The notes under the pieces: model-generated | What the model was told of the DNA's origin: nothing | The model's input: the letters and a program-made list of their open reading frames with translations, nothing else | The model's database searches: none | Source of the DNA: a virus | Virus record (IMG/VR): IMGVR_UViG_3300048694_001005 | Span: 1 to 64,000 of that record | Reading direction: 5' to 3' (one strand) | DNA length: 64,000 nt | Shown here: piece after piece, positions 1 to 64,000 of the stretch | Layout of the letters: the number at the start of each line of letters is the position of its first letter | How positions within the stretch are numbered: position 1 is the first letter of the stretch | Program-made: the position numbers and the translations under genes

Positions 1-1
1 T

Positions 2-157
2 TAAGTTAAAACTATCACCAACCAAACCCCAAAAAGCACTGGGATTTAGATCCCATTTGTAGTGATCCACTTTTTTGCATTGTGGCCAACCTTTGTATAA
101 ACTGTCAAAAACCCAACAGGCTTTACTAGATTTATTGACCGGATAAAATAAATTCAT
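2..157 (-). CDS. 5' part of a CDS running off the window start (MNLFYPVNKSSKACWVFDSLYKGW...), unknown, possibly glycosyltransferase-related
   Basis: Read manually: ATG at 157, open to the window edge; TTAAATA late box 5 nt upstream. Not in the ORF track. Confidence 0.6.
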   Translation of the reverse strand, partial: MNLFYPVNKSSKACWVFDSLYKGWPQCKKVDHYKWDLNPSAFWGLVGDSFNL

Positions 158-162
158 ATTGT

Positions 163-176
163 TATTTAAGTAAATA
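163..176. promoter_or_regulatory. Back-to-back divergent T4-type late promoter boxes (TTAAATA on -, GTAAATA on +)
   Basis: 163-169 (-) and 170-176 (+) match the NTAAATA box that recurs upstream of late genes in this window (T4 consensus TATAAATA). Confidence 0.55.
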
Positions 177-177
177 T

Positions 178-1044
178 TTGATGCTGGTCACATATTTTCC
201 AGAACAAGTTAGTATGGCAGGGAAACCTGTCATGGCAAAATTTATTGCTTCTATAGCTAAAACAGATACTGTTTTAACTAATACAATGGAAGCTGATATA
301 GCAGTAATTTGGAGTGTACTGTGGCAGGGCAGGATGCAGTATAATCATCAAGTTTACCAGTCTTTTAGATCAAAAAATAAACCTGTTGTAATCTTGGAAA
401 CCGGTAATCTATGTCGTGGGAAAACTTATAAAGTCTGTGTAAACAATATCAACGTCCAGGGTATACACGCAGGACAGTTTATAGAGACCGACAGATTACC
501 TAAGTTTGCACCGTTGTTTAAAACGGTACGTGGTGGTGAAAATATAATTATATGCTGTCAACAACAAAATAGTTTATTATGGCATGGGCAGCCTAGTGTT
601 GATAAATGGCTGCACGATCTAATTACTAAGATTAGAGCTAGTAGCAATAGACATATAGAGCTAAGGCCACACCCAAGACAACAATCAGTTGACTTTCACA
701 GTATTGCAGCTAGATACAAACGCACAACAGTGGTACAGCCAGTTAGAAATTACAAAAATGATACGGCAGATTTTGATGCAGCTTTACAACGCGCTCATTG
801 TATAATTGGCCACAATGCTGGTTCCGTAATTGAAGCGGCGGTTAAACACATACCCATCGTGGCGGATGTATCCAGTTTATGTAATTCAATCAGCAACAAC
901 ATTGATTGCATAGATAATGCAACTATACTCACTAATGACAATTGGTTAAAATTTATTGTTAGTACAGAATGGTTTGAGGAAGAAATTGCGGATGGGACAC
1001 CTTGGCTAGCATTACGTTCTAATGTTCTCCACGCAAAATGTTAA
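178..1044 (+). CDS. Glycosyltransferase/capsule-polysaccharide-modification-like protein
   Basis: GT-B-like C-terminal motifs ELRPHP and HNAGSVIEA. Probable start is ATG 181. Confidence 0.55.
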   Translation: MMLVTYFPEQVSMAGKPVMAKFIASIAKTDTVLTNTMEADIAVIWSVLWQGRMQYNHQVYQSFRSKNKPVVILETGNLCRGKTYKVCVNNINVQGIHAGQFIETDRLPKFAPLFKTVRGGENIIICCQQQNSLLWHGQPSVDKWLHDLITKIRASSNRHIELRPHPRQQSVDFHSIAARYKRTTVVQPVRNYKNDTADFDAALQRAHCIIGHNAGSVIEAAVKHIPIVADVSSLCNSISNNIDCIDNATILTNDNWLKFIVSTEWFEEEIADGTPWLALRSNVLHAKC

Positions 1045-1318
1045 CATAGGCTCGCTCTTGATATTGTTTAATAAGGCAAGCAAGTTCGTTGTAGTTAGCG
1101 GTTACGTCTTTATTGGCTAATTTGTTTAACTTCATTTGCCTAAAAAGATCATCAATATTTTGTTCCATTAAAAATAGATCAACACTGGCATCAATCTTGC
1201 TGGGTTTACCATCGTTTATTAACCTATGATCTATGTTACGCCACAGATTCCATTCGTTTATTAAGTCGTCAACATCCTGTGGATCTATCATACCTGTATG
1301 TCTTCCATGCCAGCGCAT
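1019..1318 (-). CDS. Hypothetical protein
   Basis: ORF track; overlaps the uvsY stop, in operon orientation. Confidence 0.5.
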   Translation of the reverse strand: MRWHGRHTGMIDPQDVDDLINEWNLWRNIDHRLINDGKPSKIDASVDLFLMEQNIDDLFRQMKLNKLANKDVTANYNELACLIKQYQERAYVNILRGEH

Positions 1319-1740
1319 CTTAATTTAGTTATGTGCGATAGCATCCACTGTTTACTTTCTAGCCCCTTCATTAAGCCAAGCCATTTGTTGCGTAGTAGGG
1401 CTACTTCATTAATCAGTGTTTCGTAATCAATTACCTCATCCTCACCATCAACGTATTTCTCTGCGTCACGTGCGGTTAGTGCTCTGGCGTAGTTTTCCAA
1501 ATACTTTTTGAAATGTCCGGTACGTATTTTACGTAGCTGCACATTCATGTAATTTAACACAGCTTCGATCTCTTGCAATTGATTGAATCTGTGCTCAGTT
1601 ATACCTGGCAAATCCCTAACATTACGTTCAACAATGCCACCAATACTTACATCACGACGAGCTGAATCTAGTTCAGATGTGTAATAATTGATAAAATCAG
1701 GCAAATTACTTATGTCGTCAACTACGCGGTTATACCACAT
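1288..1740 (-). CDS. uvsY: Recombination mediator UvsY-like protein
   Basis: 150 aa helical protein with AEKYVDGEDEV motif, near uvsX and gp32. Confidence 0.7.
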   Translation of the reverse strand: MWYNRVVDDISNLPDFINYYTSELDSARRDVSIGGIVERNVRDLPGITEHRFNQLQEIEAVLNYMNVQLRKIRTGHFKKYLENYARALTARDAEKYVDGEDEVIDYETLINEVALLRNKWLGLMKGLESKQWMLSHITKLRCAGMEDIQV

Positions 1741-3005
1741 AAAGCCTCATATTCTATAAGCCAGGGAAATACTTGGCGCCAATTAGTACCGCGCCTACGA
1801 TCTTTTTCATTCAAATATATAAACATATCACGAACTTCTTTTGTATCCATGCTGCTTTTTTCAATGCTTTGCCAAATACCTGTCATGTAAGACACCGCAT
1901 TATTTTCTTCCTCGGTAGTATTAGGCATTAATGATATAATCTTTTTAAAGTCTTCGTCAAATACTCCAGGGCCCAATATGTGTGGCTTTAACCATGTTGG
2001 CTCTGGCGTTACGCCACTAAAAAAGTGGCATACCTTACGCACCTTTCTCCAACCAGCCAACAACTCTAATAATTCTGGCATTGTTTTAATCGTCAGTGGA
2101 CTTATTGTTTGATTAATGTTTAAAACAATCCAGCGTTCTTGTAGTAGATATTCAAAGTTTTGCCGCCATTGATCAACTTTTAAACCATACCTTACATATT
2201 CTTGCGGCGCACCCCAACAATCTATGCTTGCGGTAAGGTCAAACCTTTTTATTTTTCTTTCTGCAACTAATTGTTTGATTTTTTCAATATAAGACTGTAA
2301 ACGCGGCTGTGCTATCATTAGGTTAGAAATTATATTGAGTTCACAGTCTGGGTTAGGGTTTCGTTCTATAGACTCCAACAGTTTGCTAGTTTCCTGTTGA
2401 TAGAATGGTTCTCCTCCCAATATATGAAACCGTTTTAGCTTGTGAAAGTTTTCATCAAACCACTTCCAAAAATGAGGTAATAGAGTTTCGTAGTGTTTAT
2501 CTTGTACTGGTTTTATAAGATAACGATCGCCCGATTTAAATGGTCCATGCTTTCTATCTTCTTCTGCTATCTTACTGCTGAGAAATGATGAGCAATACAA
2601 ACAAGCTAAATTACATGTATTGTTTAAAAAGACTTCCAAAATTGTAGGGGAAATATTTACCGCAGTGGGATCTGTTTCCAACTCTGGTGGCGACTGGTTG
2701 GGTATAGTTAAGTGTAACATGCGGTCGCTAAACCCACCAGACTCTTCAATTTTCTTGCAATAACCACAGCTTGTTTCCGGCCATTGTCCCGCTAACATGC
2801 TTTGTCTATCAGCAATTTTCACAGGCGTATTGTGAAAAGTATGAAAGTTTTCTGGCGTTAAATGACTGTTGGCGGTTCTATGGCAGGACATCGTTGTACC
2901 ATTATTAAGGTACAACGTGCTCCAGTTCCATTTTAACTGACAAGAAGTTGCGGTACGTATTGGAAAATACTTCTTAACTGTCGTCATCCTCAAGCATTTC
3001 GTCAT
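1722..3005 (-). CDS. Radical SAM protein with N-terminal Cys cluster (twitch/SPASM-like)
   Basis: CNLACLYC (CxxxCxxC), GGEPF motif, extra Cys (SCHR, SCGYC). True start may be 2987. Confidence 0.8.
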   Translation of the reverse strand: MTKCLRMTTVKKYFPIRTATSCQLKWNWSTLYLNNGTTMSCHRTANSHLTPENFHTFHNTPVKIADRQSMLAGQWPETSCGYCKKIEESGGFSDRMLHLTIPNQSPPELETDPTAVNISPTILEVFLNNTCNLACLYCSSFLSSKIAEEDRKHGPFKSGDRYLIKPVQDKHYETLLPHFWKWFDENFHKLKRFHILGGEPFYQQETSKLLESIERNPNPDCELNIISNLMIAQPRLQSYIEKIKQLVAERKIKRFDLTASIDCWGAPQEYVRYGLKVDQWRQNFEYLLQERWIVLNINQTISPLTIKTMPELLELLAGWRKVRKVCHFFSGVTPEPTWLKPHILGPGVFDEDFKKIISLMPNTTEEENNAVSYMTGIWQSIEKSSMDTKEVRDMFIYLNEKDRRRGTNWRQVFPWLIEYEALCGITA

Positions 3006-3195
3006 CGCCTGCGTATTCTTTGAAAGCTTTGCGCAATGCTCCGTCAGCGGCGGCGAACTCTTTTAAGTCATCATCACTTAAGTAATCCACCATCGTACTC
3101 ATAAGCGCATCTGCTGCTTCCTGCCTGTCTTTGGCTGGGATATATTCTTTCAAACTAAGATATACTTCAGCTAAAACTTCAACATCAATACTCAT
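2974..3195 (-). CDS. Small acidic hypothetical protein
   Basis: ORF track; SD-like AGGAGG upstream. Confidence 0.6.
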   Translation of the reverse strand: MSIDVEVLAEVYLSLKEYIPAKDRQEAADALMSTMVDYLSDDDLKEFAAADGALRKAFKEYAGDDEMLEDDDS

Positions 3196-3228
3196 TCAAT
3201 TGCCTCCTGTTTGCGTTTATAGTTGGGG

Positions 3229-4296
3229 TTATGTGTCTGAAGACTCTGCGACATCATCTGTTGTATTGTTTGCATGCAATTTCTTTTGGAATTCGCTCAT
3301 TACCAAATCAGCTATTCCATCTTCGTTACGATTCCATTCCTTGCGGAAATATTTATGTTCTTTTCCACTTAGATCAATATAAACATAACGATTGCCATCT
3401 TTGGATATGAGATTTCTCTTTTCCAACATTTCAAACAGTCCACTATACGGGTCCATGCCTTGGGTATATGGGATCTTAATTTCGATATCTTCAAATGGCT
3501 TCGCATAGCGAGTTTTCATAATTTTGCACCCCGCTCTAATTCCACGCACCTCGGATACCTTATTACCATCATCGTCTTCTTTTAGTTTGAGTTTTTTCAT
3601 GGCCACCACAATTGAACTTGCATAGATGAATCCCTGCCCGCCACTTATATTTGGATCAGGGCTATAAGGATCCTGACTCGCATACGTATGGTTAGTAGCA
3701 ACCAAACCAATATTTAAACTACCAAACATGTTTACACAGTTGCGAACTAATGCGGTCAGTGCTTTGGGTTTACGACCCATGTCACCTTTTAAGTCACCAG
3801 CATCAAACTGATTTACATCTGTGGGCGTCAATAACATTCCCAAACTATCCAAAACAAATAGGACCTTGGGGCGATCTGCTTCAGGAATTTCTTTGTAGCT
3901 TTTTACGAATTCACTGATCATTTTGGCTACATCATCAATCATAGCCATGTTCAGCTTGAGCAACTTGTCTTCACTGGTATCTACACCCAGGGCATGTAGC
4001 CAAGTTTCGTCTAGTGCATTTTCGCTGTCAATCAAAATCACATAAATGCCCTGTGCTTGTGCATTTTTGATTAGATTACCTGCACATATAAAACTTTTAC
4101 CAGCACCGGATTCTCCAGCAAATACGGTTACCTTACCTAGCGGAATTCCTTTGTAGAAATCTCCACTAATCAGATAATTGAGTGTATAATTATTAGTGCT
4201 GATCCAGTCAGTTGGGTCGTTAAACCCCACACTAATTCCATCAATTGCTTTGGTTATATTTTTTCTGAATTTACTTACATCAAAAGGTCGTTGCAT
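3229..4296 (-). CDS. uvsX: UvsX/RecA-like recombinase
   Basis: Walker A AGESGAGKS, IDSENA, Walker B LFVLDSLG, GDMGRKPKAL, SGGQGFIYASS. Confidence 0.93.
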   Translation of the reverse strand: MQRPFDVSKFRKNITKAIDGISVGFNDPTDWISTNNYTLNYLISGDFYKGIPLGKVTVFAGESGAGKSFICAGNLIKNAQAQGIYVILIDSENALDETWLHALGVDTSEDKLLKLNMAMIDDVAKMISEFVKSYKEIPEADRPKVLFVLDSLGMLLTPTDVNQFDAGDLKGDMGRKPKALTALVRNCVNMFGSLNIGLVATNHTYASQDPYSPDPNISGGQGFIYASSIVVAMKKLKLKEDDDGNKVSEVRGIRAGCKIMKTRYAKPFEDIEIKIPYTQGMDPYSGLFEMLEKRNLISKDGNRYVYIDLSGKEHKYFRKEWNRNEDGIADLVMSEFQKKLHANNTTDDVAESSDT

Positions 4297-4329
4297 ATTA
4301 ATCTCCCAGTTAGTTATTTTACTACAATC

Positions 4330-4365
4330 AAAAGAAAATCACTATGGGCCATAAGCCCATAGTGA
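4330..4365 (-). terminator. Rho-independent terminator after gp32
   Basis: 11-bp stem TCACTATGGGC/GCCCATAGTGA (4339-4365) followed by TTTTCTTTT on the minus strand. Confidence 0.8.
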
Positions 4366-4378
4366 CATGACAACTACA

Positions 4379-5368
4379 TTACTTCTTTTGACGTGCGCGG
4401 ATCATTGCCAAAATATCTTCAGCGCGTTGTCCGCTACCAGCAGCCTTGGGTGCAGCTGGCGTGTCTGCTTCAAAGGGAGGTTCATCTTCTGCGGCAGGTT
4501 TAGCTACAACCTTAAGAGCTGGTGCAGGTTTTGCTGCGGCTTCTTCTTCACCATCATCGCTGGCCGCGGCTGCTGCTGCGCCACCATTACCAGCAAAGCC
4601 GTTAGGCTTGTAGTATTGGCTCCAGCGATCAGGATCATAAGGCTGACCATCAACACTGGCTTCAAACATTTCTTTGATGACTTTCAGTTCAACTTCGCCG
4701 GGCTTCTTAGGCAAAAAGCTAGCCAAGTCAAACAGGCCATACTTTTCAATCGCAGCCAGTTCTTCTTCGGTCAACGCGCTTTCTTTGCGGCTCCATTTGC
4801 TGGTTGCGTAGTCCGCATAACCACCTTTGGTAGTCTTAGTAACGTGGAAATCAAGTCCACGCTCATAGTGCGTTGGCAGTTCCTCCAATTCCGGATCCAT
4901 CAATGCAGCTTTAACCAGATTCTGAATGCTGGGGCTGATAATGAAACGACGGATGGGATTCTCTGGATTGTCTTCGTTCAGTGCATCTTTGCGCACAAAA
5001 CCCTGGTAAAGGAAGCTACGCTTTTTCCAGTATTTGCGACCCATGTCTTCCAAGCTCTTGTCCTTGAACCACGGACGAACTTCGGTCAATACAGGGCAAG
5101 ATTCGTTCCAAGTTTCCATGCAAGGTACTTGTACAATAACTGGTTTGCTTTCCGCTTGACCTTTGATGCCAGCGAATGGCAATTTGATCATTGCGCGCTC
5201 AACCCAAAAGAATGAGTTGTTGGGATTACTATCGGGGAGGAAGCGCAGAATTGATGTTGCGCCTTCGGGAATGTTCCAGTGTGCGTAAATTCCTTTATCG
5301 CTGGAACCTTGCGTCTTTGTTTCTTGTTGCTGAAGCTTTGCTCTGATTTCTGCTAATGAAGTGGCCAT
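4379..5368 (-). CDS. gp32: T4 gp32-like single-stranded DNA-binding protein
   Basis: LRFLPD, CMETWNESCP, GRKYWKKRSF, YADYATSKW motifs; acidic/Ala-rich tail. Confidence 0.9.
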   Translation of the reverse strand: MATSLAEIRAKLQQQETKTQGSSDKGIYAHWNIPEGATSILRFLPDSNPNNSFFWVERAMIKLPFAGIKGQAESKPVIVQVPCMETWNESCPVLTEVRPWFKDKSLEDMGRKYWKKRSFLYQGFVRKDALNEDNPENPIRRFIISPSIQNLVKAALMDPELEELPTHYERGLDFHVTKTTKGGYADYATSKWSRKESALTEEELAAIEKYGLFDLASFLPKKPGEVELKVIKEMFEASVDGQPYDPDRWSQYYKPNGFAGNGGAAAAAASDDGEEEAAAKPAPALKVVAKPAAEDEPPFEADTPAAPKAAGSGQRAEDILAMIRARQKK

Positions 5369-5430
5369 AATTGTCTCCTTTAAAATGCCAAATGTGCCTA
5401 AATTTGCCTAATGCACATACTACACTGTGT

Positions 5431-5459
5431 AGTATATGCATTAGTATTTAGCAGGTCAA
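5431..5459 (-). promoter_or_regulatory. Sigma70 promoter of gp32 with a nested late box
   Basis: TTGACC (5459-5454), 17-nt spacer, TATACT (5436-5431); CTAAATA at 5451-5445 inside the spacer. Confidence 0.75.
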
Positions 5460-5485
5460 CAAAATAACCAACTTTTTTATTCGTT

Positions 5486-7267
5486 TTATGCTGCAGGTGG
5501 TTGCATTGGAGTACCAGGCGCAACTGGTGCTGCCGGTGCTGGCGCTGGTACTGGTGCAGCAGGTTGTTCTGGCGCAGGCGGTTGCTGCTGTTCTGGTTCT
5601 ACCGGCTGCTGTGGTGGTTCTACTACATCCTTTTCGTCATCATTGGTTTGTGGATATTTCTGTAATATTGTGTCAATCTTATCCGCATACTTTTTACCAA
5701 TTTCGTTGTCCTTAAGATGAGTCAGTATATCACTTATAAAGTGCATTTCATTTAGTTCGAATTCCTTGCCTTCTGGCTTGGCAGCTATTTGTAAAAATCT
5801 CACAATTACTAAAGGACGCACGTCACGATCAATTCCATGTGGCTCCTGAGACAAACTGCGTATTGCATCATTCAATTTATCATCATTGAATACCCGAGCC
5901 AAGTCTGCACTTACTGAACCATCTGGACCAGCAGGCAATGGTTTACTTAATAGTTTTAAAAACTGTGAAGATTTTTTGTTGTTGAGCGGCATATCTTCAT
6001 CTTCGCGCACCATACTACGCATTTCCTTGATATAGCTACGTACCAATTTGCTAGCCATATCTTTGTGAGTAGCAGATGCACCATGCCAATTCTCTACCAT
6101 ATTGCGAGCAAATTTACTCAATACTGAGTCGTGTTCTGCTAGCTTTGTGCTTACATTCTCCAGCATTTTTAAAACAAATGCAGTACTATCTTTGAACTCT
6201 ATAAGACTCAACATTTGTTTGTCTGATTCGTTTAGCCCAAATCTCTTACTGCCCTGAACAAATTCATCCACCTTCTTCAATAGATTAGCTGCTTCTCTTA
6301 TTTTGTGCTCGTATGCCTTAGCAATTAGTGGCATAGCTGACTCTAGTCTTTGATCAAAAGTCTTTTTAATGAACCTGCCCTTTAGTTCTTCATTTACTTC
6401 TACTTGTTCTTTACTGATTATTTCCTGGAAAGATTCCATGTAGTTGGAATAACCACGCTGACCTTTAAGCTTCTGCAAGGTTTCTTTTAACGTGTGATAG
6501 TATTCAACGGCGGCCTCTACTATTTCTGTCGTTGTCGCATCTTCAAACTGCTGGCGTCTACTTGTGTTAACAAAGTAACGCAGGTCTCGTAGTTGACCAA
6601 TTGCTTCAAAAATATGGCTACTGAAACCGTCATGAACTGCACCACCATTTGCAATATGGCGTGCCACTACTCTAGCACCTAACAAACTGTTTTCTGGTAA
6701 TAGGAAACGCTCGCCCTGGGCGTTCTCAAGATAAATTTTTGCAATATTGCGACTACGTGATCCCTGAATATTTTCATCAATAGGTTTGCTATGAACTACA
6801 ACAATGCGTACACCCTCAGTCATTTTTTGATAGCTACGTTTTGGATTCCCGTACATTGTGCTTTCATTTAAATTATCCAAGTCTTCTTCGGCCGCATGTG
6901 TTTTTGCAAAGGTTTTTAAATCTCTTAAATCCAAAGTTTTCTTGTTAATGTCACGAGCATCAAACGTCATCATGTTTCTCCGTGCAAAGTGCCTCAGACC
7001 TTTTAAAAACTTATACCATAGTTTTTTATCTAAGTCTTCATCATCGGTTATGTTTTTACTGTAAAATACCTTAAGACCTTTTTTATCTGCAATGGTAAGT
7101 GTTACTGTTCCAAATGAATCATTGCCCTGTTTATAGTCAAAACTAAAAAACCTAGCTTCTTCAGGATCAACGGTATCATTGGCTTTTTCATCGCCCAAAT
7201 TAAGGTCGTCAAAACGTGACTTTAACTTATCAAATAGTTCGGAGGAAATTTTTTCTATAGCTTTCAT
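5486..7267 (-). CDS. Hypothetical, probably virion/head-associated protein with Pro-rich C-terminus
   Basis: 593 aa ORF; late box 6 nt upstream; internal LNE|S-type putative protease sites. Confidence 0.6.
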   Translation of the reverse strand: MKAIEKISSELFDKLKSRFDDLNLGDEKANDTVDPEEARFFSFDYKQGNDSFGTVTLTIADKKGLKVFYSKNITDDEDLDKKLWYKFLKGLRHFARRNMMTFDARDINKKTLDLRDLKTFAKTHAAEEDLDNLNESTMYGNPKRSYQKMTEGVRIVVVHSKPIDENIQGSRSRNIAKIYLENAQGERFLLPENSLLGARVVARHIANGGAVHDGFSSHIFEAIGQLRDLRYFVNTSRRQQFEDATTTEIVEAAVEYYHTLKETLQKLKGQRGYSNYMESFQEIISKEQVEVNEELKGRFIKKTFDQRLESAMPLIAKAYEHKIREAANLLKKVDEFVQGSKRFGLNESDKQMLSLIEFKDSTAFVLKMLENVSTKLAEHDSVLSKFARNMVENWHGASATHKDMASKLVRSYIKEMRSMVREDEDMPLNNKKSSQFLKLLSKPLPAGPDGSVSADLARVFNDDKLNDAIRSLSQEPHGIDRDVRPLVIVRFLQIAAKPEGKEFELNEMHFISDILTHLKDNEIGKKYADKIDTILQKYPQTNDDEKDVVEPPQQPVEPEQQQPPAPEQPAAPVPAPAPAAPVAPGTPMQPPAA

Positions 7268-7281
7268 ATGATATATTTAGC

Positions 7282-8859
7282 TCACATAATGATGAAGGGC
7301 ATGGGTAAAATTAGATCCTCTAGGTTGTCCTGATCTCGCAATCTAGCATCTAATTCGGGGTCATAATTTTGCAAATGCACTAACATACGTACCGCAATTA
7401 GCGTGGCCATAACCAAATCGTCGGTTTCGCCCAGTTTTGCCTTGTAACTACCACCAGTAGCTATAAAATTCTTTAATTCGCTTACCAAGGTTTTGCTTTT
7501 TATTAGCAGTTTTTGTGATTCTACCAACTGTTTTAGCTTTGCACAGGCCGAAAGTTTGTTCATTTTACTAGTAGTGAAACCCTTCCTGTGTTGTCTAGCC
7601 GAGCCCTTTTTCAAGGGTTCGCTCATCATGAGTCCTGGTATATTTTCCTCACCGTAATCACGCAATGCTACTAGCCCAGCTTCGCCTACGGTATTGTTTT
7701 CCAAACTGTAATAAATTCTAGTGGGATCTTTAACCGTCTCTGCAATCATTTCTACTATTTCAGCTAAAATTTTAATTTGCTTTTCCACAGGAGTTTTATT
7801 GTGACACCATTCTGCAACTTGCTCGCAACTGGGCAGTTCAAAAACTTCTATCGCTGCAGGATCACCGCCAGTGCCTATACTAGGATCTAAACTTACCAAA
7901 TAGGTAGAATTTTTGTCTATGTTTTTATACCAACGTATTTGCCCAGTTTTGTTAATTGGGGCTTGTCCTTCCATGGTGCTTAGAAATAAGGGATTAATTA
8001 ATGTTTCTTCATCTCGTATGAATTCGCACTCCATTTCGCGACGGAATCGTTCTTCGCCTAATTGAGCTCGCTGCTCAGCTGCCCATGTCTCATCACGATC
8101 AGGATGTTCGTTCCAATATGCTCTAAATGCTTTAAACCCATTGCGCCCAACATCAGTCTCATTGCCATATTCATCCGTGCATTGATTTGCAGCATTCCAA
8201 ATCATAGCAAATTGATCTTCATCACTATTGGGTGTACTAGTTAAAATTGCTTTACCACCAGTAGACAACGTAGGGCTAATACTGGTCCAAAACTCCTGGG
8301 CTATAGTAGGTCGCACAAAGCTAAACTCGTCACAATATAGTAGGGTAATACTCATACCACGACCAGTATTTTCTGTTGTGGCTTGGCTAACAATCCTGCT
8401 GCCATTTTCAAATTCTATACTGCCCTTGTTATAACTAGTAACGCCGGCTCTTATATGATTAGGACACATTTCGTATGCATATCTTATACGTTGCATAATT
8501 TCCTGTGCACCTAAATATTTGTGTGCCGCCACTAATATGGTGCTGTCTGGCACAAACATTGCATACCATAACAAATAACCTGCAGCGGTTGCAGTTTTGC
8601 CCATTTGTCGCGGCAGCATATTAATGTTAAATCTATAATTATGATAGGTTGCTATTAAACGAACTTGGTAATCATAGGGTGCGTATAACATCTTGCCGCG
8701 TATTGGATGCTGAATATAAAAAAAGTGAGTGAGGAAATACAATGGCCCAGTAACCGGGTTAGCGCATTCTGCAAACTCTTTGAGTTCCTGCGACTTGTAA
8801 CTTTCCTGCCTGTGTGGTTTTTTAATTAATACCTGATCTAGTACACTAGGTGAACTCAT
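7282..8859 (-). CDS. gp17: Terminase large subunit
   Basis: Walker A PRQMGKT, Walker B LLYCDEF, STPN, nuclease LDPSIGTGGD and DDLVMA. Confidence 0.95.
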   Translation of the reverse strand: MSSPSVLDQVLIKKPHRQESYKSQELKEFAECANPVTGPLYFLTHFFYIQHPIRGKMLYAPYDYQVRLIATYHNYRFNINMLPRQMGKTATAAGYLLWYAMFVPDSTILVAAHKYLGAQEIMQRIRYAYEMCPNHIRAGVTSYNKGSIEFENGSRIVSQATTENTGRGMSITLLYCDEFSFVRPTIAQEFWTSISPTLSTGGKAILTSTPNSDEDQFAMIWNAANQCTDEYGNETDVGRNGFKAFRAYWNEHPDRDETWAAEQRAQLGEERFRREMECEFIRDEETLINPLFLSTMEGQAPINKTGQIRWYKNIDKNSTYLVSLDPSIGTGGDPAAIEVFELPSCEQVAEWCHNKTPVEKQIKILAEIVEMIAETVKDPTRIYYSLENNTVGEAGLVALRDYGEENIPGLMMSEPLKKGSARQHRKGFTTSKMNKLSACAKLKQLVESQKLLIKSKTLVSELKNFIATGGSYKAKLGETDDLVMATLIAVRMLVHLQNYDPELDARLRDQDNLEDLILPMPFIIM

Positions 8860-9074
8860 CGTTTCCTACCTCTAAATCCCACAGGTTTTTCGCCCGTTAA
8901 ATATGGGCGGCTGAACCAAAGTTTGAACCATTCGTCTGTTCCAGGTTTAATATTGTTCTCACGTTGGATATTGGCTTTCTCCTGGCCGGTTACGCTGATG
9001 TTGCTACCGGTATAAGGTTGCCAATTGGGCCGGTTGTTTATACCAGCCAAATATTGTAATTCCTTAATATCCAT
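8856..9074 (-). CDS. Small hypothetical protein
   Basis: ORF track; overlaps the gp17 start; N-terminal ELQYLAGI motif. Confidence 0.65.
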   Translation of the reverse strand: MDIKELQYLAGINNRPNWQPYTGSNISVTGQEKANIQRENNIKPGTDEWFKLWFSRPYLTGEKPVGFRGRKR

Positions 9075-9075
9075 T

Positions 9076-10770
9076 TTACTGACGTTCTTTGATATATTCC
9101 AATACTTGTTTCAACATTATACTAATATCAGACGAACCCAATTCTTCTGCGCCAGCATGAAACTCAGCTACATGCATAACTGCATCCGCCACCACTTCGT
9201 GACCGTGTTGTGCTACAATGTCAGGAAAACGATGTTCCAATCTGTCAAACAAAACGTTACCCAAGTCCTGTGAACTAATACCTTCTGTCAATTCTTTTAA
9301 ACGCATATTTTTCCCTTTGTTATTACTTTCAAGCATTCCCTGTTTCTTTGACAATATTTTGTACTTGGTATTAGGATGTTTGGCCAGTACCATAGCTGCT
9401 TGACTTTCTGCTTCGGATTTGGAAGCATAATGAGCAGCTGGTTTGTCATTTAGATATAAAACATATCTTTTAGTTATGGGGTCTGTAGATTCATCATAGC
9501 CTTTAACTGGGACTCGTTTTAAATCAGTATCGGTAAATCCACCACGATTGTATGCATCAGCTAATGCGTTGGCTAATTCTTTACTACCCGTAGTACCTGT
9601 GCCGTATTCTTCTCCATTGGGAAGGATACCCATTATTTGAAAAGTTGTCTTGCCGGGTTTAACATAAAACGATTCAAATGGTACTGGATCTTTAGCCAAG
9701 TTTGGAGGCAAAGCTCTGCCAACTTCACGATCAAATACGGGAATATCTATGCCCTCAACTTTGTGGTATTGATCCCGGCCACGCTGTGCTTGTTTGGTGG
9801 CAAACTTGGTGCGGATGACATCACCTTCAGCCACATCTTTTGTTCTATGTAATATCTCTTTGCTTACCGCCAATGCCATTTTTTCTCGTTTAGGATCTCC
9901 GTTTAAGAGTTTCAACATCTGCATTAACGAATCAGTAGAGTACTTAGTATAATCTGCCATTGGTAAAATTTTATTAGGATCGTCCTGATTTTTACCATCA
10001 GATTCTGCGTATTGCTTGTCTGCTATAGCATCACCATAGGTGCCAGGAACATCATCACGATATACATTGCCCACTCTTGCGGCTTCGGCCAGTGCGGAGG
10101 TCAATACCATGGATCTACGTCTAATTTCAAAGTCTTTGCCCGGATGCTCATGCTGTATCTTTAACAGCGCACGTTCAGCATCAGCTTGGTTTGGGGCCTT
10201 TTTAATCATACGCCCATCAGCGTATATCGCGTATTCTTCCGTAGGTGGTACTCCAGCTTCTTCCGTGTTAAGCATACCAATAACTGTAGCGTTGTTGCGA
10301 CGGACCCACAAATCCAATGCGGCTTCATTGGGGAATGTTTTGCTCCAGTGTTGACGCTGATCTCTGCGATCATACACATAACCATATGCTTCTACTGGTT
10401 GTGTTGGATCAAATCGGTTTTTACTTGCGGTCTTAACTGGTTCAGGTTCTTCTTCCAGTTCTGTACCAGCCGGTGCCACTGGTACAGGTAATGAAGGTTT
10501 GGGCTTTTTAGTTTCTTGGCTGTCAACAAACTTTTTAAATTCAGATTCACTGGCCCAGGTACCATAGGGACCATACATTCTGCTGTCTGCAGAATCAAAA
10601 GGATTTTCTTTTCCTAGCAATTCCCTGCCACTGGGATCAAATACGTGATGTACTTTTTTAGTTACATCAACATCAACTAATAGTTCTGGCACATAACGCC
10701 AACCCTGATAGTCTATTGGTTCGGGTTCGCCGCCTCGCCATAAGCCTTCAAAAATGTTAAATAAATTCAT
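9076..10770 (-). CDS. Putative head-internal modular polyprotein
   Basis: N-terminus MNLFNIFE; many [LIVM]xE|[SGA] sites (LAE-A, VAE-G, MLE-S, LTE-G) between unrelated short modules. Confidence 0.55.
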   Translation of the reverse strand: MNLFNIFEGLWRGGEPEPIDYQGWRYVPELLVDVDVTKKVHHVFDPSGRELLGKENPFDSADSRMYGPYGTWASESEFKKFVDSQETKKPKPSLPVPVAPAGTELEEEPEPVKTASKNRFDPTQPVEAYGYVYDRRDQRQHWSKTFPNEAALDLWVRRNNATVIGMLNTEEAGVPPTEEYAIYADGRMIKKAPNQADAERALLKIQHEHPGKDFEIRRRSMVLTSALAEAARVGNVYRDDVPGTYGDAIADKQYAESDGKNQDDPNKILPMADYTKYSTDSLMQMLKLLNGDPKREKMALAVSKEILHRTKDVAEGDVIRTKFATKQAQRGRDQYHKVEGIDIPVFDREVGRALPPNLAKDPVPFESFYVKPGKTTFQIMGILPNGEEYGTGTTGSKELANALADAYNRGGFTDTDLKRVPVKGYDESTDPITKRYVLYLNDKPAAHYASKSEAESQAAMVLAKHPNTKYKILSKKQGMLESNNKGKNMRLKELTEGISSQDLGNVLFDRLEHRFPDIVAQHGHEVVADAVMHVAEFHAGAEELGSSDISIMLKQVLEYIKERQ

Positions 10771-11315
10771 TTGGGTTGTTGTCTTTGTTGTGTAGTGATT
10801 ATTGTTTTTAGTTGCTGACCTAACTTTGGATCTTTTGCCAAATCGCCCATTACCTGAGCAGCTTTTCTTAATGTAGGTTGATCTCCCTTGGCTAACTTCA
10901 TGGGATCTATACCTGTAGTTGGTGTAAGTGTAGTTTTTGCTGCTGCCAAAGACTTTGCTGCTGCTGCTTTTTCCTGTGGACTTTGGGGTGCATTAGGTTG
11001 TGCGGGTTGTCCTGTTGCTGTGGCTGTGGCTGTGGCTGGGGCAACGGGTGCTTCGTCGATTTCTTCGCCCTGTGCGGAATTCATAAAACGCTCAAACTCG
11101 TCTAGATATTGACCTTCCAAGTCATCATGTTTAACACTTTCGCTACTGCCGCCAACTAAACGACCCTGAAATGGATGTTTCTTGTAAGGTGTGCCAGGTT
11201 CATAACCGGTCTTCTTAGCTTTTTCTGTTCCTCTTACTTGATCACCTGGCTTTTGTTTGGGCTCGCCTGCAAAGTCATAAGTTTCTGCCAGAAACTTTTT
11301 TATCGACCAGTTCAT
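10767..11315 (-). CDS. Hypothetical protein, probably head-internal
   Basis: ORF track; overlapping operon arrangement; LAE|T and IDE|A sites; Ala/Pro/Gln-rich. Confidence 0.55.
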   Translation of the reverse strand: MNWSIKKFLAETYDFAGEPKQKPGDQVRGTEKAKKTGYEPGTPYKKHPFQGRLVGGSSESVKHDDLEGQYLDEFERFMNSAQGEEIDEAPVAPATATATATGQPAQPNAPQSPQEKAAAAKSLAAAKTTLTPTTGIDPMKLAKGDQPTLRKAAQVMGDLAKDPKLGQQLKTIITTQQRQQPK

Positions 11316-12508
11316 TTTTTACCTTTCATGGGTCGTTTCACCGACTCACGTTTAATAGTACCAGGACCACCGTTTTTAAACCCATTGCCTGCCATACTGG
11401 TTGCGACGCTGGCGCTGCCTGTTGCTCCTGCCGACATTTCGGACAATTCTTCATCGTCATCCCAACCTTTAGCTTTGCCAGGAAAATAACGATGTACCGC
11501 TTTATCATGACTTGGTACTAGTTTCAAGCGACTGGGAGAAATATACCAACCACGTCCATCTTTGTCTTCGATTCGAACACGACGATCATAGGGATCACCA
11601 TTCATACGAAAGACTTCACCACCGTCGCCGTCCATTTCGTCACGCACAAAACAACCGTCGTAAAGTTCAGTATCGTCGTATTCACCTTCCGCCACACTTT
11701 GCTTTCGATCCAACATCACTGGCACAATTTTAATTTTATCACCGCTGCTAGGGTTGTATAGACCACGGTCAAAGGCATTGACGACCCCAACACGATCGGC
11801 TGTTTCTTGGTCAAAATTTCCTCTGAAACGCAAAACTTTTTTTCTATTGACTAAAATTTGCCATGTACCACTAAATCTACCAGGTTGTCGTTCTGATTCC
11901 GCCACACCTTGCTCACTAACCTTCTTTTTGTACAACGGATTGGTACTGCCTTGGTTTTTCATTTTTTTAACATCTCGGTCAAAAGGTTTATCTAAATCTT
12001 TCCAAGTGGTTTTGGAGCCTTCCGCCACACCTTTTACATGCCAAGTTTTACCGCATTGATGGCATTCTTTCTCACCATCACTGTAGGTTTTGATATCGGT
12101 ACTGTAACAGCCCGGGCAATGTGTACTAGTAGTAGGTTTGGCACCTGTACCTGACTTTGTCTTGGGTTCTGGTTCGTTCTTTTGATCTTCGGCCATACCT
12201 TGCGAGGATTCGGACAATCCCAGTGTTTCATCTACAGTGATGTCACCAGTGCTGTGCTGTTCATATTCCAAATAGCTGCGAACGCTACAAAGATAATCAG
12301 ATGCTTTGGTAATTTTAGCCTGCACCCAGCCCTCGATATTTGCATCTTCGGGCAGATGTTTTAACATATCATGTAATGCCATAGCTGCTTTGGCTGCTTT
12401 GTACAGCTCGCTGCGCGCCATTTGCACCTCATGATCTATATGCATAGCCTTGGCTTGATCGCCAATAATCTCTAACTGCTCTTCGTCGTGAAATTCTACA
12501 AGTTTCAT
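11312..12508 (-). CDS. Putative head-internal polyprotein with repeat-delimited cassettes
   Basis: MKLVEF N-terminus; MAE-D, VAE-G, VAE-S, VAE-G, LSE-M sites; late box at 12536-12542. Confidence 0.6.
   Translation of the reverse strand: MKLVEFHDEEQLEIIGDQAKAMHIDHEVQMARSELYKAAKAAMALHDMLKHLPEDANIEGWVQAKITKASDYLCSVRSYLEYEQHSTGDITVDETLGLSESSQGMAEDQKNEPEPKTKSGTGAKPTTSTHCPGCYSTDIKTYSDGEKECHQCGKTWHVKGVAEGSKTTWKDLDKPFDRDVKKMKNQGSTNPLYKKKVSEQGVAESERQPGRFSGTWQILVNRKKVLRFRGNFDQETADRVGVVNAFDRGLYNPSSGDKIKIVPVMLDRKQSVAEGEYDDTELYDGCFVRDEMDGDGGEVFRMNGDPYDRRVRIEDKDGRGWYISPSRLKLVPSHDKAVHRYFPGKAKGWDDDEELSEMSAGATGSASVATSMAGNGFKNGGPGTIKRESVKRPMKGKK
11687..12030 (-). repeat. Three identical in-frame 11-bp direct repeats GTGTGGCGGAA
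   Basis: Plus-strand TTCCGCCACAC at 11687-11697, 11897-11907, 12020-12030; degenerate copies near 12188-12202 and 9826-9836. Confidence 0.85.
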
Positions 12509-12538
12509 AAGATTTACCTTTAAATTCTATTAATGTAT

Positions 12539-12811
12539 TTATTTTTTGAACGTACCATCTGTGCCTAGGTTTATGGACTCTCCATTTAATACCGCGTTTT
12601 TTAAACTAAAACTAGTTGTATAGGGCCCTGCTACAAAAATTTTATGCTCACCTTCCGTTAGCCTCACCACACAACGTTCTCTAATAAATTGTGAGTTAAT
12701 ATCATAGGAAAAATCACGTTCCGTTAATAAATCCTGATCTAAATATAACCTATAATAGGGCACAGGCTCTACATTATTGCAATAAACATCTACGGTTAGC
12801 ACATCTTCCAT
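12539..12811 (-). CDS. Hypothetical protein
   Basis: ORF track; 1-nt overlap with the upstream stop. Confidence 0.6.
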   Translation of the reverse strand: MEDVLTVDVYCNNVEPVPYYRLYLDQDLLTERDFSYDINSQFIRERCVVRLTEGEHKIFVAGPYTTSFSLKNAVLNGESINLGTDGTFKK

Positions 12812-15800
12812 TAGGGAACCTTTTTGGGTTCAGCTGGGATTACAGGTGCTGGTAATGGCTGCTTTGATTTTTTCCTTTGTTCGAGATCTCGTAATCTAGC
12901 AAGTAATTTTTCACTAGCCGGGCGTACTCTCTTACGGTTAGTTTCACTTAATCTGAAAGGTTCCTTGACTGAGGTCTTTATTTTCCAATCACTAAATTTC
13001 AACATCAATAATGTTTTGAAATGTTCTAGGTCAGCCAAGGATTTAAACAAAAATCCCCAAAAAATCATTTCTGAATTTGCGATTTCTTCGCCAGGAAAAC
13101 TAGTTATTGAACCATCCTCACGTTTCAAATATATTAGATTATTGCGTTTTTCCAAAAACTCTGCAGGTTTATTTAGATATTTGAACACCAACAATTTTCC
13201 CATAACCACAGCAGTTACACTAGCAGCAAAATAATATTCTCCAACGGTAGGAGTTTCGGATTTGTAATTTGAGAAAAAATCTCTAACTGTAGATAATTCT
13301 TCTGGACTTTCTTTAAGATGATTAGACTTAATTTGAAGTTTTTCAACTTCCAACATCGTTTCCAATACCACATCATCATAAACTATACCATCTACTATAG
13401 TTACGTGTTCAGGAAGATCATTACTAATTAACTTTGAAGTATTGGCGTAATTTTTGGAAATGGGACGAACGTAGTCACGATCACCAGTAATTGGGCTCAT
13501 GCTGTCGCCTTCAATCTCATTGATTTTGTCATCAATTTTTGCCAAGTTCATGTTCTTTCTAGCAACATCCATAAGATGCTTAATCCAGGGCTCACCCAAT
13601 TTTTCTACGTTGTAGGCCTGAGACCAAATGCCCAATTTTTGCTTTGCTGTAAGGTTAGGATTAGCTAATGCTTGGCGCAGTTGTGTAGTGCTTACACCTG
13701 TGCCGCCCTGCTCTGCAGATCGCGGTGTTATGTATGCAGACACTTTGACGTGGCTCAATGGCGCAAAACGACCAAATCTATCCTGCATTGACTTAGCTAC
13801 TTTAGCAACTCCAGTTTGATCAGCACCAACCGTTATAATTATATTGTTGTAGTGTGGCTGCTTTTTGACTAATTCATATTCTATCTTTTTAAAGATATTG
13901 CCCACAGTTTCGGCGCCGGTTGCTGGATCTATTTGATTTTGTACCTCACTAATAGTTACGCCAGGATACAATTTACGCAAAGTTTCTAATTTGGTATGAA
14001 TATCAATAGGATCTTCTTTACCCACTTTGTGTCCAACAAAAACAAACGGTGTACCTTTTACTGCTTTGGCTTTTTCAATGGCATAATTAATTAACTGCTC
14101 ATGGCCTCTATGCCCAGCAAAATTACCAATAGCTACTACCGCGGTACGTGGTGTATGTCGTACTGCTGGTGTTACAACTTGTCGCTGCACCGGCGCGGCC
14201 GCAGCTTTCTTGGCCGCCATTTTGTGTTGCATTAATGTGCTAGTAACTTTAGCTAGCAAACCGCTGGGCATATTAATTACTAAACCTTCAATATTTTTAC
14301 CCAGTTGATCCTTGCCTTTAATCTTGGGGTTTTTAATAATTGCATCAGATAGTGATTTACGTAATTTGTTTAAAATTTCCCTAGCTTTTTGCTTCTCTGG
14401 TGTCATGCCACCACGTCGCAATAATGCATCTTTTACGGCTGGTTCCATATTAACCACAGGTGCTATTATTTTCTTCACATCTATTGCAGCATGTTTCAGT
14501 TCATTGTCTACAAATTTAATTGACTTGTCACCTTGCGACAATAATTTATGCTTAATCTTATCAGCATCAGGCAATGATTCACCTGTACTATACTTCTTAA
14601 ACATAAAGGGCACAAGTGTCATTTCTTTACCCAATTTCTTGGGATCATAACTGATATTGACAAACTTGTAACCATCTTTGGTTTTCTCGGCCATGTCATT
14701 AAACAACATCTCCGCTTGCACAATGCAGTCTTTGGGTAGTGTTTTAATAAACTTGCTGTTTACAATTAGAGATAATGCTTTGTCATAATTTTTGGTGCGA
14801 TCTAATTGTTCTTGGCTCTGCCCTTGTTCTCTGCCATATTTTTCAAAACTGCCAATATCTTTAGCGTATAGCGGGGAGGTCACACGGCTAGTCATCATAA
14901 AAGGTTCACCCTTTTGATCACGACCAAAACGAATTCCAGCACCATCAACCTTAAGATTAATTGGAATACCCGTTAATGTGCCTTTGTTGGCAGTAATTTC
15001 ATCGCACATCATAATGAAGTCACTGTCACGCATCTCGGTTGAACTTCCTGGATTATAGATATGTTTGATGCCCTGACGCTTGTAATTGGGTTTGGCGGTT
15101 TCTGCTTCTTTAAGCCCTTCTGTTACTTTCATTCTGTAATTAGCTTTGTAATCTGCTACCATCTTTTGGAAGTTTTTAGGTGCTTTTATTTTCAATGCTT
15201 TTAGCATAGCATCTACCGCGATCATTTTTTCCCGTGCATCAGTTTCTGGATCGTTTACGTATAGACCCTGTGCAGCTGGGCCAAAAGTTTTATCTATGAA
15301 GGAATCTGCTACTTTTTGTTTTTCTTCTGGTGATAGATATTGATTAATTACTGATAAAACCCCCAAGAAAGACCAAAATTTAGGTGCCACCGAGGCCAAC
15401 TGTTTATTACTAAGGCGCTCACCAAACAAAGTTGCAAATATTTTAGATAAATCCTGCTCATACCCAGTAGTGGGCCTAGCAGTGTACACCTTCATACCAT
15501 CTTTAACCAAAGGTTTTTTAGTTGTTGTATCAATAACTGGCTCGTATTTTATACGTAACCCGCCACCCTCTTTACTTTGTACCGAAAAACTAATCATGTT
15601 GTCAGTCATTGGAACATCTTGCTCTGCGCGAGCTTTGCCACGACCAACCAATTTACGCAATAGGAAATCCTGTTCGGTTAATGAAGCCAAACTTTGCAAA
15701 ATAAACTTATGGAATACGCCCTTGATACCAGCTTGTAGATCTTCCCACGCAGAGCTGGCACTGAATCTGCTCCATTCAGTTGGCGTACCTGCTTGGAATG

Positions 15801-16320
15801 CTTTTAGCTCTAGGTCAATTTGAACATTGGTGGGTACTTGTTTACCGCTGTCTGTTTGTAATGCAATGCCAGGAAAGCGCCACAATGTAATGTATTGTTC
15901 TGCCGATAATTTGAAGCCTATAAATTGTGATGGGCCAAATTTAGTTCCAGGGCGCAACTTACTTAGCCACGCACCTACTGCTTCTTTTTGCTCACGATCA
16001 ACTTGGGTGTCAATATCTCCTACAGTTTTTTTAACTTTAGCAAAATCCAAATCATTAATTTGTGCTCTGTTAAAGAAATGAAAGGAGGACCCGCTTAAAA
16101 AGAGGCCGCTTGCAAGTGTTTTGGGATTCCATAATGGTGTGCCTTTGTTGAACTTTTGAAAGCTGCTGTTTATTGCAGCTAATGCAGCTTGTATAATTGG
16201 TACAACTTCTGCACGTTTCGTAGCATCAATTCTGTTGGCTTCGGCGTCACCTATTACTACATTGCCGCCCTCTGATAATATAGTTAAATTATTGTTAGCT
16301 GTTACTAAAATGATCTTCAT
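12811..16320 (-). CDS. Multidomain protein: pol-beta-like NTase, ligase-type KxDG domain and HIGH-motif (cytidyltransferase-like) NTase
   Basis: SGSS...GDID; NLKVDGAGIRFG; NFAGHRGHEQL and GVSTTQLR; late box at 16357-16363. Confidence 0.6.
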   Translation of the reverse strand: MKIILVTANNNLTILSEGGNVVIGDAEANRIDATKRAEVVPIIQAALAAINSSFQKFNKGTPLWNPKTLASGLFLSGSSFHFFNRAQINDLDFAKVKKTVGDIDTQVDREQKEAVGAWLSKLRPGTKFGPSQFIGFKLSAEQYITLWRFPGIALQTDSGKQVPTNVQIDLELKAFQAGTPTEWSRFSASSAWEDLQAGIKGVFHKFILQSLASLTEQDFLLRKLVGRGKARAEQDVPMTDNMISFSVQSKEGGGLRIKYEPVIDTTTKKPLVKDGMKVYTARPTTGYEQDLSKIFATLFGERLSNKQLASVAPKFWSFLGVLSVINQYLSPEEKQKVADSFIDKTFGPAAQGLYVNDPETDAREKMIAVDAMLKALKIKAPKNFQKMVADYKANYRMKVTEGLKEAETAKPNYKRQGIKHIYNPGSSTEMRDSDFIMMCDEITANKGTLTGIPINLKVDGAGIRFGRDQKGEPFMMTSRVTSPLYAKDIGSFEKYGREQGQSQEQLDRTKNYDKALSLIVNSKFIKTLPKDCIVQAEMLFNDMAEKTKDGYKFVNISYDPKKLGKEMTLVPFMFKKYSTGESLPDADKIKHKLLSQGDKSIKFVDNELKHAAIDVKKIIAPVVNMEPAVKDALLRRGGMTPEKQKAREILNKLRKSLSDAIIKNPKIKGKDQLGKNIEGLVINMPSGLLAKVTSTLMQHKMAAKKAAAAPVQRQVVTPAVRHTPRTAVVAIGNFAGHRGHEQLINYAIEKAKAVKGTPFVFVGHKVGKEDPIDIHTKLETLRKLYPGVTISEVQNQIDPATGAETVGNIFKKIEYELVKKQPHYNNIIITVGADQTGVAKVAKSMQDRFGRFAPLSHVKVSAYITPRSAEQGGTGVSTTQLRQALANPNLTAKQKLGIWSQAYNVEKLGEPWIKHLMDVARKNMNLAKIDDKINEIEGDSMSPITGDRDYVRPISKNYANTSKLISNDLPEHVTIVDGIVYDDVVLETMLEVEKLQIKSNHLKESPEELSTVRDFFSNYKSETPTVGEYYFAASVTAVVMGKLLVFKYLNKPAEFLEKRNNLIYLKREDGSITSFPGEEIANSEMIFWGFLFKSLADLEHFKTLLMLKFSDWKIKTSVKEPFRLSETNRKRVRPASEKLLARLRDLEQRKKSKQPLPAPVIPAEPKKVP

Positions 16321-16364
16321 AATCTGTCCAAATAGCGGGCCTGGTACCCTATTAACTATTTAGC

Positions 16365-16817
16365 TCAGAGGTTTTCTAGCAGCCAAAGGTAAAATGGACT
16401 GGTAAATTTCAGGCTGATCGTGCCGTTCCAACTCATGTATAAGTGCCCCGGCAAGTTAGTAACCGTGTTTCCCTGAAATTCTACAGGTTCAGTGAGGTCA
16501 TATTGTGTTTTAGATATTATCATACCCAAATCAATATCATCAATAGTTATTGATTTGACCTGCAGATAAAGATCTTCCGTTATTTTACCGTTTTGGTCCA
16601 CTAGAGTATTACGTTTATGATCCTTGTTGGTCAACTGTATTTGTAATACATGTTCCCCGTCAGTTAACTCGGTTGCGAATTCAACCGTATTTGTTTCAGT
16701 GCAAAAGCCTTCAACAAAAACCGTATTATCTAGTCCCACCTTGAAATAGGGCGATTTGTTCATGCTATGCAAAACGCCTGGCTCTAGTTGTATTTTAAAG
16801 TTAAGACTTTCCGCCAT
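16365..16817 (-). CDS. Hypothetical protein
   Basis: ORF track. Confidence 0.6.
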   Translation of the reverse strand: MAESLNFKIQLEPGVLHSMNKSPYFKVGLDNTVFVEGFCTETNTVEFATELTDGEHVLQIQLTNKDHKRNTLVDQNGKITEDLYLQVKSITIDDIDLGMIISKTQYDLTEPVEFQGNTVTNLPGHLYMSWNGTISLKFTSPFYLWLLENL

Positions 16818-17520
16818 TTGCCATTTTCTCCTGCTGCTCTTTTAGGTTCTTTAACGCATCCTCGCCCTTATAAGTATAGGTTCCCTGATGATCAAGAATT
16901 ATGCTTTTGTCTACCCATACTTTATTTCCCATTTCGCGCCAACGATAGCAAAATGTCCAGTCTTCACTTAGGTAATTTTTATTTGGGTCTATCATGCAAT
17001 CAAACAATGCATACATATAGGGCTCGTATTGCTTACCAACACCAATATTGTCATTGTACTTGGTCATGGGATAAGCTGCTATCATGGACTCTATGCATTC
17101 ACGTTTGATTAACATAAATCCAGTACCAGCCGTAGCAACTTCTTCTAGGTCGCCTTCCTGTTCACCACCATGTAGTGCATTAATTACAAATCTTGGCGGC
17201 ATAGATTTCATGGGATACAGCCCAGCAATAACATCCTTGTTAGCATTCAACATTTTAAAGATATATTCCGGATGCCAGCGTATATCTGCATCTATAAACA
17301 TCAAATGTGTTGCTGTACTATTGTGTAAAAACTTGGCGACTAGGTTATTTCTACCACGCGGAATTAAACTTTCGTTGACCATAGTGTCAACCGTCCACTC
17401 TATGCCCGCAGTACGCGACATTAGACTAAAACGCAACATGCTCATGAAACAACTTTCATAAAGCAGGCCGCCGTAAGCTGGTAAAGCAAAATAAAGATGC
17501 GGTTTTCTAATAGTTGGCAT
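16801..17520 (-). CDS. GT-A fold glycosyltransferase-like protein
   Basis: ESLIPRGRN, FIDADI (DxD), YLSEDWTFC, ILDHQG motifs. Confidence 0.75.
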   Translation of the reverse strand: MPTIRKPHLYFALPAYGGLLYESCFMSMLRFSLMSRTAGIEWTVDTMVNESLIPRGRNNLVAKFLHNSTATHLMFIDADIRWHPEYIFKMLNANKDVIAGLYPMKSMPPRFVINALHGGEQEGDLEEVATAGTGFMLIKRECIESMIAAYPMTKYNDNIGVGKQYEPYMYALFDCMIDPNKNYLSEDWTFCYRWREMGNKVWVDKSIILDHQGTYTYKGEDALKNLKEQQEKMANGGKS

Positions 17521-17521
17521 C

Positions 17522-17677
17522 TTAACCTTCTACTATAACATCTTTGCCCACTAATTCCTGTACGATTTGCTCAACTTGCTCGATCAAATCTGGTGTTAAA
17601 ATGGACTCTTCACTGTCGCTGTCACGAACCAGTTTGCTAAGTTTTAAAGTTAGTGTTTCTTGCTGAATTTTGGCCAT
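17522..17677 (-). CDS. Small hypothetical protein (51 aa, MAKIQQETLTLKLSKLVRD...)
   Basis: Read manually; AGGAGG SD and CATAAATA late box upstream; below the ORF-track cutoff. Confidence 0.75.
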   Translation of the reverse strand: MAKIQQETLTLKLSKLVRDSDSEESILTPDLIEQVEQIVQELVGKDVIVEG

Positions 17678-17694
17678 AAATACCTCCTGGGTAT

Positions 17695-18432
17695 TTATGA
17701 CACCAGGCGCACTTCGTGAATTTTCATGCGTACACGATTCAATACCAAATGTATAAATTCGGCGTGACCAATATCGTGAACATAGAAGCGCATGGAAGCC
17801 AAATAATGTCTTCCTGTGAGGTCTGGACTCAGTCTACTTTTTAAGTATGCGGTGTATTTGGCATCAATGTTATCCAAATACTGCCGCAACCTATGCAGCT
17901 CTTCGCTGGAATAACCACCAGGACTACATTCAACCAAATACTTATGAGCTATAGGACGTTTAATTACTACGTAACCCTCGCTAGTTAGCTTTTGTACTTC
18001 ATCGTTTCTTGGGTAGACCACCGACGACACATATGATTTTAGGTCCTGTGGTATACAACTGACCAAACGCTCAAGTTGAGGTTCATTTTCCAAATAGATA
18101 TCCAAGTGTGGACTTTCCGCTCGTAATCGGACTCTTTCCGAAAAGTTCCACAACCAGTCTATAACATTGAATCTGAGTTCTAGTGATTCCTGTGTGTGTT
18201 CATTTCTGTAGTTGTATCGCCAGTTAGCAGTAACATTGCTTCTTAGCTCATAGCGTTTTTTGCTGTAAGCTTTGGCGTCATATATGTCTAGTTTCTTACC
18301 GTAACAATGCGTTATATCCCAGGCTAAGGGGCATTTTAATGTCAACTTGTAATGAAACTTTTTGTAAAATACCTTGCTTGATGGTATTAGCTTACAAGCT
18401 TCAAACTGTTTCAGGCACGGAATGTTCTTCAT
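17695..18432 (-). CDS. Hypothetical protein
   Basis: ORF track; overlaps the clpA stop. Confidence 0.6.
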   Translation of the reverse strand: MKNIPCLKQFEACKLIPSSKVFYKKFHYKLTLKCPLAWDITHCYGKKLDIYDAKAYSKKRYELRSNVTANWRYNYRNEHTQESLELRFNVIDWLWNFSERVRLRAESPHLDIYLENEPQLERLVSCIPQDLKSYVSSVVYPRNDEVQKLTSEGYVVIKRPIAHKYLVECSPGGYSSEELHRLRQYLDNIDAKYTAYLKSRLSPDLTGRHYLASMRFYVHDIGHAEFIHLVLNRVRMKIHEVRLVS

Positions 18433-20650
18433 TGGTTACTTCCTCTTGAGTTTCATAATTAAACACAAAACCATCGCAAAAATCAATTGCAATGATACCA
18501 TTTGATTTAAAGTCCCCGAATAACATCTTCTTACTGAGAGGAATTTTAATTTCGGTGTCAATAGTTCTGGCCAAGGGTCTTGCACCCATTTTCTTGTCGT
18601 AACCTTTATCCGCAAGAGCATCAATACAACGCTCAGTACAGCGAACTTTTAGATTACGTGCAGATAAAAGATCGTTCAAATCCTGAACAAATTTATTGAC
18701 CACCCGCTTAATATCCAACCTATTAAGAGAGTTAAATCGTATTACTGCGTCCAAACGATTCCTAAATTCCGGTTTAAAAAAGCTTTTTACTTCTTTATCA
18801 TAACTATCAGTGTTCTCTAACTGAGCAGTAAAGCCCAAATTATTGCGCTCACTGGCTTCTGCACCCAGGTTGCTGGTCATAATAACGATGGTATTTCTGC
18901 AATCCGCTTTTTTACCGTTACTGCTGGTAACAATGCCTTCATCCATGATCTGTAATAGTACATTATATACGTCAGGATGTGCTTTTTCTACTTCGTCAAA
19001 CAGTACAATGCTATGCGGGTTCTTTTCTATCTCGCTTACCAGTAAACCACCGCCCAAATTGCCATCTTCATATCCCACATATCCAGGTGGTGCACCAATC
19101 AATTTTGCAATACTATGCTTTTCCTGGTATTCGCTCATGTCAAACTTTAGCAAACGCATACTGAGATTTTGGCTTAGCAACTTGGCTAGTTCCGTCTTAC
19201 CTACACCAGTTGGCCCAGTAAACAAGAAGCTACCTACAGGCTTACCAATAGTTTTAAGCCCAGCTTTTGCTACGAATATCTTATCTAATACGCGATCCAC
19301 AGCATGATCCTGCCCAAACAAATATTGTTTAATGTTATCTTCCAAATTGACGCTTATACTATCACGTTCGCCTATTAATTGCTCAATAGGAATCTTGGTT
19401 TGTTTACTAACAATTTCCAAAATATTACTTTTGTCAAGTTTGTAGTCAACACCTTTGATTTTAGCTTTAGCACAAGCCATGTCTATAAGGTCAATTGCCT
19501 TATCTGGTAATTTTTTGTCCTGCATGTAGCGTACACTGTATTCTACTGCTGCCTCTATTGCGCTATCTGTAATTTTTCCACCGTGGAATTCTTCATACGC
19601 CGGTCTTAGACCCTGTAATATTTGTTTAGTAGTTTCAACATCAGGTTCATCCACACCCATACGGTAAAATCTACGCATCAATGCGCGATCTTTCTCAAAA
19701 CTAGTAGTATACTCCTCCCATGTGGTACTTGCTATTACTTTGATCTTACCCTTAGCTAAACTGGGCTTAATCATGTTGGCTAGATCAACACTGCTATTAT
19801 TGCCAGACCCAGCACCGCGCATTTGATGTGCTTCATCAATGAACAAAATACAGTTGGCCTTTACTTCCAATGCCATCAATATTTCTTTTAATTTTTCTTC
19901 GAACTCGCCGCGGTATTTGCTGCCAGCTAACAAACTACCAACATCTAAATTGTATACCGAAAACTGTTTTAGATAATCCGGAACATGCCCTTTGTTAATA
20001 GCATGAGCCAGACCCTCCACTACCGCAGTTTTACCTACTCCAGGATCGCCCACTAACAGTACGTTACTTTTAGTTTTGCGAGCCAGTACCTGAATGATCT
20101 CTGTGAGTTCTGAATCGCGACCGATTACGGGATCTATTTTGCCATCTTCACAAAGTTTGCTGAGATTAACACAGTATTCGTCCAATACTAAATCAGCTCG
20201 TGATTTGGTAGTTTCTTTGGTGGTTTTGCTGTAATTTTTATTGAAAAACTTAACTAACTTCACTTTGTCAATGCTGTACTTCTGTATGAAGTAGCTGGCA
20301 TGACTATGAGTTTCCACACTAAGGCTAAGAAATACGTCTAGTGGCAATATTTCACTGCGGCCGCTGAACAAAACCTGTGTCAAAGCACGGTTGAAAACTC
20401 TTTCCAAACTATTCGTACGTTTTGGAGCATCTGTTTTGCCGAATTTTTCTAATCCATCAAGATGCTGCTTAATATCCTGTTCCATGCCCTCAACATCAAC
20501 ACCAAAGTCTCGTAAAAAAGCATTAAATTTCTTTTGCGTAACTAGACTATACAGAATGTGTTCCAGCATTACATATTCATGCTGTTGCTCTTTAGCCAAT
20601 TCTGCAGCTTTGCTAATAATTTTTTCCAGTTCGCTGTTGTAGTTAATCAT
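18401..20650 (-). CDS. clpA: ClpA-like AAA+ unfoldase
   Basis: N-domain, two AAA modules (GDPGVGKT/FIDEAH; GPTGVGKT/FDEVEKAH), LGF loop, no ClpB middle domain. Confidence 0.9.
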   Translation of the reverse strand: MINYNSELEKIISKAAELAKEQQHEYVMLEHILYSLVTQKKFNAFLRDFGVDVEGMEQDIKQHLDGLEKFGKTDAPKRTNSLERVFNRALTQVLFSGRSEILPLDVFLSLSVETHSHASYFIQKYSIDKVKLVKFFNKNYSKTTKETTKSRADLVLDEYCVNLSKLCEDGKIDPVIGRDSELTEIIQVLARKTKSNVLLVGDPGVGKTAVVEGLAHAINKGHVPDYLKQFSVYNLDVGSLLAGSKYRGEFEEKLKEILMALEVKANCILFIDEAHQMRGAGSGNNSSVDLANMIKPSLAKGKIKVIASTTWEEYTTSFEKDRALMRRFYRMGVDEPDVETTKQILQGLRPAYEEFHGGKITDSAIEAAVEYSVRYMQDKKLPDKAIDLIDMACAKAKIKGVDYKLDKSNILEIVSKQTKIPIEQLIGERDSISVNLEDNIKQYLFGQDHAVDRVLDKIFVAKAGLKTIGKPVGSFLFTGPTGVGKTELAKLLSQNLSMRLLKFDMSEYQEKHSIAKLIGAPPGYVGYEDGNLGGGLLVSEIEKNPHSIVLFDEVEKAHPDVYNVLLQIMDEGIVTSSNGKKADCRNTIVIMTSNLGAEASERNNLGFTAQLENTDSYDKEVKSFFKPEFRNRLDAVIRFNSLNRLDIKRVVNKFVQDLNDLLSARNLKVRCTERCIDALADKGYDKKMGARPLARTIDTEIKIPLSKKMLFGDFKSNGIIAIDFCDGFVFNYETQEEVTNEEHSVPETV

Positions 20651-20658
20651 CCTATCTC

Positions 20659-21516
20659 CTAAGAAATGTTTGGTTTGCTGAGGTTATCAATAATACTTAC
20701 ACGTTCGCTATCAGTTACAGCTGGTATGTTAATTTCTGCTACTAGGCATAGATCTCCGCGCTGAGTTCTATTAACCATCATGCCTTGGCCACGTAGTTTG
20801 AATTTGGTAGCCGGCTGTGTTCCAGCAGGTATAGCGATTTTAAATTGCTTGCCGTCAAAACTTGTGAAATAATGGTCGCCGCCAGTCATAGCCTGCCATA
20901 CACCAACTTCTATCCTAGTATGTAGTATATTACCATGTTCAATCCAGTAATTATGTGGCAATACCATTTTAATGTCTAGTATTAAATCACCACGCGGCAA
21001 TCCCTGTACACTGTCATCGCCATAGCCGCCATATCTTACTCTGTAGCCAAAATTAACTGCGGGCGGTATCTCAATGTCCAAAGTAGTTGCTGTACCTGCC
21101 GCAGTTCTATATTGAATAGTTTCTTTTTTACCAGTTAAGCTGTCAAATAATGTAACAGGATGACTGATCACGATGTCCTGATTTTTTCGTGGAGCTCTAT
21201 GTGCACCATTGCCAAAAAAATCTCGCAAATCCTGAAAAGGATCCCCCTGCGCTGGACCAAAAGGACCAAAACCACCAAAGTGAAACCCAAAATTACGTGG
21301 ATCGAAGTTTTGTTGGCTTCCAGTACCGCCCAAGTCGTATTGTTGTTTTTTGGCGGGATCGCTCAGTGTATCATATGCGGTTTGGATTTCTTGAAACACG
21401 GCCGTATCACCGCCTTTGTCGGGATGATGTTTTGAAGCCAATTTTCTATAGGCACGTTTTATTTCATCAGCATTAGCTGACTTTTCTATGCCCAAAATTT
21501 CGTAATAGTTTTTCAT
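20659..21516 (-). CDS. dnaJ: DnaJ-class (type II/CbpA-like) co-chaperone
   Basis: J-domain YYEILG...HHPDKGG, G/F-rich linker, C-terminal domain; no zinc finger. Confidence 0.9.
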   Translation of the reverse strand: MKNYYEILGIEKSANADEIKRAYRKLASKHHPDKGGDTAVFQEIQTAYDTLSDPAKKQQYDLGGTGSQQNFDPRNFGFHFGGFGPFGPAQGDPFQDLRDFFGNGAHRAPRKNQDIVISHPVTLFDSLTGKKETIQYRTAAGTATTLDIEIPPAVNFGYRVRYGGYGDDSVQGLPRGDLILDIKMVLPHNYWIEHGNILHTRIEVGVWQAMTGGDHYFTSFDGKQFKIAIPAGTQPATKFKLRGQGMMVNRTQRGDLCLVAEINIPAVTDSERVSIIDNLSKPNIS

Positions 21517-21540
21517 AGATGACTATGGCAGCACCGTAGT

Positions 21541-21569
21541 ATTATAATACGATGCTGCCATTAAGTCAA
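21541..21569 (-). promoter_or_regulatory. Sigma70 promoter of dnaJ-clpA
   Basis: TTGACT (21569-21564), 17 nt, TATAAT (21546-21541). Confidence 0.8.
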
Positions 21570-21574
21570 ATTAC

Positions 21575-21892
21575 TTATTTTTGGTCTGCGTCTATGTTAT
21601 TGCCGTTTGTTTCCATAGCAGTTTGCTTCTCTTTGCTACGACCATAAGCACTAACACCCAAAATTGCACCAAATGCCAAATGGATAAAACCACCGTTGTC
21701 CAGTGTTAGACTTTTCCACATGTCAATTTGTATGCCCTTCATTTTGAGGTACAGGACTATAGCAGGTGCCAAAATAAAGTCAAAAATATTGATTGCCATA
21801 TAGGTCCAACCCATTGCTGGCCGCCAGAGTTTTTGCATCCAATGTTCTTGTTCTTTTGCCATTTCGTGCTCCTTTTTGTGTTGTACTACCAT
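21575..21892 (-). CDS. Holin-like membrane protein
   Basis: WRPAMGWTY motif, hydrophobic helices, charged C-terminus, adjacent to spanins. Confidence 0.65.
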   Translation of the reverse strand: MVVQHKKEHEMAKEQEHWMQKLWRPAMGWTYMAINIFDFILAPAIVLYLKMKGIQIDMWKSLTLDNGGFIHLAFGAILGVSAYGRSKEKQTAMETNGNNIDADQK

Positions 21893-21893
21893 T

Positions 21894-22289
21894 TTATTTA
21901 GCCGGTGCTATGTCTTTGTCTCGTGGCCGCTCGTAGTATTCTTTGTATTTTTGTATAATTATTCGCTGCGTGTTTATTAAATTACGTATTTCTGCTATAT
22001 CTGTGCTAAGTTCTTCATAGCCGTCGTCAGTCAAAGCAAAAAGTGCCAGATCTGTTTTCTTATCGCCCAAGTCTTTCCATATCGCATCTGCATTAGCTGG
22101 AGTTACAATTAACCATTTAGGTGCCTTTAATCTTAATGGAGCAGGGTCTGCCGCTGCCAAAGGAGTACGCTCTATGGGTTTACAAATAGTTTCAATTGGC
22201 TGCACAGGTTCGTGTTTACCAAATCCAAAAGTCATACAGCCTGACAATGCCAGTGTACTAAAAATCAATATAAGTTTATTTTGCCACAT
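21894..22289 (-). CDS. o-spanin (Rz1-like) lipoprotein
   Basis: Signal peptide with lipobox LSGC; overlaps the i-spanin gene. Confidence 0.7.
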   Translation of the reverse strand: MWQNKLILIFSTLALSGCMTFGFGKHEPVQPIETICKPIERTPLAAADPAPLRLKAPKWLIVTPANADAIWKDLGDKKTDLALFALTDDGYEELSTDIAEIRNLINTQRIIIQKYKEYYERPRDKDIAPAK

Positions 22290-22767
22290 AATTAGGATTC
22301 GCTATACTAGGACATTCTGTGTTTATTTCACTACGTTGAGTTGCCTTTAATTCCTTGTCGGTTAGTGGGCTACCACTTGCGATTTCAAGACATCGTGTTG
22401 CATTTGCTGTACCGCGATTAACAGACTGTTCTATCTTGCCAGGATTTTTTGCCGCTAAGTCTCCAAAATTCCTCGCATTACCCTTGCTATCCTGTTTAAA
22501 TCTATCTTGTAAATTAGCCAAGTCTTTATTTTGTAATTGAATTTGAGTGTTTAGAGTGGCATTAATATCTAATATTTTCTTTTGATCGTCTTGTAATTGT
22601 TTAATTGTGGCTTTTTGATCTTCTATACCTTTTTCTAACTTCTTTGCATTTTCTGCGCTAATTGCCAAATCCGCCTTAATGTCCATTAAGCCGTTTAGGG
22701 CATAGCCGCCCACAAGGATAACTATTGCAATAACTATAATTTTTATCATACTTGCGTATGCGCCCAT
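22276..22767 (-). CDS. i-spanin (Rz-like)
   Basis: N-terminal TM helix followed by a long coiled coil; C-terminal Cys pair. Confidence 0.7.
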   Translation of the reverse strand: MGAYASMIKIIVIAIVILVGGYALNGLMDIKADLAISAENAKKLEKGIEDQKATIKQLQDDQKKILDINATLNTQIQLQNKDLANLQDRFKQDSKGNARNFGDLAAKNPGKIEQSVNRGTANATRCLEIASGSPLTDKELKATQRSEINTECPSIANPNYVAK

Positions 22768-22768
22768 G

Positions 22769-23314
22769 TTATTTTATACCTGCTGCTACTCGCAAGCTTT
22801 CTGTATAATCATTTTTGGGAGCCTTCTTATGTGTCTTTACACCAGCCGCCGCTTTGAGCTCTTCTATTTCCTGGTCGCCATACTTTTCCTTGTAGGCTTT
22901 GGGGGTTAGTGGAATTCTTAAGCTAAGGTTGTTAAAATCACAGGGAGTATATTTGCCTTCTTTGGCATAACTAAAAGCATAATTTTCAACCTCAACATTA
23001 ACTAGGTTGTCCAACTCTTTTAGCATTTTCATAATATTTGCCACAGCAGATGCAGAACGTTCTATTTCTACGAATACTAGGTATTCACCATCGTCCAGTT
23101 CACCACTGCTTACATCTGCATCTAGTACAAAAGAGTAAGCTTTTTCAATAAAATCTACCAAATCTTCACTGGGCTCACGACCAGTTACCTTAAAGCTGAC
23201 CACGATGATGTCGCTGTCATCGCCCATTTTGCTTTTGAATTCATCAATGTGAATTTTCTTGCTAACTAAACCGTCAAGATCGTGTTTGCGTAAACTTTCA
23301 TTTAGCATTGTCAT
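22769..23314 (-). CDS. Hypothetical protein
   Basis: ORF track; C-terminal ELKAAAGV and ESLRVAAGI motifs. Confidence 0.6.
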   Translation of the reverse strand: MTMLNESLRKHDLDGLVSKKIHIDEFKSKMGDDSDIIVVSFKVTGREPSEDLVDFIEKAYSFVLDADVSSGELDDGEYLVFVEIERSASAVANIMKMLKELDNLVNVEVENYAFSYAKEGKYTPCDFNNLSLRIPLTPKAYKEKYGDQEIEELKAAAGVKTHKKAPKNDYTESLRVAAGIK

Positions 23315-23326
23315 ATCAATAATCCA

Positions 23327-23929
23327 TTAAACCGGAGGACCGGGTGGCATTGGTGCTCCCGGGGCTGCGCCAGGTGCTGCGCCTGGCTGTGTTCCTGGGG
23401 CAGGAGGCATACCTGTTGCTCCGGGCTGTTGCCCTTCCATTGCTCCACCCTGTTCTAATTCGTTTTCGTATGCTTTTTCTACATCGCTGAGATCTACTTC
23501 GTCACCTTCAATATCTAAACTACCGCGCTTGATGTCAGACATCAAACTTTTAGGTATCGTTATCTCAACCAACCACACGGGAACCAAGCGCATACGTGGG
23601 TATTTGGTTCCTGGCTTGAAATCGTCCGGGGTTTTTACTTCCACGGCTTGCTCTAATTTGCTTTTTTGGAATGTAACTTTGCAGCCATAGTCTAATAGCT
23701 TTGCTGCGCCAGCAGGATCTGGCATGTGTTTAAGCGGCCACATAAACTTACATCTAACCCAATATTTTTCCACCTCTGGACCAGCTACTAATTCGCCAGA
23801 AATCCAGTTCTCAAAAACATATAGGTTGAGTCCATCCAAAACACGCTCATAGTCCATTAGCTGCTCTAGCAGAGTGTCACTCAATGATATTTCTTTAGTG
23901 TTTTGTATGATATCTTTTATTAGGCTCAT
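23327..23929 (-). CDS. Hypothetical protein with Pro/Gly-rich tail
   Basis: ORF track; late box at 23935-23941. Confidence 0.65.
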   Translation of the reverse strand: MSLIKDIIQNTKEISLSDTLLEQLMDYERVLDGLNLYVFENWISGELVAGPEVEKYWVRCKFMWPLKHMPDPAGAAKLLDYGCKVTFQKSKLEQAVEVKTPDDFKPGTKYPRMRLVPVWLVEITIPKSLMSDIKRGSLDIEGDEVDLSDVEKAYENELEQGGAMEGQQPGATGMPPAPGTQPGAAPGAAPGAPMPPGPPV

Positions 23930-24077
23930 AATTTTATTTATGCAGAGGTAAGTTCGGCCACAAACTCGAATATCTGTCTAAGCCTAATATTTATACCATA
24001 ATTTTTGTCGTATAGTGCCATTGTTTTGAGCAAAATAGCAGGTTAAATATTCCTGTAGTTACTATAGGAGGTATCAA

Positions 24078-24806
24078 TTGAGCAGAGCTAAACGCAAGGC
24101 CTTGAAATTAGCAACAGATAACACGATTCATTTTAACGACTTTGTAGCACAACGAAAAACAGTAGCATTAATACCCAAAACCATAAATCAAGAAACATAC
24201 ATTGAATTACTTACCGACGACTCTAAACCCATAATTTACGCTAGTGGCCCAGCAGGAACGGGCAAAACCATGCTGGCTGTTATGGCAGGAGTAAAAGCCT
24301 ATAAGGAAGGGAGGGTGGAAAAACTTATACTAACTAGGCCCGCGGTGGGAGTGGAGGATGAGAAACACGGGTTTTTGCCCGGAGACTTGGTAAGCAAAAT
24401 GGAACCCTGGACTCGACCTATTCTAGATGTAATGCTAGAATATTACAGTCCCAAAGAAATCACTAGAATGATAGACGAACAACGTATAGAGATATCTCCC
24501 CTAGCTTTCATGCGTGGCCGCAATTTCAAGCGGTGCTGGATTATTGCAGACGAAATGCAAAATGCCACACCTTCTCAATTGAAGATGTTGCTGACCCGCT
24601 TAGGTGATGGTTCTAAAATTGTGATTACAGGCGATTTAAATCAAACTGACAAGCGAGCAGCGGAAAACGGACTGCTGAATTTCCTAAAACTACTTAGCGA
24701 ACACGGTGCGGCAAACTATATTGCAGGCATTCAGTTCAACAGTAGGGACATTCAACGCCACCCTGCCGTAAAGGAAATACTAGCGATTTACAAAGAACTA
24801 GTCTAA
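24078..24806 (+). CDS. phoH: PhoH-family ATPase
   Basis: GPAGTGKT, LTRPAV, GFLPG, FMRGR, DEMQN, LTRLG, GDLNQ; TTG start with AGGAGG SD. Confidence 0.93.
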   Translation: MSRAKRKALKLATDNTIHFNDFVAQRKTVALIPKTINQETYIELLTDDSKPIIYASGPAGTGKTMLAVMAGVKAYKEGRVEKLILTRPAVGVEDEKHGFLPGDLVSKMEPWTRPILDVMLEYYSPKEITRMIDEQRIEISPLAFMRGRNFKRCWIIADEMQNATPSQLKMLLTRLGDGSKIVITGDLNQTDKRAAENGLLNFLKLLSEHGAANYIAGIQFNSRDIQRHPAVKEILAIYKELV

Positions 24807-25523
24807 AATTTTAACATGGCTTAAGCTAGTCATTGCATAGCTGGGTTCGCCGGGCCTTGCGTTTACGCCCAACTGTTTAATTCTTCCGCGTATACGATAT
24901 TGCTTGTTTTGTTCCCAGTTATGCTGACTACCAAAAAACACGACATTATTGTCGCTTGTATAGGCTTTTACATAATACCGCTGCCAGTTTTGGCTAAACA
25001 CGGTATTGAAAACTGTGACTTCCAATTCTAACTTGGTGTTAATTTTACCCAAGTATGTGCTAACCATGAAGTCCTGTTGTTTTTCCTGTTTGAGTGTGCG
25101 CTCATCTAATCCTGCTGCAATTTTGGGCAAGTATACTAACATGCCCACGCGCATAATTAGATTAGCATCTGTGAATTTGTCACGATCCTCAACTAACTTA
25201 GCCAAGTCTATAAAAAATTTAGCCATGGGCTGGCTGCTGAGCAGCGCCATCACATAACTTTGGCTGATGAGATTAATGATGCGCTCTGCTTCCGCATACG
25301 TCTCATCATTTACTTCCAGCTCAAAAGGACCCGGGCTAATGCCAAATTTAATTTTACTTTCTGGGAATTTATTTTTAAGGTAGCTCAGCACAAGTGATTT
25401 ATTACTCCACTGGTGCACTGGTTTTTTTGGGTCACTGTAATTCATGCCATCACTAGCAATGACTTGCTGTTGTGAGGCTCTGTAAGCTGCGATACTAGCT
25501 GCTGCAACGTCAACAAATTTCAT
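24798..25523 (-). CDS. Hypothetical early protein
   Basis: ORF track; consensus sigma70 promoter upstream. Confidence 0.65.
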   Translation of the reverse strand: MKFVDVAAASIAAYRASQQQVIASDGMNYSDPKKPVHQWSNKSLVLSYLKNKFPESKIKFGISPGPFELEVNDETYAEAERIINLISQSYVMALLSSQPMAKFFIDLAKLVEDRDKFTDANLIMRVGMLVYLPKIAAGLDERTLKQEKQQDFMVSTYLGKINTKLELEVTVFNTVFSQNWQRYYVKAYTSDNNVVFFGSQHNWEQNKQYRIRGRIKQLGVNARPGEPSYAMTSLSHVKILD

Positions 25524-25546
25524 GTCAACACCATAAGTAAAAGCAT

Positions 25547-25575
25547 ATTATAGTGCTTCTACTTATGATTGTCAA
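25547..25575 (-). promoter_or_regulatory. Consensus sigma70 promoter
   Basis: TTGACA (25575-25570), 17 nt, TATAAT (25552-25547). Confidence 0.85.
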
Positions 25576-25595
25576 CCAAAACTATACTTTACTAA

Positions 25596-25952
25596 TCAAG
25601 CAGTTACAGCAGGATCTGACTTGGGCTCTGCCTCAGCTTGTGCCGTAACTTCAACCGTGGGCTGTAGAGAATCAATGTGTTGAAAATACTGCGGGTAGTT
25701 ATTTTTAAAATACCTATGCAGCTCATCGTAACTGGGATTATCATCACGCATGTTACACTTTTCTACCTTTTGCTCGGTGAGGTTTAGAATGATATTTGCC
25801 TGCTGTTGGTCTCTACGTTTGATGGTACGTGCAATTTCCACGCTTTCATTAAATGCCCAATTTGATTGGTCTTTGCCAAAATCTTTTTGGCTAGTCATCT
25901 TGGGATAACGCGGCACCTTGTAGTATGTTGCTACCAAATACAATTTTTTCAT
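25596..25952 (-). CDS. Hypothetical protein
   Basis: ORF track. Confidence 0.6.
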   Translation of the reverse strand: MKKLYLVATYYKVPRYPKMTSQKDFGKDQSNWAFNESVEIARTIKRRDQQQANIILNLTEQKVEKCNMRDDNPSYDELHRYFKNNYPQYFQHIDSLQPTVEVTAQAEAEPKSDPAVTA

Positions 25953-25953
25953 A

Positions 25954-26877
25954 TTAGTCCTTAATAGTGATTAATTCCAAAAGTGTTGCACTTAAATTGA
26001 TCTCGGGATCAAAGGCCAGGGCATGATTAACAATGCCATTCCTAATAATCAGAATTGCTTCGTCTTGTCCTTTGGTGCTTTGACTCCACAAACTTAAATT
26101 ACTATAACACCATCTATAAAATTCTTCAATCTCATCCAACCGAACTTGACTGACAATTAATTCTCGGGCGGCACGTATCTCTCCCTGTTTCATCAAAGTA
26201 ACTGCCTCTAGTTTGTAGTCACGAGAATCTGCTGCGGCTACATCTGGTGTAGTAAGCTTACCTGTTGCCGAATTCAACTGTAAAGTGTTTAGGCATTTAC
26301 GAAGATCTGGATAAGTGGCTTTAACAAACGTATCCAGCAGGTCGATATCAAATTCAATGGATTCGTTTAATAGAATCTGTGCTACACGCGCAGTGAATTC
26401 GGTTTCGTCTAGTTTATCTATGTGGAAACCCTGAGTTCTGCTATGTAGCGCGGGCATGATCTTATTAGGGTAATTGCAAGTCATAATAAAGCGGCTGCTG
26501 CTACTGTACGTTTCCATTAATCCACGCAATACAGCCTGTGCATTAGGACTTAAATAGTCTGCTTCGTCCAGTAACACTACTTTATAGTCGCCAAAAGGCA
26601 TAGTACCCACAAAGGTTTCAATGCGATTACGTATAAAATCCACACCATTGTCGCGGCTAGCATTAATTTGCAAGGTATCAGGATCCTGTACTTCCAAGCT
26701 ATTCAGCAATATCTTTGCTAGGGTAGTTTTACCTGTGCCGGGACTGCCACTGAACAATAAGTGCGGGATAGTTTTTTCTTTGATCCAGCTTGCTACTTGT
26801 GCTCGCTGCGTATTATTAGTAAAGACATAATCATCAACTGTCTTTGGTCTATACTTCTCTGCCCAGAGTTCACGCAT
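25954..26877 (-). CDS. gp44: Clamp loader AAA+ subunit (gp44/RFC small)
   Basis: LWAEKYRP, GSPGTGKT, NAS, LDEAD, SRT (SRC motif). Confidence 0.93.
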   Translation of the reverse strand: MRELWAEKYRPKTVDDYVFTNNTQRAQVASWIKEKTIPHLLFSGSPGTGKTTLAKILLNSLEVQDPDTLQINASRDNGVDFIRNRIETFVGTMPFGDYKVVLLDEADYLSPNAQAVLRGLMETYSSSSRFIMTCNYPNKIMPALHSRTQGFHIDKLDETEFTARVAQILLNESIEFDIDLLDTFVKATYPDLRKCLNTLQLNSATGKLTTPDVAAADSRDYKLEAVTLMKQGEIRAARELIVSQVRLDEIEEFYRWCYSNLSLWSQSTKGQDEAILIIRNGIVNHALAFDPEINLSATLLELITIKD

Positions 26878-26915
26878 ATTTCAGTTCCTTTAATTGAATA
26901 GAACTTAATATAGCA

Positions 26916-27254
26916 TTAATCTGCAAACGTGTCATCCTGCGGTTGCTCATCTGATACTAAAAGTACATCGTTATTGTCAACACGACGTATAGTTAGCTCA
27001 GTACCATCCCGTTGCTCAATTTTAACACCACGAGTCCAACGACCATGCGCAACACAAACCCATTGTCCAACCGAAATTTCAGTTTGCTCAGGGCCAATTG
27101 CATACACCTGAGCCCAACGTGGCCTAATACCTGTCGTTTTCATGTCATCGCTGGGGATAAAGATTCCGCCGCTGCTGATTCGCTCACGGAAATTCATTTC
27201 ACTTACAATGATGTGATCTCTCAATGCTCTGACTTTATTTACTTTAATAGCCAT
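26916..27254 (-). CDS. groES: GroES/Cpn10-like co-chaperonin
   Basis: ALRDHIIV, SSGGIFIP, VYAIGP, VGQWV pattern. Confidence 0.8.
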   Translation of the reverse strand: MAIKVNKVRALRDHIIVSEMNFRERISSGGIFIPSDDMKTTGIRPRWAQVYAIGPEQTEISVGQWVCVAHGRWTRGVKIEQRDGTELTIRRVDNNDVLLVSDEQPQDDTFAD

Positions 27255-27499
27255 TATGCCCTCTCATTACCTTCTGGATCCTGATCATCAATGTTTGGTG
27301 ACTGCGGTACCATGGTATGAAGTTTATAAGCTTCCTTCATGACTTCATTGCGTGTTTTCACTACCTTACCGCCCGGGCCCAATTGATCACCACGCGCATT
27401 AACGTTCATATTTCCTACTGCAATTACTTCTGCATTGGTATGCTGAATAGCATCAATATCTACTATTTTTCCCATTGCTGTTCTGTAAGTTTTAGCCAT
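27254..27499 (-). CDS. Hypothetical protein
   Basis: ORF track; SD GGAG; translationally coupled to groES. Confidence 0.65.
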   Translation of the reverse strand: MAKTYRTAMGKIVDIDAIQHTNAEVIAVGNMNVNARGDQLGPGGKVVKTRNEVMKEAYKLHTMVPQSPNIDDQDPEGNERA

Positions 27500-27522
27500 A
27501 GTTATCTCCTTGTGTTTACTAC

Positions 27523-28071
27523 TTATCGCAAAAATTCTCGCCAGTCTAAATTATGTTTCAAACTATCAATTTTATGAATACCAATTTTGTAAAGTACATA
27601 GCTGGCCACGCTGCTACCTCGCCCTACGCCCCAGACTATTTTGTGTTTACGCATGGTGTCTACCAAATACTTCATATATCGCAAAAGTGGATATAGATCT
27701 CTAGCTGCGTATTGTTCTAATTCTTCTACTATTCGACGTCGCTCAGTGTCATTTTTACATTGTAACCAAAGCCATTTTTCAATATCATAATGCTGATACT
27801 GATCTGGCATGAACCATTTGCCTTGGTTTTCTTTATCACGTATTGGCGTTACATTTACTGGTATATTGTCATGTTTGATTTTTGGAGTACCTTCTAAATA
27901 TAATGATCGCACCGCATTGTTAAATCTATCAACATTTTCGGCGTCATTAAATACCAATTCGTCCAAGGGTAAAGCTGGATTTTTGTAGAGCTCGTCTACA
28001 ATTTCATCCTCGTCAAAACTAGGGTAACCTGCTGGGTCCAGTCGCATAACACATAATTTACTTGATATCAA
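27523..28071 (-). CDS. Stand-alone fragment of DNA polymerase III alpha (DnaE)
   Basis: WGVGRGSSVASYVLYKIGIHKID matches the DnaE GRGS motif; the ORF ends before the catalytic PDxDxD. Confidence 0.7.
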   Translation of the reverse strand: MISSKLCVMRLDPAGYPSFDEDEIVDELYKNPALPLDELVFNDAENVDRFNNAVRSLYLEGTPKIKHDNIPVNVTPIRDKENQGKWFMPDQYQHYDIEKWLWLQCKNDTERRRIVEELEQYAARDLYPLLRYMKYLVDTMRKHKIVWGVGRGSSVASYVLYKIGIHKIDSLKHNLDWREFLR

Positions 28072-28294
28072 TTATGTCGTCAAATGTTTTTCCGCTCTGT
28101 TTTAAGACTTTTTCCATTTGTATTGCTAGTCTGCGCTGATGCTCGGCTCTATAATCTTCCAAAAACATCATAATTTGATGGCTTACTGGACTGCCTACTC
28201 TGTAAGCTGCTGTCAATTTTGTATCCAAATCTGCTATTTTATCTGATAATTCTTTATCAGTTAACCCAGATAGGTTTTGAGTCAGCGGATGCAT
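28058..28294 (-). CDS. Hypothetical protein
   Basis: ORF track. Confidence 0.6.
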   Translation of the reverse strand: MHPLTQNLSGLTDKELSDKIADLDTKLTAAYRVGSPVSHQIMMFLEDYRAEHQRRLAIQMEKVLKQSGKTFDDIIDIK

Positions 28295-28296
28295 TG

Positions 28297-29034
28297 TTAT
28301 ACTGCTGCTAGTGAAGCCTTATACCAAATATGAGTACTGCCATCATAATAACCATTACAAATATATAACCAGCCAGCACCAGGATTATATGCCATCATGC
28401 CAGGGACGTCGCCCTGTTGTCCGGTTGATGTTGGAGTCCGAGTGGTTGCGCCCAATGGTTTTTGTCTACTTAGATCAAAAATGATATAGTTTGTGCCGCC
28501 ATCAGTTGTGCTAATTTCGTAAACGAATCTTCCGGTCTCATCAAACGTTAATACATTACTGTTAGTTAGGTTTCTCACATAAGCGTTACCAACTGTCACA
28601 CTAGCAGGCAAAGTAACAGTGTAACCGGTATTAGTTACCGTCATGTCTAATCTAACACGACCCAACTGTCCTGCTGCTGGAAAGTTAGTAAAACTAAGCG
28701 TAGTACTATTAGCTATTGTCATAGTATGATAATGACCAGCTTTGTGATTAATTGCTAAGGCACCGCTTACATTACCTTGGGCAACAATAGTTTCCCTAAA
28801 ATCAACAATTTGAGCACCAGACATAGCAGAACCAGCGAAATCATTGTTGAGCGTTGTTCCGGTCAATGCGCTTTTTAATACCGCTTTGGTTTGCAAATCG
28901 GTAATTTCAGTCTGAGCGTATGTAAAATTATTCTTTATATTAGTAAAATTGTCCCTAAACCCCTGGCTGTCATTATCCTGTCCTGCGATAGGATAAGTAC
29001 CGTCTATATTTGCTGGGTTAATATTTGATGACAT
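28297..29034 (-). CDS. Putative virion/tail protein
   Basis: Thr/Gly/Asn-rich beta-type composition; late box 29056-29062; follows a baseplate-like gene. Confidence 0.55.
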   Translation of the reverse strand: MSSNINPANIDGTYPIAGQDNDSQGFRDNFTNIKNNFTYAQTEITDLQTKAVLKSALTGTTLNNDFAGSAMSGAQIVDFRETIVAQGNVSGALAINHKAGHYHTMTIANSTTLSFTNFPAAGQLGRVRLDMTVTNTGYTVTLPASVTVGNAYVRNLTNSNVLTFDETGRFVYEISTTDGGTNYIIFDLSRQKPLGATTRTPTSTGQQGDVPGMMAYNPGAGWLYICNGYYDGSTHIWYKASLAAV

Positions 29035-29061
29035 CGTTTATCTCCATTAATATTATATTTA

Positions 29062-31752
29062 TTATCTTAAAACATTTGTTCGAGGATACTTTAAATAAGC
29101 ATCATTTTGATCTAGTTTGGCATACGAATCCCTGTAGGGGAAGAAATGCATGCTATTTTGATCAAAAGTGGTGCGGTTGTAATTGGGCAAACTAGCTGGA
29201 TCGTTTATTAGATCATTGTATGGATACTCCAAAGTACTATGATCAATACCCAAAACTGGTGTCACAAAATCCACAGGCTGCGGATATACTAAACTGCTGC
29301 CATCAACACTAAGAGCATACAAATACTTGCGACTATAGACATCAAATGTTGTTTCACGATCATGTAGGAATTTGCCAGTTGCCTTGTCAAAGTTACTGCT
29401 TAAGTTGTTATCCCAAACATAACGCTCAATTTGTACATTTAATTGTTTAAAATCAAAACCACTTTCACGTATTCTAAATGCTATTTTATCTGCGGTTCCT
29501 GGCTTCACATAAGCTAAGACACAACCTGTTGTAAATCCTAAAATACGTCCATCTGGCTGCTTTTGTGCCATCCAGTCTGGTAAAGCTTTGTTAGTTTGTC
29601 CCAATGTGTCTATAATGTGTCGACGCATGTTATAAAAGTTGTTTGGGTAGACATATTTAATACCATCCACCGTGAAGTATTGTTCGTCCACAGTGACATC
29701 ATTCATATCCACCGTTTCTGGTATGTTACTGGTTTTTACGTTTACTGCTGCTGATACATTTTGTCCTTTGCTATTACGCAAATCATCTAATATATCAACA
29801 TATACTACTTCATATCTAACGGTGGCATCTGGGTCGTAGACCTTTGCTGTCTTAATTTCACCAAATAAGAAACGTTTACCGTAATGTTTTATATTCATTG
29901 CACTGACATAGTCAGCTGCCACTGCAGGATTGACGCCATTTGCTAATAACATTCTTAGATTACTTGATAAGCCAAAATAAGAATCATCAGGTCTATATAG
30001 ATCCGCCGTGGGTATTATATTGTTATTTCCCAGTAAAGTCTGTAGTGTGTCGCGATCTGAGCGCGCCATAGCTGCAACCATATATAAGTTTTCATATGGA
30101 GTTTTATTGATTTGCGCCAAGCGTAAACTAAAAGTTCTATAACTATTAGCCGTGCCTTCGTTATCATAGGCTCTAACTGTAAATTGATATATTTGGTCAA
30201 AAGTAGTTTCATCTACAACAAAACTATTTGCATCAAATGTTGTTTGCCCACTATCTATCAAAAATGTACTAAATGTTGCTCTGCCGCGAATCACACCATT
30301 TGTTTCTAATTGTAAACCTGCAGGCAGCCTATTGTACTGTCCCTGCGCTAATTCGTAGTACAAGGTATGACTATTATCAGCACTGGCTGTCACAAATAAT
30401 TCACTTACTGAACCGTTTGCAATAGATCCTAAATCTATATTCGTCGCCCAAGTTACTTTGGCAAGATTTTGTCCTAATACTGTAAGTTGTACTAGTCGTC
30501 TAGCTTGATAGTAACTTATTGTGCTGCCATCCATCTCTGTATAGAAAACTTGATCTTTGTATACTTTTACATAAAATTGGTAAGTTACGGAAAGTTCGCT
30601 TTGAAACGGAATATATCCTGTTAACCAGCCAGTGTCTGGATCTAAACTTAAACCAGGAGGCAGTGATAAACCACCTGGATCAAAAGCGGTCGTGTCAAAA
30701 GGTGTTGCATCAAAGCCGTCCGAAGAACCCAAGTCCAATGCGTATTTTATACTGTCGTTATCCCAGTCTAATCCATCAAACTTGTACATGAAATAATTGT
30801 CATGTGTGTATGGGCCGATTTCTCCATTGGCTGGCAAAACGTTTAACAATATAGGATTATATTTGATAACTTGGTCAATTGTAGCTTGATCTAAGTCAGC
30901 AGTTATTTGATCTGAGCTTGCATCTAATAAACCGCTGCATATAACCGCCATGGTAAATGGTCTAGCATCAGTCAACTTGCCATCGTTTACTGTGATGGTA
31001 AAGTTGTAGTGTTTAATTGCTAAAGTTCTAATAGGTGTAATGTAACCAGACACTATACCTGTTGTTTGATCTAAGGATAGTCCCGGCGGTAATGCGCCAG
31101 CAGAGATATACCATGTTAATGTATCTCCCGGTAAATCTAGATCTAATGTTGCTATATTAGTAGAAAAATACTTACCATCTTGAAATGTACCAAGGTCGCT
31201 AGTGGTTAATATTTGTGGTGCATTTTCACCTATTACTGTAATACTAAATGTTCTATCTGCTACGATGCTGCCACTGCGATATACCGATACCACCAGCGTC
31301 TTACCCACAGCCACAGGCTCATTCATAGTCACAGTTAAAATTTGGTTTACTATTTTGTAAGATGCGGTGCGTGGCTCCTGGTTAACTAACGTGATAACTT
31401 TGTACACCGAAAAATTAACGGGATCATCTAATGTAAATTTTGTAGTTGTCCCGTCACCTGTAAATTCTTGATATACGTCTGACGCCTGTGCTCTTACTGC
31501 AAATTGACTAGTGCTGGCCTGGCTTACATTGGCTGGTACACCTGCTACTTTAATTACTGTCTCTGGGTTACCCTGTATTGCACCATAGGGATTAATATGC
31601 ATACCAGTGGGTGTTTGGCCAGCTACCAACTCAAAACTCACAGGTCGCAATGGATCTATGCTGTCATAAGCTTTTAATTCAAATTGGAAATAATTTAGTT
31701 CCGGAATGGTTCCCAAATCGCCCGAAGGTGTTTCCCAAACAGGTGCCGCCAT
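29062..31752 (-). CDS. Baseplate/tail structural protein with repeated Ig-like domains
   Basis: Repeats of LPPGLSLD..TG.I.G (putative Ig); late box 31780-31787. Confidence 0.65.
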   Translation of the reverse strand: MAAPVWETPSGDLGTIPELNYFQFELKAYDSIDPLRPVSFELVAGQTPTGMHINPYGAIQGNPETVIKVAGVPANVSQASTSQFAVRAQASDVYQEFTGDGTTTKFTLDDPVNFSVYKVITLVNQEPRTASYKIVNQILTVTMNEPVAVGKTLVVSVYRSGSIVADRTFSITVIGENAPQILTTSDLGTFQDGKYFSTNIATLDLDLPGDTLTWYISAGALPPGLSLDQTTGIVSGYITPIRTLAIKHYNFTITVNDGKLTDARPFTMAVICSGLLDASSDQITADLDQATIDQVIKYNPILLNVLPANGEIGPYTHDNYFMYKFDGLDWDNDSIKYALDLGSSDGFDATPFDTTAFDPGGLSLPPGLSLDPDTGWLTGYIPFQSELSVTYQFYVKVYKDQVFYTEMDGSTISYYQARRLVQLTVLGQNLAKVTWATNIDLGSIANGSVSELFVTASADNSHTLYYELAQGQYNRLPAGLQLETNGVIRGRATFSTFLIDSGQTTFDANSFVVDETTFDQIYQFTVRAYDNEGTANSYRTFSLRLAQINKTPYENLYMVAAMARSDRDTLQTLLGNNNIIPTADLYRPDDSYFGLSSNLRMLLANGVNPAVAADYVSAMNIKHYGKRFLFGEIKTAKVYDPDATVRYEVVYVDILDDLRNSKGQNVSAAVNVKTSNIPETVDMNDVTVDEQYFTVDGIKYVYPNNFYNMRRHIIDTLGQTNKALPDWMAQKQPDGRILGFTTGCVLAYVKPGTADKIAFRIRESGFDFKQLNVQIERYVWDNNLSSNFDKATGKFLHDRETTFDVYSRKYLYALSVDGSSLVYPQPVDFVTPVLGIDHSTLEYPYNDLINDPASLPNYNRTTFDQNSMHFFPYRDSYAKLDQNDAYLKYPRTNVLR

Positions 31753-31778
31753 AAGTCTTGATACCTTTTGTAATATAG

Positions 31779-32408
31779 TTATTTATGGCTATCCACAAAT
31801 TGTTCTAGCGGCAGATGTTTTAAATTAGATAATTGTGCAAAAATAGGCGGGATAAACGCATTTGATAACACTACTCTTATATACTGACGGTTTTTATGTG
31901 CCGCTATTATGGTACGTACTTGATCAACCCAATTACCAAAATAAGTTTCCGGCATGTCACTACGTTTATAATGAGTAGTATCAGCGTATAAGTTATTAAA
32001 GCGACCATTAATGCCGCTAAAATCAAAGCCCAACAAGTAAATGGGATCACAGTTTTCCATACTGGCATAGCTGATAGCAATAGGGCCGCTACTGTAACCA
32101 AAGTTATATTGAATACGTTCAGCACCTTTATTGGGCAGTGGGCTTCTAGTATAAAACTCATGCTGTAGGGCATATCCGCTGTTTTGTATTTCGGTGCTAA
32201 TACCAGGATCTGTTGCTATTAATACGTCCGGCGCAAAATCTCTATAAAGAGCATTGCAGCCATAAATTTTGCCATACTTACGCAAATTATTAAGCTCTAT
32301 AGTGCGACGAGATGTGCCGTTACCTAAAACAAATGCGGTTGTCATAATGAAAAAGCCACAGTATTTACACTGTGGCTTAGTGTTGCATATACTTGTACGA
32401 TTACGCAC
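31779..32408 (-). CDS. Maf/MptE-like (glycosyltransferase-related) protein
   Basis: AFVLGNGTSR, YGCNALYRDF, IYLLGFDF motifs. Likely start 32345. Confidence 0.55.
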   Translation of the reverse strand: MRNRTSICNTKPQCKYCGFFIMTTAFVLGNGTSRRTIELNNLRKYGKIYGCNALYRDFAPDVLIATDPGISTEIQNSGYALQHEFYTRSPLPNKGAERIQYNFGYSSGPIAISYASMENCDPIYLLGFDFSGINGRFNNLYADTTHYKRSDMPETYFGNWVDQVRTIIAAHKNRQYIRVVLSNAFIPPIFAQLSNLKHLPLEQFVDSHK

Positions 32409-32850
32409 CAGTAATAATTACGCTTAGTCCAGTTTCAGCTGCGGTTAAATTCCAAGCTACGCTAGCACCATCTGCGAACTCCCAACCACTGGCGCCATAT
32501 TGCACCAATGTGGCTTTGCGTCCGGAAATTTTGCTTACATAGTAAGTTTTACCGCTGTTATCAGTAGCAAACATTCTAAATTCACCTGCTGCTGGTGAAG
32601 TAGTTACTAGTTTACAAATACCAGTACCATCTGTGGCATTCACGCATGTAAAACGCTTGCTGCCTTTTTGATTCAAAAGATAGCTAGTACGTGCTGCTGT
32701 GCCGCCTGAACCACTGATCCAGTCTGTGCTGGTATTAGGTGGTAGGTATGCTGTTACTTGAATCTGATTACCTGTTTGGCTTGTGTTACCAATAGCACCG
32801 ACTTTCAATGTGCCTTCAACTGTTTCCGTCAATTTAAGTGGACGTCCCAT
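32401..32850 (-). CDS. Putative structural protein
   Basis: ORF track; AAGGAG SD; late box 32933-32939. Confidence 0.6.
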   Translation of the reverse strand: MGRPLKLTETVEGTLKVGAIGNTSQTGNQIQVTAYLPPNTSTDWISGSGGTAARTSYLLNQKGSKRFTCVNATDGTGICKLVTTSPAAGEFRMFATDNSGKTYYVSKISGRKATLVQYGASGWEFADGASVAWNLTAAETGLSVIITGA

Positions 32851-32941
32851 TTTGTTGTCTCCTTATGTGGCGTTCTAGGCCCTACGCGGTGGGTACCGCA
32901 TAAATCCGCTAAACCTATTCTAGCGGATACAGTATTTAGCT

Positions 32942-33238
32942 TTAATGCTGTTTTGACAGCAATACTAAAAGGAGATTTTGCTGTATAGGATACAGGATAT
33001 CGTTGGCTTCGCGCAGTTTTTCATCATATCGCTGCTGTATGTGCACATTACCAGGCTTGAGTTTGAATCCCACAGCAATTTGGCTAGCTTCACGAATCTT
33101 GGTATCAATTGCTCGTATCACTACGGCAAAATCGCGTCTATATTCTACATTGTTTTTAGCCAGTTGACTTAACGCTGCACGTATTTCGTACCAGTGTTCA
33201 GGACTGTCTATTGTTGTGCTGAGTATGTCAAGATCCAT
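32942..33238 (-). CDS. Hypothetical protein
   Basis: ORF track. Confidence 0.5.
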   Translation of the reverse strand: MDLDILSTTIDSPEHWYEIRAALSQLAKNNVEYRRDFAVVIRAIDTKIREASQIAVGFKLKPGNVHIQQRYDEKLREANDILYPIQQNLLLVLLSKQH

Positions 33239-33245
33239 ATAAATA
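33238..33245 (+). promoter_or_regulatory. Late promoter TATAAATA of the endolysin operon
   Basis: Exact T4 late consensus 21 nt upstream of ATG 33267. Confidence 0.75.
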
Positions 33246-33266
33246 TAAGAAATAAGGAGAAACTCA

Positions 33267-34106
33267 ATGAAATTTAACTTTACCCAAGATCAAATCACTC
33301 ACATCATGCCTAAAAATAAGGAAGTCGCAGATTGGTTTAAGGCTATGTCAGAAACACTGCCAAAATTTGGCATTGACACTGAGCTGCGAGTAGCTGGTTT
33401 TTTGGCACAATGTATACATGAAAGTGCTGGATTCACTATACTTCAAGAAAACCTCAATTATAGCGCAGATGGCTTGGGTAAAATTTTCCCTAAATACTTT
33501 GCTAATGTTAACGCAAATGACTACGCACGTCAACCGGAAAAAATAGCTAATCGTGTATATAGCAGCCGCATGGGCAACGGTGACGAAGCCAGCGGTGACG
33601 GCTATCGTTTTAGAGGTCGTGGTCCTATACAATTGACTGGCAAGGACAATTACACTCATTGCAGCCAGGATGTTTATGGTGATGATCGCTTGGTACGTGA
33701 CCCTGATCTCGTTACCAAAGACAAAAGTGCCGCACTTAGCACCGCTTGTTGGTTTTGGAAGAAGAATGGGTTAAATGAGATTGCTGATCGTGGTGATGTT
33801 GTGGCTATGACCAAACGTGTGAACGGTGGTACCATTGGACTAGACGATCGTAAAAAGCACTATGAGGAAGCTCTGGCGGTATTTGGTGGCAAGGTACCTG
33901 CACACACCACCGCGGTGCTGACAGAAAGCTTACGTGTTGGTAGCCGTGGCGATGCTGTAGCCGCGGTACAAACTAAACTGGGATTGACCGCTGATGGCGC
34001 ATTTGGTCCCGGTACCGAAGCTGCGGTAAAGAAGTGGCAAGCCGCCAATGGCCTCACTGCTGATGGTGTTGTTGGCCCTGCTACTTACAGCAAATTGATA
34101 GGCTGA
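33267..34106 (+). CDS. Endolysin: GH19 (chitinase-class lysozyme) with C-terminal peptidoglycan-binding domain
   Basis: FLAQCIHES, ENLNYS, FRGRGPIQLTGKDNY, VNGG; PGBD LGLTADGAFGPGTEAAVKKWQ...ADGVVGP. Confidence 0.9.
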   Translation: MKFNFTQDQITHIMPKNKEVADWFKAMSETLPKFGIDTELRVAGFLAQCIHESAGFTILQENLNYSADGLGKIFPKYFANVNANDYARQPEKIANRVYSSRMGNGDEASGDGYRFRGRGPIQLTGKDNYTHCSQDVYGDDRLVRDPDLVTKDKSAALSTACWFWKKNGLNEIADRGDVVAMTKRVNGGTIGLDDRKKHYEEALAVFGGKVPAHTTAVLTESLRVGSRGDAVAAVQTKLGLTADGAFGPGTEAAVKKWQAANGLTADGVVGPATYSKLIG

Positions 34107-34117
34107 CAGGGTAGTAC

Positions 34118-35218
34118 ATGCGAGCCAAAGAATTTATTTTTGAAAAGGTAGGATTTGATACCGACAATATTCGTTTGGTTCGAGTACAGCCTGACTTGAA
34201 TGGGATTGGACACGACCAGCACGGTATTTTTATATATAGGTATGGTGATAGCGATCGAAACACGATACACTTTGTTGTAAATGGCGTAGTAGCTGGTCAT
34301 GAAATGGGAAACTGGGACAACGCAGTAGTAGCTATAATTGCAAACCCAAAAGAAATTAAGGCTCCAATGTCTGGTGCTAGACTGGAAGACACATGGTATA
34401 ATGTGGACAAGGATGGAAAATTATATATTGGAAAGGCAGTTATTTTAGTCCCACAGGGTATGGATAATCCAAACAAATTGCCGATTGAATTTTATTCCGG
34501 TGATAGAAACCAAGCTGTGTTTCAATATCTGCAATCGCAAGGAATAGATCCACTGGACATTGGTAGGAATTCTGTAGCTGAATTAGATATGACTGATTAT
34601 TCTGATACTGTAAATGATATCATAATGAAATATGGTGCTGCTGGAGAAACCACCCAAGATCAGCATTTCAACACCTTTGACAGTCACCTAGAAGGCTCTG
34701 TAAAACGTCTTTCTCTAGCATTAAAATCTGCGAAAACAGAGAGTTATCGTTTTACCAATAATCAAAGTGTCGAAGTTAATTATACAGATTGGGTTAGAGA
34801 AACAATTACAGATATCATAAAACAACTAGATGATTATATAAGAAAAAATCCAAAGATTGCCGCGCATGCATCTGCATATCATCAAAAAGTACGCAGCCAA
34901 CTGCAACAGTTGGCAAAACAATCACAGGAAATAGATAAACGATACGAAAATAGTGGCTTTTTATTAATTGTGCCTGGGCAAAAAACACAAGGCCCAATGT
35001 CATGGGATCAACTCTCTAACCAGGTTATAAGATATCAACAGCTATATCCGGGTTCACCACAACAGTTGCATGTGGCACGTAATTGGCCTAATAACGGGCA
35101 GCCTTATGATTTACTAGACTCGACCGCAGCCGAAATATTTAATAAAGAGCTGGCCCCATATATGAAAACTACCCCACCACCACTGCCAACAAATAATGCG
35201 ACTGTGGATAAAAAATAA
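34118..35218 (+). CDS. Hypothetical protein with capsid-targeting-like N-terminus
   Basis: N-terminus MRAKEFIFE. Confidence 0.6.
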   Translation: MRAKEFIFEKVGFDTDNIRLVRVQPDLNGIGHDQHGIFIYRYGDSDRNTIHFVVNGVVAGHEMGNWDNAVVAIIANPKEIKAPMSGARLEDTWYNVDKDGKLYIGKAVILVPQGMDNPNKLPIEFYSGDRNQAVFQYLQSQGIDPLDIGRNSVAELDMTDYSDTVNDIIMKYGAAGETTQDQHFNTFDSHLEGSVKRLSLALKSAKTESYRFTNNQSVEVNYTDWVRETITDIIKQLDDYIRKNPKIAAHASAYHQKVRSQLQQLAKQSQEIDKRYENSGFLLIVPGQKTQGPMSWDQLSNQVIRYQQLYPGSPQQLHVARNWPNNGQPYDLLDSTAAEIFNKELAPYMKTTPPPLPTNNATVDKK

Positions 35219-35904
35219 TGAGAGCCAGAGAAATCACCGAGGGTCTAGCACATCCAGTAATATGTGTTGATGTGCAGCCTGAATACTGCGGCATCGCTGA
35301 TGGTGATGAAAGTCCAGTTTGCGTCGACATCATTAAATTTGTGGTGCGGCAAACTGGACCTGTGCTGATGTTTGTTAATGCCGAAGAGCAAGGGCTCAGT
35401 GGTGATACCGTGCAAAGCATAAAGCAATACTGGGACAATACCATTTGTCCAGAAGAAGAACGATATAACTATGACGATACTACTGACGAATATAGGGAAA
35501 ATCCCAATTGCCCCTCAGTTGATTGGCGCAGGTTTACCATAGTAGACAAGGGATATGGATATTTTAGGTCATGGATGGACGTGGGCATTAGTCCCGCAAC
35601 AATTATACGTGTGATTAGACTACTTTATCAAAACAAACTCACTGACAGTAGAGAACTATTTGGTGGCGAGGGCTCTGATGACTATGACATCAATATGCGA
35701 GCCTTGATAGGATCAGAATTTAGGCCCTGGATGCTGGACGATCCCATTAGTGTAAACTGGACCAGTGTTGCACAACTAAAACGCTTTAGTGGTGCTTATT
35801 TGGTGGGTGGCGCACGTGATAGATGTTTACGTGAAGTTGAACTATTAATGAATGCTTTCAATATTAGATACCGACGTATCGACCATTTGGTGTATGACCC
35901 ATGA
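35218..35904 (+). CDS. Cysteine hydrolase (isochorismatase/nicotinamidase-like) with capsid-targeting-like N-terminus
   Basis: MRAREITE; VICVDVQPEY (DxQ) and LVGGARDRCL (catalytic Cys position). Confidence 0.55.
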   Translation: MRAREITEGLAHPVICVDVQPEYCGIADGDESPVCVDIIKFVVRQTGPVLMFVNAEEQGLSGDTVQSIKQYWDNTICPEEERYNYDDTTDEYRENPNCPSVDWRRFTIVDKGYGYFRSWMDVGISPATIIRVIRLLYQNKLTDSRELFGGEGSDDYDINMRALIGSEFRPWMLDDPISVNWTSVAQLKRFSGAYLVGGARDRCLREVELLMNAFNIRYRRIDHLVYDP

Positions 35905-37301
35905 GACAACAAAATTTATTTGAGCGCGCCAGTCCTGTATTATATCACTATACCAGTGCATATAATGCATTAGACATCATCAAGAACAACAGATTCCAAT
36001 TGGCCATAAGCATTGGTTCGCCCAGCGAAGCTAAACTAGCACCACCTGGCTATAATTATTTTATCAGTTTTACTAGAACGCTGACTGGTGATTATCATCG
36101 CTGGGCCAGCAATGGTGCGGTCATGCTTAATATAGATGGCACGTGGTTTAATGGTCGTTATCCCGTCAAACCTGTAGATTACTGGGAAAGATCCTGGTTA
36201 TATCCTGATAGCGATAGGACCCGTGAAAGTGAAGATCGTGTATTCGCTAGAGAACCAGAGATACCAGCTAACGCAATAACACAGGTACACATATTTTTAC
36301 ATGTTGCTCAGGAGTATAGAAGCTCACAAGTACGACAATTACTCATAGCCTGTAAACTACGCAAGATTCCAGTATTTTTGTACGACAATGAAGCCGCTTG
36401 GCGATTACAGGATACTAGGCGCAGTCAAAAAATTACAGCTAAATTACCTAATCTAAAAGGTATACAACTGCCTGGCTATACTGGTAGATCAAAAAATTAT
36501 CTTGAAGACTGGATTGAATTACTGCACAAAAAAGCAACTAAAGAACTCACAAAAAGTGCGGACAAGCTGCGCTATAATCTGCGATACTATGCACACAAAA
36601 ACGAAGACAATGGTTTAACTACCGAGATAAGCAATGCACGTAAACCAGGCGCTGGCGCAACACGTCGATCTGCAATAGAGATTCTCAATTATATGCGCCA
36701 ACATAGAATCAAGTCAATAATAGAATTCAAAAATATGATTGCTGACAAGTGGGATAAGATTGTTGACCAAGAAAAAGCCTCACAAAAACCCACAACCGAA
36801 ACAGTGAATCCACGTAGACCACTGGCCGTCAAACAGGGTATGGCTACTCGCAGCTTATATTTTAACGAAGGTACTATTGAAAAGATTTGGGGTATGAAGC
36901 GACCACGCAGTTTAACTTCACTGCAAACTGCATTGGATATGCTATGGGACCACTATGCTGATATAATAAAAACTCGCCGAAAAAAGCCACAGCTACTTTT
37001 TGGCAAAGGTGCAAAGCACGGTGGCAAATATTTTAGCTACACGCAGGATTTATGGGGCGGTGGGCAACAGATTGTTTTAGCACCAGGCGAGCGAAATCTC
37101 TATGTGCTGGTACATGAGCTAGCCCATGCCCTGGGCGCGATACAGCATGGAGTGCGTTTTGCACAACTTTATCACGATATGCTACAACATGATACGTTTA
37201 AAGAAATGATGTCCACAGAGGATGGACAAAAATTCATGCAATACCTAAAAGTGGAACATCCCAAGCTGGTGCGCCGGGCTTACAGGGGAACTACACGATG
37301 A
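35901..37301 (+). CDS. Two-domain protein: ADP-ribosyltransferase-like N-domain and HExxH metallopeptidase-like C-domain
   Basis: MRQQNLFE; LYHYT, ISFTR, ESEDRV; LVHELAHA...HGVRF. Confidence 0.45.
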   Translation: MRQQNLFERASPVLYHYTSAYNALDIIKNNRFQLAISIGSPSEAKLAPPGYNYFISFTRTLTGDYHRWASNGAVMLNIDGTWFNGRYPVKPVDYWERSWLYPDSDRTRESEDRVFAREPEIPANAITQVHIFLHVAQEYRSSQVRQLLIACKLRKIPVFLYDNEAAWRLQDTRRSQKITAKLPNLKGIQLPGYTGRSKNYLEDWIELLHKKATKELTKSADKLRYNLRYYAHKNEDNGLTTEISNARKPGAGATRRSAIEILNYMRQHRIKSIIEFKNMIADKWDKIVDQEKASQKPTTETVNPRRPLAVKQGMATRSLYFNEGTIEKIWGMKRPRSLTSLQTALDMLWDHYADIIKTRRKKPQLLFGKGAKHGGKYFSYTQDLWGGGQQIVLAPGERNLYVLVHELAHALGAIQHGVRFAQLYHDMLQHDTFKEMMSTEDGQKFMQYLKVEHPKLVRRAYRGTTR

Positions 37302-38053
37302 GACTGAGAGAAATACTGCGAGAAACCGCGGAAGAGATACGAGAAATTGAAGCCATCGCTGGTCTGGTAGCTGATTATCTGGCAAAATTGCAGCAGAGCC
37401 GGGAGCCCTGGCGCATCTTTCGTGCGCTGCCCTTGAAACAGGTGGTACAGCCTCGTTTCCAAAACGCCGCAGTCAATGCAGTTGTGAAGAATGTGTGGGT
37501 GCAGGTAGATGGTCAAATGAAACCCCAAAATCTCGGCTCCTGGAGTCGTTCGGAAAATCGCATTCAAATAAATGCCAGTTTGATCAAGCCCGAGTTGGAT
37601 CGACCCGAGCTGATCAATACACTGGCACACGAGCTTACACATGCCATGGATACCCACAAGGGCATAGCGTTCCGTGGACAGGCCAATATCCACGATGGTG
37701 GCATTGGCGACCAGGAATATCAACACTACCTCAGGCTACAGCACGAAATAGATGCTCGTCTCACAGAAGCCCTGGTTAGCCTGGCACAAGAGATTAAAAA
37801 ATTTCAAGATATTGATGAGCTGTTCGGCCAGCCCGGTCAAGAGGCGCGGTCTCAAGACATCCTGTGGCGTGCTATACAACAGGTATTTGCCCGTAGCAGA
37901 ATCACAGAGTTGTATCCCCAGGGCACTCGAGATCCACGCTATCGCAGACTTTTAAGCCGAGCCTACAAGTTCTATGCCACGCCCCAGGCCGTGGCACAGG
38001 CCACTCAGCCCACATTGATACAACGAGCCCTGGCCTGGCTCAAGGCACGTTAA
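37298..38053 (+). CDS. HExxH zinc metallopeptidase-like protein
   Basis: MRLREILRE; LAHELTHA with distal EIDAR. Confidence 0.55.
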   Translation: MRLREILRETAEEIREIEAIAGLVADYLAKLQQSREPWRIFRALPLKQVVQPRFQNAAVNAVVKNVWVQVDGQMKPQNLGSWSRSENRIQINASLIKPELDRPELINTLAHELTHAMDTHKGIAFRGQANIHDGGIGDQEYQHYLRLQHEIDARLTEALVSLAQEIKKFQDIDELFGQPGQEARSQDILWRAIQQVFARSRITELYPQGTRDPRYRRLLSRAYKFYATPQAVAQATQPTLIQRALAWLKAR

Positions 38054-38066
38054 TCTTGTTTGCTGG

Positions 38067-39212
38067 TTAGCGTTGCGCTAGTTGCTGATAATAGGCTTGT
38101 CGCTGTTTAAGACCCTTTTGACCTTTGTTAACTCTTTTAGTAACTTGCCCCACCGAAGCCTTACTAAAGTCCGACACATGTGTTGCTACTCGATTTTTCC
38201 AATACCAAATCGCTGTTTTAATAGCTATATCCTTGTCTGTTCTCACTATATCAGGATTTGCTACCAATCTATCATCACCATATAAGGCTTTGCTACATCT
38301 TGTATAGTTGTCACGACCAGTCAAATGCAAGTAACCACCGCCCCTAAATAACCAACCATCACCAATTTTTGTATTACCCAGGGTCTTTTTAAAATCATAC
38401 TTACGCATAAAGTATGCTCGAGGATTTTTGCTGTCCGGTGGTGGTAATTCTGTTAGGCTCCAAGTCCCACCTACTTCTTTTTTTACCTGTGATATAAAAT
38501 GCGCTAATTCATCACCATGTATACCAGCAGCGCGAGCTTGACGTACTACTTCACGATGCTGTTCCGGAACACTGGCTTCTATTTTGTCATCTATACTAGC
38601 CTGTGGAACAGCTTTTTGTGTCTGTGGAGCAGCTTTTTGTGGCTGAACTATTTGTGCTTGTGGAGTCTGTGGTGTGGGTTGCTTTAGCTGACTGATCGCG
38701 CCATAGCCCAGTGTTGCCGCTGCCATCGCTGCCGCAGTTTTTTCTCTCCAGCCTTCGTCTAGTTCAGCGTGAGTGTCCTGCAACAAGAAAAGATCATCAC
38801 CTCTTAGCATTTCCCCCAGATCTTCTTGCACGTCATCGGGCAAAACCGTTGCTGATGTTTCTTGATAGCCAATTGAACCGGCATAACGTCTCAAAAGATT
38901 TAAATACAACTTACTGCGTTTTTCACCTTTGCTGGTAAGTATGAAAAATTTAGGTCTACCATAGTGTTGTAGATATTCAGCTATCGCTTGTTTTACAGTG
39001 GCGAATATTGCCAACTCATCTCCCTGACCAGTCAAGTCAAAACTACCACTGATACTAAATTCAACTATAACAGCTTGTGAAACTGTTGATCTATCAAAAG
39101 TTATCCTGAGCCTACCGGTTTTTGCGTCGGTGTAGGCAGAGATTGCATACGGTGCCCAGTTTTCGTCCCAGGTCAAGGTATAGGGCCTGTCAAATAATTC
39201 GCAAAGTAACAT
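38067..39212 (-). CDS. Putative virion-associated lysin: unknown N-domain, hydrophobic helix, GH19 domain
   Basis: MLLCELF; LDE|GW site; FRGGGYLHLTGRDNY and AIWYW GH19 motifs. Confidence 0.7.
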   Translation of the reverse strand: MLLCELFDRPYTLTWDENWAPYAISAYTDAKTGRLRITFDRSTVSQAVIVEFSISGSFDLTGQGDELAIFATVKQAIAEYLQHYGRPKFFILTSKGEKRSKLYLNLLRRYAGSIGYQETSATVLPDDVQEDLGEMLRGDDLFLLQDTHAELDEGWREKTAAAMAAATLGYGAISQLKQPTPQTPQAQIVQPQKAAPQTQKAVPQASIDDKIEASVPEQHREVVRQARAAGIHGDELAHFISQVKKEVGGTWSLTELPPPDSKNPRAYFMRKYDFKKTLGNTKIGDGWLFRGGGYLHLTGRDNYTRCSKALYGDDRLVANPDIVRTDKDIAIKTAIWYWKNRVATHVSDFSKASVGQVTKRVNKGQKGLKQRQAYYQQLAQR

Positions 39213-39218
39213 AATGTG

Positions 39219-40433
39219 TTAAGGTAATCCAGATGTATATGTTTTAGATGCAGTATAATTAGTTGTGACTTCTGCTTGGCTAAGAGCTTTGCTGTATACC
39301 CTCATCTGATAGTATGTTCCTGGGGTCGCATCAAACGGAGTGTTAGCTGTTCCAGCGTTGGGGTGTCTAGAGCCAAACTGTAGTGCTGAACCCGTACTAG
39401 ATGCGGCAGTATAACCTGTTGTTGTAGGAGTTAATAATGTCCCATCCTTATATACTTTTAATGCACCTGCTGCAACTGTTACTACAATATGTTTTAATCC
39501 CGCAGCAGGAATGCCACTAACTGCGTAAATATTGAAAGCACCTGGCTTTCCGGCGTAAAAATTGTTACCTGTTGAACTACCCCAATATGCTAAATGTCCA
39601 AGCGATCCACTATATTGATCGCTGCCAAATAGTGCTGCCCAATAACCGGTTGGCTGTGTATCAACAACCATTTCAACTGACCAGTTAGTGGTTGGTAAAG
39701 TATATGTTGTACCAATCATAGCCATGTTGGTCGCATTGCTTGGGCCCAGTGTTAAACCTCCGCCATTGCTAGAAGTGTAAGTGGCAGATCCTGTGCCAGT
39801 TTTATATACAGTACCATTGTATCCGTTATTGGTGTCTTCGGTCCATGTGCTGCCTGAACTAGGAGCCGTTAATAAGTTAAATACCAAACTGGACTGTACA
39901 AACGGTGATGTTATACTGGTATCGTTAACTGTAATTGAACTAGTGGTTGCTACAACTGTGCCTGACGTAGATCCCGTACGAATCTGTACAGTAAATGTTT
40001 CTGCACCTTCTGTTGTGATATCTGCAGTTGGTGTGATGGTAAATGACCCCGCATTACTAGTAATTGTAAATGATCCTGATGTAGCTGTGAAGTCACTGTT
40101 ACTTGTTGTTACGTTATTAATAGTCCAATATAGCGTTGTGCCGTCGGCTACACCCACAGTTGTTACATTGATAGTTCCTGCCACACCCTCGTTTATACTA
40201 CTAGGTATGGTCCCAATACTATAACTAACTGCAATCCAAGGTCTGCCCTCTATTAATCCACCTGTATTAGAATTGTCTAATATGTCATTGCCAGAATACT
40301 GCGTTGGCAATTGAGTAATATCGTAAAAAGCACGAGGATTACCATCCGCGGCTCGATCACTAGCGGCCAAATCCAATTTACCTATTTGGCGCAACTGTTT
40401 GGTTGCTAGTGTACTGATTCCGTTTAGTGACAT
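39219..40433 (-). CDS. Tail/receptor-binding-type protein (Calx-beta-like and LamG-like domains)
   Basis: TTEGAETFTVQIRTGS; WSVEMV...HIVVT...YKDG...MRVYSKALSQAEV. Confidence 0.65.
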   Translation of the reverse strand: MSLNGISTLATKQLRQIGKLDLAASDRAADGNPRAFYDITQLPTQYSGNDILDNSNTGGLIEGRPWIAVSYSIGTIPSSINEGVAGTINVTTVGVADGTTLYWTINNVTTSNSDFTATSGSFTITSNAGSFTITPTADITTEGAETFTVQIRTGSTSGTVVATTSSITVNDTSITSPFVQSSLVFNLLTAPSSGSTWTEDTNNGYNGTVYKTGTGSATYTSSNGGGLTLGPSNATNMAMIGTTYTLPTTNWSVEMVVDTQPTGYWAALFGSDQYSGSLGHLAYWGSSTGNNFYAGKPGAFNIYAVSGIPAAGLKHIVVTVAAGALKVYKDGTLLTPTTTGYTAASSTGSALQFGSRHPNAGTANTPFDATPGTYYQMRVYSKALSQAEVTTNYTASKTYTSGLP

Positions 40434-40436
40434 ATT

Positions 40437-41444
40437 TTAGTTAGGTATCAAAATTATTTGCCAATTAGCTGTTGCTTTTGTATTGCTGGTATCTACTGTT
40501 ACTCTAACATCTACATCTGTTTTTTGCGTCAGCTTCATGGGCACAGCAAAGTCATTACGATAAGGATTACCACCAGCCACTTCAGCGATAAAAGCAGCCA
40601 CAAAACTACCGCCAAACGGTCTCACCATCATTTTTAATAAAGTACCAACATTACCCGCACCAGAATGATAAGTTGTGCAATCACCATATAACACATAAGC
40701 ACTATAGTTTCTTGGCACCGTAAATTGACTTAATTTAGTGACGCCTAACCCTGCACCAATATGCGCAACTACCGTACCTACACCACTTGTTAGTCTGAAT
40801 GTAATTTCACCAGCATTTGCTGCCCCACTACTACTGCTGGTTATAGTTGCGGTCCAAATTCTAAGGAAGTTTTTAGTTGTAGCTACAGCACTGGTACCGC
40901 TTGTGGTTATGGTTTCAGTTTGATAATCATGGTTGGAATCTAAACCCTCAATGTAAATTGATTGACCGGTATCTGATACACTGGTAGAAATTACATATAA
41001 CTTTTGTGCACTACTCCAAGTTGCGAAAGGATAAATTCCACCTTCTACCCATATACTAGTTTCAATGTTTTGTGTACTATCCGGCAAATAAGCTGATCTA
41101 AGTACCGCACTGTGACTATCCACTAATCCACGAGCAACATTCATTTCATATGTACTGTCAGCTATTGTAATATCAGTTGCAGGATTTGTTATACTAACAT
41201 TGCCATCAACCGTCCAGGGGTCAGTACCCTGAAATGCAGTGACATTTCCCGATACAGGCAGGGTGTTGCCACTTATATTAACATTTCCCAAACTACCTAT
41301 GGCAACATTACCTATACTTACATTACCTACTATACTGGTATTAGTTCTGATATAAACATTACCCGTGGCTTCATCCAAAGCTAATGCTTGATTAACATTA
41401 CGCAAATACCAAGGGTTAACGTGATTTTCTTGTGGCGTAGTCAT
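40437..41444 (-). CDS. Putative structural protein
   Basis: Thr/Ser/Gly-rich beta composition; short V/I-G-N-V repeats. Confidence 0.55.
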   Translation of the reverse strand: MTTPQENHVNPWYLRNVNQALALDEATGNVYIRTNTSIVGNVSIGNVAIGSLGNVNISGNTLPVSGNVTAFQGTDPWTVDGNVSITNPATDITIADSTYEMNVARGLVDSHSAVLRSAYLPDSTQNIETSIWVEGGIYPFATWSSAQKLYVISTSVSDTGQSIYIEGLDSNHDYQTETITTSGTSAVATTKNFLRIWTATITSSSSGAANAGEITFRLTSGVGTVVAHIGAGLGVTKLSQFTVPRNYSAYVLYGDCTTYHSGAGNVGTLLKMMVRPFGGSFVAAFIAEVAGGNPYRNDFAVPMKLTQKTDVDVRVTVDTSNTKATANWQIILIPN

Positions 41445-41447
41445 GCG

Positions 41448-41747
41448 CTAACAATTCCATTTGCGCAGCGACTTATTAATTCTGCTGTTGGGATCACGCG
41501 CTGTTTTAGCACTGGTGCGCTTTTTCTTCATGCCGCTCATACGAGCACAGAAACTTTTGCGACGATTAGCTGCTTTAGATCCCCGTTTTAACTTACTGGG
41601 TTTAGTTGTAACCGCGGTCTGTAACTTACTGCCAGGATGACTGCGACGATAGCTGGCCACACCCCGTTTATTCAATCCACCACTGGGACTTTTACCAGCT
41701 TTAGTTTGCCAGGCTTCTGCTTCACATATGATTTCATTAATTTTCAT
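41448..41747 (-). CDS. Small, very basic conserved phage protein with capsid-targeting-like N-terminus
   Basis: MKINEIICE; K/R-rich body (GGLNKRG, RRKSFCARM, RKWNC); late box 41770-41776. Confidence 0.65.
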   Translation of the reverse strand: MKINEIICEAEAWQTKAGKSPSGGLNKRGVASYRRSHPGSKLQTAVTTKPSKLKRGSKAANRRKSFCARMSGMKKKRTSAKTARDPNSRINKSLRKWNC

Positions 41748-41777
41748 AACCGTTTTCCCAGTATTCTATTATTTATG

Positions 41778-43172
41778 TTAATATGGCGTCTTTCTCGTCT
41801 TGGTGCCGTTGGCTGTCCTAGTGTGATAAACTGTACCAGCCTCCCAAGTACCATCCGCTCGCTGCTCAAAATACAAATGTTCCTCTATAAAGTCTTTAAC
41901 CTCAAACATATAATCGGCATTACTACCGGCTTCAACATCTATAGCACCAGCTATTATGGTATCCAAGCTCTTTATTCCCATCTCTAGGTTTTGGCCATAG
42001 GCTTCGTCGGCAAAATCTATTAACTGGCCAGGGGTAACTGGAATAGCTTCTAATATTTCGTACTGTGCTTGCGATACTTCTGGCCTAAACTCCAAATAAT
42101 TCTCGCGAGATCTAGAAACTGCGTCCCAATCAATATCTCCCTCTTCAGGATGGCCCTGGGGATATGCGTAATTTTGCCGCAAATATTTGTACCATTCATC
42201 GTCTTCGGTCTCAATCTCATTGATCTTTTGATCCAAATATTCACTGATGGCACGATACGCTGATTTAAGCAAGGGTGCTAACACCGTATCTGGCGCAAAA
42301 AATATACTGTTACGTATTGATGGATCAACTTGAAAGAAAAACTCAGTAAGATCACCAAATCTATCACGTATCAAATACAATGGGCTAACTGGCTCATCCT
42401 GCGCATCCATAAACTGTTCACTTTGTAGATGAACTTGATACTTTTCACCAGGATGTTGGGGTTTCTTGGGCAACATTACTAACAGTGGACCATCTTTGTT
42501 GTAATGATTGAAATAGTTTTGCCCACGTGTAGCTGCGGTACACCAACGTGTGCCACGTCCATAATAACAGGCCGCAGTTTGATCTTCCGGAATAATGATA
42601 CGTACTTGATCAGTATCTAACACCACTTGAGCTGTGCCACGATCCTGTACATCCTCCTCGGGAATTTCAAATTGATCCATAGTGCCCATGAATTCTTTGA
42701 ATGACGGATATCGATTTATGTCATTTAGCGGTGGCTTAATTAACCGACGTCTTTTCAACACACTGAGTTTGTATAAGTTTTCTTTTACCGTACTTAATAC
42801 ATCTTCAATCTTTACGCGGCTGTTGCTGTAAGTCTTGACTATCCACTGAACATATTCTTTATGTGGTGTGGGGTCAGCATCTTCCAATGTTTTGATTATA
42901 GCTATAACTAGATTTGGTTTAATTTTTTCCAGTATCTCTGGTGCAGTTGCTCTGTTAACTGTAATAAAAGATCCCAACACATCAAAACGTATTGTACGAT
43001 CGTGATAACGTTCAGGTTTGGCTGCCATATCAACTATGGTCCAGGCTCCATCCAAAGCTGCTGGCAAATTTAAAGTACCTTCATTACGGTGAAAAGCCGC
43101 TATAAGCTTGGCACCATAATTTTGTGCTGTTCGGTTTAGATCGTATTCCGCTAAGATTTCATGGGCTCGCAT
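41778..43172 (-). CDS. PcfJ-like domain protein with capsid-targeting-like N-terminus
   Basis: ACYYGRGTRWCTAA and KYQVH motifs. Start moved to ATG 43172 (MRAHEILAE) because a late box lies at 43178-43184. Confidence 0.55.
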   Translation of the reverse strand: MRAHEILAEYDLNRTAQNYGAKLIAAFHRNEGTLNLPAALDGAWTIVDMAAKPERYHDRTIRFDVLGSFITVNRATAPEILEKIKPNLVIAIIKTLEDADPTPHKEYVQWIVKTYSNSRVKIEDVLSTVKENLYKLSVLKRRRLIKPPLNDINRYPSFKEFMGTMDQFEIPEEDVQDRGTAQVVLDTDQVRIIIPEDQTAACYYGRGTRWCTAATRGQNYFNHYNKDGPLLVMLPKKPQHPGEKYQVHLQSEQFMDAQDEPVSPLYLIRDRFGDLTEFFFQVDPSIRNSIFFAPDTVLAPLLKSAYRAISEYLDQKINEIETEDDEWYKYLRQNYAYPQGHPEEGDIDWDAVSRSRENYLEFRPEVSQAQYEILEAIPVTPGQLIDFADEAYGQNLEMGIKSLDTIIAGAIDVEAGSNADYMFEVKDFIEEHLYFEQRADGTWEAGTVYHTRTANGTKTRKTPY

Positions 43173-43222
43173 CCGTATATTTAGCTTTAAGATCACAAGG
43201 CCCCTTTCGGGGCCAGTTTTAC

Positions 43223-43450
43223 TTAGGTCTTGCTTACAAACTCATTGAGCTTGCTAGCTTGAGCTATTACTGCATCAGCATCGGGAAAATCAGGTAAGTC
43301 CGGATACGGTGCCACACTGCCGGGGTTCCTGCCCACCTCAATTTGATACCGTTCACGTAATGCTTCACGCTTTTGGAAAATTGGTGTCGTTAAGATCTCG
43401 TTGGCCAATTTTAATAGATCGAGACGAATCTCGTAGGGTGTTTTGCTCAT
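43223..43450 (-). CDS. Small hypothetical protein (MSKTPYEIRLDLLKLA...)
   Basis: AGGAGG SD; own promoter. Confidence 0.7.
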   Translation of the reverse strand: MSKTPYEIRLDLLKLANEILTTPIFQKREALRERYQIEVGRNPGSVAPYPDLPDFPDADAVIAQASKLNEFVSKT

Positions 43451-43491
43451 GATGCCTCCTTTCTGTGTGATGTGTGTATGCTACACGAGCC

Positions 43492-43520
43492 ATGATATTT
43501 AGCTGGTAAAATTTAGTCAA
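43492..43520 (-). promoter_or_regulatory. Sigma70 promoter with overlapping late box
   Basis: TTGACT (43520-43515), 17 nt, TATCAT (43497-43492); CTAAATA at 43502-43496. Confidence 0.65.
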
Positions 43521-43521
43521 C

Positions 43522-43544
43522 AAAAAACCCACCGAAGTGGGTTT
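43522..43544 (-). terminator. Rho-independent terminator
   Basis: AAACCCAC-TTCG-GTGGGTTT followed by a U tract (UUCG tetraloop). Confidence 0.85.
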
Positions 43545-43561
43545 AGAGTTTTATTAATTCC

Positions 43562-44137
43562 TTAAATTAAATTTTTTATCTCGGCTGCTCTGTCACGTTT
43601 CTCGTATTCTTTTTGTTTTCGCATTTCCATATATTTACTGACAGCTATATATATTCCGCCCAAAATAACTGCTAGGGTTATTCCAGCCCAAACTATTTGT
43701 GCGCCTTTAGCCTTATCCAAATTTGATAATATTTCAAAAACCGTCATCATGTTTTCAAAGTCGGCGTCTGATGCGTATTGGGCGGATGATGGTAATATTT
43801 TTAACGTCCACCCCGCAAGTGTTCCTATGGATGCAAGAAATACACCCAAACCTATAACAAACTTATCAGCAAAATCTTCATTCACTTGTGCCTGTGTACC
43901 TGCTAGTTTTTGAAGTTTGGACGTAAATTCCTGTCCAGATTTGGAACTTTCTAATGCTTGTTTTATCTCAGGAAACATGCCTTTAGCTTGTTTCAAATAT
44001 GGTGCTAATTGCGGTAAATTCAAAGCCTGCATGGCAAATTTTTTAAGTGTGGGCAATATACTACTTAACATACCCTCATCCAACTGCTGACTTTCTTCCA
44101 ATATGTCTATATATCTGCGTAATAGTTCGGTACTCAT
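43562..44137 (-). CDS. Two-TM membrane protein with head-protease-type sites
   Basis: ILEE|S, LDE|G, VNE|D; two hydrophobic helices; late box 44155-44161. Confidence 0.55.
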   Translation of the reverse strand: MSTELLRRYIDILEESQQLDEGMLSSILPTLKKFAMQALNLPQLAPYLKQAKGMFPEIKQALESSKSGQEFTSKLQKLAGTQAQVNEDFADKFVIGLGVFLASIGTLAGWTLKILPSSAQYASDADFENMMTVFEILSNLDKAKGAQIVWAGITLAVILGGIYIAVSKYMEMRKQKEYEKRDRAAEIKNLI

Positions 44138-44241
44138 AACAATTCCCCTTTGTATATTTAGCAGGTTTTTGCTTTTTTACAACGGTCTCCGTGCCATCGA
44201 GCTACTGTTTTATTGTGTCGGTATGATATGTTTTCCTCCTT

Positions 44242-45678
44242 TTACTCAGTAATTTTTAATACTAAGTTACCGCAATCCCAAAATCTACGATACCCCGCCG
44301 CAAACATATTTTGACTTTCTGTTAATGTCATGCTAAAGGATGGTAGCCACTTGCTTAACTTTGTTTTTTGGCACCTATACCTACTTATAGGCACCGACCC
44401 ATCAGTCCAAAAGTAACCGGGGCCAGTTTTGTTTATTAACTGGAATCCCGCAGCGATATAACCAACTGCTTGACTTTTAGCGCGGTCACAATAGGTTACA
44501 ATGTTGGTTCCGTATTTTTGCTTGATAAATTTCAGCAACTTGCTTAATCCACCAACCACAGTGATCCCAGGCATAGAACAAAATCGTAATATTTCTAAGT
44601 CAAACTCTTTTGAAAACCTAGACTTACCAATTGTGATTAACTGTACTAATTCATTGTTGTGATATAATCCGACTGCTGCATGACACGCAACATATCCCTG
44701 TAAGTGGGTTGCTTCTAAAAACAACTTTTGCTCTTTAGTACCTACCAACTTGATCTCGCAGGATCGTGCAAAAATTCTGTTGTTTAGCCCTATTTTTGAT
44801 TTAATTATGCTCTTAACTATATCAGTTTTGTGATTCCATTCAAAATCAGTAATATGTAAAAGTGCTATTCCTTCTGCTTCGGCCGCTGACGTTTTGTCGA
44901 TGTGTCTTTGTTTATATTCTGGTTTATTGCCGTTGGGAGTCCAACTATGCCAATACAATCCATTTATCTCTATAGCTAACTTGTGTTCAGGCAAATAGAT
45001 ATCTAATTCTTTATTTCCCAAGATAGACCAATTGCCTAACTCATACTTTACTCCAAGTTCATCCAAATATTCTGCAACTCGTTTCTCCTCTAAACTATAA
45101 TTACTTCTACGTCGTATCTTAAATCCATGTCTCCTGCAGTATTCTGCTACAGTCCCATAATATATATTCAGCTCATCGGCGATGTCGACTAAACTCTTGC
45201 CTAATACGTTGTATTGTTCATTTAACCAAGAATAATCACCCAAGCACTGCGACGCTTTTACGGACATTTTACTTTTAGTCCAGATATGCTTTATATCTTC
45301 TCTCTGACTATTGAACTCCACTCCATATTTCATTAACATCGACTTTTGTCGTTGAGTATTAATCTCCATACGCCTGTCTGCGGAATATTTGGATTTTGTT
45401 AACGCGACCCGCGCTGATATACGTTGACTGGTGCAGGGGCATGACGACGCTGGGCCACATCCTGTAAATCCGGTTGATATGCGACCAAACTTTCGAATTT
45501 TTCCATTTGGGCATTTATTGGTTTGCTGATATATCGCGCTGTATATTTGTGCCGGCAATGATTCGTCAGTTACCAGTGTATTTTGTTTAATCCACTCAAG
45601 TAACTTTGGATCTTTTTTGATTGTCCTAACATACGTCTTGGCATTTTCATTAATTAGTTTAAGAATTTGTTCTCGCAT
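44242..45678 (-). CDS. Free-standing homing endonuclease-like protein (Vsr/PD-(D/E)xK core, Hef-like C-domain)
   Basis: ELDIYLPEHKLAIEINGLYWH...HITDFEW; RIFARSCEIK...EILRFC; inserted right after gp23. Confidence 0.7.
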   Translation of the reverse strand: MREQILKLINENAKTYVRTIKKDPKLLEWIKQNTLVTDESLPAQIYSAIYQQTNKCPNGKIRKFGRISTGFTGCGPASSCPCTSQRISARVALTKSKYSADRRMEINTQRQKSMLMKYGVEFNSQREDIKHIWTKSKMSVKASQCLGDYSWLNEQYNVLGKSLVDIADELNIYYGTVAEYCRRHGFKIRRRSNYSLEEKRVAEYLDELGVKYELGNWSILGNKELDIYLPEHKLAIEINGLYWHSWTPNGNKPEYKQRHIDKTSAAEAEGIALLHITDFEWNHKTDIVKSIIKSKIGLNNRIFARSCEIKLVGTKEQKLFLEATHLQGYVACHAAVGLYHNNELVQLITIGKSRFSKEFDLEILRFCSMPGITVVGGLSKLLKFIKQKYGTNIVTYCDRAKSQAVGYIAAGFQLINKTGPGYFWTDGSVPISRYRCQKTKLSKWLPSFSMTLTESQNMFAAGYRRFWDCGNLVLKITE

Positions 45679-45722
45679 ACTCTTATATATGCTATAAAAT
45701 GTGGCGGCGTCAAATATTTTGG

Positions 45723-45756
45723 AAAAACAAAAGCCCCATTGACGGGGCTCTTGTTT
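45723..45756 (-). terminator. Terminator after the major capsid gene
   Basis: GAGCCCC/GGGGCTT stem followed by TTGTTTTT on the minus strand. Confidence 0.8.
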
Positions 45757-45783
45757 TGCGTTTACTACTAGTTACAACAGAGA

Positions 45784-46962
45784 TTAACTGAATGTCAAGT
45801 TGCTGACAGAAATCTCGCCGAGGTAGTCTCCGGCATTTCCCAGCGAACTTGCGGTATTGGTCAATTCTATGTAGCCATATCTCGTCATAAAGCCAACGAC
45901 TGGTTCGAAGGTATTTGGATCCAGCACAACGCCGCTGCTCATCAATGGAATGTATGGGCAGTAGAATGCTGCTGCATCTGCTTCGCTGCTACCTTTGTAA
46001 CCAACAAGTACTGCGGTGCTATCACTTGCGTAGCTATCAACGTAAACTTTCATAGCGCCGTTCAGTGTACCAACGAACTTAGTGTTAGTTGGGGCTTCAA
46101 AGGTGCCTTCAGTTGTACGTGCAAAAGCCGAAGTAGTTGCGCTTTGTAGCACGGTTAGGGCTGTTGGGCTAACTACGCACCAGTTACCAGCGCCACGACG
46201 TGTACGTGCAGCGATCTTGTTTGCAACGCGGTTGATAAGAACAGCAAGTGCAGCGTGTTCATCACCAACGAAAGTTGCGGTACCGCTAACTGCGGCTTGG
46301 TTAAATGTTTCTTCAGTTGCTGCAAGGCTGCGCAAGCTGTTCAGGACTTCTTGGTCGATTTCAACCGTAATTTCCTGAGCCAATGCTGCCATGATTTCTG
46401 CTTCAACATCAAGGCCGTGCATAGCTTGTGCATCTTGTGCAGCTTCAAACGTCCAGCGAGCGCTCAACTTGCGTGTACGAGCTTCAACTGTCTGCTTGAG
46501 GATCTGCACGTTGATCTTACGACCAGGTGAACCTTCAAGAGCGGTTGTTGCGCTTGCGCGAGCTGTAGCTGCATCACCTGAGTAAGCAACTGCAATTTTG
46601 AATGGGCTCAGTGCTTCGTCACCGGCGGTTGTGTCGGTGTTTAAGCTGCTGGTGTCATTCATTGTCTCTGCATAACGAACACGCAGAGTGTGGATCTGTG
46701 CGATTGGACCAGTCATTGGCTGAACGCCAACGATTTCGTTCGCAATCACGGTTGGCATAACACGACGGATCACTGGAAGGATCACGCGATTTAGGGTAGC
46801 AACGTTACCTACTGCTGTTGCACCGGTGGTCGCAGTTTCCATCAAGTGTTTGCGTGTGTTTTCCAACACAACTGCCATACTCGTACGGCGTGAACCTTGA
46901 AGACCTTCTAACAGGGCTTCTTTTGTTTCACCCCAACGACTTTCTAGTAATGCTTTTGTCAT
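45784..46962 (-). CDS. gp23: Major capsid protein
   Basis: IVGVQPMTGP, RKLSARWTFEAAQD, EITVEIDQE, FYCPYIPL, FMTRYG. Confidence 0.96.
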   Translation of the reverse strand: MTKALLESRWGETKEALLEGLQGSRRTSMAVVLENTRKHLMETATTGATAVGNVATLNRVILPVIRRVMPTVIANEIVGVQPMTGPIAQIHTLRVRYAETMNDTSSLNTDTTAGDEALSPFKIAVAYSGDAATARASATTALEGSPGRKINVQILKQTVEARTRKLSARWTFEAAQDAQAMHGLDVEAEIMAALAQEITVEIDQEVLNSLRSLAATEETFNQAAVSGTATFVGDEHAALAVLINRVANKIAARTRRGAGNWCVVSPTALTVLQSATTSAFARTTEGTFEAPTNTKFVGTLNGAMKVYVDSYASDSTAVLVGYKGSSEADAAAFYCPYIPLMSSGVVLDPNTFEPVVGFMTRYGYIELTNTASSLGNAGDYLGEISVSNLTFS

Positions 46963-46984
46963 TTTTACTTTCTCCTTAATTGTA

Positions 46985-48088
46985 CTACTTTAGCCCTGCT
47001 AGACGCTTGAGTTCCACGACGTTACTGTCTGTGTTCTCTACAACCGTCTTAACAGCTTTGTCACCAGTCACTTCTTTACGGCTTTCTGCCAGTACTTGCT
47101 TATTAGCCTGTACTTCTGCAGGTTTACCGTTAGTTAGAACTGCTGGTAGATACTTGTCAAATGCGGACTTTAGCTTAGGAGTCTGCACTGATTCCAACAA
47201 CTCGCTCATTACACGTGCCTTATCTTTGGTTAGTGTGCCCAGCAATTCGTTCATAGTCTCCTTGCGTTCCATTAAATCTTTCTGAACGCGGATTTGTGAC
47301 TCTTTGCTTTCCACCAACTTAGTCTTAGCAGCGATTACTTTTTTACTTTCCGCAATGATAGCTTCCTGACCAGCAATAAGTTTATTAAGCTTACTGATCT
47401 CTGTGTTTTCATTTAGGTGAGTAACTGTAAATTCACTTGCAAAGGCTTCAAAAATGCGGCGACCAAACATATTTTCGCGAGCTTCTTTGATGTCTTTCTT
47501 GAACTGTGTAAGTTCAGCTCTTAGATTCTTGGCCACTGATTCCTTAACAATAGCTGCGCTCTGGGTCACAAATTTCTTTTCTAGTGATTCCAGTTGAGCT
47601 TTTGCGTTGGACATCAAGCGAACTTTGGTTTCAGCCAAATCGCGCTTGTCGATGGTGAACTCCTGAATCTCTTCAGCTAATTGCTTGATCACAAATTTCT
47701 CTAGACGAGCGATTGCTTCGTTTTGAGTTTTGCGATCTGCACGTAGTTCCTGAATTTCTTCAGCAAGTTTACCAGTCAAGAACTTGTTGAATTTACGACC
47801 AGTTTCCATTGCATGATTCTTAAATGCAACGCGGTCTTCCATCAACTTGCGCTTGTCTTCTGCAAATTCTTGCAACTCTTGTTTCAGACTTTCGGTCACC
47901 ATTTTGTCTAAAGCTTCAACCATAACCGACTTATCATGCTCGTAGTTTCTGGCGAATTCTTCACGTAGCTCGGCGCGGACCTGTTCACGGGTCTCTGCCA
48001 ACTTTGATTCCCAAGCTTCGCTAATAGCTTGCTTGGTATCTTCGTTCACCAATCCACTATCGATCAGGGGTTTTATCGCTTCTAGCAT
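46985..48088 (-). CDS. gp22: Prohead core scaffolding protein
   Basis: Coiled coil between gp21 and gp23; start reassigned to MLEAIKP (AAGGAG SD); many LxE|S sites. Confidence 0.85.
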   Translation of the reverse strand: MLEAIKPLIDSGLVNEDTKQAISEAWESKLAETREQVRAELREEFARNYEHDKSVMVEALDKMVTESLKQELQEFAEDKRKLMEDRVAFKNHAMETGRKFNKFLTGKLAEEIQELRADRKTQNEAIARLEKFVIKQLAEEIQEFTIDKRDLAETKVRLMSNAKAQLESLEKKFVTQSAAIVKESVAKNLRAELTQFKKDIKEARENMFGRRIFEAFASEFTVTHLNENTEISKLNKLIAGQEAIIAESKKVIAAKTKLVESKESQIRVQKDLMERKETMNELLGTLTKDKARVMSELLESVQTPKLKSAFDKYLPAVLTNGKPAEVQANKQVLAESRKEVTGDKAVKTVVENTDSNVVELKRLAGLK

Positions 48089-48687
48089 TTGGTTCTCCTT
48101 AATAGGACTTCTTGTAACCCTCTGTCCTGTTGGGTTATTCCGGTGTCGAGTTCTTGGGCACCGCAAATTCTCTTTTTGTTTTGCTTAGTTAATCTTTCTG
48201 TGTTACCAATTTTTAGACGTTGTTCGGGTGTAAATGAATGTCCTGGTTTACCTTTTCTGGTATTTCCTGATCTAATGCCATTTAATCGTACTTTTTCATT
48301 AGTTTCTTTCGTCAAACCTTTATTCCAAGCGACTCGACCTTTTTTAGATTTTGATAATTTATCTTTATGCCTCTGACTCATTGGTCCTTTTTGCTTACCA
48401 GACATTGAAAATTTTTTATCATTATTAGATTGGTTAAAACTTCTAGAATCGTTTTTGGCATCTAATAACTGTAGAATTTCACTTTCTAGTTCAATCATTT
48501 CGGACGGGCTACCTGTTGCAATTATATGTCGATACCACTCTTCTTTATTTTCTAAGATCATAGGTTTGACTAACTTGCTTGAACAGATGTAACCATCATC
48601 TGGATGGCAACCTCTTGCTGTTCGTGACCCCACATACCAATTCAACGTGGGTATGTGGGTCCATTTGTAAAGAAAAGCTGTAGTCAT
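48082..48687 (-). CDS. Seg-like GIY-YIG homing endonuclease with NUMOD3 motifs
   Basis: FLYKW...WYVGSR, YICSS; MSQRHKDKLSKSKKGRVAWNKG, HSFTPEQRLKI. Confidence 0.75.
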   Translation of the reverse strand: MTTAFLYKWTHIPTLNWYVGSRTARGCHPDDGYICSSKLVKPMILENKEEWYRHIIATGSPSEMIELESEILQLLDAKNDSRSFNQSNNDKKFSMSGKQKGPMSQRHKDKLSKSKKGRVAWNKGLTKETNEKVRLNGIRSGNTRKGKPGHSFTPEQRLKIGNTERLTKQNKKRICGAQELDTGITQQDRGLQEVLLRRTKC

Positions 48688-49322
48688 TTTAATTTCAGTT
48701 CGTTTATAAGTTTTAATACCGATTCTCTCAAATACTTTTGTACTCTTAGATCGGCACTAACATCCTTAGATGCTTCGATCACCCTATGTCCACCCTGCAT
48801 ATTCATCAACCCTTCAAATACAGGTTTAGGATAAGCATTTGGGGCACTGGGTTGTGCCACGATATCAACTGTTACTATTTCAAAGTTACGTACCTTGCCC
48901 GTGCCGTCATCAACTTCACCACTGCCACGTGAACTGACACCTAGTTTTACACCACAATCCAACATGGTTTTAACTATGTTGCCCATGGGTGTTGGAATAA
49001 TTCTCATTTTTCCAAAACCATTAGGACCATCCATCCACATTTTAGTAATTACGTGACTAACACGGTCTAAGTTAATTTTTAGGTCAGCTGGGTGATCTAC
49101 CTCGCCCAATACGCTGTGTCCTTTGGCAATTTGTTCGTTAATAAAATCTACTGCCTTGCTAATTTCTTCAACTGGGTAGATGCGTTTATTTTGATTCTCA
49201 ACCGCTGCCTGAATAAAGATACCTTTGAGAAAAAGATCCTTTCGTTCGCCAGTGCCCTCAGTCTCTAGTACTAAGTTTGCCTGGTCGAACGAAAGTTGTT
49301 CTCTAAGTAATGTTGTAGACAT
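48684..49322 (-). CDS. gp21: Prohead protease
   Basis: GIFIQA..NQNKRIYP, GEVDHP, LGVSSRGSG, DIVAQPSAPNA. Confidence 0.95.
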   Translation of the reverse strand: MSTTLLREQLSFDQANLVLETEGTGERKDLFLKGIFIQAAVENQNKRIYPVEEISKAVDFINEQIAKGHSVLGEVDHPADLKINLDRVSHVITKMWMDGPNGFGKMRIIPTPMGNIVKTMLDCGVKLGVSSRGSGEVDDGTGKVRNFEIVTVDIVAQPSAPNAYPKPVFEGLMNMQGGHRVIEASKDVSADLRVQKYLRESVLKLINELKLK

Positions 49323-49336
49323 GCTGGTCTTATTAC

Positions 49337-50386
49337 TTAATCAATCACGCTATTTTTGTTTGTACCACTAGCTTGGCTTGTAGTTGGCTTCTTTGCAGCT
49401 TCCAACTTCTTGCTACCACCAGCAGTATTTTGCACTTTGCCAATCAAATCTTTTGGCTTCTCTGAGCTAGGTGCGCTCTTGCCATCTGGATTTGCTTGAC
49501 CACCGCTGCCACGTGCGATATTTTTTGTAGTACCGCCCATGTCATTCTTTCCTGCAACGGGATTTTTTGTGTAAACCGTAGCTACTCTACCTGCGTTACC
49601 AACACCTTTACCTTCGGTGTTCTCAGGTGTAGAAACTTTTTCAACATATTCACGCATTAGTTCTGCTACGCTTTTTGTACGAAATTGTTTGCTTTCTTCC
49701 ACAGTTTCTTCTTCCTCTTCTTCCTCGTCTTCTTCGGCAGACTCTTCCAAGGATTCTTCTTCCTCTTCTTCAGCTGCTTCTTCTACGGTTTCTTCCTCAG
49801 AAGCTTCGTCTAGCGACTCTTCATCCTCTTCGCCAGCTTCTTCTTCACCGGCTTCTTCTTCGTCACCCATTTCTTCTTCGCCGTCGTCTTCACCGCCAAA
49901 GTCTGGGTCATCAATGCCATCGTTGTGCTCTGGCTCGTTCTTTTCATCGGCCATAAGATCGTCAAATTCACGCTTTAATTCTTCCAGCGCATCTTCTAGA
50001 TCCATAACGCGATCTTCAAGTTCTTCTTCGCCACCCATGTCATCGGCACCCATTTCATCGCCCATGCCATCGCCTGCTGGCTCGTCACCAAACTCGCCAG
50101 CCATGTCCTGTGCTTGATCGTCACTGGGCATATCCATGGCCATTTCGTCATCTTCTTCGCTGACTAAATCTTCTTCAACTTCGCCCTGCATATCGCTCAT
50201 ACCTTCATCGGCCATAGCAGGATCCATTGCTACTTCTTCTAAATCGGTTTCGTCAAGTACACTTTCGTAAATTTGACGGCTGCGATTAACTACTATATCA
50301 TGAAATACAGCACGAGCTTTGTCGGTCTCATCGTTTAGGATGTACTCAATCAGCTGCTCATACTGGTTAGATGTTCTTTTGCTCAT
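49337..50386 (-). CDS. Highly acidic prohead core protein (gp67/gp68-like role)
   Basis: Asp/Glu-rich; repeated LEE|S and VEE|S; located between portal and protease; late box 50423-50429. Confidence 0.6.
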   Translation of the reverse strand: MSKRTSNQYEQLIEYILNDETDKARAVFHDIVVNRSRQIYESVLDETDLEEVAMDPAMADEGMSDMQGEVEEDLVSEEDDEMAMDMPSDDQAQDMAGEFGDEPAGDGMGDEMGADDMGGEEELEDRVMDLEDALEELKREFDDLMADEKNEPEHNDGIDDPDFGGEDDGEEEMGDEEEAGEEEAGEEDEESLDEASEEETVEEAAEEEEEESLEESAEEDEEEEEEETVEESKQFRTKSVAELMREYVEKVSTPENTEGKGVGNAGRVATVYTKNPVAGKNDMGGTTKNIARGSGGQANPDGKSAPSSEKPKDLIGKVQNTAGGSKKLEAAKKPTTSQASGTNKNSVID

Positions 50387-50440
50387 ATAAGACTCCTTTT
50401 AGGGTTAGCATATCTACATGGATATTTACTACATACATAA

Positions 50441-50467
50441 AAAAACCGCTTGATATAAGCGGTTTTT
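50441..50467. terminator. Probable bidirectional terminator
   Basis: AAAAACCGCTT-GATAT-AAGCGGTTTTT. Confidence 0.8.
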
Positions 50468-50490
50468 GGGGTTTTTCTTGCAAAAATTAT

Positions 50491-50760
50491 CTATAATCCA
50501 GGTCCTGGCTGTGCAGGTGCAGCATATTGTTTACGTACTCGTTTAATATCCTGCTGCTTTTCAATTGCTCGCAATTCATTCATAAGCCTCAGTTTGTTAA
50601 TATGACCAAGAGTTAGACGAGTTTTTCTAGTGTTTGATATTTTTAGCTTGGTATTGTCCTCGCCAGGACTGAACCTGTAGTCAGTATCCTTGCGACTTGT
50701 ATCTGCATCGTCGGCATCGCGGCTAGTGGCTGGGAACATTTCAACTATAAACATGATCAA
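50491..50760 (-). CDS. Hypothetical protein
   Basis: ORF track; probable start ATG 50754, 7 nt after a late box. Confidence 0.6.
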   Translation of the reverse strand: MIMFIVEMFPATSRDADDADTSRKDTDYRFSPGEDNTKLKISNTRKTRLTLGHINKLRLMNELRAIEKQQDIKRVRKQYAAPAQPGPGL

Positions 50761-50764
50761 TTAT

Positions 50765-52498
50765 TTATGCTGTAGGTGCACCCGCCATGCCCGGTGGCCC
50801 AGCTGCTGCCGGTGCTGCGCCCGGTACTGGTGCTATACCTGCTGCACCAGGCGCAGGCTCTGCACCCAACATACCGCCTTCATCTGGCGGTGTTAAACTA
50901 TCTGCCATGGACATGTCTGTTTCAATACCGCCCGGTGTCACACCCACACCACGTAAACCAACATCGCCCGGTGTGGACTCTGAGGCATCACCTTTTTCTT
51001 CCTGCCACAAGTCATCATTTTCCGCCATTTCTTCCTCAGTCAAGCCCAAATAACGCTTGAGCAAGAAACGTTTGCTCAAGTAAGGCACTTGTTCCAAGCT
51101 GGTAAATGTTTGTACTTTGGCTGAATCTACTTCGGCCTGTTTGTATGTGCTAAAGTTTTGTGGCTCACAGAATGCTAGTTCAAAAATACTACCATCAATA
51201 TTCACACCACGCCAACGGCAATACATTTTAAACTCTTTGTCCAGTTTTTCAGACAACATGTTCTGCAGTCGTTTACAATATTGATTGAAACGCCATTCCT
51301 GTATCAGTGCGGTTCCTACTTTGCCATCGGTAAATGCTTGTGTGCCATCTTCGGGGCCAGTAGGCAAATAGCTACTGGGTATACGTAGGCCACGGAATAA
51401 TTTGTTTGTGAAGAAACGCAGGTCGTCAATCTCACCTAGATTTTGACCACCGGCAAGAGTGGTTACATCACTACCACGACCACCTTCGCCCACTGGAAAG
51501 AAATAATCTTCATTTATAGATAATGGATTGTATGTTGCATCCATCATATTGCTGCCGCCACCGGCTTGTGTAGGTATGCGGCGCTGCCAAACTTCATTTT
51601 TTACCCGCTCAACAAATGCCATGGCCATGTGGCTGGGCATATTACCCACGTCAATCTTAAATACTCTACGCTCAGGGGCACGTTGTACGCGGTAAATGAT
51701 GATGCTGTCTTCCAGCAATTCTTTTTGTTTGAATACTTTGAAAATCTGTTCCAATATACTGTTACCAAATGGCCAGTTTACATCCAGGCCTTCAGTTAAG
51801 CTAAAATGTACCACATGTTCTGCATTGATGCAGGATTCGTTTTGTGCATGACTGAACCGTGTGCCGCCACTGTAAGGCGTCTTGGGTTGCACATAAGCCC
51901 CACTGGGACCACCCACCTGTGGATGATTGACAAATGTATCGCTAGTACTAACCTGTGTGACTGTTAAGTTTTGAAAGTTAGGGTTTATTTCTTTCACTAT
52001 ATATTGCTCTGGTTCTTTGCCCTTGCTTTCATTCACAATAACTTTAGTAACTTTACTCATTTCTACCCAATAAAGTTCAAAGGTTTCCGGATCACGTAAA
52101 AAAACTTGGTCTCCATACTTCAAAGTATTTCTAAATAGTTTGAAGATACGCTTGTTTAGTTTGTTTAGATTACACCAAGTTTGTAGTTGTTCTTTAAGTA
52201 TATTGATTTCACGATCAGTAGGTCGTTCTTTGAACTTGAGATCAAATGGTGTATGTGTTTCTTTATTGGATTGTGTACAGAATTCAGCCAACACGTCCAG
52301 TGCCGCATTGACCTCGCTGTCACAATCCATTTGTTCGTATTGATTGTAACGATCTAGTCGGTTGGGGTGTCCAATATAAACTTCTGGTAATTGGTATTGG
52401 TAGTTTCTATACGCAAAATCGTTAACGTTTTGCCCAGCATTAGACAGTGGGCTTACGTTGTTAATCTCTACGACTTTAAAATGCTTTTTCCAGCTCAC
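50765..52498 (-). CDS. gp20: Portal vertex protein
   Basis: EDSIIIYRVQRAPERRVFKIDVGNMP, EDYFFP, LGEIDD, LRIPSS; late box 52522-52529. Confidence 0.95.
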   Translation of the reverse strand: MSWKKHFKVVEINNVSPLSNAGQNVNDFAYRNYQYQLPEVYIGHPNRLDRYNQYEQMDCDSEVNAALDVLAEFCTQSNKETHTPFDLKFKERPTDREINILKEQLQTWCNLNKLNKRIFKLFRNTLKYGDQVFLRDPETFELYWVEMSKVTKVIVNESKGKEPEQYIVKEINPNFQNLTVTQVSTSDTFVNHPQVGGPSGAYVQPKTPYSGGTRFSHAQNESCINAEHVVHFSLTEGLDVNWPFGNSILEQIFKVFKQKELLEDSIIIYRVQRAPERRVFKIDVGNMPSHMAMAFVERVKNEVWQRRIPTQAGGGSNMMDATYNPLSINEDYFFPVGEGGRGSDVTTLAGGQNLGEIDDLRFFTNKLFRGLRIPSSYLPTGPEDGTQAFTDGKVGTALIQEWRFNQYCKRLQNMLSEKLDKEFKMYCRWRGVNIDGSIFELAFCEPQNFSTYKQAEVDSAKVQTFTSLEQVPYLSKRFLLKRYLGLTEEEMAENDDLWQEEKGDASESTPGDVGLRGVGVTPGGIETDMSMADSLTPPDEGGMLGAEPAPGAAGIAPVPGAAPAAAGPPGMAGAPTA

Positions 52499-52555
52499 GA
52501 TGAATCCTTCAATATATTAGCTATTTATAGACTCATCGTGGTAGCCAAACAACTC

Positions 52556-53755
52556 TTAACGGTCCATCTTTTTCCAAAGTGCCATAATGTCATTGGATGT
52601 TTTTGATTCCAGGATTACTGACTTTTTGGCTACTTTTGGCTGCGGCTTGGACTTTTTAACCAATCGACTTTCGGTTAGTTGTTTGAGGTCGGCTTTGGGC
52701 TTTGTTGCTTTTGGATTAGCTACAAAGCTTTCAAACATACTCAATGCATTTTCCGCTGTACGAGTAACACGAGATTCTCCGGCTGCTTGCCGTTGTTGGA
52801 ATTGTCTCACGTAATCAGCTTGGGACATTTCGCTCGGTGAACGAGCTGTTGGGGTTGCATTTACCGTCGCCTTAACCTTAGTAGGAGTTATTTGTGCCGC
52901 CGTCGCAGGTGCCGCCATTGAAGCTGTGCCTTTTGTTGACATTGGCTCGGTGTAAGATGCCATGGTAGGAGCAGTGGTTGCTGCTGTTGGTGCTGTTGGT
53001 GCTGTTGGTGCATTAGGCTGTGCCGAAATCTGCGCAATCAATTTGGCGTCTTTTGGGTTATTCGGATCTAATTTTTGACCACCGATGCTAATTGGTTCCT
53101 GCTGTTTCCCAGGTTGTGTTTGTGTGGGTTTGGTCTTTTTGCTTACCACATATTGTAACGCTCGAACAGCCTGTTGAAACTCCGTTTGAGATAATTTGAG
53201 CATTGCTTCTTTGATATCGCTTACTGAAAGTTTAGGAGCCTGTGCCGCAGTTGCTTGTATTGGTTGAGCCGTCTGTGCTGCTTGCGTTGATGGTTGAGCT
53301 GCCTGCTGTGCTGCGGCTTTTTGCGCCTCTAGTTCTGCTCTATCTTCTTCGGCATTCTTCTTGTAGTTTCTCAAATCTACCTGCGCTTGAGCTGCGACTT
53401 TTGGGTCAGGTGACATGGCTTTTTTATTGATATCATTGTACCAATCAGCTACACTTGCAAATCCTGCAGATTGCGCCCATTCAGCATTTGTTTTCTGTGC
53501 TGGGTTTGGTGCAGTAACTACTCTTTGAATAGGTTCAGGAGTAGTTGTTGCGGCGGACGCAGGAGTAGTGTTTGGTACCTTCGCTGCGGTAGGTTGTGCA
53601 GTTCTAGCCATTGCTCGTTTAGCGCCCACCGTTCCAAAATCAGTTATTGCAGGGCTTGTTTGTGTAGCTGGCGCCAGTCGTTTCTTTGCTTTTCCGGCTA
53701 GTCCACGTAAAAAATCAAATGGTCCTTCTTTGATCGAACGTTTGTTGTTTTTCAT
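52556..53755 (-). CDS. Ala/Thr/Pro/Gln-rich hypothetical protein, probably virion-associated
   Basis: IKE|G, MFE|S, LTE|S, ILE|S sites; low-complexity middle. Confidence 0.55.
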   Translation of the reverse strand: MKNNKRSIKEGPFDFLRGLAGKAKKRLAPATQTSPAITDFGTVGAKRAMARTAQPTAAKVPNTTPASAATTTPEPIQRVVTAPNPAQKTNAEWAQSAGFASVADWYNDINKKAMSPDPKVAAQAQVDLRNYKKNAEEDRAELEAQKAAAQQAAQPSTQAAQTAQPIQATAAQAPKLSVSDIKEAMLKLSQTEFQQAVRALQYVVSKKTKPTQTQPGKQQEPISIGGQKLDPNNPKDAKLIAQISAQPNAPTAPTAPTAATTAPTMASYTEPMSTKGTASMAAPATAAQITPTKVKATVNATPTARSPSEMSQADYVRQFQQRQAAGESRVTRTAENALSMFESFVANPKATKPKADLKQLTESRLVKKSKPQPKVAKKSVILESKTSNDIMALWKKMDR

Positions 53756-54204
53756 ATTTTATATCCATCTGCTCTAAGTTCATCTATCAATTCACCAGCT
53801 TCTTCTACAGACAAAGATCGTATTGCCTTAATAACGTTTTGGATTGTTTGTACCGTTTGTGAGGTTTTTGGGGGTTGTGAGGGTTGTGGCGCAGTATCTT
53901 CCTCTGCTGCTAATTGTTTGTGATAAGCTTCAATATATTTGTATATTGACTGATTGTCAAAAGATTCAGGATCTGGTGGCCAGTTTTTCAATGGGGTTAG
54001 AAATTCTGTTTTAAATTTGTTAAAACCAGTAGCATCTGGTGTATATTTATTTGTTCCTAGGCGTTGATTCCAAGCACTGTAAGTTTGGCTGATTAATTTA
54101 TACAACCAATCTTGCCCTTTTTTCTGTTCTGCAGCCGCAGCTTTATCTTGTTTGTTGCCAAAGGGCCAAAATTCGTCCAATCTTACAATGTCTTTGGTTT
54201 TCAT
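53752..54204 (-). CDS. Hypothetical protein
   Basis: MKTKDIVRLDE; late box 54221-54227. Confidence 0.55.
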   Translation of the reverse strand: MKTKDIVRLDEFWPFGNKQDKAAAAEQKKGQDWLYKLISQTYSAWNQRLGTNKYTPDATGFNKFKTEFLTPLKNWPPDPESFDNQSIYKYIEAYHKQLAAEEDTAPQPSQPPKTSQTVQTIQNVIKAIRSLSVEEAGELIDELRADGYKI

Positions 54205-54223
54205 AATATATTTCCAGTAATAT

Positions 54224-56767
54224 TTATGCCATATTAGCAGCCATTTGCTTCATAATACTATTACTATTTTTTATCTCTGCTAATATTTGGGCGTTTAAAT
54301 CTACGCCGCTGCGTACACTGTCCAGTTGATCCTGTGCCAGTTTGGCCGTTGTTTCGGAAGTTTTTTGCACGGCTCCGGAAGATGTATCACTTCCCGCAGC
54401 GAGTGCTAAACCAGTTGCTTTCGAGCTTAGACTTGTTGCTGGCGCTAATGTGGGTTCGGTTAAGGATTTTCCCTTACTTTCTATCCCTGTAATTTTGTCA
54501 ATTCCAGAAGCTAGCCAATCTTGTATTGGGGTATATTCATTTAATAAGGTTCCGGCTCCATATCCTGCTGCACCTGCAGCTAATGCACTGCTAGCCAATG
54601 TACCTGCTCCTACTGCACCTACGCTAGTGCCCAGAGTAGTTCCAAGTCCCCCTGCTAATCCAGCAGCTCTACTTCCTAGGTTTCCTAAAAATCCACCAAT
54701 TCTTCCTGCAAGACCTTTACCTCCCCCGGACTGTGCCATGTGTTCTGCAATCTGCGCTTTTGATGCGAATTTGCCTTTGTCTGTAATCCATTGACCTTTT
54801 TTATTTTGACGCAGCCCACCAGATCCTCCATCACCCGCTGGACTAGACCCGCCACCACTTGGACCTAAACTCTCTGGCCCACCTTGTCCAGATTTATTAA
54901 AGATACTGGGTATTTTAGACAACAGTCCTGGAATCATGGCTCCAACAACTGTAGTTATTACATCACCAATGCCACTCATTAGCGAATTTGTAATGGAACC
55001 TGAATCATTCAATTGTTTGGATATTGCTTCATTAATTCCTTTAAGTCCCGAAACATATGTATCCATGTGTTCTATCGCCATTTTCTGCAAGCCTACCATG
55101 GAATCTTGATATGCCTTTTCTGAGGCTAAGAATTTTTTAGTTAGATCATCCTGCGTTTCTGCTGCTTTACCTAATGTTGCTAATTGTTTTGCCAGTTGTT
55201 CAGGATCTAAATTCTTTGCGGCTTCTGCAAAAGTTTGATTCATACTAGCAGATAAGCCTTCCAAACCTCCCTTACCCGCAAAGCCAGCTAATCCTATTTC
55301 TTTTGTATTTTTTCTATCTTTGAGCGTTAATTCTTTAGTGTTTGCTTGTATCTTAAGAGTTTCTTCCTGTGTTAGTATACCCTTGTTGGCTTTATCGCTG
55401 AATTCACTTACGCTTTGTGAAAATCCACGATTAGTTGACATCATTATGGCACTTTCTTTGCTTATCGCCGTTCCAAAAAGCTGCATTTCCATAAAAGCTT
55501 TTTGTTGCATTGGACTCATTGCTGCCATCGCTCTCTGAATTTCTTCTGCTTGCTTTGCCGGCATCTCTGCTAGTTTATTTTGGAATGCCAAATTGTTTGC
55601 GGCATCACGTGCTTGTTGCATTTTTGATTTGGCTTCTTCGCCGCTTACCGCACTTAGTAAACGTAAGTCTTTTGCATACTTCTCTGTCTCCTGCATTATT
55701 TCTTTATCACTTAAGCTGCGACCTTTACCAAAACGATTTAAATTTCCCATTACTTCAGAAACTAAACCAGCTTGTTCTTCAAAACTATAACCTAAGTTTT
55801 GCAAACGAACTCCTACACCAGATTTGTCTATGTCTCCTTTAATTCTGGCCATACGTTCTGCCGCGGCAGTCATACCCATGCCACTTGCACCCAAACTTTT
55901 TGCATTTTCTGAAACTACTTTGCCAAACTGCTGAACCGTTAAACCTGCTTCACCGGCCGCATTTTTCATACCAGTCATACCATCAGCAAAAACAGCACCG
56001 GATTTACTTCCTGCTTGGAAACCGTCTCGTAATTGACCAAGTTGTTTGCCTAAAATTTCAACTGCAAACTTAGCAGCTTTTGCACCATTATCGGCAAGAC
56101 TTTCTAGTGCGCCACCAGCTAATGTTGCGGCAATACCAACAGTACGCAATTTGCCGCCGCTCTGCATAGCTGCTTGACCAAATGCACCTATTGATTTACC
56201 AGCAGAACTACCAGCAGCAGCGGCACCATCTATTGCCGCGTTCATTATAGCGCCACCGGTTTCTATTGCACCTGCATTACTAGTTAAATTTCTAGCTAAC
56301 CCACCAACAGCTCCAACAGTTATATTAGTAATGGTTTTACCAAAGTTTTTAAGTTCAGCTGTTGACTCTTCTACCGCAGCTTTTTTGGCCTGCTCCGCAG
56401 CAAGAGATTTTTTCTCTTCAATTTGTTTGAGTTTTTCTGTTGCATCTCTAAGATTACCAGTTTTTAACAAAGACTGGCGTTCTTCTTCCAATGCATCTAT
56501 ATTATCGTTTATTACCTTAACCGATTCCTTTAACCGGTTGGACCAAGTTCTATTTTTTTCTTCGCTGCTGATTAATCCAGCCTTGGCATTTTGAACAGCT
56601 TTATTGTAATCCGCAGACAGTTTTTTTGCAGCATCGAAATCTTTGATTATCTGCTGCGTGGCAGTGTTCAACCGCTTCAAAGACTTTTGGTATGCTTCCG
56701 ATTCGATACCAAAATTTTTGGCTTTTCCTAGCTCTTCAAGCAATTTGTTTAGTTCAGTTTGATCCAT
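54224..56767 (-). CDS. Tape-measure-like / gp29-like tail hub protein
   Basis: 847 aa Ala/Gly-rich helical protein next to baseplate hub genes; late box 56805-56812. Confidence 0.6.
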   Translation of the reverse strand: MDQTELNKLLEELGKAKNFGIESEAYQKSLKRLNTATQQIIKDFDAAKKLSADYNKAVQNAKAGLISSEEKNRTWSNRLKESVKVINDNIDALEEERQSLLKTGNLRDATEKLKQIEEKKSLAAEQAKKAAVEESTAELKNFGKTITNITVGAVGGLARNLTSNAGAIETGGAIMNAAIDGAAAAGSSAGKSIGAFGQAAMQSGGKLRTVGIAATLAGGALESLADNGAKAAKFAVEILGKQLGQLRDGFQAGSKSGAVFADGMTGMKNAAGEAGLTVQQFGKVVSENAKSLGASGMGMTAAAERMARIKGDIDKSGVGVRLQNLGYSFEEQAGLVSEVMGNLNRFGKGRSLSDKEIMQETEKYAKDLRLLSAVSGEEAKSKMQQARDAANNLAFQNKLAEMPAKQAEEIQRAMAAMSPMQQKAFMEMQLFGTAISKESAIMMSTNRGFSQSVSEFSDKANKGILTQEETLKIQANTKELTLKDRKNTKEIGLAGFAGKGGLEGLSASMNQTFAEAAKNLDPEQLAKQLATLGKAAETQDDLTKKFLASEKAYQDSMVGLQKMAIEHMDTYVSGLKGINEAISKQLNDSGSITNSLMSGIGDVITTVVGAMIPGLLSKIPSIFNKSGQGGPESLGPSGGGSSPAGDGGSGGLRQNKKGQWITDKGKFASKAQIAEHMAQSGGGKGLAGRIGGFLGNLGSRAAGLAGGLGTTLGTSVGAVGAGTLASSALAAGAAGYGAGTLLNEYTPIQDWLASGIDKITGIESKGKSLTEPTLAPATSLSSKATGLALAAGSDTSSGAVQKTSETTAKLAQDQLDSVRSGVDLNAQILAEIKNSNSIMKQMAANMA

Positions 56768-56823
56768 AGGGTAATTTCAAGTCATAAATAATAATAATAT
56801 CAATTATTTATAGGAATAATTCC

Positions 56824-57663
56824 ATGAGTTCAAACCCGCTTGCAAAACATTTTAGACAGCCATCAATCTATATTAAATTGCCCAGCCTGGGTAAATTTTG
56901 GCCAGAAGGCAGCTTAGATTTACCAATAACTGGAGAATTACCAGTTTACCCTATGACCACCAAGGATGAGATTGTGCTTCGTACCCCAGATGCCCTAATG
57001 AATGGTGCTGGATTAGTTGAGACCATACAAAGTTGCTGCCCAAATGTTAAAAATGCATGGGTAGCACCCAATGTTGACATTGATGCCCTACTAATAGCTA
57101 TAAGAATCGCTAGTTATGGACATGACATGGATTTTGATTCTGACTGCCCGCATTGCCAAAAGTCTAATACCTATAGCATTGATTTGAGATTAGCACTTGA
57201 TTCTGTCAAATGCCCAGATTATACACAGCCATTAGATGTTGATAATTTGAAAATCATGCTGAAACCGCAGCCTTATCAACAGGCAAACGAAGCTAATACA
57301 CTGGGTTTTGAAGAACAACGTATGGTTATGTCTATAAATGAGTCTGATTTAGCGACCGAAGAAAAGGTAGCTGCGTTGGCCCAGAGGATGAAACGTTTGG
57401 CAGATATAACAACAGACATATTAACAAAAAGCACGGCTTACATTGTAGCAGAAGATGGGACTAAAGTCGATAACACAGAGCACATAAAGGAATTTTATCA
57501 AAATGCCCAGTCTACTATAATTAAGAAACTGCAGGACAAAGTTGAAGATTTGGCAAAAGAAGCTAATATAAAACCATACGCGGTAAAATGCAATGAATGT
57601 GGCGAAAATTACGAAATGGCAATTGAGTTTAATTATTCAAGTTTTTTCGGCGTAGGCTTTTGA
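56824..57663 (+). CDS. gp26: Baseplate hub subunit (gp26-like)
   Basis: YIKLPS, PMTTKDEI, D.LLIAIRIASYG, CPHC...CNEC. Confidence 0.75.
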   Translation: MSSNPLAKHFRQPSIYIKLPSLGKFWPEGSLDLPITGELPVYPMTTKDEIVLRTPDALMNGAGLVETIQSCCPNVKNAWVAPNVDIDALLIAIRIASYGHDMDFDSDCPHCQKSNTYSIDLRLALDSVKCPDYTQPLDVDNLKIMLKPQPYQQANEANTLGFEEQRMVMSINESDLATEEKVAALAQRMKRLADITTDILTKSTAYIVAEDGTKVDNTEHIKEFYQNAQSTIIKKLQDKVEDLAKEANIKPYAVKCNECGENYEMAIEFNYSSFFGVGF

Positions 57664-57878
57664 CATTAGATAACGACGCTATCATAGCAATGCTTGATGG
57701 CTATGATAAAGAATCAAAGGCCTTAAAAACAGAAGCGTTAAAGTTTTGTTGGTATATGCGAGGCGGTCTTACCTACACCGAAGCCATGGACCTAAGCAAG
57801 GCCGAACGTGAAATCGTAGCTAAAATTGTAGAAGACAATATAGAAACTACAAAAAAGTCAGGGTTACCCTTCTTTTAG
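57660..57878 (+). CDS. Baseplate hub assembly protein (gp51-like)
   Basis: WYMRGGLTYTEAMDLS..ERE motif; follows gp26. Confidence 0.55.
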   Translation: MTLDNDAIIAMLDGYDKESKALKTEALKFCWYMRGGLTYTEAMDLSKAEREIVAKIVEDNIETTKKSGLPFF

Positions 57879-57899
57879 AAGCCATAGTTATACACACAA

Positions 57900-58375
57900 T
57901 TATTTTATTTTAGGTATTCTTTAAAGATGTGCTAACGCACATCTGCATTTCGCTTACGCTCATGCATTTTGTTGATACCTTAATTGCTTTTAAGACTGTA
58001 TGCTTTTGACTGTGGTATTCATCCAGATCAATCAGTCATAATATGCCTTGACAGACATATTATGAAAGAAACGCTTCATCCGAGTCGTTACAGTCACTGA
58101 TCTAAAGAGATTACAAATTTATTTGCACGGACGCGGTTGATCGGTACGCCCTACTCTAGCATTGCTTGTTATCAACGGGACCTACATTACACGGATCAGC
58201 GGCGTAATGTAAGTTATGGGTTGTGCCTGTTTCACAGAGCCCAAGATCCTTTGGAGCCTAAGGTAGTTCTTGCCTTGCAACACCTGAAATCCGACGGCAT
58301 CAGCTGACTGGCAGTCTCGACAGGGGTCTAGCAGCCTAGACCAAACGCGGTTGCTATGTATTGCCTAAATTATTC
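57900..58375 (-). ncRNA. Candidate large structured non-coding RNA
   Basis: About 470 nt with no ORF in the track; at least six hairpins, several extended by G.U pairs only on the minus strand. Confidence 0.5.
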
Positions 58376-59440
58376 TTAAGATTTGAGCTTACAATTGTCT
58401 AAATGATATCGTGCCATATTTGATGTACCGCCCATTTTGCCACAATGCGGGCATGTAACCTGAATTTGTGGGCCCTTGGGCTTACGCATTTTTTGTTTAG
58501 TTTCTTCTGTTAATATTTTGCCTTTTTTACTTTTGCCTATATTTAGTTTCCACTGTGCCTTTTGCTCTTCGGTCATTTTGTAATAACAAGGTTTGCCATA
58601 CATGCCATTATCTTTGCCTTCGTGACGCATTTTTTCTTTTACCACTGCCAATTCTTCCTCAGTTAAATTTGCGAATGGGTGCCGACCAAACATACCATTA
58701 TCTTTGCCTTTATGTGCCATTTTTGATTTTGCTACAATTAATTCTTCTTCGGTTAGTTTTTCAAAAGGATGTGTTCCATATCTTGGACTCAACATACCTT
58801 TTCGACCATACATTGGATTGTTAACCCCTCTATAATTCTGATTCAACCAGGCCTCATATTCTTCATCGGTTTTATTTCTTTTTGTTGAATTATTTTCTCC
58901 CAACCTAAATTTTGCTCTGTAATTTTCCTTCTCTTCCTCAAGCATACCATGCTCCCAAAGAAAGTTTTCATTTGGGTATCTGTCCTTAATCAAAGTCCAC
59001 AGTCTTGATGCCTCCTCGTCACTTTCTTCGTGCGGCGGCAAAAACTTAATTGGAGGAATAATAGCATTGTAATAACGCCGCTCGCCATTGGGCAATTTTG
59101 TTCTTAATGCATCTTCCACGATCATTTTTTCAACCTCCGCATAGGTCAATGCCGCTTTTGATTTATGAAGTGATTCAATAATAAAAACGAATCGAGATTT
59201 TCCATGCTCTTTAATCAATTTATTAATCGTTTCGGAAGAACTAGTATATGTTTTCCAATCAGATTCTTTGGTGGTCCAAACTTTGTTTTTCCTACTTTTG
59301 AGACGTTTGCTTCTCTTACTAAAAAATAATTTTTTCCCAATGTACTCTCGAGAAGTTTCAGTATCAATTATCCTATATATAAACCCAACCCATTCATTAA
59401 CGTCAAATTTTTTTGGATATTGCCAATGTCCTAAATCCAT
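58376..59440 (-). CDS. GIY-YIG endonuclease with NUMOD3-like repeats and C-terminal Zn ribbon
   Basis: GFIYRI...EYIGKK, WKTYTSSS; 30-aa repeats GKDNGM(F/Y)G; CPHC...HLDNC. Confidence 0.8.
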   Translation of the reverse strand: MDLGHWQYPKKFDVNEWVGFIYRIIDTETSREYIGKKLFFSKRSKRLKSRKNKVWTTKESDWKTYTSSSETINKLIKEHGKSRFVFIIESLHKSKAALTYAEVEKMIVEDALRTKLPNGERRYYNAIIPPIKFLPPHEESDEEASRLWTLIKDRYPNENFLWEHGMLEEEKENYRAKFRLGENNSTKRNKTDEEYEAWLNQNYRGVNNPMYGRKGMLSPRYGTHPFEKLTEEELIVAKSKMAHKGKDNGMFGRHPFANLTEEELAVVKEKMRHEGKDNGMYGKPCYYKMTEEQKAQWKLNIGKSKKGKILTEETKQKMRKPKGPQIQVTCPHCGKMGGTSNMARYHLDNCKLKS

Positions 59441-59446
59441 AAAAGC

Positions 59447-59474
59447 CTCCAGTATATTTATTTATACACTGGAG
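59447..59474 (-). promoter_or_regulatory. Late promoter inside an RBS-sequestering hairpin
   Basis: CTCCAGTGTAT-AAATAA-ATATACTGGAG (11 bp, one G.U) containing TATAAATA (59466-59459) and the GGAG of the SD. Confidence 0.75.
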
Positions 59475-59492
59475 CTCTTTTTGGCAAAATAC

Positions 59493-59678
59493 TTACTTAG
59501 CTGACATAGCGTTTTTCTTGTCCTGGATCTCACCACGACGAACTTTAGTTAGTTTTGCAAGCTCGCTTAGTGCTTTACGGGCACGACCAGCAGCGGCTTT
59601 AACGCCCTTGATCTCAAAACTGTCCTGTTCCTTTTTGTATGCATCAACGGCTGCTAGAATTTGTTCATGTGTTGTCAT
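59493..59678 (-). CDS. Histone H1-like (Hc1-family) small basic protein
   Basis: KGVKAAAGRARKALSELAKLTKVRRGE resembles the Hc1/HctA core; AAGGAG SD. Confidence 0.6.
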   Translation of the reverse strand: MTTHEQILAAVDAYKKEQDSFEIKGVKAAAGRARKALSELAKLTKVRRGEIQDKKNAMSAK

Positions 59679-59730
59679 TGCTATCTCCTTGTAATCTTAA
59701 TTAGTGCTACCAATTTGACCTGTAATATTT

Positions 59731-61734
59731 CTAAATATTTGCTATTTCCGTACTGGTTTCATACGTGGTAAAGCCATTTTCTTTGATGACTCGTAGTATA
59801 TTGTTTACCCTACCTGCTAATTCATCCTTGTGACTTACTAACCAAACACTTTTATTGAGCTCACGACTCATGCGTTTAAGCATACCTAGTGCATTATCTA
59901 CGCCGCTACTATCCAGACCGCTGTCAATTAGCTCGTCAATAAACATGAGATTAATGGGCTGATATAAACTTTCCCAAACATCACGAAATGCCCAGCTAAG
60001 GCTCAGTATCAGTCGTGTTCTTTCGCCCCTCGATAAATTATCAAAGTCCAGCTCACGGCCCAGTTCTGTGATCTCAACTGTGAGGTCATTCATAAAGGTT
60101 ACAGTATGTGGCAACCCAATACGTTCCAAATACTGGCTTAGACGTGTATTCAAATAGCCTAAGTTTTGATCAATGATGCGTTTACGTACAAAGCTATCTT
60201 TGTTGGTCAGCAATTTAAGCAAAAACTCCTGATGCTCACGTAACATTTCCAATTGATTGATGGTTTCATAGTTAATCTCAATCACGGCTTTGTTCTGCAT
60301 CTCGTCGATTTGCTCGACGTAGGGATCAGTTTCGTTTTCTTTGTTTTCAAGATCCCTAACTAGTCCATCCAACCGGTTTTTATGATCCAATGCATCCGCC
60401 AGCGTATCATAAAACACTTTGGGCATGGCGCCCAGGGCTCCTAGCTGTTTTAGTGATGCGTTATGCTCTTTTTCCTCTGCATCAGACCGGTTCCACTGCG
60501 TTTCTGCTTCCGTCAGTGACTCTTGTTTGTCTCTGCGGATTTCTTCCTGCTTGCCATCATGTATAGTTTGTCCACAAGCATAGCATTCGTGATTATCCAG
60601 TGATGCGATCTCTTTGCGCAGCTTTTCCTGAGCTTTTTCTAACTTAGCTTTATCATCTGCAGACTGTTTAATCAGCTTTTTGCATTCATCAATTTGCTTC
60701 TTGCGTTCGTTATAAGCATCAAGGTCACGATGTAGTTGTAATTCTTGCTCAATGTCTATGTTTACTAGATCGCCTATGGATCTAGACAGTTTGGCCTTGT
60801 CTTCTTCGTGTTTATTCTGCCACAGCCGCTGTCTACGCTCTAGTGATTCAATTTGTTCCTTGATTCTCGCATTGGCTTCTTCTGTGGCCTTAATCTTGTA
60901 TTGTTCCTGGGTAATGAGATCTTTGGTATCTTTGATTTGCTCTTTGAGATGATCAGCTTTTTCACTTAGCAGTGTAATACCCAGCAGTTGCTCAATGATA
61001 CTGCGCTGGTCAGCTGCTCTAAGACTTAGGAACGGCTCAGTATAAGTGTTTAGCGCCACGATATGCTTAAACATATCAGGGCTGATACTTAATATACGTT
61101 CTATTTCCTGTTGTGTTTCGCGGCTGTCGCCCTGACTTTCGTCAGCTTCGTTATTTGCAGCATCTACTCGCTCAACGTCATTTACATAAAACTTCAGCAG
61201 TGTGGGTTTACGACCGCGCTCAATGCGATAGTGGTTGCCGCCATGCTCAAAATCCACTGTGACCAGCATGTTTTTGCCGTTGGTCTTATTAATAAGATTG
61301 TCTTTTTTGATATTGGTTAGTGCATTGCCAAATAACCCATAGCTAAGAGCATTGGCAATAGTAGTATTGTGCGACAGAATCCCATTGGTATAGTATCTGT
61401 GTTCATCAGAATTAACGGCAATGTCAAACATATTTTCTTCTTGTTCAGAAGCTTGTATGTCTGATACTTTCTCTAACCCATCAATGGTTTGAATAAATGA
61501 ATTAAGCCTAATGTCTTTTACAAAAATTTCGTTGAATTCATCATTAAATAAAATATGATCGTCCGCGCACCTGAGATTTTTCCCTGATTCGGTTTTGACC
61601 GTCCATACATGATATGGAATTGTTTTATGTATGGACGTAATGGGACTCCATCCAGAATCTGTTTCAATCTCTAAATTTTTTAGATTTACAGAGTTGATAA
61701 ATTTTCTATTTACGATGTCAGAAATTGAATGCAT
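59731..61734 (-). CDS. gp46: gp46/SbcC C-terminal part fused to a split-intein IntC
   Basis: aa 1-123 intein (ADDH, MFDI, SHN|T), then coiled coil, CYAC hook, LSRGE signature and FIDE Walker B. Confidence 0.9.
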   Translation of the reverse strand: MHSISDIVNRKFINSVNLKNLEIETDSGWSPITSIHKTIPYHVWTVKTESGKNLRCADDHILFNDEFNEIFVKDIRLNSFIQTIDGLEKVSDIQASEQEENMFDIAVNSDEHRYYTNGILSHNTTIANALSYGLFGNALTNIKKDNLINKTNGKNMLVTVDFEHGGNHYRIERGRKPTLLKFYVNDVERVDAANNEADESQGDSRETQQEIERILSISPDMFKHIVALNTYTEPFLSLRAADQRSIIEQLLGITLLSEKADHLKEQIKDTKDLITQEQYKIKATEEANARIKEQIESLERRQRLWQNKHEEDKAKLSRSIGDLVNIDIEQELQLHRDLDAYNERKKQIDECKKLIKQSADDKAKLEKAQEKLRKEIASLDNHECYACGQTIHDGKQEEIRRDKQESLTEAETQWNRSDAEEKEHNASLKQLGALGAMPKVFYDTLADALDHKNRLDGLVRDLENKENETDPYVEQIDEMQNKAVIEINYETINQLEMLREHQEFLLKLLTNKDSFVRKRIIDQNLGYLNTRLSQYLERIGLPHTVTFMNDLTVEITELGRELDFDNLSRGERTRLILSLSWAFRDVWESLYQPINLMFIDELIDSGLDSSGVDNALGMLKRMSRELNKSVWLVSHKDELAGRVNNILRVIKENGFTTYETSTEIANI
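61366..61734 (-). mobile_element. Split intein C-fragment (123 aa)
   Basis: Block B LRCADDH, block F MFDIAV, terminal ILSHN with Thr at +1. Confidence 0.88.
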
Positions 61735-62810
61735 TTTTTAATTGTTTCCTTTTGATTTTTCTTGAAATCATGTTCCCAGATAATTAAAACTTCATATCCT
61801 TGATCACGAGCACATTGTAATTTTACAGCATCTGATGCCCATTTATCAATAGATTTAACTTTAGTTCTTGGATTTATAAAATCTGGCGAATATATAGAAG
61901 GGTTAGAGTGCCAAAAATCACCATTATATTCTATGATTTTATTATTGGCCATAATATCATAGATGTATTGTTTTTTACCTGATTCATGTAAAGTAAATTG
62001 ATGTATGGCATCTGGTATTGTTTCTTTTATTGCTTTCAGTATTAATTTTTCTGCTTTTGAAACAGTAATTCCTTTAGTTAACTTTAAACGATTAATTCTA
62101 GACTTTTCTTCTGCGGATTTGGAATTTAAGGTGCCCTGCCATTTATTTTGTCGATCTTGCCAAATCTTCATCCCCTCATTTTCTCCATATTTTTGTACGC
62201 ATATTTCTTTTGAAAAATATTTTTGCGAGTTTGACAACATGAGTGCTGACTCTTCTGCGGAATATCCCCTAGCAGTATAGTATTCAATACATCGAGGTGA
62301 TGAAACTCGATGTAAGTTTGATCTAGATTTTTTTTCGGCACCTAATTTATTATTGGACCTTTTCGTTTCTTTAGCTAATTTAATAGCTTCTTCAAGAGAA
62401 AATCCTTTGTTGATCCAATACTCTTTCCTAATCGGCCTTCGACTATTTCTTTCTTGATCAGCTTCGTCCTCGGTATAGTTTTTTCCGGTTATGGGATTGA
62501 TCTTGTTAAGCCAAAAATTTCTGCTATAAACACTACACGGATTCCCTGATTTATGTTTTTTGGCCTTTATATGCGACTCCTCATAGGTCCAGCCTCGTGA
62601 TAACCAATAAGATTTTGTGCGTGGCGCAGCATTGGTTGTTAGGTTTAATTTTTGACGAATGAATTGCTCAATAATTTTCTTGTTGTTTTCAATTTTGATA
62701 CTCAACAAGTCGACTAACAATTTTTGATACAGATCAGGATTTAAATTTTTGATAGTTTGTTCCATTACTTCTTGACAATTAACTTTGAGTTCTTTGTTCC
62801 AGCGCGGCAT
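61710..62810 (-). CDS. Vsr-like homing endonuclease between the two gp46 halves
   Basis: IIEYNGDFWH...YEVLIIWEHD; repeated YWxxRG/YYxxRG units; visibly AT-rich; overlaps both flanking genes. Confidence 0.8.
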   Translation of the reverse strand: MPRWNKELKVNCQEVMEQTIKNLNPDLYQKLLVDLLSIKIENNKKIIEQFIRQKLNLTTNAAPRTKSYWLSRGWTYEESHIKAKKHKSGNPCSVYSRNFWLNKINPITGKNYTEDEADQERNSRRPIRKEYWINKGFSLEEAIKLAKETKRSNNKLGAEKKSRSNLHRVSSPRCIEYYTARGYSAEESALMLSNSQKYFSKEICVQKYGENEGMKIWQDRQNKWQGTLNSKSAEEKSRINRLKLTKGITVSKAEKLILKAIKETIPDAIHQFTLHESGKKQYIYDIMANNKIIEYNGDFWHSNPSIYSPDFINPRTKVKSIDKWASDAVKLQCARDQGYEVLIIWEHDFKKNQKETIKKCIQFLTS

Positions 62811-63048
62811 TATATAATTCTCCTATAGTAAGTTCCATAACTTCACCGGTTTCGGTGTTACGAACTTTAACTAAAGTATTTATCCCAACACATTTACCCG
62901 TGCCATTGCGAGCACCAGCATCATCACCGCCTAGATCTAAGTTTTCCCCCAGCACCAGTGTTAGGTCCTGGCGATTGAAGTCAATAGCTTGTGTGACATT
63001 ACCCACACTTAGGAAGTTCTTTACAGTGAGATTCTTAACTTTGAACAT
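62779..63048 (-). CDS. gp46: gp46/SbcC N-terminal part fused to a split-intein IntN
   Basis: KNFLSVGN...RNGTGK (Walker A lacking the final T), then CVGINTLVKVR... Confidence 0.9.
   Translation of the reverse strand: MFKVKNLTVKNFLSVGNVTQAIDFNRQDLTLVLGENLDLGGDDAGARNGTGKCVGINTLVKVRNTETGEVMELTIGELYNAALEQRTQS
62782..62892 (-). mobile_element. Split intein N-fragment (37 aa)
   Basis: Cys1 block A motif directly after GTGK. Confidence 0.85.
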
Positions 63049-63998
63049 TATAGGTTCCTATAGATATCTAGCAGTATCTTTTTATCAAAGTGTTCGCTTT
63101 CAATACTAGTAATTTGATTTGTGACAATTTGATCCACACTTTCAAACGTGATCTCGGCAGCGCCAGTCATGTCTGATAATTCTGTTTTCTTAGGCGGGAT
63201 TAATGTAATCTCACGCAGTTGAAACTGATCCACAAATGTTTCTTTGAGATAGTTAGCTTCTTCATAGCTGAGATCAACGTCTAAATTGATACGCACATGC
63301 TGCCGTGGTTTGAGTATCGCACTGGGATCAGCTACGATATCACTGAGTTTAGCCACCAAATAAGTGGGTTGATCGGGCCAACTATGAAATACTGGATCTT
63401 CGCCCCAGGGCAGTATCATGACACCACGTTCAGCATCGCCTGCATCGGCGTAATTATGTGGGAAGCAATTACCAATATACGTAATGTTGCGTTCTGATTG
63501 TCGTTTATGGAAATGCCCGCTGAATACGTGCCCTATATGCCCAAGGTGTTCACGGCGTATTTCACCATGCTCTGGCATCTGTACCATTGCATTCATGTAA
63601 AAGTGTGGCAGCTCAAAGTGACCAAACATATACTGAGCATTAATCTTCTGCAGTCGTTTGTGGTCATCACCCACTAGCCAAGGTACAATACTGACGTCGC
63701 CTTCCTTAAAGAAGTCATTTACGATAGTGATATTGTCAATATGTCTAGCCCACTCAACACTTTGAATGTCGCGCTTGTCTCTATAGTAGAGATCGTGGTT
63801 GCCAGGAATAAAAAACACACGATTAAAACTTTGGCTCATTAACTCTAAACAGCGTAAGCTATAATTAAGAGTCATGATATTGATACTGGCGCGATTATTG
63901 TGGTAATCGCCCAGGAATAAACAAGTATCACAATCGTTTTGGCGCCCCAGCTCGCAGGCCCAGTTTATAAATGCTAGGCAATCTTCATTGTGAAGTTT
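63048..63998 (-). CDS. gp47: gp47/SbcD metallophosphoesterase nuclease (5' end beyond the window)
   Basis: Frame open to the window edge; LGDYHNN, PGNHD, FGHFE, SGHFH motifs. Confidence 0.9.
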   Translation of the reverse strand, partial: KLHNEDCLAFINWACELGRQNDCDTCLFLGDYHNNRASINIMTLNYSLRCLELMSQSFNRVFFIPGNHDLYYRDKRDIQSVEWARHIDNITIVNDFFKEGDVSIVPWLVGDDHKRLQKINAQYMFGHFELPHFYMNAMVQMPEHGEIRREHLGHIGHVFSGHFHKRQSERNITYIGNCFPHNYADAGDAERGVMILPWGEDPVFHSWPDQPTYLVAKLSDIVADPSAILKPRQHVRINLDVDLSYEEANYLKETFVDQFQLREITLIPPKKTELSDMTGAAEITFESVDQIVTNQITSIESEHFDKKILLDIYRNL

Positions 63999-64000
63999 AC

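Follow-up and report, generated by a model that had tools for sequence, protein, structure and literature searches.

The locus raises the question of why a phage should carry the same short DNA repeat between otherwise unrelated mini-domains of a single protein. The gene in question, which we call gene A (11312..12508, minus strand), lies in the 64,000-nt window analysed here, taken from the 180-kb record (51% complete) of an uncultured giant T4-related freshwater (lake) phage. It encodes a 398-aa cassette polyprotein, delimited from the ORF, the architecture of its orthologs and an AlphaFold2 model. The constant N-part (aa 1-100; 12209..12508, minus) consists of the tag MKLVEFHDEE and a helical domain with the motifs DHEVQMAR..EGWVQAKITKA..YLEYE, and ends in GLSE·S (the dot marks a putative cut). 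Its nucleotide identity is 90.6% with the ortholog L131 and about 70% with the orthologs L132 and L133, and the helical domain defines a family of at least 547 IMG/VR loci. The constant C-tail (SAGATGSASVATSMAGNGFKNGGPGTIKRES..; 11315..11437, minus) is kept in all orthologs and in two minimal homologs without cassettes (L134 and L135), where the helical domain is followed by FTVAE·D and then by the tail.

Between these constant parts lie four cassettes, all on the minus strand: a CxxC..CxxC zinc-ribbon-like unit (cassette 1, 12035..12187), a basic peptide of 41 aa counting the following linker (cassette 2, 11912..12019), the SERQPGRF.. unit, of 70 aa counted in the same way (cassette 3, 11702..11896), and an acidic small beta-barrel, SH3-like, that ends in ELSE·M (cassette 4, 11438..11686). 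The units between the repeats (56, 41, 70 and 83 aa) have no detectable mutual similarity, as the initial annotation had proposed, and its description of an in-frame cassette array within one CDS is borne out, ORF 11312-12508 carrying all of the repeats in frame. Gene A is a variable array of unrelated small modules framed by a constant N-part and a constant C-tail.

The window contains exactly three copies of the repeat GTGTGGCGGAA, on the minus strand only (11687-11697, 11897-11907 and 12020-12030), and a degenerate copy, CAAGGTATGGCCGAA, is present at 12188-12202; the spacings are 168, 123 and 210 nt. Read as protein, the copies are the predicted (G/S)VAE sites: linker 1 is KGVAE·G (AAA GGT GTG GCG GAA, 12020..12034), linker 2 QGVAE·S (CAA GGT GTG GCG GAA, 11897..11911), linker 3 QSVAE·G (CAA AGT GTG GCG GAA, 11687..11701) and the degenerate linker QGMAE·D (CAA GGT ATG GCC GAA, 12188..12202), all on the minus strand. 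The wider consensus context originally drawn around the repeat is only approximate: TCA comes next in the second copy, and in the third AGT stands in place of GGT. Elsewhere in the same record, a 904-aa gene contains three further copies of GTGTGGCGGAA, and the strict linker motifs of the genome, nine in number, all fall within three genes.

The repeat is conserved as DNA beyond what the peptide requires. Given genomic codon usage of 0.21 for GTG, 0.12 for GCG and 0.77 for GAA, about 2% of VAE tripeptides are expected to be encoded by GTGGCGGAA (GTG GCG GAA). This sequence was found in 6/6 linker VAE tripeptides, all of which read (Q/K)(G/S)VAE, versus 0/22 of the others (28 genome-wide), confirming that codon choice at the linkers is out of the ordinary. 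In loci found via the protein domain, and thus chosen independently of the DNA motif, the exact DNA was present in 7/8 GVAEG sites compared to 0/117 other VAE; the corresponding count for GVAE in L131-L133 was 7/11. Among loci found with a 16-mer, GVAE followed by a non-Gly residue, a class of sites that the 16-mer pattern could not have selected, was exact in 41/76 cases vs. 7/138 other VAE. The share of the top codon was 0.93 in linkers, versus 0.38-0.44 at conserved Ala and Val positions of the helical domain that these genes encode. At module ends the linker consensus is (K/E)-Q-G-V-A-E·G, with (GAG) CAA GGT GTG GCG GAA GGC as its DNA, the identity reaching into the adjoining codons CAA and GGC, and the same bases are kept across phages of 39-48% G+C. 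Variant linkers (GVTE, GMAE, DVAE, SVAE, GVSE) are mostly one base away from the consensus DNA. The site is a direct in-frame coding repeat of 15-21 nt that lacks dyad symmetry.

Comparison of five orthologs showed common N- and C-termini and cassettes that differ in number and identity, the pattern that the initial annotation had put forward; the gene order was that of the window in all three orthologs checked on their contigs (L131-L133). In L131, where the flanking DNA is 90-96% identical, window positions 11702-12218 are replaced by 1078 nt. On the right, homology resumes at 11701, exactly at CAA (A/G)GT GTG GCG GAA GG. The left breakpoint, at window position 12219, falls at GL(S/A)E·S, where there is no canonical linker. 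The idea that exchange breakpoints coincide with the repeat holds in several cases including this right end, but not at the left end.

Paralogs gave a similar view of cassette turnover. Genes A and B have only two cassettes in common, with 94-96% nucleotide identity, and the conserved block ends at linker 2. Cassette 1 is 94% identical in nucleotides to part of gene B and is also found in a third gene context (P0013), while cassette 2 matches gene B at 95.7% nucleotide identity with both flanking linkers included. Cassette 3 has a homolog in another context (P0011), and cassette 4 is also present in P0005, P0006 and P0022, again in different contexts. Where genes A and B differ by 59 codons, linkers do not flank the differing stretch on both sides. 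When blocks at least 85% identical were compared between different polyprotein genes, 39% of their 5′ ends and 59% of their 3′ ends lay no more than 12 nt from a linker, compared to 6% for random positions. Strict clustering, avoiding single linkage through unsplit multi-domain pieces, divided 489 cassettes into 399 families, and the recurrent families nearly always had different neighbours.

The same turnover is visible in the environment. Freshwater metagenome contigs from four runs, belonging to four studies, diverged from the window at 12203 (degenerate linker), at 12033 and 12015-12019 (linker 1), at 11897 (linker 2) and at 11704 (linker 3), the last being seen in four runs; contigs also diverged at 11438, at the end of cassette 4. 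The summed contig depth of cassette 1 was 3-8 times that of its flanks. A weak joint skipping 103 nt (11913 to 12017) was seen in just one contig, of low depth and reaching no more than 22 nt on one side, and was not counted. More than 120 contigs of uncultured viruses contained the exact 16-mer, which was coding and in frame every time. Searched as DNA, the region matched no cultured phage, and none contained 19 nt or more of the 33-nt consensus linker. In the closest cultured relatives by capsid protein (64-69% aa identity; PA5oct, Phosso, Vibrio phage 2.275.O and Erwinia phage pEa_SNUABM_19), the linker 12-mer occurred at background level only, with one mismatch.

What the linker peptide might do is suggested by the head module encoded in the same window. 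This comprises a T4 gp21-family prohead protease (Peptidase_S77; 48684..49322, minus; PF03420, E 5e-30 and 6e-29 in two scans), a gp23-type major capsid protein (45784..46962, minus; PF07068, E 4e-99) and a gp20-type portal protein (50765..52498, minus; PF07230, E 1e-104). A candidate gp22-like scaffold lies between the protease and capsid genes (46985..48088, minus); it had no Pfam match, and the assignment is therefore one of position and composition. In the same window, a proposed gp46 at 59731-62810 was not confirmed by Pfam at E <= 0.001. Proteases of the gp21 family cut after Glu in short motifs (PMC5694885, PMC9026906), and the repeat fits such a site (hydrophobic-x-Glu), as had been proposed. 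Sites of this kind are found in the gp23-type N-terminal propeptide region (LLE·G, VLE·N, LME·T), and the candidate scaffold has many hydrophobic-Ala-Glu sites (KLAET, IIAES, VLAES, DLAET). The variant linkers GVTE, GMAE, DVAE and GLTE all keep the hydrophobic-x-Glu pattern. From this likeness of motifs, we infer that the linker would be a cleavage site of the head protease.

The N-terminus of gene A may in turn direct packaging. T4-type cargo proteins carry an N-terminal targeting sequence of 10-19 residues that ends in a gp21 site. The tag of gene A, MKLVEFHDEE, resembles that of T4 IPIII (MKTYQEFIAE; 10.1101/2021.01.19.427310) but shows no clear site for processing where T4 has one; neighbouring genes begin with MNLFNIFEG and MNWSIKKFLAE·T. 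Packaging via the N-domain and release at head maturation, as in the earlier proposal, are putative steps. Twin-arginine-like signal sequences start directly after a linker in two unrelated contigs. A 343-kb, 99% complete record (G002) carries the same linkers and matched none of four Pfam models for protease and capsid (T4-type PF03420 and PF07068; HK97-type PF04586 and PF05065); a gp21-type enzyme can therefore not be assumed for every carrier.

The reading that we favour, at a probability of about 0.6, is that gene A encodes a capsid-cargo polyprotein in which the linker doubles as a protease site and as a joint for short-homology recombination. It builds on direct observations, namely the array, the silent-site identity, the cassette turnover between close relatives, with linkers as breakpoints, and a protease encoded in the window. 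At the peptide level, the phage's gp21-family prohead protease would cut after the Glu of each linker, and a single precursor loaded into the prohead would give rise to several small proteins, to be carried along with the DNA when the next host is infected. At the DNA level, the 15-21 nt of identity common to all arrays would permit homologous or short-homology recombination. Exchange at linkers, between paralogous genes and between co-infecting relatives, would add, delete and swap modules, and every product would stay in frame and cleavable. The silent-site identity would then be explained, because repeated exchange keeps linkers alike (concerted evolution). Both injection and the recombination mechanism are steps that we infer. 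For T4-type homologous recombination to be efficient, a stretch of 15-21 nt is short, and the linker breakpoints could instead result from selection for intact domains.

Four other explanations were weighed against this one. The array might stay uncleaved, with the linker acting only as a flexible spacer and recombination-promoting junction (like the 'recer' sequences discussed below) and one multi-domain chain being present in the virion or cell. Cleavage of gene A is predicted from the motif, G002 lacks a recognisable gp21, and in the cultured cyanophage S-SM2 small domains of these kinds are fused into one 708-aa protein that has no GVAE linkers, all of which would suit a string of this type. 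However, the invariant hydrophobic-x-Glu followed by a small residue, maintained even in variants, exceeds the needs of a spacer, and both the candidate scaffold and the capsid propeptide contain motifs of the same type. The signal-peptide-like sequences placed directly after linkers, and the single cassettes that are also found as free-standing small genes in other phages, likewise speak for separate products, and we consider the uncleaved chain unlikely. Less probable still is that silent-site identity serves the mRNA or its translation, as an interdomain pause or as a site bound or cut by an RNA enzyme, with linker breakpoints reflecting selection for whole domains. The motif is always coding and in frame and GTG and GCG are among the rarer codons of the genome, as this would predict; GGT and GAA, however, are the commonest codons for their residues, so that the linker is not a rare-codon cluster. 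The extension of identity to the CAA and GGC codons and its persistence over the range of G+C contents also argue against such a role, and the blocks of 94-96% identity stop within a few bases of the linker, which fits crossovers in an identical stretch.

The initial annotation had called the array integron- or shufflon-like, which would imply that a dedicated enzyme, a recombinase or homing-type nuclease, recognises the 15-21 nt site and captures cassettes. The site is unusually uniform across many phages, and these genomes are rich in homing-endonuclease genes, one such ORF adjoining the capsid gene. Against this, a search for tyrosine recombinases (PF00589) gave no match in the 180-kb record, 51% complete, whereas 14/14 control genomes matched, and no conserved enzyme gene adjoins the arrays in L131-L133. 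Some breakpoints lie at non-canonical sites, and the coding site has neither inverted repeats nor the structure of attC; we saw no structured or inverted-repeat sites bounding separate ORFs or invertible segments. Site-specific recombination of this kind thus appears improbable, and since no integrase was found, the integron or shufflon label holds by analogy only. Chance or an assembly artefact can be practically dismissed as the origin of the repeat: three copies of GTGTGGCGGAA compare to a chance expectation of 0.01, 0/100 shuffles reached three, the frames are open in more than 120 independent contigs and four independent studies, and the repeat cannot by itself create false joins because it is shorter than the assembly word length.

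The favoured dual-role linker has precedents for its parts. As in integrons, a large environmental pool of small units appears in any order around a common joint; integrons, however, consist of separate ORFs joined at structured attC sites by an integrase, and none of these features was seen here. Closer analogues are systems that recombine at short conserved motifs. In the 'recer' interdomain sequences of Gram-positive surface proteins, reportedly described by de Chateau and Bjorck in PNAS in 1996, short conserved nucleotide sequences at module junctions are said to promote in-frame domain exchange and to encode unstructured spacers. Here too a short conserved sequence lies in frame at junctions where exchange breakpoints fall, but the 'recer' case concerns other organisms and sequences and few genes, and no protease-site role was proposed for it. 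In gp38, a tail-fibre adhesin of T-even phages, variable segments are exchanged in frame and the crossovers map to short conserved glycine-rich motifs or their vicinity (PMC3157838). This is also exchange by short motifs inside one T4-type gene, although the gp38 motifs form the structural core of one domain and the segments are variants of one function, whereas here whole unrelated domains are exchanged and the motif is a linker. The PeSLs of T4-type phages are short repeated motifs that bound non-essential genes and allow modular shuffling between close relatives (PMC2839356, PMC4122927). They are intergenic promoter/stem-loop elements (early promoter and terminator stem-loop) of about 50 nt, while our 15-21 nt repeat lies in frame inside an ORF and is read Gly-Val-Ala-Glu.

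For the cargo side, the T4 proteins IPI, IPII, IPIII and Alt are non-essential and highly variable, enter the prohead by an N-terminal tag, are trimmed after Glu and are injected (PMC9026906, PMC3012670). The same head module (gp20, gp21, gp23) is present here. The T4 proteins, however, come from separate genes, each product being tagged individually and cut once or twice, whereas here one tagged precursor contains up to about a dozen unrelated modules and one repeated, putatively cleaved site, the silent positions of which are frozen. Polyvalent proteins of phages and conjugative elements, in which many conflict-related domains are fused, are thought to be delivered with DNA and processed (PMC5512222, Iyer et al. 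2017); they differ in having large known enzyme domains and an embedded metallopeptidase, in place of small modules of unknown family, without an embedded peptidase, joined by one repeated DNA-conserved sequence. A literature search for GVAEG, QGVAE and KGVAE yielded no phage paper among the matches listed, which mostly concerned alpha-synuclein, and we found no paper describing such a linker/cassette system.

More tentatively, and with somewhat less confidence than even odds, we propose that giant phages, at least one of them without a recognisable T4-type capsid or protease, draw on an environmental pool of hundreds of cassettes that move via a universal 15-21 nt in-frame joint, in a manner that would be integron-like but integrase-free. 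Because the joint would also be a head-protease site, any cassette, once captured, would be packaged straight away and delivered by injection as a protein of its own. Should the linker work in the proposed way, these phages would have a simple route to evolve injected cargo: a small protein landing between two joints would be expressed, taken into the head, released by cleavage and delivered. In that case the cassettes would form a catalogue of candidate host-takeover or anti-defence proteins, which, with 399 families in 489 cassettes, already appears large in a small sample, nearly all of it without a known family. The linker is also a short coding sequence under DNA-level selection or homogenisation and a clear natural case of in-frame module shuffling, and it suggests a design rule by which one precursor could load T4-type heads with several foreign proteins.

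Pfam and PHROGs searches with gene A, its single cassettes, gene B and the orthologs returned only families of unknown function (DUF3008 and phrog_16028, with sub-threshold T4_Y13H- and ProQ-C-like matches), and no peptidase or enzyme domain was found in gene A, gene B or the orthologs. In the AlphaFold2 model of gene A, the N-domain is helical and confident (pLDDT about 90), cassette 1 is a small three-stranded CxxC..CxxC unit (pLDDT 81-88) and cassette 4 a C-terminal small beta-barrel (pLDDT 75-90). For the barrel, Foldseek found SH3, Tudor and PWWP folds as weak matches (E about 0.1), and the whole model had no match at E <= 0.001. The basic unit (cassette 2), the unit annotated as beta-rich (cassette 3) and the linkers were modelled with low confidence; the linkers are probably flexible, as judged from the low pLDDT around them, where the model's alignment is thin.

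Gene A has neighbours of a similar kind. A second polyprotein of 564 aa (9076..10770, minus) has a constant N-part followed by a variable part with KDVAE·G, and L131 homology stops within it at window position 9979. Its orthologs, of 1047 aa in L132 and at least 1131 aa in L133, contain other cassettes and canonical QGVAE·G linkers. Between the two genes, the 182-aa protein that begins with MNWSIKKFLAE·T (10767..11315, minus), an N-terminus resembling a capsid-targeting tag, has an ortholog in L132 that has gained an insert bounded by KGVAE·A.

Exactly three copies of the 11-mer GTGTGGCGGAA are present in the 64-kb window, at 11687, 11897 and 12020, all on the minus strand, against a chance expectation of 0.01. 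These copies, together with a degenerate one at 12188-12202, share the frame of a single 398-aa ORF (gene A, 11312-12508), confirming both the three-fold in-frame repeat and the spacings of 168, 123 and 210 nt reported in the initial annotation. The exact copies encode the linker peptides KGVAE|G, QGVAE|S and QSVAE|G (the bar marks the proposed cut point) and the degenerate copy QGMAE|D. The window is the start of an IMG/VR virus record of 180,565 bases, estimated to be 51% complete; the rest of the record contains three more exact copies (123913, 124036 and 124204), all within another gene of this phage that encodes a cassette polyprotein, the 904-aa gene B (122637-125351 of G000:C1, outside the window). 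Two further sites in gene B read QEMAE|G and KDVAE|A. Genome-wide, the strict linker motif occurs nine times, always within gene A, gene B or a 564-aa gene. Genes A and B have only two blocks of DNA in common: the zinc-ribbon cassette (94% nucleotide identity) and the basic cassette with both flanking linkers (95.7%). The basic-cassette block stops at the linker, and between the two blocks gene B has 59 additional codons.

A protein search with gene A gave 427 relatives. Nearly all of them match one cassette alone, which makes up 15-30% of the query; the true orthologs number five (P0005, P0006, P0007, P0009 and P0010). As had been anticipated, these share their termini but differ in their cassettes: the N-terminal part (MKLxEFHD...DHEVQMARSELY...EGWVQAKITKA.DYL.SV.SYLEYE..STG) and the C-terminal tail (..AGATGS..ATSM.G.NGFKNGGPGT.KRES) are common to all five, and the middles are entirely unlike, with KGVAE|G, QGVAE|G, RVTE|G or GVTE|G separating their units. 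The description of gene A as an in-frame cassette array holds. Gene order matched that of the window in all three ortholog contigs compared (genes of 239, 150, about 990-1169 and 90 aa, gene A, a gene of about 180-216 aa, and a long variable gene). Minimal homologs of 130-170 aa also exist that lack cassettes; in these, FTVAE|D joins the tag and helical domain to the tail (loci L134 and L135). Gene A is therefore this small gene enlarged by an array that sits between the domain and the tail. In an AlphaFold2 model of gene A (mean pLDDT 62), only the helical domain, the zinc-ribbon unit and a C-terminal beta-barrel were predicted with confidence, and fold matches were weak.

The 564-aa gene downstream of gene A (9076-10770) likewise combines a constant frame with a variable array. 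Its orthologs in two gene A ortholog loci, of 1047 aa (L132) and at least 1131 aa (L133), have canonical QGVAE|G linkers and other cassettes, including homologs of the gene A zinc-ribbon unit and the gene B N-terminal part. An ortholog of gene B (P0024) has a different cassette set, and the zinc-ribbon cassette of gene A recurs in a third gene (P0013). The L132 counterpart (5281-5931) of the 182-aa neighbour of gene A (10767-11315, with a KKFLAE|T tag) has gained an insert of roughly 45 aa ending in KGVAE|A, so even small genes nearby acquire linker-bounded modules. The upstream 1169-aa gene, with a nucleotidyltransferase-like region (PF06574 below cut-off; phrog 'cytidyltransferase'), contains a 526-nt in-frame insertion (about 171 aa) near its C-terminus (12946-13471), which is absent from the 96%-identical close relative L131 and is bounded by no GVAE linker.

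The linker is conserved at silent sites. Among 152 non-overlapping ORFs of the 180,565-base record, GTG accounts for 21% of Val, GCG for 12% of Ala and GAA for 77% of Glu codons, and GTGGCGGAA would be expected at about 2% of VAE tripeptides. It was found at 6 of 6 (Q/K)(G/S)VAE(G/S) sites vs. 0 of 22 other VAE (28 in all), bearing out the suggestion that linker codon choice departs from ordinary VAE usage. The 16-mer AAGGTGTGGCGGAAGG is present in at least 120 IMG/VR contigs, many with 2-5 copies at multiple-of-three spacings, and in nearly all contigs listed it is read as GVAE within a long open frame. Since these loci were chosen by the motif itself, three controls were applied. At GVAE followed by a non-Gly residue, which the pattern could not select, GTGGCGGAA was used in 41/76 cases vs. 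7/138 for VAE elsewhere. In 80 loci retrieved through an alignment of the helical domain, the exact DNA was found at 7/8 GVAEG vs. 0/117 other VAE. Lastly, in the same genes, the top-codon share was 0.38-0.44 at conserved helical-domain Ala/Val columns, where codons are mixed, vs. 0.93 in the linker. The consensus DNA is (A/G)A(G) CAA GGT GTG GCG GAA GGC, encoding (K/E)-Q-G-V-A-E|G-S. The variants GVTE, GMAE, DVAE, SVAE and GVSE are mostly a single base away from it; the linkers therefore owe their likeness to copying rather than to convergence. A search of cultured phages did not find the linker.

L131 aligns with the window in three blocks (96.5%, 90.6% and 92.5% identity). Between blocks 2 and 3, the 517 nt at 11702-12218, encoding three cassettes, are replaced by 1078 nt encoding two others. 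Codon-by-codon comparison places the restart of homology exactly at CAA (A/G)GT GTG GCG GAA GG; the left junction is the end of the N-terminal part, GL(S/A)E|S. Across 131 polyprotein frames of other contigs, where different genes share blocks of at least 85% identity, 39% of 5′ and 59% of 3′ block ends lay within 12 nt of a linker, vs. 6% at random positions. Contigs from four freshwater runs (four studies), aligned to window 10800-13000, ceased to match at 11704, 11897, 12015-12019, 12033 and 12203, i.e. at the four linkers, and ran on into several sequences, two of them the contexts of gene B and P0013. Since the assembly word is longer than the linker, these branches are taken as real junctions rather than repeat-induced joins. 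In the same runs, the summed depth of the zinc-ribbon cassette was 3-8x that of its flanks. The cassette pool is large (489 cassettes in 399 families), and recurrent families have new neighbours almost every time, one with six members having six left and six right neighbours, all different. Single cassettes also occur on their own, as small genes of cultured marine phages; the KPGLYANV..RMRKPG unit of gene B, for example, is the entire phrog_16028, a free-standing 50-aa protein family of marine podoviruses. On these alignments, the turnover is recent, with its breakpoints at the linker.

A linker providing 15-21 nt of identity in every array could serve as a crossover site; exchange there would yield in-frame chimeras that would still be cleavable, and its repetition would keep the linkers alike. 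The proposal that the repeat is a DNA-level joint for cassette turnover is upheld by the L131 exchange and the linker-adjacent breakpoints, which support this role short of proof. Selection for domain integrity would also make linkers the place where breakpoints survive, and for homologous recombination to be efficient, a match of 15-21 nt is short. The integron- or shufflon-like mechanism put forward initially is not supported: the 180,565-base record (estimated 51% complete) contains no tyrosine recombinase, leaving no basis for an enzyme of either type.

The window encodes a T4-type head module, with a portal (50765-52498, PF07230), a gp21-family prohead protease (48684-49322, PF03420), a coiled-coil candidate scaffold, so called from its position (46985-48088), and a gp23-type capsid protein (45784-46962, PF07068). 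By capsid protein, the closest cultured relatives (64-69% aa identity) are jumbo phages whose heads are T4-type, namely Sinorhizobium phage Phosso, Vibrio phage 2.275.O, Pseudomonas phage PA5oct and Erwinia phage pEa_SNUABM_19; the public runs containing the region are all freshwater metagenomes. Two ORFs interrupt the module, one adjoining the capsid gene (44242-45678, 478 aa) and one between protease and scaffold candidate (48082-48687, 201 aa), and both resemble insertions of the homing-endonuclease type; in PA5oct, the corresponding place after the capsid gene is occupied by a Hef-like homing endonuclease.

Proteases of the gp21 family cleave after Glu in short motifs, reported as A-x-E in SPN3US and S/A/G-x-E in phiKZ, with a T4 site quoted as LIE-9 (PMC5694885, PMC9026906). 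The linker peptide, with a hydrophobic P3, Glu at P1 and a small residue past the cut, is of this type, as are motifs in the candidate scaffold (KLAET, IIAES, VLAES, DLAET) and the capsid propeptide region (LLE|G, VLE|N, LME|T). The N-termini of the linker genes and the 182-aa neighbour (MKLVEFHDEE, MHVLDLFGEE, MNLFNIFEG, ..KKFLAE|T) resemble the T4 IPIII tag MKTYQEFIAE (10.1101/2021.01.19.427310). Because this motif type recurs in the head proteins, the strict linker motif is confined to three genes and the N-termini are tag-like, we read gene A as a precursor that would be packaged in the prohead and processed into one helical fragment, four small proteins and the tail. The earlier assignment of the linker as a gp21-type site stands as to motif fit and the presence of such a protease; the protease role is plausible, with cleavage, packaging and injection as proposed steps.

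Some cassettes directly following QGVAE| open with a signal that is either twin-arginine-like (GSLEEIDRRGFLKGLGAAA..) or a hydrophobic leader of Sec-like type (L075, and L219, i.e. G002:C1:171000-184000, in minus-strand genes starting at 181551 and 173713). A signal so placed would make sense only if the linker were cut to give a free N-terminus. G002, a 343-kb record (99% complete, 48% G+C), carries four exact linkers in two polyproteins, and protease and capsid models of the T4 and HK97 types found no match in it; its head genes may have diverged beyond the reach of the models used, or else another enzyme would cut the linker.

The separate parts of this arrangement are known, and we found no paper on their combination in a repeated, silent-site-frozen linker bounding unrelated modules of a phage cargo precursor and fitting the head-protease site. 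Junction sequences called 'recer' reportedly occur in Gram-positive surface proteins. The internal proteins of T4, which bear a targeting tag and are trimmed by gp21 (PMC9026906), are the counterpart of the proposed cargo precursor, and T-even adhesin genes, which exchange at conserved motifs within the gene (PMC3157838), that of the linker joint; PeSL shuffles whole genes (PMC2839356), and polyvalent proteins are another familiar parallel (PMC5512222). The cultured cyanomyovirus Synechococcus phage S-SM2 encodes a 708-aa protein in which small domains of the kinds seen in the linker polyproteins are fused without GVAE linkers (SSM2_109, between gp16 and gp17; L218), comprising a helical DHE..W.Q.KITKA domain, a DUF3008-like unit and a CYHKVKSRY..WPSAYASGALV unit.

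Tandem 'empty' linkers, with 1-3 residues between cut-site motifs, occur in L080, L132 (5931-9074) and L219, e.g. ..KKLSE|DQGVAE|G, ..SRMGE|NQIGVAE|G and ..AEVSE|SQGVAE|G. Such sites may have been left behind where a cassette was lost or where two linker types were joined.

What the first reader, a model, noticed from the sequence alone, without database searches (positions are those of the whole stretch)
57900..58375. ~470-nt hairpin-dense non-coding element directly downstream of a GIY-YIG nuclease: candidate RNP partner RNA
This is the largest ORF-free gap in the window. Seen: stems at 57925-57944 (8 bp), 57944-57966 (5 bp), 58036-58065 (10 bp, 13 with G.U on minus), 58183-58211 (8 bp, extended by G.U on minus), 58325-58342 (7 bp) and CUG-UGAAA-CAG (58227-58237). 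There is also a 9-nt direct repeat CAACCGCGU (58345-58353, 58131-58139) and possible pseudoknot pairings (GAUCAGU/ACUGAUU crossing UGACUGU/ACAGUCA). The wobble bias favours an RNA on the minus strand, co-transcribed from the late promoter of the nuclease whose stop codon abuts it. It does not interrupt a gene and lacks group I/II or RNase P signatures that I could recognise. Inference: a nuclease-associated structured RNA, by analogy to HEARO/omegaRNA arrangements but with a GIY-YIG enzyme. Alternatively a replication-origin or packaging-related element.
Basis: partly seen in the sequence, partly recalled or inferred. Interest (0 to 1): 0.8.

Follow-up and report, generated by a model that had tools for sequence, protein, structure and literature searches.

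The report
Twin-box structured phage RNA, variant
The gene-free gap encodes a real, roughly 440-base, doubly knotted non-coding RNA on the minus strand of an uncultured giant T4-like phage; it belongs to a large phage RNA family of which only another subtype's first third is catalogued (Rfam Polynucleobacter-1), its job is unknown, and the nuclease gene beside it looks like a neighbour, not a partner.

Summary
Window 57879-58375 is the largest ORF-free gap, and it encodes a conserved structured RNA on the minus strand, about 58368 to 57925. I found homologues in about 160 IMG/VR phage contigs (123 distinct full-length copies) and one probably mis-binned MAG contig, always convergent with the gp26/gp51-like baseplate-hub genes.

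Covariation supports three domains and two pseudoknots (0 of 500 shuffles reach the observed score in any of three tests). G.U pairs outnumber A.C pairs 362 to 105 when read on the minus strand.

About half the family starts with Rfam RF01718 (Polynucleobacter-1, function unknown). The window's copy has a different, also covarying, 5' domain and no Rfam match.

Two loops carry the same 7-mer (RGAURAN; GGAUGAA here). The two copies are identical in 116 of 117 RNAs across eight variants, with no complement in the RNA or locus.

The gene directly upstream is a GIY-YIG protein in 77 of 106 loci. However, a relative with a 99% identical RNA has a PD-(D/E)XK gene there. Homologues of the small GIY-YIG occur in 494 cultured-phage records; the four whole genomes searched lack the RNA. 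A nuclease-guide role is therefore not supported.

This scan has already reported this twin-box RNA family on other genomes.

The parts
57925..58368 (-). Whole structured RNA, about 444 nt, read 58368 to 57925. The ends are inferred from conservation, not mapped.
   Evidence: Homology with L002 breaks at about 58368-58369. An HMM built from C-type relatives only matches 57918-58202 at E 3.6e-18. CM R1 matches on the minus strand only.
58214..58368 (-). 5' domain, 'type 2' (not RF01718). Helices: P1 58277-58281 with 58350-58354; Pa hairpin 58325-58342; Pc 58283-58286 with 58321-58324; Pe 58217-58220 with 58240-58243; Pf 58222-58225 with 58233-58236.
   Evidence: MAFFT alignment A6 of 39 relatives: 84.4% of cells paired against 68.2% in shuffles, 24 of 29 pairs with changes on both sides, covariation 0.392 against 0.140, 0 of 500 shuffles as high. 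Pairs verified in the window. No RF01718 hit.
58095..58235 (-). Central double-pseudoknot domain. Helices: Hb 58181-58213; He 58129-58151; Hd 58106-58109 with 58154-58157; PK1 58136-58141 with 58171-58176; PK2 58097-58102 with 58194-58199.
   Evidence: CM R1 gives 57.9 bits, E 1.3e-8. On A5, 80.3% of cells are paired against 65.5% in shuffles and 33 of 38 pairs have double changes, 0 of 500 shuffles as high. PK2 was not in the model, yet 6 of 7 of its pairs covary. Own-partner complementarity averages 6.6 nt against 4.4 nt for swapped partners.
58075..58081 (-). Box 1: the 7-mer GGAUGAA in the conserved loop ACUC-GGAUGAA-G. The closing stem Pm1 (58070-58073 with 58086-58089) is only weakly supported.
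   Evidence: The Pm1 stem is not supported by the family alignment.
58036..58065 (-). P3 hairpin, lying between the two boxes.
   Evidence: 86% of cells paired on A7. It is among the top mutual-information pairs. 10 bp in the window.
58018..58024 (-). Box 2: the 7-mer GGAUGAA, identical to box 1.
   Evidence: The two boxes are identical in 116 of 117 RNAs across eight variants (19.7 expected if independent). Mutual information between the twin positions roughly equals their entropy and is low with every other column.
57944..57966 (-). H2 hairpin. Its conserved apical module is GA-GC-GNRA-GC-GAA (GAGCGUAAGCGAA here).
   Evidence: Stem 90% paired with 6 of 6 pairs compensated. The inner 2 bp are 98.7% paired and both compensated.
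57925..57944 (-). H1, the 3'-terminal hairpin next to the gp51-like gene.
   Evidence: 96.2% paired, 7 of 8 pairs compensated.
58376..59440 (-). SegE-type GIY-YIG endonuclease gene (354 aa), directly upstream of the RNA on the same strand. Probably a recent mobile replacement of a PDDEXK_15 gene.
   Evidence: Pfam PF19835, E 2.9e-30. L002 has PDDEXK_15 at this position. No PDDEXK_15 homologue elsewhere in the 180-kb record.
56824..57878 (+). gp26-like (56824-57663) and gp51-like (57660-57878) baseplate-hub genes, convergent with the RNA. They are the most constant neighbours on that side.
   Evidence: Pfam T4_baseplate. Both genes were found next to the element wherever the flank was long enough; in a few loci another gene lies between gp51 and the element.

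Best explanation
The gap encodes a roughly 440-nt independently folding non-coding RNA on the minus strand. It belongs to a large family of uncultured T4-like (often jumbo) phages that this scan has called the twin-box or extended Polynucleobacter-1 RNA.

Shown:
- There are three covarying domains. The compact central domain is tied by two pseudoknots.
- GNRA-type loops appear on the minus strand in most relatives. The window has one, the GUAA cap of H2.
- The 3' domain displays the same 7-nt box twice, on either side of hairpin P3.
- The window's copy differs from the Rfam-catalogued subtype by having another 5' domain.

Inferred:
- It is transcribed as the 3' end of the leftward unit (gp46-like, Hc1-like, nuclease slot), because a co-oriented gene's stop codon abuts it in nearly all loci and no conserved promoter precedes it.
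- It ends at the stable H2/H1 hairpins facing gp51.

Most likely mechanism (inference, about 35%): it acts in trans as a scaffold whose two identical boxes are read by one partner with two equivalent sites, such as a dimeric protein or a repeated nucleic acid encoded elsewhere in the phage. This would explain why both boxes always change together.

The adjacent nuclease gene is best read as a syntenic neighbour occupying a swappable slot, not an obligate partner.
For: Family size and position.

Strand: plus the 38 G.U pairs at one He position. CM hits fall on one strand only. RF01718 has the same orientation in relatives.

Covariation: central domain, including PK2, which was not modelled; 3' domain; 5' domain on a plain MAFFT alignment. 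In all three tests, 0 of 500 shuffles reach the observed covariation score, and slid controls score far lower.

Homology of the window's copy to RF01718-bearing RNAs: HMM from C-type only, E 3.6e-18; R1, E 1.3e-8.

Twin boxes.

Co-oriented upstream gene in 109 of 112 loci.

Neighbour not partner.

Phage-specific: only 1 of 80 pattern-matching bacterial loci scores with R1.
Against: - There is no expression data, so the RNA ends, the promoter and even transcription itself are inferred.
- A5 was aligned to the model's nested helices, which biases counts toward them (PK2 and A6 are free of this).
- PK1 counts are depressed by a 1-nt misregister of type-2 rows and rest partly on inspection by eye.
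- 85% of loci do have a nuclease-family gene directly upstream, so a lineage-specific functional tie cannot be excluded.
Confidence: 0.8

Rival explanations
1. The RNA is the partner of the nuclease encoded just upstream (GIY-YIG, or PD-(D/E)XK in some lineages), acting as guide, scaffold, activator or inhibitor. This would be a ribonucleoprotein analogous to omegaRNA-TnpB/IscB.
For: A nuclease-family gene is directly upstream and co-oriented in 90 of 106 distinct loci (77 GIY-YIG, mostly about 143 aa and lacking a DNA-binding domain; 13 PDDEXK_15). The stop codon abuts the RNA. Twin boxes would suit a dimeric enzyme.
Against: - The same RNA (99% identical) follows unrelated nucleases in the window and in L002.
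- 16 of 106 neighbours matched neither nuclease family in Pfam.
- Homologues of the small GIY-YIG occur in 494 cultured-phage records, and the four whole genomes searched have no RNA core.
- No GIY-YIG column covaries with the box variants beyond control level (a weak test).
- No hypervariable guide-like segment was seen.
- All loci also share gp51 and gp46 synteny, so adjacency alone is not specific.
Confidence: 0.08
2. It is a cis-acting 3'-end element. It would stabilise or terminate the leftward transcript and insulate it from the convergent late gp26-gp51 unit, with H1/H2 and the T-run serving as a terminator for the plus-strand genes.
For: It always sits between convergent units. H1 and H2 abut the gp51 stop in most loci, and H2 is followed by a T-run on the plus strand. 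There is no conserved promoter of its own: the homology break lies at the RNA's 5' edge, and the only sigma-70-like site lies inside the window-specific SegE gene.
Against: About 440 nt with two covarying pseudoknots, conserved loops and concerted twin boxes is far more than a terminator or 3' stabiliser needs. No U-run follows H1 on the minus strand. H1 and H2 stay with the core where another gene is inserted after gp51.
Confidence: 0.15
3. It is a ribozyme or ligand-sensing RNA, for example self-processing to release itself from the mRNA.
For: The size, pseudoknots, GNRA loops and invariant single-stranded blocks (CAACCGC, CCGUUG) are typical of catalytic or ligand-binding RNAs. The 5' edge lies a few nucleotides after the upstream stop codon.
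Against: There is no match to any Rfam ribozyme or riboswitch, even at E up to 10. There is no downstream gene to regulate on its strand. The identity covariation of the boxes is not explained by this reading.
Confidence: 0.1
4. It is a DNA-level element (replication origin, packaging site or iteron array). The twin boxes would be direct repeats bound by a DNA-binding protein.
For: Identity covariation of direct repeats is typical of iterons.
Against: The strong asymmetry of G.U over A.C pairs, GNRA loops on one strand only and long-range compensatory pairs, including pseudoknots, point to a single-stranded RNA fold. The two boxes lie in an otherwise helix-dense RNA and are not part of an AT-rich unwinding region.
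Confidence: 0.04

Closest known systems
Polynucleobacter-1 RNA motif (Rfam RF01718; Weinberg et al. 2010, Genome Biol 11:R31, PMC2864571)
   Same: RF01718 is the 5' domain of about half of the homologous RNAs, found in 7 of 13 sampled loci at 66-118 bits and in the same orientation. Those RNAs share the central and 3' domains with the window's RNA. Weinberg's supplement also places the motif downstream of a conserved phage-like gene family, with function unknown.
   Different: The 141-nt Rfam model covers only the first third of those RNAs. The window's copy has no RF01718 match, even at E up to 10, and carries a different covarying 5' domain. The pseudoknotted core, the twin boxes and H2/H1 are absent from Rfam and were not found in the paper library.
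HEARO / omegaRNA of IscB-TnpB systems
   Same: Both are large structured RNAs encoded immediately next to a nuclease gene on the same strand.
   Different: There is no Rfam HEARO match. The enzyme is a GIY-YIG or PD-(D/E)XK nuclease, not a RuvC nuclease. There are no transposon ends and no guide segment was seen. The RNA and the nuclease family each occur without the other.
GOLLD and ROOL (large ornate RNAs of phages and prophages)
   Same: All are large, pseudoknotted, phage-borne RNAs of unknown function found by comparative genomics. This resemblance is recalled from general knowledge, not tested.
   Different: There is no sequence or CM similarity. This RNA is smaller (about 440 nt) and has a different genomic context, a convergent junction beside baseplate-hub genes rather than tRNA clusters.
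cow-rumen-2 RNA motif (Rfam RF02947)
   Same: There is a weak sub-threshold resemblance to the central domain around the ACAGGA-AACC hairpin (20.2 bits, E 0.26).
   Different: The score is far below the gathering threshold of 66 bits and is probably chance. This is not evidence of membership.

Membership tests
Rfam RF01718 Polynucleobacter-1 | Covariance-model score at or above the gathering threshold of 37 bits. | tested here: not met
   No RF01718 hit in window 56500-60000 at E up to 10. Relatives L008, L160, L145, L093, L128, L078 and L007 score 66-118 bits.
Extended Polynucleobacter-1 / twin-box phage RNA (family defined in this scan, not public) | Central domain: Hb, Hd and He helices with the invariant CAACCGC loop. 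| tested here: met
   CM R1 matches window 58095-58235 on the minus strand at 57.9 bits, E 1.3e-8. An HMM built without the window's subgroup gives E 3.6e-18.
Extended Polynucleobacter-1 / twin-box phage RNA (family defined in this scan, not public) | Two pseudoknots: PK1 (GUUGNN with NNCAAC) and PK2 (Hb loop with the tail before GUGACUG). | tested here: met
   In the window both are 6 Watson-Crick pairs. PK2 covaries at 6 of 7 pairs. PK1 covaries between subgroups by inspection.
Extended Polynucleobacter-1 / twin-box phage RNA (family defined in this scan, not public) | Two identical 7-nt boxes (RGAURAN) flanking hairpin P3. | tested here: met
   GGAUGAA at 58075-58081 and at 58018-58024. Family-wide the boxes are identical in 116 of 117 RNAs.
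Extended Polynucleobacter-1 / twin-box phage RNA (family defined in this scan, not public) | 3' hairpins H2 (loop GAGCGNNAGCGAA) and H1, convergent with gp51, and a co-oriented gene directly upstream. | tested here: met
HEARO / omegaRNA-type nuclease guide RNA | Obligate co-occurrence with one nuclease family. | tested here: not met
   L002, L003 and the B-type loci carry PDDEXK_15 instead. Homologues of the GIY-YIG protein occur in 494 phage records, and the four whole genomes searched lack the RNA core.
HEARO / omegaRNA-type nuclease guide RNA | A variable guide segment matching a target, and RNA-dependent cleavage. | not testable with these tools
   No guide-like hypervariable terminal segment was noticed. 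Biochemistry is needed.
tRNA / tmRNA / RNase P / group I-II introns | Detection by ARAGORN or the Rfam models. | tested here: not met
   ARAGORN finds no genes in the window. Rfam finds nothing.

The most novel reading that the evidence does not exclude
The swappable nuclease slot plus the RNA form a lineage-specific ribonucleoprotein. In this reading the twin boxes dock two protomers of a minimal GIY-YIG (or PD-(D/E)XK) nuclease that has no DNA-binding domain of its own, and the RNA targets or restrains it. This would be an RNA-dependent DNA nuclease of a class not yet known to use RNA.
Probability: 0.05. Interest if true: 0.9.

Novelty: new variant of a known kind. Interest (0 to 1): 0.55.

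Why it matters
Large RNAs with several covarying pseudoknots and no known function are rare, and in the past they have turned out to be ribozymes or cores of RNA-protein machines.

It sits at a fixed place in uncultured T4-like phages. Public databases hold only a 141-nt fragment of one subtype.

The window shows two new things. The catalogued 5' domain can be exchanged for another folded domain while the core is kept. The neighbouring nuclease gene can be swapped without touching the RNA, which argues against the most tempting reading, an RNA-guided nuclease.

The twin boxes always change together yet have no complement nearby. This is an unusual kind of covariation and gives a concrete handle for finding the RNA's partner.

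Tried and rejected
1. **Plus-strand reading.** UNCG-like loops and T-runs first suggested the plus strand. I rejected this after the MFE, alifold and G.U versus A.C tests.
2. **Early dismissal of any nuclease link.** I based this on L002/L003 and a tblastn that missed the small GIY-YIG genes. The Pfam scan of all neighbours corrected it.
3. **Invalid search.** One search used wrong coordinates. I repeated it; there is no blastn match in cultured phages.
4. **MAFFT Q-INS-i** was unavailable. A whole-length MAFFT alignment of 123 copies was too gappy, and anchor regexes were unreliable. I used per-domain alignments and a CM instead.
5. **Complement of the boxes.** No consistent complement was found within the RNA or within each fetched locus on either strand. 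No third RNA column covaries with them.
6. **Coevolution of boxes with the GIY-YIG protein.** No signal above the gp51 control. The test is weak and not corrected for phylogeny.
7. **Pattern scan of bacterial genomes.** 120 hits, almost all chance; only 1 of 80 was confirmed by CM.
8. **Pm1 stem closing box 1.** Not supported by the family alignment.
9. **Literature.** No paper describes the full RNA. Fremin et al. 2023 (PMC10690425) has no supplementary text held, so I could not check whether it overlaps their 10,006 candidates.
10. **PDB search of the small GIY-YIG.** No significant match, so identity with T4 endonuclease II is suggested only by gene position.

Full report
**Setting.** The window is part of a 180.5-kb IMG/VR virus record with a CheckV completeness of 51%. 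Around the finding lie:
- a gp26-like baseplate hub gene (56824-57663, +) and a gp51-like gene (57660-57878, +);
- the gap (57879-58375);
- a SegE-type GIY-YIG gene (58376-59440, -);
- an Hc1-like gene (59493-59678, -);
- a gp46/SbcC-like gene (59731-61734, -).

The hub protein is about 30% identical to those of jumbo phages such as PA5oct, Atu_ph07 and RaK2. The gap is the largest ORF-free stretch in the window. Rfam at E up to 10, ARAGORN and blastn against cultured phages find nothing in it.

**A large family.** The hub protein led to a relative, L002, whose gap is 99% identical (5 substitutions over the shared ~490 nt). It also led to more distant relatives (63% hub identity) that keep long nucleotide blocks of the gap.

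In every locus with enough flank, the element lies next to gp26-gp51, usually directly after the gp51 stop; in a few loci another gene lies between. Of 80 bacterial loci that match the same pattern, only one (a 4.4-kb MAG contig) scores with the covariance model. The RNA is therefore phage-specific and the model is selective.

**Strand.** I first leaned to the plus strand. Four tests then pointed to the minus strand:
- MFE is lower on the minus strand in 104 of 123 copies, by 8.6 kcal/mol on average.
- RNAalifold energy is better on the minus strand in each subgroup: -93.7 against -86.6, -103.2 against -73.2, and -83.9 against -61.1.
- Helices hold 362 G.U against 105 A.C pairs.
- One He pair is A-U in 40 rows and G.U in 38 rows.

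GNRA loops (GCGA, GUGA, GAAA) appear only on the minus strand. The covariance model hits one strand only. The Rfam model that matches relatives has the same orientation.

**Structure (minus strand, 58368 to 57925).**
- *5' domain (58368-58214).* Helices P1, Pa, Pc, Pe and Pf. On a plain MAFFT alignment of 39 relatives, 84.4% of cells pair against 68.2% in shuffles. 24 of 29 pairs show changes on both sides. The covariation score is 0.392 against 0.140 (0 of 500 shuffles as high; slid controls 0.04-0.13).
- *Central domain (58235-58095).* Helices Hb, Hd and He plus two pseudoknots. PK1 joins GUUGAU (58176-58171) to AUCAAC in the He loop (58141-58136). It reads GUUGAC/GUCAAC or GUUGU/ACAAC in other subgroups. 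PK2 joins the Hb loop (58199-58194) to the tail (58102-58097). PK2 was not part of the model, yet 6 of its 7 pairs covary. There are 44 distinct loops, and they match their own tails better than swapped ones (6.6 against 4.4 nt). Overall, 80.3% of cells pair against 65.5% in shuffles, and 33 of 38 pairs have double changes.
- *3' domain (58094-57925).* It holds box 1 in a conserved loop, hairpin P3, box 2, a variable A-rich linker, H2 and H1. H2's apical module GA-GC-GNRA-GC-GAA is conserved. H1 is 96% paired, H2 90% and the inner module 99%, nearly all pairs compensated.

All these pairs are present in the window.

**Twin boxes.** The 7-mer RGAURAN occurs twice, 48-62 nt apart. The two copies are identical in 116 of 117 RNAs, where 19.7 would be expected if they were independent. 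There are eight variants, each found in several clusters. Mutual information between the twin positions roughly equals their entropy and is low with every other column of the RNA. No consistent complement exists in the RNA or within each fetched locus. This is identity covariation, not complementary covariation. It implies either one reader with two equivalent sites or a symmetric contact between the boxes.

**Relation to what is known.** A gathering-threshold Rfam scan of 13 family members found RF01718 (Polynucleobacter-1, 141 nt) in seven of them. It forms the 5' domain of those RNAs. Weinberg et al. 2010 described 16 examples from lake and estuary data and one Polynucleobacter genome. These lay downstream of a phage-like gene family, with no function assigned. 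No other paper in the library mentions the motif.

The window's subgroup and several others have a different 5' domain and no Rfam match. They are nonetheless clearly homologous in the rest of the RNA: an HMM built only from RF01718-type copies gives E 3.6e-18, and R1 gives E 1.3e-8. Earlier reports of this scan describe the same twin-box RNA on other genomes. I reached the same features independently before reading them.

**The nuclease question.** The nearest gene beyond the RNA's 5' end is co-oriented in 109 of 112 loci, and its stop codon abuts the RNA. Among 106 distinct neighbours, 77 are SegE-type GIY-YIG proteins (mostly about 143 aa, catalytic domain only) and 13 are PDDEXK_15 nucleases. 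Five observations argue against a partnership:
- The RNA is unchanged when the nuclease differs. The window has a 354-aa SegE where L002 has PDDEXK_15, and homology breaks at the RNA's edge.
- The window also has a probable intein in gp46 that L002 lacks, so this is a zone of recent mobile-element traffic.
- Homologues of the small GIY-YIG occur in 494 cultured-phage records. In the four examined (cyanophage P-RSM4, Melnitz, phiN3, ACP17) no long gap follows the gene; in Melnitz and P-RSM4 it lies near nrd genes. No R1 match exists in those four whole genomes.
- No protein column tracks the box variants better than a control protein does.
- All loci share the wider synteny, so adjacency alone is not specific.

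**How it probably works.** It is shown to be a real, conserved, multi-domain RNA fold. Transcription as the tail of the leftward unit is inferred: there is no conserved promoter, and the only sigma-70-like site lies inside the window-specific SegE gene. The 3' end is inferred to be protected by H2/H1.

My best guess, at about one in three, is a trans-acting scaffold that presents two identical boxes to a two-site partner. The alternatives are a cis-acting 3'-end or insulator element, a ribozyme or sensor, a nuclease partner, and a DNA-level element. They are listed with odds under rival explanations.

**Verdict.** The finding is real. It is a subtype of a family of which public databases hold only part of another subtype. 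Its function is unknown, the nuclease-guide reading is unlikely, and this scan has already reported the family repeatedly.

Noticed in passing
window 59731-61734 (-) and 61710-62810 (-): The gp46/SbcC-like gene appears to be interrupted by an intein. Residues 124-667 are 99% identical to residues 53-596 of the uninterrupted L002 protein. The junction reads ...SHN|TT, an intein-like C-terminal end, at the Walker A region. There is also a weak Pfam Intein_splicing hit.
   Followed up: partly
window 58376-59440 (-) compared with L002:5542-6045: ORF-for-ORF swap in the slot between the Hc1-like gene and the RNA: a 354-aa SegE-type GIY-YIG gene in the window against a 167-aa PDDEXK_15 nuclease gene in the 99%-identical relative. 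No PDDEXK_15 homologue lies elsewhere in the 180-kb record.
   Followed up: yes
window 59493-59678 (-): A 61-aa protein matches the chlamydial histone H1-like Hc1 family (Pfam PF07432, E 1.2e-9). It is conserved in L002 and L003 next to the gp46-like gene.
   Followed up: no
L003:5161-5394 (+) and L004: An extra 77-aa predicted membrane protein gene is inserted between gp51 and the H1 end of the RNA in these relatives. H1 and H2 stay with the RNA.
   Followed up: no
L293 (Melnitz), L296 (P-RSM4), L294, L295: The roughly 143-aa GIY-YIG protein family is widespread in cultured T4-like phages and is often annotated 'NAD synthetase'. In Melnitz and P-RSM4 it lies beside or near nrdA/nrdB or nrdB, the position of denA (endonuclease II) in T4 as I recall it. 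The PDB sequence search did not confirm identity with EndoII.
   Followed up: partly
L008:748-848 (+): Sub-threshold resemblance of the central domain to Rfam cow-rumen-2 (RF02947, 20 bits, E 0.26). Probably chance.
   Followed up: no
window 57967-58017: The window and L002 have a roughly 45-nt longer linker between box 2 and H2 than most relatives. It includes a window-specific stem, UGACUG/CAGUCA, that encloses box 2.
   Followed up: no
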